Source: Asterionella formosa (Eukaryota). From it: a DNA stretch of 38,548 nt. The notes beneath the pieces were generated by a model. The model saw only the letters and a program-made list of their open reading frames with translations, was not told the DNA's origin and ran no database searches. Shown here in pieces: positions 1 through 38,548 of the stretch. The translations under genes and the position numbers were made by a program. Every line of letters starts with the position of its first letter. Within the stretch, counting starts at the first letter, position 1. The DNA lies in contig NKIB01009348.1 in assembly GCA_002256025.1 (NCBI GenBank), forward strand, positions 62,001-100,548, written 5' to 3'.

Positions 1-20
1 CTACCCTGCAGCCTCTGAAA

Positions 21-701
21 ATGCCAACGAGCAACAACATATTTTTATCTATAAATGTGCCTGATGTACCCACGTCTGTTCAGATGTGGAGAGGATCTTG
101 TCCCCCATTGGAACGAACGACTTTGGTTCATGCAAGTCGAGAGCCCATCTTGAGTCGAGCGGCGTGTAAATTCCTCATCGATGAAGCAATCCTTGTTGCC
201 AAGAAACGTGGTTGGACAACAGACAGGCACAAGCAAGCGCCTACCTGTGATATCCCTGCACATGATTTGACTCCTGATGCACAAGTATGGATCCGACAGG
301 CCTTTCACAACGTACTGTTCCCTCTCATTAGTAGCGCATTCATCAATCAGCTTGACCTGAAGGACCTTCGCATCCAAGATTGCTTCGTTGTACGTTACGA
401 TGGGAATAATAGTGGCCCTGGATTTGCTGCGTTGAAACCTCATGAAGATGAATCGTTGATCTCCCTCACTATTGCACTCAACGATATGCATGAATACGAG
501 GGAGGTGGATTGTTTATTAAATCAACGGGAGACTTGTTGAACGGTGATGCAGGAACAATCATGTGCTTCACTGGAGGCTTGCTTCATGGAGGATATCCGG
601 TTTCGGAAGGGACACGGTGGATTTTAACAGCCTTCCTATATCCAGATTCCAATCAGTCGGGAAGACCTCCAGGATATACGTTACAAGGTTTATCCACTTG
701 A
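21..701 (+). CDS. 2OG-Fe(II) dioxygenase, prolyl/lysyl-hydroxylase-like (P4Hc/PLOD C-terminal type); possibly 5'-partial
   Basis: FVVRY..LKPHEDESLISLTIALN..EYEGGG..LLHGGYPVSEGTRWIL gives the HxD...H iron triad and 2OG-binding Arg. The frame is open back to the window start. Confidence 0.85.
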   Translation: MPTSNNIFLSINVPDVPTSVQMWRGSCPPLERTTLVHASREPILSRAACKFLIDEAILVAKKRGWTTDRHKQAPTCDIPAHDLTPDAQVWIRQAFHNVLFPLISSAFINQLDLKDLRIQDCFVVRYDGNNSGPGFAALKPHEDESLISLTIALNDMHEYEGGGLFIKSTGDLLNGDAGTIMCFTGGLLHGGYPVSEGTRWILTAFLYPDSNQSGRPPGYTLQGLST

Positions 702-1178
702 ACGGAAATTTGAGAATGACGAGGGAGGATTCGTTTTCTCACCAAAGCATGCGTTTCGATTCCTAGTCGTATATCTGTATATTGCCTTCCATGACACTTA
801 ATGAAAACCATCAAGGAGCAGCAAGATGAACAGACACGGTGAGAGAACGGAAAAACTTTCTGGTCTGGTCTTTTTTCCTCATTTCCATACTCCCATGTAG
901 CAATATGGACCACACCGTCACAGTCGCCTGTTCGTTGGCTGGACAAATTGAGTGTCAAGGGTGCTTCATTCCCACCTAGTGACATCCATCCATTCTTCGT
1001 GGCATCATCAGATAAGGAGACATAGATCTTTGTTGGATGGTTTCTATCCTATTTCATAATACTAGCGAATGAAATAGGGGGATATAAAACATGTCCTATA
1101 GAAAATTTGGCCATATAAATCAACTATTTGGCCTTTACCTGACCCCATCAGCATCAATCACAAATATCCGATAAAGGC

Positions 1179-1958
1179 TTACTTTGAGACTTGTTCCTCC
1201 TGCTGCTGTTTGGTCAAGAGTCCCCAAATATTGAGCTCTGACATAAATTTACCCACAGTGTCCAAGGATGCCGTTGTCAGTTCGTACCTCTCCAGTTCCA
1301 TGCCAAGCATCTTCACTTGAACTGACAACAACGCGTGGTCCAGGCGGTAGGCCCGCAAGCTAACATCGTCGTCATCGCCACCCGGATCGACCAATGCCAT
1401 CGCACGGGGTGATGGCTTGAACGTTTTCTCCTTCTTGTCGTCCCTTGAACTTTCCTTGACTTGCACTGGCGGCACTGGCGTTGCCTTGTCCACGCAATGT
1501 AGAAAGTGGTTCCACACAATTGTCTGTTGCGCATGGCTTTTCGCAAGCGATACCTTGTCCAGCTGATCTTGCAAATGATCGTGCATTTGCGACTGATAGC
1601 TATTCGCTAATATCGCTCGCTCTCCATAATGCTGCTCGAGGGAGTCTCTCGATTCTTGGAAGAACTCCAGCTGTCGCTGCAGTTCGGCTTCGACCGCTTG
1701 TTTGCTGAGCTGCGTCGTCATAATGTCTCGTTGCAATTGATTCAATAGATTGCGCTTCTTCCCCATGGGAATGAAATTGGGGTTTTCGGCAATGAAATCT
1801 TTCCAGGAGTCTTCAAACTCATGAACCATACGCACATCGGGTTCGGTAAGTTCCATGTCAAGTTCTTCTGGCATTGTGGAAATGCCATCCGTTGAAGCGC
1901 TTTCGAGACGCGAGGGTGAGTTCGAGCATGCACTGTAAGAGGTATCGATGGCGGACAT
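1179..1958 (-). CDS. Hypothetical coiled-coil protein, distant paralog of 12039..13319
   Basis: 259-aa ORF with Q/E/L-rich heptad character; colinear motifs shared with the 12039 protein. Confidence 0.75.
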   Translation of the reverse strand: MSAIDTSYSACSNSPSRLESASTDGISTMPEELDMELTEPDVRMVHEFEDSWKDFIAENPNFIPMGKKRNLLNQLQRDIMTTQLSKQAVEAELQRQLEFFQESRDSLEQHYGERAILANSYQSQMHDHLQDQLDKVSLAKSHAQQTIVWNHFLHCVDKATPVPPVQVKESSRDDKKEKTFKPSPRAMALVDPGGDDDDVSLRAYRLDHALLSVQVKMLGMELERYELTTASLDTVGKFMSELNIWGLLTKQQQEEQVSK

Positions 1959-2479
1959 GGTCTATTGTGGAAGGCTGGGTGAGAGATGAGGGAACGCAAA
2001 CTTTGCAATGGCACACAAATGGTTTTGAGTCTGTGTCCGGTCATCACGGTGCATTGGCGTTTCTTCTGTACAGTACACCGAGTACCTGGTACCTGTACTA
2101 CATTGCTACTGAGAATGCATACATGTAGTACAAGCAATCCTCAAGAATATTGTTTTCATAATGCAGCCTGCATGAAGTATCGTGACGTCGAGTCGCCTTA
2201 CCGGTACCTAAGAATATGTAACAGTGATGAGAATACCACAGATCTTTTCTTTGGCGATAGACGAGGCTGCTGCATGGGGTGCCGGCCGGCTTACCCGGTA
2301 GCTAAAAGGTGAGCGAGGCGAGCAGGATGAGGAGACGGACTTCAACCTCGAGCTGCGAACTACCGGTAGTATACCGGTAATAACATTCTATCGACGACCA
2401 ACGATGTACGGTACCAGGTACCAGGTAACCTGGTTGTCATAATGTATGTGTAGCCAGGGTGAGAATTCAGGACTCTGAG

Positions 2480-2579
2480 TACCAGCAAGTTGCGGTAATT
2501 TTGCTTAAAGTAAAAGTTTAGCTATCTTTATCCCATATTAAATTGTTAGTTCAAGCAAAATTTCCGCAACTTGCTGGTA
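2480..2579. mobile_element. ~96-bp MITE with TA target-site duplication (Tc1/mariner-type ends CCAG...CTGG)
   Basis: TA|CCAGCAAGTTGCGGTAATTTTGCTTAAA ... TTCAAGCAAAATTTCCGCAACTTGCTGG|TA: ~28-bp inverted repeat with 2 mismatches, weaker similarity further in, TA on both sides. Confidence 0.75.
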
Positions 2580-3287
2580 CCCTGGTAACGGTACAATATT
2601 TTCTATCCGGTGTAGATGCGTATAAATTATCCATCCCAAACCGTGATTACTGGCATTTTTACTCCGTTTATGCTACCTGGTACTGAAATTCTATTTATTT
2701 CCTGTCATCAGCGATGACGCATATCTTAGTGAATTCGAAAGCACAATTGCCCTACGGTTGTCAGGATTTAACAAGTAGGTTCTGGGTACTGGTACTGGTA
2801 CCCTGGTCAACTTCTTCATGACAAATTAACAGTTCTTACTAACTACCGGTAGGTTCAAAAATTGCGTTTACTCCTTTTAGCGGTGCTTGCAGTTCAAAAG
2901 TCGTGATAGGCGGTGGCTTACAGTTTTTTCGGTGGTACCAGGTACCAGGTGCTCATTTGCTCTATCTTACGGTTGATCATCACTGTGTTTTCTCATATAT
3001 GATGCATAGAGTGCCAGTAGACTATCTACAGTAAATACTGGTCTACCGGTATACCATGTATGTAGGAGTTCCTAGTACGGTATGCCAGCAATTCCTGCTC
3101 CATCAGCTATCATCTTGCCACTCAAGAACGTTGGCTAGAGAATCCATGACAAAAATAACAAATATCTACATGGAAAATGCGAACGATGATATGCTATTTG
3201 TTACATGTATTATGCATTATATAAACAATACAATTGTAGAAGAACCATTGTAATATCACTAATATTGACAACGAAAATGGAAGTCCA

Positions 3288-3489
3288 TGATGGCGCATTT
3301 TTTCACGTAGTTTAGAGATGATGCACAATTCAAAATGATTAAGTTATGACGAGATTTGTCACTTTCAAAGTATGCAACACTCTACACACTGATGGCGCAT
3401 TTCTTCACATAGTTTAGAGGTGATGCACAGTTCAAAACAATTAAGTTGTGACGAGATTTGTCACTTTCAAAGTATGCAAAACTCTACAC
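3288..3489. repeat. Tandem duplication, 102-bp unit x2
   Basis: TGATGGCGCATTT...CTTTCAAAGTATGCAA.ACTCTACAC starts at 3288 and 3390, with few substitutions. Confidence 0.9.
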
Positions 3490-3633
3490 TTGGGTAATCT
3501 GTAGGGCAAACCAAATTTTTTTGGTTCTCTTTCTTTAATAATATCAATTAGCCAGTTAAAAAGTCCATTGATATTTTCAAAATGACTCTTTTGTTTACAA
3601 TTACTGATCCAGTTGGTGACTACAGCCATATGA

Positions 3634-3728
3634 CTAGACGTGTGCTGACAACTCCTAGAACTTGCTGACAATGATTAGAAGTTGCTGGCAATGAATAGAA
3701 TTTGCTTACTACAACTAGAAGTTACTGA
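3634..3728. repeat. Degenerate ~20-bp minisatellite (TAGAA.TTGCTGACAA) x4-5
   Basis: ctagacgtgtgctgacaa / ctagaacttgctgacaa / ttagaagttgctggcaa / atagaatttgctta / ctagaagttactga. Confidence 0.6.
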
Positions 3729-4195
3729 GTGATTTGTGAACCAGCCATATAAGCAAAGGGTCATCTTCCATTTGGTGAATACTACTACCAGTAGGAGTAG
3801 GTGAACATGATTGAGATGATCAGAACACGACTTTTTTTAATGAATGATAATTTAACATGATAGAAAGTAACTTACTTAGGGAGTTTGGAATGGAAAGCCA
3901 GCCTATCTTGTCTGGTAGGCATGCATGGGATGAATCACTGGGAGTGAGTCGAAAGTGAAGAAGTGCGCATAAAACGTGCGCCACCGGCCTTTCAGCTTGG
4001 TGCCACAATACTAACGTTACCTGGTAGTAAATGGCTGTAGTGAATGCGAGCGAAGGTCAAAGAAGGTTGTACAGCAGTCAGTATGCCAGTAACGGCAACG
4101 GACCACATGACCCAAACAACAAATTAGATTCGTTCGCCACTTCACTAACCACACCCTCTTTCTAATTTCTAATTTACCTCGTCTCTTGCAGAACA

Positions 4196-4780
4196 ATGCG
4201 AACTGCCATCATGTCAGCTGCCAAGAAAATCAGGATGACTCCTGCCCAAACGCGCAGCATCACTATCGGTACTGATCTCAAACCAGTTTCGCACACTTGG
4301 CAAAAGGCCCGGCCGTGGTACATGTCTGATGCTGATGGATCCAACTTGGCCAAAGACAACGCCCTTAGTATGGAAGATATTTTCAAGGGGAAAACAGTGG
4401 CTGTCTTTGGGGTCCCTGCCCCCTTTACAGGTACATGCTCCAATGAGCACTACCCTCCGTACAAGGCCTCCGCCGAGGACTTTCTGGCTCAAGGGGTGGA
4501 CGAGTTGATCTGCTACGCCGTGGCAGACCCATATTCGCATTACAATTGGGGCAAGGATCTCAAGAATGATTTTGATAAAATCACCTTCTTGGCGGATGTG
4601 GATTGTGAGTGGGCCAAGGAGTTTGAGTTAAGCAGAGATTTTTCCGGGTGTTCCTTGGGCCATAGGTCGGCCCGATTCAGCATGTTGGTTAAAGATGGAA
4701 TTGTCAAGTCCTTCAATCTCGTGGAAGTTGCCAATAAGGATGCTGAGGTATTGTTGGCCGATGTCAAGGCGAACAAATAA
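4196..4780 (+). CDS. Peroxiredoxin, Prx5/type II (Redoxin family), probably mitochondrial
   Basis: FKGKTVAVFGVPAPFTGTCSNEHYP (PxxxTxxC peroxidatic motif) and RSARFSMLVKDGIV (catalytic Arg). The basic, acid-free N-terminus resembles a mitochondrial transit peptide. Confidence 0.92.
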   Translation: MRTAIMSAAKKIRMTPAQTRSITIGTDLKPVSHTWQKARPWYMSDADGSNLAKDNALSMEDIFKGKTVAVFGVPAPFTGTCSNEHYPPYKASAEDFLAQGVDELICYAVADPYSHYNWGKDLKNDFDKITFLADVDCEWAKEFELSRDFSGCSLGHRSARFSMLVKDGIVKSFNLVEVANKDAEVLLADVKANK

Positions 4781-5212
4781 TGTATGTGAATCAGTGATTC
4801 ACTATGTCAGAGCATCGATGGGGTCGATTGCATCGGCAGGAAGGATCCTAACGTTTATAGGTAGCCCTTTGTCAGCATCAACATAAAACCGGTAAAATCT
4901 ATAAAAAGTCACAAAAAGGAGGATTACTCTCACTCAAGAAAAGCTATCTCGGGGTTCATTATTACAACCATAATCACTCCCAGCCTCTCACCAAAAATTG
5001 AAGATTGCGCATTTTCTAGCCGTACTGCACTATTATCGCTCGGAGTTGTCAGGGTCGCTTCCGATGAAACCTTACTGATATTAGACAAGCTGAAATGGAA
5101 TCTAAATTAAAAATATTTTCGATTCGACAATTAATTGTTGTAATTACATTCGTGTGCCGTTTGTGAATCGAAATCGAACTTACATGGTCACTCAGCAAAT
5201 GGCATGGGCTCA

Positions 5213-5977
5213 TCATTTATCTTGTCTGTAAACCGAGCTTGCAGAACCAAGCTGAGCTGTTGCGAAAACACCCAAACTAATTGAAAAGCCCAGCAAGACA
5301 CCCAAACCAAGGGTAAAGTTAGGTTCCACCACGTTCACAATGAAATTGTCAATATCTGCAGGGAGGGCATTGCCAGAAGACGCTTGCCAAGCTTCCGCCG
5401 TGATTCCCAATCCAGCTAGAACAAACACAACAGTCGTCACAGCAAGGCCAATTTTCAAGAAGCGATCAATTCCCACCAGCACTGGTGTGGGAAGTGCCGC
5501 CATGATATCAAACTCCTCCGCTTCAGTAGCTTTCTTCCAAGCAGCTTGCTTATTCATCATTTCTTGCTTCTTTTCCAATAGTTTGGCTTCACGTTGCTGT
5601 TCTTCGAGCGTGCGTAGACCGTACTTCTGCGCCAACAGCTGCTTCGCGCGTTCTTCTGGAGGCAAGCTGGGGTCAAGCTCAATATCCGGGAAAGGACTGT
5701 ATATGGCGGGTCTCTCACTTGAACCTCTGGATTCAACACTCTGGAGGCCAACATCACTATTCCTTACAGATTGTTCATTACTTGATACCTTGGGAGTCTC
5801 AATTTCAAGTGACTCAGTCACTTTGCCAAATCCCTTGGATGTGCTGCCTTGCTTTCCATTCTTCTTTGCAAAACGAATACTTAAATATTGTGTCTTTCTT
5901 AAGGCAGGCTGAAAAGCCATTGCGTGAAGGAGACCCCAGAGCGAAACCAGACACACTGTCAGTTTTTGCTTGTTCAT
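5213..5977 (-). CDS. Hypothetical plastid-targeted membrane protein (two C-terminal TM helices)
   Basis: Signal peptide ending HAMA|FQP (ASAFAP-like) followed by a basic transit peptide; hydrophobic IGLAVTTVVFVLAGLGITA and FTLGLGVLLGFSISLGVFA. Confidence 0.8.
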   Translation of the reverse strand: MNKQKLTVCLVSLWGLLHAMAFQPALRKTQYLSIRFAKKNGKQGSTSKGFGKVTESLEIETPKVSSNEQSVRNSDVGLQSVESRGSSERPAIYSPFPDIELDPSLPPEERAKQLLAQKYGLRTLEEQQREAKLLEKKQEMMNKQAAWKKATEAEEFDIMAALPTPVLVGIDRFLKIGLAVTTVVFVLAGLGITAEAWQASSGNALPADIDNFIVNVVEPNFTLGLGVLLGFSISLGVFATAQLGSASSVYRQDK

Positions 5978-6104
5978 TGATGAGTTGTTTCTTTGGGAAG
6001 AAATGGTTTTGCCTTAATGTCACCAACAGTGTCTGTCGCAAAATTGGAATTGAAACGAATGAGACAGGCGGAAATACTCATGGATATAAAGGCTGGCTGT
6101 ACAT

Positions 6105-6490
6105 ATAGTACCTGGTACATAACACTGTTTTGGTATCAGGTACCTGGTACCAGTACCAGGTATGCGATCATGGAATCATAACACGCACTGGTATCATGTA
6201 CATGCATCTACATAAAGTATCCTATCAGGTAGGTACCATAGCAAGCAATACGGGTAGACTCAACATACGGTAGACTCCCGGGGGGGTACCAGGTACTGTA
6301 CACAATATACCGGTACATTACATAGGAGTACCGGTAGTATAGTATACCAGTACCGGTAGTTGCAACGGGTAGCCTACTGGTATTGAGCAATAAAATTACC
6401 GCTATAAAATTCCGGTATATGCCGCTACAATTAACATTGTATCTCTACCAACAGTGTACCTGGTATGGATGGAACCAGGTATCGGGTATA
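6105..6490. repeat. Cluster of TACC(A/T)GGTA / TACCGGTA / TACCAGTA motifs upstream of 5977(-)
   Basis: e.g. aggtacctggtaccagtaccaggta at ~6138-6162 and taccagtaccggta at ~6345-6358. Confidence 0.8.
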
Positions 6491-6612
6491 CCACAAAGTC
6501 GTATCTGTGAGTTAGTTTGTACTGGAACTTAGGGTACATGCGTGTGCTTGAACTATGATCCTTTTCCGCCAAATTTTCAATCTTTGTACCGGTGATGGTA
6601 GTACCAGGTACG

Positions 6613-6839
6613 TCGGTGCTATCTTTTCGTTGGTACCTGTTACCTGGTACTATACATCTGTTGACAGCCTTGCATCATGATACAAACATATTTGATGTAG
6701 TATCATCACTACAATGTACCGGTGCTGGTAGTACCTTCGGTCTGATCTTTTCGTTGGGTACCAGGTACCAGGTACTATACATCTGTTTACAGCCTTGCAT
6801 CATGATATAAACATTTTTAATGTAGTATCATCACTACAA
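6613..6839. repeat. Tandem duplication of ~100 bp (period ~125)
   Basis: ATCTTTTCGTTGG...TACTATACATCTGTT.ACAGCCTTGCATCATGATA...GTAGTATCATCACTACAA occurs twice. Confidence 0.85.
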
Positions 6840-7648
6840 ACAAGTGAGTGTGATGTATACCGGTAAACTTTTGCTTTATTACAATTTTATACCTGAATAT
6901 TCTTTTTCTGCTCCCAGGCAATAGATCAAGTCTACATTCAATCGTATGCACATACTGTACAATTAAATGCTGTAGTATGAATGATCACAACGCCATGTAC
7001 AGTACACCTCAGTCACAACAATTTCTTCTTCGGCATTTTGACCAGCACCCGTTCGTACATTCACCGTTCTCTACTAGTACAACATGCCTGTAGAACCGAG
7101 TCAACATGTCACCATCAATCGTGCAATACCCTACATAAAACATTGGTACCTGGTGCTCCAACTCCATTTCAGATAGAGAACCGTGACTTGTGACAGGCTT
7201 GCCTTATTTGCTATTAAAGTTTACAAACTTGAAAAATACCGATACTCCTTTACTGATATCAATAATCGGTATGATATGTTTAAGTTTTAATACCGGTAGG
7301 ACACGGTAGGACAAATAAGTATTATTTCATCGTACTGGTAATAAGTAATCAACTGTCATGAACGATTCAGGCTTCCGAAATACAAATTCTTGATAACATA
7401 TCGTATTTATAGACAAGGACACAGTTTTGAGTCTGACAATCAATCAATCAATCGTTCACCTTTGGAACCGATAAATGTTTTATATGTTCACCTGTCGACT
7501 CTTCTGAGTGAGGCAAAGAGCGCTATCTCACAATCTTCTTGCCAAATACTAGCATTATAGTTGCAAGGACTTTCCATTGACACAAACACAGAACAAAGGA
7601 ACTACCTCACACTAGCATCGCAAAATTGATGAGAACAGCAACCACACG

Positions 7649-8431
7649 ATGATGTATAAACGTGAAAATATTGCTTCCGACCTTAAGAAGCCACACACTT
7701 CACTGACGGGCTCGCACGAAACACTCATATGTAGTGAACTGAACCTTGCTGACTCTCTTGATATGGAACCATTGCCATTCGAATATAATTACAGCACTCC
7801 TCACATTGCACAATGCAAAATCGAAGAAACGCTAGACTTTTGTGATATTAATGATCCTCGCGAAATAACGCAGGGTAAAAGGGTTCGATTTCGTAGCGAC
7901 TGCGCCCAGTCTGTTGAGGTACCAATTAACACTGAAGAAGACAAAGCAAGCAAGTGGTATTCACGATCTGATTTAGAGTATATGAAATACAAGGCCCGAA
8001 CCTTGTCTGAAGAAATTCATCAACGAAATTCTCTTACATTCCATACCTTGCCCTACAAGGACATAATTTCAAAAGCATATGAGGATTGCATGAGGGTAGG
8101 AAAGCCAACCCGTAGGAACTTACAGGGGCTGTTCACATGGATTTCCAAGGGGCATTCAAGGCGAGGATTGGAACGATGGAGCGTCCCGCGAGTAGGAAAA
8201 CATCGACGGTGGCGACAAGCTCGAGTGATTCATCACGTCCTGAAAGAGCAACAAGAAGTAAAACCAATGGAGTCGGTGAGATCCCGAATGAAACGGCTTC
8301 GCGAAACATCTGAGTTATATTCGTTGGCAGCCAAGAATTTTGCAGAAGCACTGGGAAAGGCCGACGAAGTGGCTGCCAAGGATGTTTATATTGACGATGC
8401 CACTACAAGGGAACCTTCTGGTTCGATTTGA
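7649..8431 (+). CDS. Diatom-type hypothetical protein (KRVRF...WYS...RGLE family)
   Basis: 260-aa ORF with KRVRF, WYSRSDL, SRRGLE, VLKEQ and SLAAKNFAEALGKADE, a motif order I recognise from an expanded diatom family of unknown function. Confidence 0.75.
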   Translation: MMYKRENIASDLKKPHTSLTGSHETLICSELNLADSLDMEPLPFEYNYSTPHIAQCKIEETLDFCDINDPREITQGKRVRFRSDCAQSVEVPINTEEDKASKWYSRSDLEYMKYKARTLSEEIHQRNSLTFHTLPYKDIISKAYEDCMRVGKPTRRNLQGLFTWISKGHSRRGLERWSVPRVGKHRRWRQARVIHHVLKEQQEVKPMESVRSRMKRLRETSELYSLAAKNFAEALGKADEVAAKDVYIDDATTREPSGSI

Positions 8432-8876
8432 TATATGAAGAGAGAGCCAACTATACCCACTATGATTCTACTTCTGAAAAAAATGTAATGAAAGGGAAAT
8501 TGAAAGGACAGCATCAAAGCCTGGCTCATTCGAAACAAAATCCCTTTCTTACTTTCGTAGAATAATCCTTCTTATTTACTACGTACTGTCAGCACGAGAA
8601 TTTCGACCCGTGTGTTGTGAATAACAATGAACTATAATGCGCAGCAGAGTTGCCGACTGATCTCATCTAGTATATCATGGTCCGTCCAAGTCTTTGTAAG
8701 CCACAATCGTCTTCAGCGGCGATCATAGGTGTCAAGGAGAATCATTATGTTTCACCCTTAGTGATATAACATGTCGTTTGGGTACAAACCGATTCCCACA
8801 TCGGGCGCTTTTGTTTTGTTTCTCCTAGCTGTGTTCATCATTGCATCATATGATCGTTTCTGCAGCACCAATCTAC

Positions 8877-9887
8877 CTAGTCCATCGCCGCTGGCGGGAA
8901 AAACTCTTGGTACTTTTGTTCGTAAATCATGGTTCGTCGCCTAAATGGCGAAGAAATGACCCGATGAAGGGTCGGTGTAAGGCCGTTTGTATTCGCAGCT
9001 AATGCCTTTCCAAGAAAGAGCACCATCGCTGTCTCATCATTAGCCAATACGGAAAATATTGGTGATGATGGTCCATCGCAAGTGATCCACTCGTGGCTGG
9101 ACTGACAGTAGACTTGCAACCCCTCAGTTTCGGCCAAGAATGGTTCCAAGACAAATAAGCTTGGATCTACATGTTCCTTAACATTGATAGTGACATCAGC
9201 TATTCCTGTTATATTTCCCGACTGTCGAGCGGCTTTTGATGACTCATCGTTAAAATAATGCATGGCATAAAGAACAGAAAAGTCCCCAGGTCGATCAGGA
9301 ATAAAATCCCGTTGACTATAGTCGGCCTTGATCCAACAGTGTCCTCCGCTATTTGGTCGCGCCTTGACATTGTATCCAACGATCAAATCCAAGCAAATGT
9401 CACAAACGTGTCGACAAAGCGCCATTCCCTGTAACCATGCTTGTCTCGCATCAGTCGTCGGCCAGGGTTGATCGTCGACCGCGCCGCAGTTGACCCTAAA
9501 GGCTTCTCGAATGTCATCACAAAGTTCGTACCCAGTCTTCCACATGGGAACTCCCTTTTCAGATAAGTAGACTTCTCCTTGTAATAAGTGCTGTGCGTGT
9601 CGTTGTCGTGGCGATGACGGAAAGAAATCTGTGCATAGGGATTGCCTCATCCGATTGACAACTTGAGCTGCTTTGGATGAACGTTTCATTTTGAGAATGA
9701 CATGGCCATGAGTGAACAGCAATCTCCAAAGTTTTTCTTTGACTGTATCTTTTGAATCCAAAGAACTGTGGAGCAAATCGGACAGTTCCATAACTGGAAG
9801 CGACTTCTTGCCACTAATACTCGCACAGCTCAAGACTGTGAATCGATGAGTCTTGTAGAGCTGCAAAGAAGCGATCGGAGTGGACAT
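8877..9887 (-). CDS. 2OG-Fe(II) dioxygenase, isopenicillin N synthase-like (DIOX) fold
   Basis: LYAMHY, KEHVDPSLF (HxD), EGLQV..EWI, VLFLGKAL, PTLHRVI (distal His), RRTMIY. The true start could be a downstream Met. Confidence 0.82.
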   Translation of the reverse strand: MSTPIASLQLYKTHRFTVLSCASISGKKSLPVMELSDLLHSSLDSKDTVKEKLWRLLFTHGHVILKMKRSSKAAQVVNRMRQSLCTDFFPSSPRQRHAQHLLQGEVYLSEKGVPMWKTGYELCDDIREAFRVNCGAVDDQPWPTTDARQAWLQGMALCRHVCDICLDLIVGYNVKARPNSGGHCWIKADYSQRDFIPDRPGDFSVLYAMHYFNDESSKAARQSGNITGIADVTINVKEHVDPSLFVLEPFLAETEGLQVYCQSSHEWITCDGPSSPIFSVLANDETAMVLFLGKALAANTNGLTPTLHRVISSPFRRRTMIYEQKYQEFFPPAAMD

Positions 9888-10000
9888 TATGGTGCTTGAC
9901 CGAAAGAGATGTATGTGTTGAGAAACCGAAACATAGCCCGAATGAAAAGGAAGGACGTGATATAATCATTCCACAGGGAGGTTCCTGAAATGAACAAGGT

Positions 10001-10061
10001 GTCGTACTTGGTGCGGAGAGTAGGTGTAGCTCCCTCAAGAAGTCCTAACAGCCAAAGCAAG
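10001..10061. repeat. ~60-bp dispersed direct repeat, copy 1 (copy 2 at ~11561..11635)
   Basis: tcgtacttggtgcggagagtaggtgtagctccctcaagaagtcctaacagc vs tcgtactaggtgcggagaaTACCGtaggtgtagcTAGCtcccgaaagaagtccTACCTGtaacagc. Confidence 0.75.
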
Positions 10062-10071
10062 AAATATGCGA

Positions 10072-10885
10072 GCAATTCCCGCTCCAGCTATCGTGTTGCC
10101 ATTCGGGTAGACCTACTTCTAAGTAATTTTTAGGCTATAAGGAACAGTAATTTGATAGGTTATTTACATTAGGGGCAATATGGGCATGACAGCCAGAATA
10201 ACGGTAATATACATAGAAATGGTAAAACAAGCATCAAACACACGAGAATGATTGTAACATACAATATCAACGAAAATTGCCATGATCTTAGGAGCAACCA
10301 ATGTATGTTATGCACTGTAATAAGTATTGTCAAATGAGGAATAGAAAATATTGTTTTGGGTTAGAAATAAAGGAAAAAATAGGAGTTTCAGTGGAGACGT
10401 ATGCATTGTAGTACTTACACAGGCAACATAGACTTTCCGTCACACAATCGATGACCGAAATAATACAGAACAGAAAAAAAACTGAACCCAATTGAGATCT
10501 GCATCATTATGTAGCATAGATGATCTGGTTGCTACAACCATCATGCACGTAGCTGTAGTAGCCTGATACAAACCCACCAAACAACCCTGATCATTCCATT
10601 CCAATCCATTCTGATTGAGTATGATCACTACTAGGCTGCTCCAGCACTAGTATCGACTCCCTCTAGCTGAATATTGATACGTAGAACTTGTATTAGAAAG
10701 GTAGCAAAGTTAGAACAAGAAAAGCATTGCTTGGCAGCAATATTGACATCATGCTCAACAACTATACAAATCAACAAATCAGATCAACAATGGCATGATA
10801 CATCTTCAAAGAGCTCTTCAAAGAGAAGTCATTGATAAAAAAAAATTGGTTTTTATGTCAATAAATACAATCAAAACAAAACAAT
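10072..10885 (-). mobile_element. Isolated copy of 'arm A' of the hairpin-linked element; inverted copy of ~35455..36325
   Basis: Begins GCAATTCCCGCTCCAGCTATCGTG. Colinear reverse-complement similarity, e.g. ATAGAAAATATTGTTTTGGGTTAGAAAT and TATCGACTCCCTCTAGCTGAATAT. Confidence 0.85.
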
Positions 10886-12038
10886 AATTGAAATCATCAT
10901 TAGCTTTAAAACGCATCCATGCCCATCTCCCCACTTCCTGGTCTGATCCTTGTTCCAGCAATCTAGAAAATAGACGAGATGTGCACATCATGCTTATGCC
11001 TCCATGTTGCAAAATCGCCTCATACCCTTGGTTGCAAGATGCATGAGAGAACCTCATGTCTGTATTTACCTAAGTTTTGATAGCAAAACGTGTTATTCTG
11101 CGTTCAATGGGTCATGACAGTTTTTTACTGGTACCTTAATGATGGCTCCACATTGGGTACTTTTCGGCTCAGTTTACAGATAAGCCAAATACTCTCTGGT
11201 CCTCGTCAATGAAGATGGATGAGCGATTGCCAGTAAAAAATATACCGGGCAGATACCTGGTACCAAGAATGGTGTGCTGTTTCTACGTGACCGTGTTATA
11301 GAGTACCGGTTCCCCTCATCACCTATTTTTAGATACTGGTACCGATGTCACCTTGTTTGTACGACAACGTGTTTAAGGAGTATCAGGTTGCACGTAGTAC
11401 CAGGTGCCGGTAAGTCCTGGACTCCCTATACCGGCATGTAGTCCTCCCAGATGCTGCAGCTAGGTGTTTATGAGGGCAATGTTCTTGTATCATTCTGGCC
11501 ACCACATTACCGGTACCAGGTACCAGGTACCAGGTAATAGGTACTTGGTAGCTGGTAGTATCGTACTAGGTGCGGAGAATACCGTAGGTGTAGCTAGCTC
11601 CCGAAAGAAGTCCTACCTGTAACAGCAACAGCAAGTATGTAGTAGCTAATGTGTGTATGTAGAAATGTTACTATTAATGAATAAGGCACGTTCTTTGGAC
11701 TGGCCATCAATGATGCCGTTAATTTAATGTCCCGCCCAAAGCAACCATCTTCACTCGCCAAAATCAGACATTCACGAGTTCTGTGTACATTGCCTACCAG
11801 GCGTATCTTGTACCAAATAGAAGTATCCCCACTTTCAGCATTTGCTTGCATCTTGGCTGAATAATACCGAACACTTTTAACGCCATTCTCAAACAACTAC
11901 TGGTAGACTAAGTCCACCACTTCCGCATTTCAAGTCCCGAACTCAACTTTCCCCTTCTTGGGGCCTGTTCTTCTTTCGCTCTCCTTGTTTTCTGTGGTTG
12001 CGTATCGCATCGTCTTACATCATTGTATCATCGACAAG

Positions 12039-13319
12039 ATGAGTATGTTTTCATCGTTCTGGGGATCTGCTCCAGACGACGAGAAGAAACCGGAGATGAT
12101 GCGAGGCGACGAGCCAGCAGCAACAACAGCGTCCGATGGCACCGAGAGGGATCGTATCACAGACCTAAAGGAACAGCTGACAGAGGAACCCAGTAAGTCG
12201 TCAGAAGAATCATTTGTGGAGATACAAGACAACACGCCCCACACATCCGAAGAATCGTACGTCAAGATTGCAAACGACAAGGCCGAGTCGTTCGATCCAT
12301 TACTGTTGGAACGTGCAGATTCGGACTTGCCAATGCTTCATGTTGCTGCAGACGATACAGAGGCCGCAGTTGAGGCCAGCAAAGTATACGATAAGTTAGG
12401 GTTTGACAATACATTGACAGAACCGTCATTTGAAAATACAGTCGAAAACCTTTCTTGTGGCGAAGAGACTGCTGCAGCTGTCCTGGAGGAACTGGAACAT
12501 CAAGAAAGGATGGAGAATCTGCAATTTAAAATGAAGAATGCACAACACGGGCAAGCCTCGCAGGTGAAATCTCAAACAAGCGATTTTGCGGGAGACGAGG
12601 AAGAAATCGATCTTTGCCTTGTGGAGCAATATGACAATGCATTCAACGAATTCATTTACAGAAATCCTAGATTTCTGGTTAGTAACCCTGATCTGGTGCA
12701 CAGCCTCCGTATTACGAAACTCCAAAAGCTGCTTGACCAGCAAGACAAAATAGAAAATGAACTTCGCAACCAATTGGAGTCTATTAGAAGTGCCAAACTT
12801 CAAATGGAAACGCACTATCATGCCCAGCTCAAGGATGCTGCTCGCCGAAAGGCTGCCCGTGACATTCATTGGCAGGCACATTTGGCAGAAATTCAGCATT
12901 CGACAAAAACCATGGAAGCACAGCTTACGTGGGATTTGGTTGTGGCCAGTGAGCATCGAGCCAAGACTGAAGCTGCAACCAAGGAAGGATTATCTGGATA
13001 TGGGTATGGTCGACACGCTTTGGCCACGCTAGTACCAGAGGGACCCGACTTTGACGGGATTAGAGATGCGATTATGGCGCCTCCCAATCTGAGCAATCAA
13101 GAGCCTTTAAGTGAGGAGCAAGAGAATGATGTGCGCCAGTTTCAGATGGATAATGCCTTTTTGAACGCTGAAGTGACAGTTCTCCAAAAGAAGCAGGGCT
13201 ATCAAGAGATTGCAATGAAGAAGCATGCATGGGTAGAAAGTGTCTTGGTGCGTATTGACGATAAAACTATGAAAAAGTTGAAGTCGAAGTATCAGAAAAA
13301 GACCGGTGTGCAGGTGTAA
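12039..13319 (+). CDS. Hypothetical coiled-coil protein with acidic disordered N-terminus
   Basis: Long ORF, first ATG at 12039 (MSMFSSFWG); coiled-coil C-terminal half similar to 1179..1958. Confidence 0.82.
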   Translation: MSMFSSFWGSAPDDEKKPEMMRGDEPAATTASDGTERDRITDLKEQLTEEPSKSSEESFVEIQDNTPHTSEESYVKIANDKAESFDPLLLERADSDLPMLHVAADDTEAAVEASKVYDKLGFDNTLTEPSFENTVENLSCGEETAAAVLEELEHQERMENLQFKMKNAQHGQASQVKSQTSDFAGDEEEIDLCLVEQYDNAFNEFIYRNPRFLVSNPDLVHSLRITKLQKLLDQQDKIENELRNQLESIRSAKLQMETHYHAQLKDAARRKAARDIHWQAHLAEIQHSTKTMEAQLTWDLVVASEHRAKTEAATKEGLSGYGYGRHALATLVPEGPDFDGIRDAIMAPPNLSNQEPLSEEQENDVRQFQMDNAFLNAEVTVLQKKQGYQEIAMKKHAWVESVLVRIDDKTMKKLKSKYQKKTGVQV

Positions 13320-13789
13320 GTGAGTTGACAACCGGAAGAAGGCGAGGACTATGAGGATTTCGCTGGTACAAGTTATGTGAATTAAACGAAGTGAGGCTAT
13401 CAAGAGATTGCAATGAAGAAGCAAGCATCCTTTGATGAAATGTGTATGGTGTGGACTTTGAAAACGAAGAAGCTTATAGGTCATTGTGATTGATTACAAG
13501 AATAACATTTTTTTGGTGGTGTAAAGGATAACAGATTTTTCGTACTTAAGACGACGAAAAGCAGGATGGATATTTGGGACAATAGGAGTTAACTATTAAG
13601 GAATATTTTTGAATCAGAATTGTCACGTACCTGTCGAGAACCTCACTGTAGCTACAATGTACCAGAACAAAATAAAGCAACTCAATTTGAATCATTAACA
13701 CAACATTTATTATCGAAATAATGGCTGAATATACTTAATTAAGTAAATTGAATGCACGCCATTTTTCAATCTCTCGTCGACAGGGTCAT

Positions 13790-14869
13790 TTATCCTCCAT
13801 TCGCAGGCCGCATACACTTACACTCGTAATCATCAAAAAATTGCTGATAATAGCCACAAACATCTCGTAAATCATCCGTTGGAACAATGGCACCGGAGTA
13901 TAGGTACTGTAGTGCAAAAAAGAAGGAACCCACTGTCACAGCCATGCCAGCAACGAACCAAAGGATTCGGTAGAGCATCGTTTTGATGGAACAAGAAAAG
14001 ACGGGGAGACCAACCAAAATTCCAGCTACGAGTCCTCCAAGGTGGGCAGCCCAATCGACTAACAATTTCCATTATTAATAAGGATATAATAATGGTGAGG
14101 ATAACTTTTTGTAGGCACAAAGAACAATTATCACACTAACGGCACTCCGAAGCAACTTACCATATGGTATGAAAGAAAACGCCATGACCAAAATCACACT
14201 ACACAAAACCCCACCCAATTGCTCCTTCCTCACTTCATGACCAATCCTTCCCTGTATAGTCTTTTTACTTTCACAACAACGACAGAGGACTTCAGCGAGT
14301 TTGCCTCCAAAGAGGCCCATGACAGCACCCGAACTGCCCACAGAGACAGAATCGGGCTTGAATATACAAGACAAAATAGACGATCCAACTGCCGATGTAA
14401 TGTAAATGACAAGCCAATTTATGCTGCCCCATTCTCGTTCAAAGAAAGCTCCAGTCTCGAGCTGAACAGCAACATTGCAAAACAAATGAATAATCCCAGC
14501 ATGTAGAAAGATGGGCGTCAAGAGACGCCACCATTCATTGTCATCCAAGATAAGCACGGCATTTTTCCCTCCCCATTCAGAAAGTGCATCTGGGTAGGGT
14601 CCCACCATTGGATTGATCTTGAGAGGTGCAACCCCGCATTTGGCCATCATGGTTACTAGAATGACAAATTGTGATACTGAAAAGAGAATGGCACACCAGC
14701 CATGGCCTTGCCGAACGACGTATGGTGCGTCATCTGGGATGTCATCAACAGGTTCTGTTTCGAAAAAGCTTTTTGAGCTACTGGAAAGTTGCTTTTTCAT
14801 CGTTGGATTGCTCCTGTGAGTGTTGTCGGCATCACTCATTTGCTCATATTGGGTTGTTGGAGCGCTCAT
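13790..14869 (-). CDS. Rhomboid intramembrane serine protease (peptidase S54), 2 exons: 14869-14161 and 14058-13790 (325 aa)
   Basis: EWWRLLTPIFLHAGIIHLFCN, SVGSSGAVMG (GxSG) and DWAAHLGG (catalytic His). A GTAAGT...TTAG intron at 14160-14059 joins FIPY-VDW in frame. Confidence 0.93.
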
Positions 14870-15049
14870 TTTGGATTGGTGGACTCAACTAGGTCTACTC
14901 AACCAAATTCAGAGCTTTTCGATTCAGAAATAACTGCAATTGTGAGATATCGATTACACTGAGGCAGTTGGACGAGATAAAGCAGGAGGAACAAAGAGAC
15001 TATGGACTCAAACAATTGGTGCGATGTTTCTTTTTGATTGTGCAGATCT

Positions 15050-15972
15050 ACCGGTATGTACTCCTATGTACTGCACACTACCCCGGTACCTGGTACACCC
15101 AGTACTCCTAGCACAGGTGCCAGGTACCTGGTACCTGGTCCAGGTAACCAGGTAATAAAAATAAAATAAACCTGCAAGGACCAGGGTACCAGGTACCAGG
15201 TACCCTGGTTCCGGTACGGTAGTCTACTTGTAGACGAGTTCTATTTCTTGCTTGTAAGCTTTTCCTTCCGTGCGTTGTGTGAATGACCAAGTCTATGCAG
15301 ATATATTTATACAGGAAGATCCTATTCATGCCGGTATTTTAAAAAAACATTAAATATTCGCTAAAATCTTGCTTACCGGTAGTGGGGCTCATCGGTACAG
15401 TACAAGGTACTATAGTAAGTAGCGGTTATCAACGGAAATCAGCCCGTTTTTAAATTCAAACATACACGGAAAGAGCGTAGGGGCGAGCGGGTGCTTTGGC
15501 TTGGCCGGTGAACTCAGAAAATGTTTTCCAGGATTACCGGTAGAGTTTTCTGCTACCAGGTACCAGCACCAAGTACAAGGTACCTGGAACCTGCTGCTCC
15601 GGTACCCTGGTACCTATGTTTTCTTAGCTACCAGGTACCTCTTACTCGACGATTCAAACAACCACTAACGAACAAGTGTGGAAGAAGCAAGAAAGATGAA
15701 AGATACTGAGCGATAGAATGTTTTCATCAGTTCAGTTCTTCCAGACAAAGTACCTGGTACTGGTTCCACGATTCTATGTAGCTCCACAGGACAATCGTCC
15801 GGTATTGGTTTGAGAAAATGATCTAACTGCCAATCATCAAGACGAACACGGTGAAGCTAGTGATTTTCGGTTGAAGTTATTGTCAAGATCACCTTCACAG
15901 CATTCTCCCGGAGGATTGTCCGGTAGCTGCCTGGTATATGGTACCAGGTACCAGGTACCAGGTACCAGGTAC
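15050..15972. repeat. Dense GGTACC(A/T) motif field upstream of the rhomboid gene, including (GGTACCA)4 at 15940-15972
   Basis: Directly visible at 15083-15220, 15536-15640 and 15940-15972. Confidence 0.85.
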
Positions 15973-16449
15973 TAGAGCGTAGAAGCATTCTACCAAAGGC
16001 TAAATTAATTTATGGAATGAATCATGTGTCGTAAGTACATGGATAAATTTTTCATGAGTTCAAGTGTGTTAGAAAGAGTTTTGATACATGAATCACAATC
16101 AACATACTTACACACAATGTTGTCATTGTTCCATCATTTCATTGCTGCAAGACTTGGTGGCTGCTCACATTAATCATCCTCTTGGTGACTGCTTATTGCG
16201 GTTGGTAGCCCTTGCAGGAAGTCATTGAATAGTTGATGCAGGTCAAACTGCACAAGCTAAGCATGTTAAGTAGTAAAGCATGTTTGATAATATTAAAATA
16301 AATGTTTATTGTTTTATCTTTTTCATATGCTACTACTATATTATTTCCTTTTGTCACAAATATTTTCCTTCCCTCCATCATGCCAACAGAACTTGGCTTT
16401 ACTCAGAAGAAACATGTTTAATGTTTGACAGCTTATCGCTCTGACCTTC

Positions 16450-17530
16450 CCTTCTTCGAACAAAACTCCACTCAATTAGAATTTGATTTTTAATGAATCT
16501 GTCAGCAAACCAAAATTTATTTTCACTTTCCACATGCATTAATGTCCTTTGTTATGATTACATATTCAACAATTCAATACCAGCTATGTTGGTTCACATT
16601 TTAAAAAGTGGATTCAACTCAAATTGTATTACATTTTTCGTTTTCGAGTTGAACTGGCTGTTAGTGGACCAAAACCATATCTCGATTTCAAATTCATGAA
16701 TGAATAAACTTCGTCATGTTGATCAACTTATCCTACAATTCAAAAAGGATAGTATCTTTTATAGCACATTTGTACTCCCCTATTTGTAGGCAAGTCTTTC
16801 ATTGTGCTCAAAACAAAATATTCTCGGAATAAAATATTCGACAAGAAATTGAACTGTTTCATTGAGTTGAACTCTCAGTAGACCCAAACCGAGTCTCACT
16901 TTAATATGAATCATTAGCCTTCATGATACGACCCTTGATTATCAAACACAACAAAGCTTTTTTCAACCTAGTTGACGCAGACCTAATTATTTTGTTTGGT
17001 TCATCTCTCAGTAGACCCAAATCGATTTTTGATTTCCATATGCATCATCACTGGTGCTCATCATATAATGATAGATTATCATGTACAACAAACAGTATGC
17101 ATGCAGTTTTCGAACGAGTTGACACAAACCTGACCGAACTGATTCTTGTCGATTGAACAATGCTCACTGGATCCAAATTGAATTTCTCTTTCCATGAGAG
17201 TTATTATTCTTCGTCATGACAAGAGTTTGTCGAACAAAACTCGACTCAAGTAGAATTGATTGTTTAGATAATATGTCAGCTAAACCCAAATTATTTTTCG
17301 CTTGTTTCTTCCAGGCCATATGAATTCTTCTTCATTGTGACCCAAGATATTCTCCAACAACTCAAAAAAAAAACGCTGGTTCTTGTTCATACAAGTTGTT
17401 CTTCATGATGACCTAATTACCTAGCAAATCAAAAAAGTAAAATTTTAATTTTTGGACTAATTGGTGCCAATTAAATCTTAGCAGGTCCAAACCGAATTTT
17501 GATTTCGATCTGAATTGCCTTCCTTTATTG
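16450..17530. repeat. Old degenerate tandem repeat, ~7 units of 110-210 bp
   Basis: Recurrent AG(T/C)AGACCCAAA..GA.TT...TTT...CTTCGTCATG-like motif at ~16503, 16663, 16877, 17010, 17167, 17280 and 17480; 16458-16530 matches 17232-17303. Confidence 0.6.
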
Positions 17531-18987
17531 TTATGATGTGAGATCATATTCAAGACCACCTCGAAATAGCATGATGTTGGTCCTCATAGATAACTTTTTC
17601 ACCTGATTACCCTATTGTTGTCGCAAAACATTTTGATGCCACAAAATTATTATTCTGTTTTGATTACTACCCTTTGTTCTTTATCCCTTTTGATGTTTTA
17701 TTCCAATTATAATAGTCGTTTTCGATGATACTCCACTATCAATATATGGTAGAAAATCAACAATTTTAATGTCGGCAAAGTATATGATTTTTTGAGTTGC
17801 ACAATCATTGTAAACCGGTAATTTTCTGCCATCAGTGCGCACATATTCATGTACTCAGTACATGCTTCGTGCGTTGCTTCATAGACACCGCCTTCTGTTT
17901 GTTTATCATCAATACCGTGATTTATAGGAGTAAACTATAACTGATTGTATTTATGCACGGAGAACAGGGCGGAGCAACAGCACTCCATGAGACATTGATG
18001 ATCAATCAAAATCAATAAATATAGAAACAGAAGACACTAAAAAATTGAAAATGAATCACTAAATAATTAATTTAACTGAAATGTGCAGTAAGTGTCAAAA
18101 ATGCATTGCCGGCTAAAAAGGGTAAATCTTAGTTGACCCCAATACTGGCGACAGCTACCTTTCGACCTTTTATCTCAAGAATGCGCACAAAAGTCGAAGC
18201 TTCAAGTATTAGCATTTCTCCTCCATACTTGCCAAGGGAAAACTTGTTCGGGAACAGAATCAACGTATCTCTAATATTCCTCCCAAAACGTGTGAATAAA
18301 CCTGTTTAAGGATGACTCTCAGTTAAAAAGGATCCATATGGATTACTCTCAGCTTTTAGGTGGAACCCTAGTACCACCAGGGTGGGTACTCACCTGGTAC
18401 CAGTATTGTTATTGACCCAAGGAAAGTGCTGACAAATACCAGAATGAGTACCTGATGGTACTACCAACTGCAGTATTCATATAGGTATGTATAGGAGGAT
18501 GTTAGGGGTGACAGAAATATGTTATTTTTGATAAAACAAATTATGACGTAATATGACGTTTTCTCATAATTGTCTGTTGGTTCCCATACTATGATGGCGC
18601 CTGTTTTAAACAATAATTTGTTGATAATCCATGAATTCATCAGCATGGCTTTTGCGATGATTTCCTGCATTTAAATTTGACGTTGAGTTTTTGCTCCCAG
18701 CTGTCCAGCGTTATTCTGTGATGTACTATGGTTAGCTTTATACAACAGCAGCAATCAAATGCTTCGTAAAAGTCAAATATTCTCGATGGCCTCCATTTCC
18801 ATTCTTCTGGGTATCAACAATCGACATGCAATTGAGGAAATCTTATTTTTTCTTTCATTGATCTGAGAGACGAATGGCATGATATTTTGTGATATGAAGC
18901 AATTATTTTTGATGTATACTTTCATAATTGAAAATCACTTCTAACGTGCTTTCTAAGACGCACCACGGAGTTACACATGGAATTCTT

Positions 18988-19303
18988 AGCACCGCCTGCT
19001 GCCAACGAGTCCACCATGTGCTTCCCTAGTTTTTGTAGCGTAGGTGATGAGTCCCCAAACATCTTTCGCGAAAAATGATAGTCTTAGCCACAGCGTTAGG
19101 CGAAACTCCGACCGCCTAGGAAGACAGCACACTGCTTGTAGGGGGCAACCCACTTTTCCTTGCAAACCAGGCAAGACCGCAAGAAAGGATGGTGAGGAGT
19201 GTGGGAGTCGAAACAAAAAAATTATTCTCAAAGAAATTGCGGGAATCGACCCACACAACTTCAAATTAAAGTTAAGATGCCCAACCAACTGAGCCATTCC
19301 CCG
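18988..19303 (-). mobile_element. tRNA-derived SINE-like element, copy 1
   Basis: Minus-strand head GGGGAATGGCTCAGTTGG (A box) ... GGGTCGATTCCC (B box), then a ~240-bp body shared with 31053..31412. Confidence 0.7.
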
Positions 19304-19871
19304 ACATATACTTTCATAGCCAATATGAGTGCACATCTTGAGAGCTGCAATCAGAGCCAGCAAAACAGACCATGGTCACAAGTCACACAAGCCCTATATA
19401 TGAATTCTGGCTGGTTGTTGGCTGCATCCTGAAGAAAGTGAAACAAGTAAGCTTCCAAACCTCGTGATCATCAACCAGCCTTGCATGCTAAATCTTGCTG
19501 CAAGATCAACAACAAATAAGAGCCCTCCTACAAAAGCATCGAAGCGCAATAGATCTTGCTAGACTGCGTTTCGCCATCAGTGTATGATGGCGAAACAATC
19601 CAACATGGCCCTAGGGAATGCTGGTACGAATTTGGGAGATCTTTACATTGATGTCCAGTGGCTGCGTATTGAATCTTTTAGGGATCTGCTTTGCTTCGGT
19701 TTACTGTTATTGATTGGAAATTATCAGCCTCTGTTTTACAAAAAAATTGCCATGCGTGAATAACAAAGCAACTTAAATCACAACACAACAATGGCCCAGG
19801 AAAAAGCAATGTTAGTCTGCCCTCAACCCAAATTATGATTGGCTACGCAAATAGCACATCACGTAAAAACT

Positions 19872-19901
19872 GCAAAATCGAGATTCGAATCTCGATTTTG
19901 C
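19872..19901. repeat. Perfect 30-bp palindrome
   Basis: GCAAAATCGAGATTC|GAATCTCGATTTTGC. Confidence 0.95.
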
Positions 19902-21504
19902 TGATAAAAAATTTGCCCCTTTTCCGGGTTTGTTTATCTAAAAATGGTCTGATACTTTTTGACCTCATATCCCCGGGTTAGTTCAGAACGTGTTTTTATC
20001 AGAAATATTTCATTTTATCAGCCCTAAGGTACTGAACCTCAATCACTTTTTTAACACGGTTGCATGGACGTCCAAGTACTATAAATTTTAAGACCGATTC
20101 AAGACCATGATATGCAACATACCTATTACCGGGACACGTGGTAGTTGAAACGTTTACACTGTTCTTGCTATGGTGGTAGGCAGAGGGGGTTCTTTGTCCA
20201 ATTTCATGATGTTCAGTGGTCAAGAGTTAGTGAAATACCTCAACATAACCTGGAGCTGCTTTTTTGTCTATATGGCTATCATGCCCTCATTCTGATTAAT
20301 GATGCTACAGTTGCAACCTTCATTCATTCTTTATCCCTGGATCTCAATTTTCTTTGCCATTGAAAATGCTCATGGAAATCTGGGTAGAGATTTCATTTTA
20401 CATTTCTAATACAAATTCAGATAGTGCTTGCTAGCAGGATTTGACATCATTTATTTTATTAAAAAATGTTCATAAATGAATGAAATAAAGAATGCCAGCA
20501 GCATTTGATATTATGAACTAAAATTAATAGAAGATTTTAAGTCCTACAAAGGGATGTCCTGCAAGGTCAGATCCGAAATTGGTCAGCAGGATACTGGACT
20601 TGAAAGATCATGGTTTGCTAGAATCACTTATGGGTGCTATTGGTACCATCACCCGCTCTCAACTAAGCCAATGCTAACTGCTGATGGTAGGATGGAAAGG
20701 GACACATTTGAGAAATTCATGACAAGTACCTGGATTTGGATGATATATAGCTAAATATATCTCATTCATTGAGGAAGTCACAGTCAAGAAAATAGTGGGT
20801 TCATACAAGGAAGCCTTACAGTATCAGCTTTCGAAAAACAAAGTGTAGAGCCCCATCTTTGTGCATGCTGACTGACATTGTGCAAGTGATGGTGCCAAAA
20901 TAGTCAACCCAATCATACCAGATGACCATGATCCACATCACCTCGTCTCTGAGATATAAGACTACTAACAGTATGTACTGCTGTTGATTACAGGAGTTTA
21001 CCACATGATAGTTAATCATGTGCTGGAGGAAGTAATTTAGATGTGTATAGTTGAATATTTTATAGGTCTGTCCAACACGTGATCCACCTTCAGGGTACAA
21101 TGAGTGAAAAGGTTAGAAATCTGTTACTAGAGACATCATAATTCACAATAAAAATGATTGATTTACATACTTTATTCGAGAAACTCTGCCAGCTGATGCG
21201 AGAGTAACCCTCACTCTAAAATCATTGAACCCTATTTCTTTATCCCAAGGAATCCATCCTATAGGTGCACCACCTATGCTACAAAAACCTCTGGAACCTG
21301 ATGGGACCAAATGCTCCTCCCATAAGGCTCAAATCATTATGGTTCCCCTTGAATGCAAAATTTTTACTAAATAAAGTCATTACACCGTTTTCTCCACTGC
21401 TACAGAATAGAAATTTCAATACATCTGGGCAGCTTGTTCTCCCTCAAAATATTTTTTCACATCAAAGAAGCTTGCTTGATCTACATAGCTTCTCTTTTGA
21501 AAGA

Positions 21505-22707
21505 CTACTGAAACACCTGGCAGGAGTTGCACTGATAACCATTGCCTCGGTAAATTTCTTCATAATAGCCACACACATCATCTAACTTTGCTGATGGAAC
21601 AACAATTCCAGAATACAGGTACAAAAATCCGAATATAAAGCAGGAAATAATAAATAACCAGCCAGTCAGAAGCAGAAGTATGCGGTAAAAGATTTTGTCA
21701 ATGTGCCAAGAAGCAATAGGAATTCCAGTCAAGAATCCAGCACCAAGTCCGGCAAGATGGACAGCCCAATTGACTTGTATCAATACCAGAAATGGGGGAA
21801 GACAGTTGTGAGAATCCATCACCACAAGGTACAATTACCAAACAAGAGTGAAAGATCAAATACTTTCATTCGTTCCCAGTAACATACCATAAGGGGCAAA
21901 AGAAAAGGCACAGACCAAAATACTAGAGAAAATCACCCAACGTAATTGCTTTGCTCTGGCAATGTGTCCCATCGCCCCCCTTAACGTTTCTTCGCTTTCA
22001 CGGCAACGAAACAAGATTTCAGCAAGCTTGGCACCAAAGATTCCCATGATTGCACCAGAACTGTCCACAGAAACAGAATCGGGATTGAATATACATGACA
22101 TAATGGATGATCCAACCGCTGAGGAAAGGTAAATAATGAGCCAGTTCATGCTCCCCCATTCTCGCTCAAACAATATTCCCATCTTGAGAAGTAAAGTGAC
22201 ATTGCAAAACAAATGAAGGATTCCTACGTTGAGTAAAACAGGAGTCAAATGACGCCACCATTCATTGTACTTTATGATAAGACGAGGATTCGTTCCTCCC
22301 CATGTAGAGAGAGTATCTGGGTCAGGTCCAAGCATGGGATTGACGTCGATTGGTGCAAAACCGCATGTTGCCAACATTGATACCAACATGATAGTCTGTG
22401 CCAGAGAAAAGAGAATGGCGACGTAGCCACGTCTCTGCCTCAAAACAATTGGGGAGTTTGGGTTGACCGGCTGGGTTTCGAAGAAGGACAATATGAAATT
22501 GCTCGATTTTCGTTTCGTTGATTCCGAGGTATTCCTTGCCAATTGTGAATCATATGGATGATAATCTTCCCGTTCATAGTCCTCCTCCTCGTCATCGTCA
22601 TCGTCAATAAAATGTTCGTAGTTCGTCGTTGGAGAACAATTTTGTTCAGTGATGGTCGCTGGATCACAACTCTGTTCATAGTTCTTGACTGTTGGGGCGG
22701 TGGTCAT
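21505..22707 (-). CDS. Rhomboid paralog, 2 exons: 22707-21888 and 21773-21505 (362 aa); active-site motif altered
   Basis: Same intron position (FAPY-VNW; GTATGT...AAG, 21887-21774) and same 269-nt exon 2 as the first copy. SVDSSGAIMG, NWAVHLAG; N-terminus MTTAPTVKNYEQ vs MSAPTTQYEQ. Confidence 0.88.
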
Positions 22708-23887
22708 TGTATTGACTCGTTTTTGATTGGCTGGGTAAATGGCAGGAAAGAAAAGCAAAGGAAAGAGCTCAAGTTTGGTTGAGCGTCAAGTGTTCGTTTC
22801 AGGAATCAAGAATTGTCCCAATGTTGACAAGAATGTTTTGATACAACTGATGAGCAACTGAGGATGTAGTGGACAGAATATTCCAGCAAATTATAGTACC
22901 AGGTTCTGTACATGTAACAATAGATGCTGGCATATCATTTCCAAAAATGAACGCGTGCACATTTCTAATTGTTAACATCATACAGTAGAGTCTGTATGGA
23001 TGATCATTCCCCGACTAGCGATAATGTCTACCAGGTCGTACCAGTACCCGTAGGCAGCCCAAGGAGCATTGGGACAACTATACACAGGTGGAGGGTATTT
23101 TAGTAAACCTCCTACACAAACACTACTGTAAAAGCCTCAAAACTAATGTGTGTGTGTTATGATTGTAATTAATTAATGATGTTTATGCCGTTATACGGAA
23201 ACACCATGTTAAGCAAGCAAAGCCTCCTAGCGATTCGTGTCGCTCAGGTGGTTGTTGCTCGCGCACATTTCCTTTCACCACGCTGATTTTCGTATTGCTT
23301 GCGATGCATACGTAACGGTCTTCTGAGTGTCTCAACGTCGTGATATTCCTGTATGTGCAGCTGTCAGCATTGCTGTTCCGACGGAACTGTACCAGATTGT
23401 TGGTACTCGAGCACCTTGTACCTGATACCACCAGGTACTCCAACCTGCTATTAGGAAGTACGGTACTGGTACCAGGTACCAGGGTACTATATTATCGGTT
23501 CTGCACATTTCTTTATGTGCACAGATATACGCACGGATACCAGGTACCACCAGTCTATATCGAAGAACAGGTCGTTCTTACTTCCCAGCAGGGTTGTCGG
23601 GCTCCTCATTCTTGTGCGTGAGTTTCTGAGAACTGGTACCTGGTAGTACCAGGTGAGCGATCCTGCACATCGATACAGATGTATATAGGGTTAGGGTTGT
23701 ATCAAATTTATCAGAACTCAATGATGAGAGAACTTGACTAACACCTATTGTATACTTTGGTGTCAACTTAGGAAATGAGTTTAATACAAGGATTAATTAT
23801 AAAGCTCATATATTCAACAAATACTACTACTTCTAGTTAGATACTTCACTTTGAATTCAAAAAGAGCCCAATTAGAACAAAACAAAC

Positions 23888-25240
23888 ATGGCAATGTATT
23901 CAAGGGTTCCTGTGGTCATTCCTTTGATCAAAGATTACAATGTATTGCCTATCAAGACTAAGACATTCAGAGTTTCTTTAACCGGTAGAAGGTTTGAATT
24001 ATTTGATCAAGATATGATTGATGGAAGCTCTGTGGAAGCATTATTGATTGGAGTGAGTCAATTTCATGTCAGGAGGGCTAACACATCATGTGCCTTTAGC
24101 CCTGCAGATAGCTTTTCCTACTTCAAAAGGTGTTTGACTGACATTGCCTTATTGGATTGGTTGAATGTGGAAGTATATCCAGAAGATCAATCCTATGATA
24201 GTTTTGATGAAGCAATGGTTTTATGGTTAGATGATCATTTACCAAATGAGCGTTTTCAACATCAATGACAATGGATGCTGTGCTACTTATCTATACCCTT
24301 TTCTATGTTGGTAATGGATTTCGGAGCTTGCTTTAACTTTGAACAGGCTACTTCAACTAAATGCCTCATCCAGAAGATCAAAACGGATTGTCGAAAGAAG
24401 ATATGCGGATCATTATCATTCATTCTATGCCCGATGAGTGGCAACAAGAGTTTGAATTGAATGATGCTAAAACTTCAGACCAATCAATTCGCTCGGCTGT
24501 CGCTTACTTCGAGAGTCAACAGTCGTTTAAGGACCAAAACAAGCACTTTCCCCAAAACAGTTTTCAAACAATCACACAAAATTGTCTTTGTATTGCTGAA
24601 GGCAATTGTATGATGCGTCAAGAAAACGAGCGTGTCAGTCGTCTATTGTACAACGATAATTTTACTCCAAGTGGTCATGGAAGAGCATGTGCTATTGTCA
24701 ACACAGCCGGTCGCGCATGGGATTGTCAGGCGACTGTTAGTCATCAAGCTCTACAAGCCAGTCGTACGTACCATGATTCTTGTGGCCCTTGCCCGGTACA
24801 TCTACTTGAGGCAATCATTTTCAAAATCCTTTTACTCAAGGTGATTGAGCAGGTCGCATGGCTGGTCGTCATAATGGACATGGCCATTCCAATTTTGGTG
24901 GACAAGGACATTTTGGTGGTTGTGGAGGTGGCTCACACAGCAATCCTACGGAAAGCTACCATACTGACACTACTGACACTGCTAAGCCTGTGCCTGTTAC
25001 TACACTTAGTACTCATATGTTAAATGCATGGGTTCATAATACTCATCCATCCAGCTGGGGTACTGTGCCATGTGCCGATCCTACCGAGAATACATCTGCC
25101 CAGGAAATTTCAGTGGTCACGAACCCTCCTGCTGGTCAGCTAGTGACTTTTGTCCCTACTACACAACAGCAGATTGCTGATCACCATCACAGAGGTATGT
25201 GCGATAATAGCGATAGGATGCTATTCATCATGACTCATTG
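23888..25240 (+). pseudogene. gag: gag remnant
   Basis: Fragmented ORFs with IIIHSMPDEWQQEF, a PCPVH knuckle-like remnant and a Gly/His-rich tail, immediately upstream of the protease. Confidence 0.65.
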
Positions 25241-25494
25241 AGTAAATCTCACATTAGTCATCACCTGAATAATATTGTTTATTTACAAGTTGAATACACT
25301 ATGAATACCGCTGTTCCTGTAACGCAGGACATATATAAATGCATCGATGGACATGATGTCCCAAATACACATCAGGGCCCAATTCCGGTTTCCTGTTTTA
25401 CTTCTAAGGATGCATTAACGTCAATTGATTTGATTCCAATATCTCTTTTAGCACCACGATTGGTGGATGCTATACCTATGCATTAAATACTATG

Positions 25495-28400
25495 AGTATT
25501 ATTTGATAGTGGAGGATCTTAATCCTTAATACATGAACGGCTTATGCCTCAAGGTATTTCTTTGTCTAACAAGACTTCCCAATCAATACATACCATAGCC
25601 GGTACTTATTCATTTCATGCCAGTGTTATTTTACATGACCTGATTCTACCTGAATTTAATCGATCTACTCTTATTTTACAACGAAAATGTCAAGTTTTCA
25701 ATGATCTAGGCACATTTGATGCTATTTTAGGACGTGATTTCCTTTGTCAAGTTGGTTTAACCATTGATTTCGTAAATAACACCATGTCCTGTATGGATAT
25801 GATTCTTCCTATGCATTTTATCACATTTTTTGATGATGGAGAACGTTTACGTGATGTATTATTGTATTTTGATGTACCTATTGTTATGGAATCTTCATAT
25901 ACGCTGGAAATTAAATCTGCTGAATATAATTACGTGAATATTGATACAGTAGTGGATAAACAGATACATTTGACAACGATGCAACGGTCATGTTTACGAA
26001 CTATATTGGTTAAATATCAAACATTATTTTACGGAAAATTAAGTTTGTCCTCATAAACAGGTACATTTGGAATTATAATTATCAAATGCCATCCCTCGTC
26101 ATCAACGAGCATATCCGGTCGCTCACATTCATTGAGAAGTTTTCAAAACCGAATTACAACGGTTGTGTGATATTGGAGTCCTACAAAAATGTGGTGCTTC
26201 TAAATGGGCATCTCCCTTTTTTATTATTCCTAAAAAGGATGGAAGTGTCCAATGAGTGTCAGATTTTGTGAATTCAATAAAGTCATCAATCGCAATATAT
26301 ACCCTTTACCTCGAATACAAACTATTCTCACTAAACGTGCTGCATATGTATTCTTTACCAAATTGGATGTTTCTATGCAATAATATACCTTCGCATTAGT
26401 TGTAGAGAGTCAAAATTTGTGCGTTATTTCCACTCCATTTGATTTATATAAACATTTATGTCTCCTTATGGGGGTGAAATAATCATCCGACATTGCACAA
26501 GAAACTATGGAACATTTTCTTAGTGATTTAGATGATGTGGAAATTTATATTGATGATGTAGGTTGTTTGTCAATGAATTTTCCGGATCACCTTCATTTAT
26601 GGACACTATTTACATCGTTTACAGGCAAATGATTTTACAATTAATCAATCTAAGTGTGAATGGGCAGTCCAAAAGGCAGATTGGTTAGTCAATTGGTTAA
26701 CTCCTAATGGACTGAAACCTTGGTCTAAAAAGGTCCGAGCATTGATTAATATGTCTTCACCTACCAATCTTAAACAAGTCAGATCGTTTCTCGCTCGGTG
26801 CAATTACTTCCTGTCGAGACATGTTTCCTAGACGATCTCATGTTCTTGGACCACTCACGGCCGGAATTTATTGGAAGTGGTCCATTTGACTGGTTACCTA
26901 GTATACATAAACAAGTTTTTAAAGAAATAAATGCATTGTTAGTTGCAGATACACTCAGGCGTTATCCTGATCACAATAGGATCGGTCATTATGCAAAACG
27001 ATCTCCCAGATGTTTATTATTCTCGAAAATTATCTGCTGCTCAAAACAATTATACTACTATTGAAAAAGAATTATTTTCTTTGGTAGAAACTTTCAAAGA
27101 ATTTCGCTCTATGTTATTGGGTGCAGTTCTATATATTCACACTGATCATCGAAATCTTATTTAATATATTTTAAACACTCAATGTGTTCTACGGTGGAGA
27201 CTTTATAATGAAAGAATTTCATCCTACTTTTCACTACGTGAAAGGGACTGACAATGCTATTGCAGATTCCATCTCTAGCCTCCCGAGGCTTGCGTCTTTG
27301 GTGGGGGATGATATTGGACCGGAATCTCCAGCGTCAATATTTACTTCTACTTTTTAAAATTGAATTAGATGATGACCCTTTGCTTACCTGTTTCCTCAAT
27401 CATCCAATCTTGGCAGACAATATTCAATATCCTCTGGATTATAATTTAATACATGATAGACAATTGCTGGATATACAATTGATTCTCAATCAACAAACAC
27501 ATCCGTTAAATTTTCCCAATATCAATTTTCATGATACATATTTAATATGTTTTGAGAAGAAACCAGGAGATACTTGGCGTATTGCTATTCCTACATCACT
27601 ATTGGATCCTATTATTAATTGGTATCATCAGATGTTAGCTCATGTGGGTATGACAAGATTAAATGCTACAATTACTACACATTTTTATCCCCCTACATTA
27701 AAAGCAAGAGTGGAACATATTTTAAGAGTAATATGTGAAGTATGTCAACGTACAAAATTACCTGGTACTGGTTTTGGTGAACTTCCACCCAGGAATCCAT
27801 TGTTGTTACCATGGTCAGAAGTCGCAGTGGATCTAATTAGTCCATGGAAGATAACAGTGGCTGCTCAAGCGATTGAATTTCGTGCTCTAACTTGTACTGA
27901 CACAGTCACCAATTTAGCAGAAATTTCACGTATCAATAATAAAACATCAGAATATATTGCGATGAAATTTGAAAATGATTGGGTAGCCAGATATCTCCAT
28001 CCAGAACTTGTATACATGACAATGGAGGTGAATTCACTGGTGTTTCTTTCATACACAGCATGTTAGTGTTGAATGGAATTAAAGATGTAACTACTACAGT
28101 CAAGAATCCACAAGCAAATGGTATCTGCGAACGTTAAAATCAATCTATCAGTAACAGTCTACGAGTTATGTTAAAGGCTCATCCTCCAATCAAGAAATTT
28201 CAAGCTCAGAATATTGTGGATACATGTTTTGCAGTGGATCATATGCAGCTCGAGAAGCTATTCATAGTATATTACGTATTTCACCAGGAGCATGGGTTTT
28301 TCAACGTGATATGATATTAAATTTTCCTTTTATTACAGATTTACAATTAATACATCAATGTCGACGACAAGTCATAATTGATGAACGTTTACGTCGTGTT

Positions 28401-28600
28401 AATTTCCGTCTTCGATCTTATGATTACAAAGTGGGTGACGAGATGTTAATACTATTGTTGGATAATCCTACTACCTTGCTTAGATGATCGTGGACGAGGT
28501 CCTTATACTATTATTCAAGTACATGCCAATGGTACAGTTACTTTTCAACGCACTATGCATATTACAGAACGAATTAATATTCGTCATATCAAACCTTTGA
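25495..28600 (+). pseudogene. pol: pol remnant: aspartic protease, reverse transcriptase, RNase H, integrase
   Basis: VLFDSGGS (~25496) and DAILGRDFL; YPLPRI (~26300), IYIDDV (~26543); YYSRKLSAAQNNYTTIEKEL..HTDHRNL; WYHQMLAH..CEVCQ, VAVDLI, PQANGICER (~28108), GPYTIIQVHANGTV (~28498). Confidence 0.93.
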
Positions 28601-30419
28601 TGGGTAAAAGTTTTTCCCTTTATGATTTTGTTTTCCTTGTTGTTGTTGCGCTCAGCCCCTTCAAGGCGCGATTGTAGCATTTTCTTTGTCTGGATGAGTA
28701 GGAACTTCTCCTTGAAGGGGCTGCCGCACATTATGGCATTATTTTTGACATGATGCTTCACATTGTTGTTGGCACTGATACCTGCATCTACAACTACACA
28801 AATTGCCGATACTGAGGATACAATCAATCAATTATCAGTTAATGAATCACTTGCTTATCTCATATATGGAGTTTTACACTGTTAATTTACTATGGGTAGC
28901 CCAGTGATGATTTCTTTATTCTATATGGCAGGTGCATGCATGACGCCTCCCATTCATGCGTGTACTCATGTAACTAGAATCCTACGGGAATTTTGGTGGA
29001 TTGATGATCATTTCCATAATCTATAATCAAGTGTCACTCCAATTGAAATTCAGCCTTACCAGTAGTAGCTATTATGACGTTTTCCACTGTTTATGTATGG
29101 GCTTCTGTTTGTATAGAAAAACTACCAGAGTAGTATGCATTCATGCTCTATAGAACTGTAATCGTACATCGGTTATCTCATTTTACGGGCGATCATTTCT
29201 GTCCAGAAAGTATAATCTGAAATCAAAAACATTTGATTCTTATCATATCCTATATGTTTGATCAAAGCATCATACTAATCATATTGAAACGGTGTCATAA
29301 GATATAAGAAAATGAAAGATCAAAATATATTTAAGTGATAAGATAAATTGATATGAAAAGTAAGATAAAATCATCCTAAACGAATTATATTAAGTTTTCC
29401 GCTGTATTATGGTACTCCACCATGATGTGAATAAAAACCAAGTATATCATAGGCCATGGCTTTTTTGAAGTCTGTCTATAAATGATCAAACTAATACATG
29501 ATTTTTTTTGAACAACGCGTTATGACTTGTTCCGCTAATTTAGGAGCTGAATTAAATCACTGACTTGTAGGTAGGACAAGAATTGACACGAAAAAAATTA
29601 AAAACAATACATCTTAAATTGATAATAGTATACCGGTACACATGATATGCCATATAAAGAGTGTTCTTGAACTACGCAAATGTTCAACTGTATGAATATT
29701 TATACATTTAAATTTTTATAAATGCATACTTAGCTATTACATGTCAAATAATTTTTACATTTTCTTTTCATGTATACATTTCCTGAATTGAAAGTTCACA
29801 TCAGCCACTTGACAATGAACAATGAAGTGGCGCTACAACGCAATGAAACACCTTGCGGCTTCGAAGAATTGAAAATACTAGAAAGTGAAGGGAATCAAGC
29901 TATGGTATCTCATGATCGCCAAGGAAATATGCCTAGTCAGGATCATTGTTTGTTGGATTGCCAAAAATTGATTTTTTGCTTCTCAAGCAATTCAATTGCT
30001 CATTTTCTATTATCGCTCATTTTGTATTCAGTGTGAAACCACCAATGTGGAAAAGCGAAAATCTGTGAGTGCTTCTTTTGTTGTATCAAATCAAACAGGT
30101 TACACCTGTTTGAACATAACTGAAAGATGTGCGCTGCTGTCAGAATAATGCTGGGACACAAACGGTATTAGTATTTTATAACCAATAGCGCTAGAAAGAT
30201 TTATTGATGCATAATTTACGAGATATTCTACTATCACATTATTTTACCATAATATGAGAAGAGAACTTTGCCTTGTTGTGGTAAGTAAAGATAGAATGTC
30301 TGGAACTTCATGTTGTGATGTAAGGAAAGCAAGACTAACAAGCAAGTAATTGCTTCTCATAATTAATATAGTCACGACAAACAAAATAGATCTACAACTG
30401 GAAATAACGTAGGATGATT

Positions 30420-30620
30420 CAAAATCGGAGTACAAGGGAATGGAGAGAGGCAGCTAACTGTAAGATTGTAAGATTTCAGAATCGGAGTACATGGGGAGGG
30501 GGAGAGGCCGCAGAGCAGTAAGAGTGTCAGAATTAAGAATCTGTTTACAAGGGTAGTAGTAGGGGGAGAGGCAGTAAACATTAAAAGTGTCAGAATCGGG
30601 TTTGCAGGGAAGTGGACAAG
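30420..30620. repeat. Degenerate ~55-60-bp purine-rich minisatellite x4
   Basis: CAGAATCGGAGTACA.GGG...GGAGAGGC...TAAGAGTGT units. Confidence 0.65.
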
Positions 30621-31052
30621 AAAGCAAGTGAGCAGTTGGACGAGAGAAAAGGGAAACATTGCGTAGCAACTCAAGATTTAAAAGCAAAATAGAATCATTT
30701 CTAAATATAGTACTGAAATGATTGTGTTTTAGAAATAATTTTTATTCAATGAAAATGAGAGCTGCGATTGAAACTATATGCATTGCTTCATCATATCATA
30801 TTTAGCAATACAAGCATCACGTGGCAAAACATTCTTTGCCACTTACCATATGATATCCATGATCTTAAAGATATGATACTTTTTATTTGAAGACAATCTT
30901 TCAAGAACTCATAAGGTAAGAAAAATTCAAACAACTGGAAGACAGTCGACTTCAAGTGAATTGGAAAAGATGAAAGTCTTGAAGAAAAGCTATTCATCTG
31001 CCTCCTGTCCAGCAAATTCCTGAATGTCCCCTCTCAGTATCAACACCTTGTG

Positions 31053-31412
31053 TAAGAAATGGCTTAGTGGTTTTGCACGTTGCATTTGATCTAAGTTTTT
31101 GAGGTTCAATTCATGCCATTTTTTAGAGAAGCAATCGTTGGCTTCGACACCCACACTCCTTACCGTCCGACATGGTCTTGTCGTCTGGTGCGCAAGAAGT
31201 AGTGGGTTGGGGGGGGGGGGGGGGGGGGGGGGGGAGGGCGGCCCCCCCCCCCCCCCCCTACAAGCAGCTTGTGCCACCTTCTTAGGCGGTCGGAGTTTCC
31301 CCTAACGCTGCGGCTAAGACGATCAACCAAGAAGTTTGGGGACTCACCTACGCTAACAAAAATAGAGAACAAGCACAGGTGCATCTTGTCGGCAAGTACC
31401 TGGCTGGTAGCA
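31053..31412 (+). mobile_element. tRNA-derived SINE-like element, copy 2, with internal G26/C17 runs
   Basis: TGGCTTAGTGG (A box, 31060) and GGTTCAATTC (B box, 31103). Body TAGGCGGTCGGAGTTTC.CCTAACGCTG.GGCTAAGAC...GTTTGGGGACTCA matches the reverse complement of ~19050-19130. Confidence 0.7.
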
Positions 31413-32038
31413 CAATGAAATACTAGTAGAAATGGGGAGTACGAATGGGCTATAAAATGTACTATCTCTTATCAGCACCTTGTTTATGAATTAATTTCGA
31501 CAAACTACATTTTCAGGTGCTGGGGCATTGTCATCATCAATATCGAAAAATCCAGATGCAACGGTAACATCATCATCATCATCGAAAATTGTGCCTGTAC
31601 GCTTGACAAGCAAGTTCGACAAGCCCTGAAGGCATGATACCTTGATTTCCTAATGCCTCCTTAAATATATAATTGCATTCACCATAGCAAAACAAATTCT
31701 AGATAATCCTGTTTTGCTTCTCAAGTAAGAGCATACAGCTCAGTTGTATATGCATCATCCACAGCCCCTGGAGCTGTGACCATAAAGGCCAGCCATCACC
31801 TCTTTACCTCCTATTTCATTGACCTCACTTCCTTGCTTTTCAGAACTGTCTTTCTTTCAAATCGATGAACCTTTGCGATATTCACATGGAAATTCATGAA
31901 AGACCAAGGAGGAGAATGGTACCTTTGCCCACAATTCTCAATCGTGGCGTCGAGGTCATGTTCTCCTAATTCTAGACTATTTAGAACATTTACCGGTATT
32001 ATATACACAATTTCGTTCGGAATAATGTTTAAAAAGAA

Positions 32039-32807
32039 GGGCGCCACTCGTTCGGTCACCCTACTTGCGCCGCCCGAGTCAAGTAGACAGACTCCTCCTT
32101 AGTAGGGTCTTAACTAGGCAATTCACAAACTAGCTATCGGCGCGCTTTTCGCCACTACAATGCCGTTTCAGTTAACATTGAAAACGTATTTTAGATAGTT
32201 TGTATGTTGGATGCGAACAAGCTAATTGCCGATCATATAAAACATATATTGTATACTTCATATGTAGAGATTTTTGATTAATCAATCCTGCAATTGCTCT
32301 TCATAAAAAACCTATTTTGTATATTTCATATGCTCCGTTTTTGAACTGCCAAACTACCTTCAATATGTTCTACAGCCCCTAGATTTTTTTGCCAAAATTG
32401 ACTGCCGTTTATCGAAGGGAATTGATTACTGATATCTATGACCCCTCAATGGACTGCCATTTGCTTAAGGAAAATCGACTGCCAAAATTGCAAGGGAGTA
32501 GGATGAACCACGTGAAGGCACAAAATGATGGTTTTCTGTAAAGTGTCGATGGCAATTCCACTACATCCATGCTATCCTCCAGCATGGTCCGATGTATGAA
32601 AACTCTGTTCATTGATGTCTCAAATAATGACTCTTCATCAAATGAATCTGGCTGGTTATTGCATGATTCGACTTCATGTGACGTATGCTTCATCACGGTG
32701 GCGCCATATTTTCGGCATTTTCGCTCAGCCGTTAAATTTTTACTATAAAGCATTTGTTATATTTTCCATGTGTCCTACAGTATCTCAAATCAGATCTCGG
32801 CAGCAAG
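32039..32807 (+). mobile_element. Half hairpin plus 'arm C', copy 1; direct repeat of ~36572..37502
   Basis: AGGCAATT.ACAAACTAGCTATCGGCGCGCTTTTCGCCACTACA... through TATCTCAAATCAGATCTCGGCAGCAAG is shared; this copy lacks ~200 bp present at ~37225-37420. Confidence 0.88.
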
Positions 32808-34083
32808 GTTTAGTGCTCAATTGTTGGCTTTTCCGCTGTTCCTGTAGGTTATCTAATCGCAATTATTTTTATTACTTCGGCAATGACAACGCAAACCAGA
32901 AGCCACTTCTGATACCCTAAAAGAGCTATCAGCTTGAGGTGAGAAACAACACTTAAGGTGACAAAAGGAATCATCAAACTGCGCCTATTGTCTTGGTTGG
33001 TTCATCATGATATGTTCTGTTGATTGTTGTTTGGTCGCTTCGATGTGAATCACGGTAATACCAATAATCAACCTATATTGATTTCCAAATAGAACATCTC
33101 GACGATGTATATCATACTCACAATCTAAATATCCAAGGAGCCAGCATCACATTTGTTCCTTCCAGCTATAGATGCAATTTTCCTAATGTCTCAAAACGAT
33201 TCCCAAGCAGTGGCACATTCTGTTGATTGCTGCATATGCTTGCTTTTATTCATCTTTTCTGAACTCAATAACCTTTTGAAATTTACTCCCGTTCACATTG
33301 TTGTACAAGAATCGTCAGTCGGAACATACCACGAGCCAAAGCAGCAAATGAATGATTTCCAAAACAATATTGGAATCATTATGTTCTACATCATTGCGCC
33401 AATGACACAACTTGTAATGTACCATATTCCAACACCACACAACACCCAATGCAATTGAAAAGTCAGGTTGATTGTCATCTCAATTTAATTTCTTTTTGAG
33501 TGAATCCTATAGTGAATGTATAAAGTGACTCCATCACTGCACACAATCACATTTTCCTCCATGATGATGATCTTGATCCCATTGCTTAAAACTTCAGTCA
33601 TCCGGGCGGGTCATCTTTGTCCTTCTCCTACAATACACTAACTTTCACACCACACCGACGCACGCCACCAAAGTTTACAATCCCCTTGCTTCCTCCACAA
33701 ACACCACAAGTCACAGTTCTTCTAGCTCCATTGCCTCCCAAGCTGGTTGAATTATTGGTTGCTGCTTTTCCAGGCCTGATTGAACGTTTCATTTATTTTT
33801 CTTCGACGACGTGAAAGAAGTGTAAGTTGGCAATTGTTAATGAACATGCATATACATTCTTTCAAAAAATTTCCACTTTTTATTCAACTCCCTGATCGTC
33901 ATTCTTGTTTCATACTTTGGTTGCTTAAAACCATCATGCTTGCTGCAATCATTCTTGTGTGATCATTTTTCATGCATATTTGGGACTCCATCCATTTTTG
34001 ATGTGGCTGCTTTCGAATGATGACTCTACTCCTGACCTTGCTCGATGGTCCCTGCTCAAACCTTAAATTGACTGCTGATGGCA

Positions 34084-34205
34084 ATACACGCCCGAAGTGG
34101 TCTCTTGCCTGTGAGTATACATGTGTTTGAGGCTGGGTGACACAAGTAGGTTGACCGTATGAGCGGCGACCCAGCGCGGCGAGAAGGTCACTCTACTATG
34201 AGTGC
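34084..34205 (+). repeat. Partial, more decayed tandem copy of the CGAG hairpin module
   Basis: AATACACGCCCGAAGTGGTCTCTTGCCTGTGAGTATACATGTGTTTGAGGCTGGGTG... parallels the sequence from 34216 onward. Confidence 0.85.
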
Positions 34206-34214
34206 TGAAGGCAC

Positions 34215-35260
34215 CAATACATGCCCGAGGTGGTCTCTCGCCTGCGAGAATACATGTGTTCGAGGCTGGGTGGCGCAAGTAGCTAGGTTGACCGTACAAG
34301 TGGCGCTGCAAGAAGGTCACCCTACGAGCACCATCCCAGCCGAGTACACATGTATACGAGAAGGCAAGTAGCCACCGAGAGGGGTATTGTTGAGGCGATT
34401 CCCGCTCTAGCTTTTGTCGTGTCATTTTCTTACCTACTGCCCACAAATAAATCATGAATGTCAATTTTAGCTTACTATTGCCCATCATACAAAGTATATT
34501 TTGGATATTTCCTATCTTCACCTCGAAAATTCCCAAAGGTCCGATATTGCCCATCATTAAAATATATTTTGTATATTTCCTATGTTAGCATTTTGGCAAG
34601 ACAACAGATGCCAATCGCCCCTCGGGTTTCCAGCCCTGGGATTGCCTAAATCGGCAAGGGGTATATTTAAGGAAACCATTTTATATATTAAACATTTTTT
34701 CTAATTTATATCTATAATTCACCTCGTTTTTGTTCGTCTCCTGAAAAGTGGACTCCGGCCATTCACCTTTCACCATGCCGATCATCATCCATCAGGACCG
34801 GTATGAAGCGAAATCAGTTCAGCGATGACGCCAGTAGGCAGCGATTCTTTGTCTAACGGATGCGGTGGCTGGTTGTTGGATTGCTTGTCTTCTCGAGGTA
34901 TTCATGTAGTCGAATTGTCCATATTTTGTTATACAAATGATGATATTGATACATCTGATGTAGGTAGCAAGTTTTTGCTCCCCCGGTCATGTATGTGATG
35001 ATGCTTAACGGATATTCTACTGGTAGTCATCTAGCCTACATATGTACGTGGTACTCGAAGCAACCATGCATGGTTTAAAGCTAAACCTTAATGCTTAATT
35101 TGAAAACATTATAATATTATCGCTTTAGACTCAGTTTTATTTTTACAAAACCAGAATGTCAAATTATATCGTTCACATATTGATTGATTTTACGTCTGCC
35201 CAATTTCTCCCTCACAATTATCCTTCTCACTCTATCCTGCCTGCCATTGCTCTCAGTTCA
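34215..35260 (+). mobile_element. CGAG hairpin (34215-34410) plus 'arm B', copy 1; inverted repeat of ~37540..38548
   Basis: ~1 kb of colinear reverse-complement similarity, also visible as the near-identical spurious ORFs 34458..34649(+) and 38135..38347(-). Confidence 0.9.
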
Positions 35261-35454
35261 GCCTCAAAACCGGTACCTTTCGACTCTCGTTTGAGAGCAT
35301 CGTCTGCTGCTTGCTTGTTATGCTAGTTGAAGTGGATCGGTGAGTACAACAGTGAAACACTGAATGTGGATTGTAGATCCTATTTATTGAATTTCCGATT
35401 TGATTGCTTCCATGGTCTGTTTTGATCGCTTCCGTCGTTGTTTGTCATTCCACA

Positions 35455-36444
35455 CTGTCGTTTTGATATGATTGTATCTATCTACATAAGAACCAATGTA
35501 TTTATCAATGACTACTCTGTGAAGATGTTTTATTGTGCCGTTGTTGATCATATTTGTTGATGTGTATAGTCGTTGACAATGATGTCAATTTATTGCCGCC
35601 AAGCAATGCTTTTCTTGTACTAACGCGCTTTGCTACATTTCTACTACGAGTTTGTATCACAAGCTACGTATATTCAGCTAGAGGGAGTCGATAAAACTGG
35701 AGCAGCCTGGCGATCATACTCAATCAGAATGGATTGGAACGGAATGATGATCAGGTTGTTTGGAGGGAGGAACGACTGAGAGCGGAAGGACTGCAACTTT
35801 TGTCAGGCTACTACAGTGATGTTCATGGTTGCAGCAACCAGATCATCTACGCTAAATCACGATGCAGATCTCAATTGGGTTCAGCTTTTTTTCTTATCTG
35901 TTTTATTTTGCTCTTCAATGGTGTGATGGAAAGTCATTGTGGTTGCCTGTGTAAGTACTACAATGCATACATCTCCACTGAAACTCATATTTTTCACTTT
36001 ATTTCTAACCCAAAACAATATTTTCTATTTCTCATTTGACGCTACTTATTACATTGCATAACATACTTCAGTTGCTCCAAACATCATATTCAATTTTCAT
36101 TGATGTTGCATGTTACAGTCTGTCTCGTTTGTTTTATGCTTGTTGTACCATTTCTAAATATCTTACCGTTATTCTGGCTGTCATGCTAAAATCGGCAATT
36201 TCTATGCCGAAAAATCCGATGTGCCCCATATTGCCCCTAAATAAAAATTACTTAACAAATCACTTAGGGCCTAAAATTACTGAGAAGTCCCCAAATCGCA
36301 ACACGATAGCTTGAGCGGGAATTGCCGAAAAATCCACAGTGTCCCATATTGTCCCATAATATAAATTACTTAAAGATACCAAAAATTACTTAGCCAACCA
36401 CAGTTCTCATCGAAAAGCAAGACGATAGCTAGGGTGGGGATTGC
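35455..36444 (+). mobile_element. 'Arm A' with a tandemly duplicated ~120-bp terminus
   Basis: Matches 10072..10885. 36207-36325 and 36325-36444 both run CCGAAAAATCC...CCCATATTG.CCC.TAA...CGATAGCT.G.G.GGGA.TTGC. Confidence 0.82.
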
Positions 36445-37502
36445 TGCGAGTATTCTTGTGTTCGAGGCTTGGGAGGCGCGAGTAGGTTGACCGAACGAGT
36501 GGCGCCCCTGGCGCTGCGAGAAGGTCGACCTGCGAGGGCCTCCCGAGCCGAGTACACAAGATTACGAGTAGGTAGACTCCTCCCGAGTAGGGTATTACCT
36601 AGGCAATTAACAAACTAGCTATCGGCGCGCTTTTCGCCACTACATTGCCCTTTCTGTTAACATTGAAAACCTATTTTAGATAGTTTGTATGTTGCATGCG
36701 AACCAGCCAATTGCCCATCATATAAAACATATATTGTAGATTTCATATGTACAGTTTTTTGATTACTCAATCCTGCGATTGCCCATCATATAAAACATAT
36801 TTTGTATATTTCATATGCTCCGTTTTTCGACTGCCAAACTACCTTCAATATTTTCAATAGCCCCTAGATTTTATTGCCGAAATCGACTGCCGTTTATTTA
36901 GGGGAATTTGATTACTGATATCTATAGCCCCTCAATTGACTGCCGTTTACTTAAGGAAAATCGACTGCCGAAATTGGACGAGAGTAGGAGGAGCTACATG
37001 AAGGCACAAAATGATGGTTTTCTTTAAGTGTCGACGGCAATTCCACTGTTTACATCCCTGCTATCTTCCAGCATGCTCCGATGTATACAAAATCTGGTAA
37101 TTGATGTCTCAAGTACTGACTCTTCATCAAATGGATCTGGCTGGTTGTTGGATAATTCGATTTCTTATGGGATTCATATCATTGCATCGTGCTTGCTTCG
37201 TCACGGTGGTGCCAAAATTTCGGTTCCCCTTTCTGTTGATTTCCGATAGCCTTTCCGGTCAACTCCTTCGCTAGATTTGATATATAGTGATAAATAAATT
37301 AATGATTGTTCAAAAGCGACATCAATCAGTTGTTGAGTATCAAAATTCAAAACGTTATGGTAGGTCAAAGTTAGGCTTCCATATCGCCATTGAACCGGTT
37401 CTTTCGTCAGATATGATCAGGCAGCCGTTAAATTTTAACTATATTTTTGTAGTTTGTTTTCTACGTTTTCTACACTATCTCAAATCAGATCTCGGCAGCA
37501 AG
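36445..37502 (+). mobile_element. CGAG hairpin (36445-36624) plus 'arm C', copy 2
   Basis: Periodic CGAG at 36447, 36463, 36479, 36496 | 36517, 36533, 36549, 36565, 36584, with self-complementary spacers; the arm matches ~32085..32807. Confidence 0.9.
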
Positions 37503-37539
37503 ATGGGATAAAAGAAAGACGAACGTTGCCTATTGCAAG

Positions 37540-38548
37540 CCCGAATAGAGCAAAGGCAGGCAAGATAGAGTGAGAACTTTATTTGTGAGGACGAAATCGG
37601 GCATACGGTACGTAAAATCAATGAATATGTGAACGATATAATTCAACATTTCAGGTCTCGTAAAAATAATACTGAGTCTACAGAGATAATATTATAACAT
37701 GTTCAAAGTAAGCGTTAAAGCATAGCTTAAACCATGCATGGTCGTTTTTAGTACCACGTACGTATGTAGACTAGATGACTGCCGGTACCGGTAGAATATC
37801 CGTTAAGCATCATTACATACATGACCGGAGCAAAAACTTGCCACCAACATCAGATGTATCGATATCATTGTTCGTCCGACAAAATATGGACGATGCGACT
37901 ACATGAATACCTCGAGAAGACAAGCAATCCAACAATCAACCGCATCGTTAGGCAAAGAATTGCTACTGGTGTCATCGCGGAACTGATTTCGCTTCAAACC
38001 GGTCATGATGGACGACGATTGGCATGGTGAAAGGTGAATTGCCGGAGTCCACTTTTCAGGAGACGAACAAAAACGAGGTGAATTCTAGATATAAATTATT
38101 AAAATCTCTATGTAGAGTTTATAAAATGGTTTCCTTAAGTAGACCCCTTGCCGATTTCGGCAATCCCAGGGCTGGAAAACCGAGGGGCAATTGGCGTCTG
38201 TTGTCTTGCCAAAATGCGAACATATGAAATATATAAAATATATTTTAATGATGGGCAATTTCGGATCTTTGGCAATTTTCGAGGTGAAGATAGGAAATAT
38301 ACAAAATATATTTTATATGATGGGCAATAGTAGGCTAAAATTGACATTTATGCTAAATTTGTGGGCAGTAGGTAAGAGAATGACGCGACGATAGCTAGAG
38401 CGGGAATTGCCTCAACAATACCCTTCTCGGTGGCTACTTGCCTTCTCGTATACATGTGTTCGAGGCTGGGATGGCACTCGTAGGGTGACCTTCTCGCAGC
38501 GCCGGGGGCGCCACTCGTACGGTCAACCTACTCGCGCCACCCAGCCTC
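37540..38548 (-). mobile_element. 'Arm B' copy 2 plus CGAG hairpin on the minus strand (runs off the window)
   Basis: CTCG at 38426, 38445, 38477, 38493, 38514 and 38531; terminal motif CGATAGCTAGAGCGGGAATTGCCTCAACAATACCC at 38389-38423. Confidence 0.9.

Follow-up and report, generated by a model that had tools for sequence, protein, structure and literature searches.

Head-to-tail stacking of an abundant non-coding repeat family whose palindromic junctions carry CGAG on one strand

Architecture of the array

The array occupies the last 6.5 kb (positions 32039-38548) of the window, by which we mean the whole 38,548-nucleotide stretch of DNA that was analysed. Repeats of about 2 kb are stacked here head to tail, and the inverted ends of adjoining repeats together make long palindromes (Table 1). 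Self-BLAST, a search with the 23-mer and the sequence itself place arms A, B and C, the 23-mer and the ~200-nt palindromes where the original prediction had them, and the order that it gave for arms and hairpins is correct. Arm C pairs 32082-32675 with 36567-37164 at 88% identity and, in a second block, 32726-32807 with 37422-37502 at 82%. Arm B at 34262-35253 recurs in reverse complement at 37547-38548 (86%, 1018 columns), and arm A at 35460-36325 on the minus strand matches 10072-10882 on the plus strand (75%, 902 columns), all by self-BLAST. There is also a fourth arm, D, without the 23-mer. At up to three mismatches the 23-mer has four matches (10071, 34394 and, on the minus strand, 36304 and 38389; 0.00 expected, 100 shuffles), and the copies at 32117, 36423-36445 and 36602 are more diverged variants by sequence and alignment. 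Arm A opens with a 118-bp tandem duplication (36205-36322 and 36323-36440) and therefore has the 23-mer twice. The junction at 36423-36624 is closed on both sides by inverted decamers, again as predicted.

The arms fall into two kinds. B and C are distantly homologous and collinear (64%, 312 columns), and both are full of phased direct repeats and of GGCAAT and ATTGCC motifs. Every head arm, B and C alike, has two copies of a 44-nt repeat at a spacing of 68 nt, and each C arm has two copies of a 41-nt repeat as well; GGCAAT and ATTGCC reach 2.0-2.15 per kb within the array but only 0.28-0.50 per kb elsewhere. Comparison of D with A found nothing alike outside the terminal module T1. Each palindrome totals about 200-250 bp and comprises two mutually inverted modules of about 100 bp, T1 and T2, which align as inverted repeats at 55-77% identity. 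T2 carries B (three of three copies) and C (one of two, the other C copy, at 32039, having a hybrid end), while T1 carries A (two of two) and D. The original description of the arms as interchangeable is not supported: the palindrome halves are of two distinct types, and B and C go with T2, A and D with T1.

Given this placement of head and tail arms and the pairing of T1 with T2, the array reads as elements E1 to E5, head to tail. Units measure 2.0-2.2 kb, only E2 being small, and they differ from MITEs, which are shorter than about 800 bp and have TIRs and a TSD. E1 begins at the exact palindrome apex, where it adjoins unrelated DNA, and its hybrid module consists of about 39 T1-like nt followed by T2-like sequence with a ~17-nt deletion; a contig of run X8 bridges this left boundary, spanning 31854-32130 with two differences. 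The two parts of E2 are joined at a 3-nt microhomology, TGC fitting either side. E3 has inverted repeats at both ends, and its B...A arrangement is the commonest one; among the matches listed, run X1 contigs at the place corresponding to 37502 mostly show its link from B to the middle. The arm B of E4b is in contact with arm C of E4a, and the original prediction had noted that B abuts A in one place and C in another. The contact between B and C, at 37502/37503, is a breakpoint joining two truncated elements: among the matches listed, 102 run X1 contigs extend leftward from here not into C but into what comes after B in E3. E4b is 94% identical to positions 1-699 of L001, an independent metagenome contig, in which the T1 that matches E5 continues into an A arm. 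Both ends of E1 have a T1-like apex and both ends of E4 have T2, so the head-to-tail rule holds only given the hybrid end and the breakpoint. Nesting of hp34b within hp34a was considered and rejected, as the remainder of the interrupted T2 is not found again past 34400.

Table 1. Repeat elements and palindromes of the window, with their parts and the basis of each assignment
Feature	Positions	Strand	Parts	Basis
Solo tail arm A	10071-10882	+		23-mer search, self-BLAST, nhmmer
E1, C...D element	32039-34171	+	hybrid terminal module 32039-32116; variant of the 23-mer 32117-32139; arm C (head) to 32807; region D (tail) 32808-34070; reverse-complement T1 34071-34171	self-BLAST, alignment, nhmmer
E2, ~135-bp deletion derivative	34174-34306	+	~30 nt from start of T2; full T1 module (reverse complement) 34201-34306	nhmmer, alignment, sequence
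E3, B...A element	34302-36507	+	T2 34302-34400; 23-mer 34394-34416; arm B to 35253; middle 35254-35459; arm A 35460-36325, 118-bp tandem duplicate to 36440; 23-mer at 36304-36326 and 36423-36445; terminal T1 (reverse complement) 36444-36507, first 63 nt only	self-BLAST, 23-mer search, nhmmer
E4a, truncated head of C-type element	36510-37502	+	C variant of T2 36510-36608; variant of the 23-mer 36602-36624; arm C to 37502	self-BLAST, nhmmer; breakpoint from run X1 contigs
E4b, head of B...A element, truncated at 37503	37503-38503	-	arm B; 23-mer 38389-38411; T2 38405-38503	self-BLAST, 23-mer search, nhmmer
E5, first 43 nt of T1 module, cut by window end	38506-38548	+		nhmmer, L001 comparison
Half palindrome	starts 32039			
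Palindrome hp34a	34071-34206		right half truncated	
Palindrome hp34b	34201-34400			
Palindrome hp36	36444-36608	+	T1 (reverse complement); 2-nt spacer 36508-36509; T2	
Palindrome hp38	38405-38548		cut by window end	

Junctions and their strand asymmetry

By nhmmer, all five complete junctions (hp34a, hp34b, hp36, hp38 and that of L001) consist of one T1 and one T2. The hp38 and L001 junctions are 94% alike and possibly of one lineage. Tail-to-head spacing is 0-2 nt, and the spacers differ among themselves (CT; GG; 1-2 nt; none). The inner boundary of T1 is sharp, to within about 2 nt, in the contexts of A, D, E2 and two loci outside the array (L004 and L002), and the symmetry of the palindromes extends outward past the 23-mer into the A, B and C arms. 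The linkage of neighbours switches at the apex, with A beside C in hp36 and A beside B in L001. The T1 of hp36 is truncated, and the two halves of this junction come from different elements yet share derived, mutually compensating variants; its T2 has 73-75% identity to the three copies linked to B, which are 92-94% identical to one another. The complete palindrome of L001 folds as DNA at -60.1 kcal/mol (z = -8.5), which none of 200 shuffles equalled. The sequence of the window itself ends inside a palindrome.

Five phased sites distinguish T1 from T2, with CTCG in one and CGAG in the other (in L001, CTCG at five of five sites in T1 and CGAG at five of five in T2). In consequence, one strand has CGAG at every one of the ten sites of a junction, and the same holds for the two ends of a single element. 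On one strand the ratio of CGAG to CTCG is 10:0 in L001, 10:0 in hp36 (plus strand) and 7:1 in hp34b. Dinucleotide shuffles never matched the CGAG count (0 of 2000 for each of the three), and the excess of CGAG over CTCG was matched by 0, 0 and 1 of 2000, respectively. In the fold the sites appear as 2x2 internal loops, and the CGAG strand forms a stem with five tandem G·A mismatches. The five-site difference between T1 and T2 and the resulting one-strand CGAG are new here; narrow word searches of the literature returned nothing on this repeat family or on G·A-mismatched transposon ends. Such a signature on one strand of the ends hints at a single-stranded step in the spread of the repeats.

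Abundance, dispersal and coding capacity

Contigs matching 29000-38548 at 80% or more numbered 121,588 in run X1, 8,843 in X2, 757 in X8 and 2,190 in X17. In X1 the depth summed over the arms is 0.3-2.35 million, summed contig depth being no copy number. Bins of 29000-30594 that lack a repeat peak have about 2,100-4,900, and an exact unique contig within that interval has a depth of 1,167; the summed depth of the arms in X1 is 100-1000 times that of flanking unique DNA, again not a copy number. X17 is an RNA run whose depth profile parallels that of the DNA runs, and it therefore indicates neither transcription nor silence. L001 spans B, palindrome and A, with the same B-palindrome-A junction as the array, so the junction is real and not an assembly artefact. 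Together with the number of X1 contigs, it rules out a one-off local segmental duplication, one of the outcomes that the original prediction had set against its own reading.

Dispersal is seen for fragments only, at 10071 and in L002 and L004. The solo A arm at 10071 begins at the 23-mer, without an adjoining T1 or palindrome half, and sits between two ordinary genes. T1 ends adjoin unrelated DNA at the exact apex in two loci, 32039 and L004. In L002, T1 lies about 215 bp upstream of an ORF for tocopherol cyclase, a plastid-type host gene, and its inner side passes into host-like intergenic DNA. Three of the six metagenome loci (L003, L005 and L006) were chance matches, as were the two viral-contig loci (L007 and L008), which have only an 18-mer in common with the window, and the pattern scan of prokaryote genome contigs gave no matches.

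Neither a mobilising enzyme nor a TSD was found, as the original prediction had stated. None of 61 ORFs of at least 45 aa reached the Pfam cut-off, and no transposase, recombinase or Rep-like ORF was found in the window, L002 or L004, nor any coding relic; with no transposase found, we assign no superfamily. Rfam gave no matches at E up to 1, neither RNA families nor tRNAs were found, and there were no LTRs near the retroelement remnant. No TSD is visible at the array: the spacers are unlike the left flank at 32039, and each element of the window has at most one end in unique DNA.

Origin of the array

Our best explanation, which we hold at roughly even probability, is that these are non-autonomous TIR-type elements that integrate at each other's ends. 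The region would then be a stack of members of one very abundant, non-coding mobile repeat family of about 2 kb in a freshwater alga, the host being so described from the run labels and the plastid-type gene of L002. Each element is polar: the ~100-bp T2, the 23-bp box and one of the subterminal arms B and C form its head, and arm A or D ending in the ~100-bp T1 forms its tail, a hairpin arising wherever the T1 of a tail meets the T2 of the next head. An enzyme encoded elsewhere would move the elements in trans, in a class II-like manner, and the ends of copies already in place would be where new ones integrate or recombine, possibly by way of an intermediate in which an element's own two ends are abutted. 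The machinery would recognise either one particular strand, as ssDNA or RNA, or a protein array of fixed polarity. The anatomy of the repeats, their head/tail polarity, high copy number, non-coding nature and strand asymmetry are observed; we infer that they move by transposition, that they target ends, and any step with single strands. The earlier reading as ~2-kb non-autonomous elements lying end to end fits best, without the free interchange of arms that went with it; its cassette alternative is less likely.

Some observations run against integration of TIR-type elements at each other's ends, among them that no TSD is visible, that no transposase was found, and that the head-to-tail rule depends on a hybrid end and a breakpoint. 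The sharp inner boundary of T1 in five contexts also does so; the T1 of L002, beside host DNA, suits a self-contained palindromic unit better than the end of an element, and the compensating variants of hp36 suit a junction inherited as a unit. These last three observations, along with the solo A arm that lacks T1 and the T1+T2 make-up of every full junction, would be expected if the ~210-bp palindrome were a foldback or MITE-like unit, or were copied as one, and the arms were separate flanking or targeted repeats. We consider this unlikely: the T2 variant tracks the arm, as the divergence of hp36 from the B-linked copies shows, the symmetry carries on beyond the 23-mer into all three of A, B and C, solo T1 ends halt at the apex in two loci, and there is no lone complete palindrome among the three informative outside loci. 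The head-to-tail order, the change of neighbours at the apex, the lack of a visible TSD and the ten CGAG to no CTCG on one strand, with five tandem G·A mismatches, could also reflect recombination of single-stranded hairpins, of integron attC or HUH/Y1-like type, in which circular or ssDNA units are joined at the palindrome apex without TSDs. This is improbable, given that neither window nor loci have a recombinase or Rep-like ORF and that the units are non-coding; moreover, solo ends beside unrelated DNA equally fit ordinary insertion, and the asymmetry may be inherited from a founder copy. Just as doubtful is the specific form in which the family moves or recombines by a strand-specific, single-stranded hairpin, and an HUH- or recombinase-type enzyme reads the ~100-bp stem of tail and head with its five tandem G·A mismatches and joins units at its apex. 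If true, the nuclear genome of an alga would follow a logic like that of attC or IS200/IS605, with head-to-tail arrays that lack target duplications.

A satellite-like or segmental block, subtelomeric or pericentromeric, that grew as a higher-order repeat with an internal palindrome, by unequal exchange and inversion and not by transposition, would account for the very high abundance, the recurrence of the B-palindrome-A junction in L001 and the position of the array at the window end, where sequence stops within a palindrome. Palindromic junctions also rearrange readily, as in the 118-bp duplication, the truncated T1 of hp36 and hp34a/b. Adjoining units are different members of the family, however (C...D, the 135-bp derivative, B...A, C beside B), fragments lie among ordinary genes (10071, L002) and in two loci an end borders sharply on unrelated DNA, and we rate this origin as a slim prospect. 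The palindromes are imperfect, with conserved unpaired positions and about 100 nt per half, and may resemble poxvirus telomeres; the junctions could be those of integrated concatemers of a hairpin-ended linear replicon or virus. That is very improbable. The two sides of a palindrome carry different arms (D and B, A and C, B and A) where a concatemer would have the same arm inverted, pattern scans of viral contigs gave only the two chance loci, and there is no coding capacity.

Comparison with known systems

Non-autonomous class II elements, such as deletion derivatives of the MULE, hAT and CACTA types, have long TIRs and subterminal repeat arrays. The elements described here share with non-autonomous TIR transposons inverted termini of about 100-128 bp, motif-packed subterminal arms, non-coding content, very high copy number and a microhomology-joined derivative (E2). 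They differ in having no TSD seen, in termini that differ at five sites facing one strand, and in abutting precisely head to tail. Foldback elements and palindromic MITEs likewise combine a long self-folding palindrome with high copy number, but the palindrome of the array is about 10% of a 2-kb unit and straddles two units. Integron attC sites go with an integrase gene and attI, and have inverted core sites at their outer ends. An imperfect palindrome, unpaired positions that mark one strand and units in the same orientation are common to attC and the array; the latter lacks an integrase and R/L core boxes, its units are non-coding and ~2 kb long, and its exchange point is apparently the apex, not an outer core site. 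With no recombinase domain found and linkage that changes at the apex, the array does not match an attC cassette array. Helitrons and Helentrons have a 5' TC, a 3' CTRR and a short 3' subterminal hairpin, and insert between A-T or T-T; they too do not match, since both ends of the array elements start, from the apex, with G/C-rich GGCGC-type sequence and have inverted ends of ~100 bp.

IS30-type elements target their own inverted repeats. According to McGurk and Barbash (2018; PMC5932611), tandem TE dimers arise by double insertion at one target, a model that predicts one duplicated target in all junctions and flanks. As described there, such dimers resemble the array in that complete elements lie head to tail with few bases separating their TIRs; the array differs in its spacers (CT, GG, 1-2 nt, none) and in that neighbours are different family members. 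The array does not fit double insertion, since its spacers share no target duplication and the flank at 32039 differs again. In copy-out-paste-in transposition by the bacterial insertion sequences IS3 and IS256, as outlined by Kojima and Bao (2022; PMC9587614), left and right inverted ends become abutted. These junctions, as outlined, likewise have a few-base spacer and one end of each type; the array's host is eukaryotic and its ends are ~100 bp.

Implications

With ten phased CGAG on one strand of the palindrome and a gap of just 0-2 bases where units meet, the ends of these repeats do not fit the usual picture of symmetric TIRs. If the asymmetry is functional, it would imply a single-strand or polar recognition step, of which our narrow literature search turned up none for eukaryotic TIR elements. 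Assembly stops at the junction palindromes, which are a likely cause of fragmented assemblies of this organism, and the repeat family, judged by summed depth, may form a sizeable part of the genome of this freshwater alga.

Structure of the array

Self-comparison placed the three arms A, B and C of the array where the original prediction had put them, with identities of 75%, 86% and 88%, respectively. The 23-mer box common to their starts was also present at the predicted sites, four copies having at most three mismatches against 0.00 expected and the remaining three sites being more diverged variants. What had been described as a hairpin is a long imperfect palindrome, of which a full copy of 215 nt occurs in L001, a 1185-nt metagenome contig that is one of three informative contigs from a metagenome scan. 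L001 consists of arm B, the entire palindrome and arm A; it is 94% identical to window 37851-38548 and beyond that continues into A. Because an independent contig holds B, the whole palindrome and A, the palindrome is not an assembly artefact. The folding energy of the L001 palindrome is -60.1 kcal/mol for DNA (z = -8.5) and -126.7 kcal/mol for RNA (z = -11.1); none of 200 shuffles was as good in either case. Scanning viral and prokaryote contig collections with family patterns gave no genuine match.

When all palindrome halves were aligned outward from the apex, the centre of the palindrome, they fell into two types, T1 and T2, and profile searches gave the same split. Among T1-type halves, a hybrid at 32039 excepted, identity is 81-100%; among the three T2 halves linked to B it is 92-94%, and the C-linked T2 half of junction hp36 is 73-75% identical to the B-linked ones; identity between T1 and T2 is 55-77%. 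One T1 and one T2 make up each complete junction in 5/5 cases (hp34a, hp34b, hp36 and hp38 in the array, and L001), a count in which perhaps not all are independent, as hp38 and L001 may be a single lineage. Arm B sits on T2 in all three copies and arm C does so in hp36, C at 32039 being on the hybrid end, which resembles T1 over its first ~39 nt; arm A is on T1 in both copies, and arm D is on T1. B and C are distantly homologous and collinear, with identities of 64% over 312 columns and 62% over 175, and have in common a 44-nt repeat, with two copies per arm, 68 nt apart. In place of the three interchangeable arms originally proposed there are therefore two classes, heads (B, C) and tails (A, D).

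Read as elements, the array contains the units E1-E5 (see table). On the + strand, E1, E2, E3 and the C part of E4 follow one another head to tail; on the - strand, the B part of E4 and E5 do likewise, and the opposite orientations meet at 37502/37503. Here 102 contigs of sequencing run X1 (agreement 0.99) and six of run X2 extend leftward into the post-B sequence of E3 and, among the matches listed, not into C. The contact of B with C therefore represents a breakpoint between two truncated elements.

Elements of the array and other features of the window
Feature	Position	Strand	Remarks
E1		+	C...D
E2		+	~135-bp derivative; a complete T1 fused to about 30 nt of T2; 3 bases at the join assignable to either side
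E3		+	B...A
E4		C part +, B part -	composite
E5			start just before window end
Junction hp36	36444-36608
T1 half of hp34a	34071-34171		old copy
Rhomboid-domain paralogues	13790-14884; 21505-22785	-	DNA 72% identical, 548 columns
Degenerate retroelement	23876-28487 (about 24-28.5 kb)		integrase zinc-binding domain at 27242-28066; ORFs broken
Direct repeat around solo-A stretch	9999-10070; 11558-11640		~70-90 bp, 80% identical
Separate repeat family, inverted pair	31058-31394; 19000-19298		69-77% identical
Run of 30 G	31209-31238
GGTACC-rich intergenic tracts	11110-11560; 2479-2587		also in related contig L002, 100-290
Short tandem duplication	3288-3489		~100 bp x2, 92% identity
Short tandem duplication	6585-6839		~130 bp x2, 85% identity

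Abundance of the family

Contigs of four sequencing runs were aligned to window 29000-38548 at 80% likeness, and the matches numbered 121,588 in X1, 8,843 in X2, 757 in X8 (a named organism) and 2,190 in the RNA library X17. In X1, summed contig depth, which does not equal copy number, reached 0.3-2.35 million over the A and B arms and palindromes and 20,000-94,000 over E1. Within 29000-30594, X1 bins free of repeat peaks total about 2,100-4,900, and an exact unique contig has a depth of 1,167. The array repeats are nonetheless a very high-copy family, which rules out a one-off duplication, the outcome that would have refuted the original prediction.

A strand signature in the palindrome

The main differences between T1 and T2 lie at five sites, 15-19 nt apart, where T1 reads CTCG and T2 reads CGAG, a strand signature that is a new observation. 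CTCG occupies the T1 sites at 5/5 in L001, 4/5 in the outside contig L004, 4/4 in the retained part of hp36, 2/2 in hp38 as far as the window reaches, 3/5 in hp34b and 0/5 in hp34a. CGAG occupies the T2 sites at 5/5 in L001 and in hp36, and at 4/5 in hp34b and in hp38, whose site 3 has a T1-like reading. All five CTCG sites of the old T1 copy in hp34a are altered, 4/5 by CG to CA or TG changes, as expected if the elements were subject to cytosine methylation.

A true palindrome has a word and its complement at equal frequency on one strand. CGAG:CTCG on one strand is 10:0 in L001, 10:0 in hp36 and 7:1 in hp34b; in each of the three the CGAG count was reached by 0 of 2000 dinucleotide-preserving shuffles, and the excess of CGAG over CTCG by 0, 0 and 1 of 2000, respectively. 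In the folded CGAG strand each site forms a 2x2 internal loop with GA facing GA between C-G pairs, a predicted tandem G·A mismatch, and the stability of such mismatches is known chemistry. The opposite strand, which would bear pyrimidine mismatches at the five sites, folds 7.6 kcal/mol less well. The same pairing also applies within a single element, whose head and tail give a panhandle.

Host region and other repeats

The window is eukaryotic. Ordinary genes, most of them lacking introns, are found in its first 15 kb and include those for a 2OG-Fe(II) oxygenase, a redoxin and rhomboid paralogues. Behind each rhomboid paralogue comes a second, short ORF that resembles a downstream exon. Parts of the window were present in 20 of 24 listed runs from 13 studies, with one run labelled 'algae metagenome' and many labelled as freshwater metagenomes. 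A search for LTRs around the retroelement remnant detected none. Directly upstream of the array lies one copy of the separate inverted repeat family, itself very abundant (summed X1 depth 50,000-168,000); this copy contains the run of 30 G. The direct repeat bracketing the ~1.5-kb stretch that starts with a solo A arm at 10071 greatly exceeds the usual length of a target duplication. Immediately inward of the solo T1 of L004, positions 241-344 are 82% identical to window 20191-20291, where no T1 adjoins, and represent yet another repeat able to neighbour T1.

Identity of the array

The array is most likely a head-to-tail stack of non-autonomous TIR-type elements whose ends are polar and strand-marked. 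We read the elements as non-autonomous and TIR-type because they lack coding sequence (none of the 61 ORFs reaches the Pfam cut-off, and an Rfam search was without match), their subterminal regions are motif-rich, E2 is a deletion derivative, at 32039 and in L004 the ends stop sharply against unrelated DNA, and fragments lie among genes at 10071 and in L002, where one adjoins a tocopherol cyclase gene. The original observation holds, and its interpretation is supported in part, with head and tail classes taking the place of interchangeable arms.

The palindrome may instead be an independent unit of its own, or the array may be a hairpin-junction recombination system. Both are less likely alternatives, sustained by observations that suit the main reading poorly: neither a TSD nor a mobilising enzyme was found, here or originally; the inner boundary of T1 is sharp in five contexts; and in L002 the inner side of T1 meets host DNA. 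A further such observation is hp36, whose T1 and T2 halves come from different elements and yet have common derived compensating variants absent in other copies; judged from these variants, the junction may have been inherited or corrected as a unit.

For head-to-tail TIR-type elements, the precise abutment of unlike neighbours would fit integration aimed at resident ends or junctions. Such abutment, together with unlike spacers, argues against rolling out of a single circle and against successive insertions into a single duplicated target, as modelled in PMC5932611. The strand signature may reflect a single-strand mechanism. The array junctions resemble those that copy-out-paste-in insertion sequences form by abutting their ends, as described in PMC9587614.
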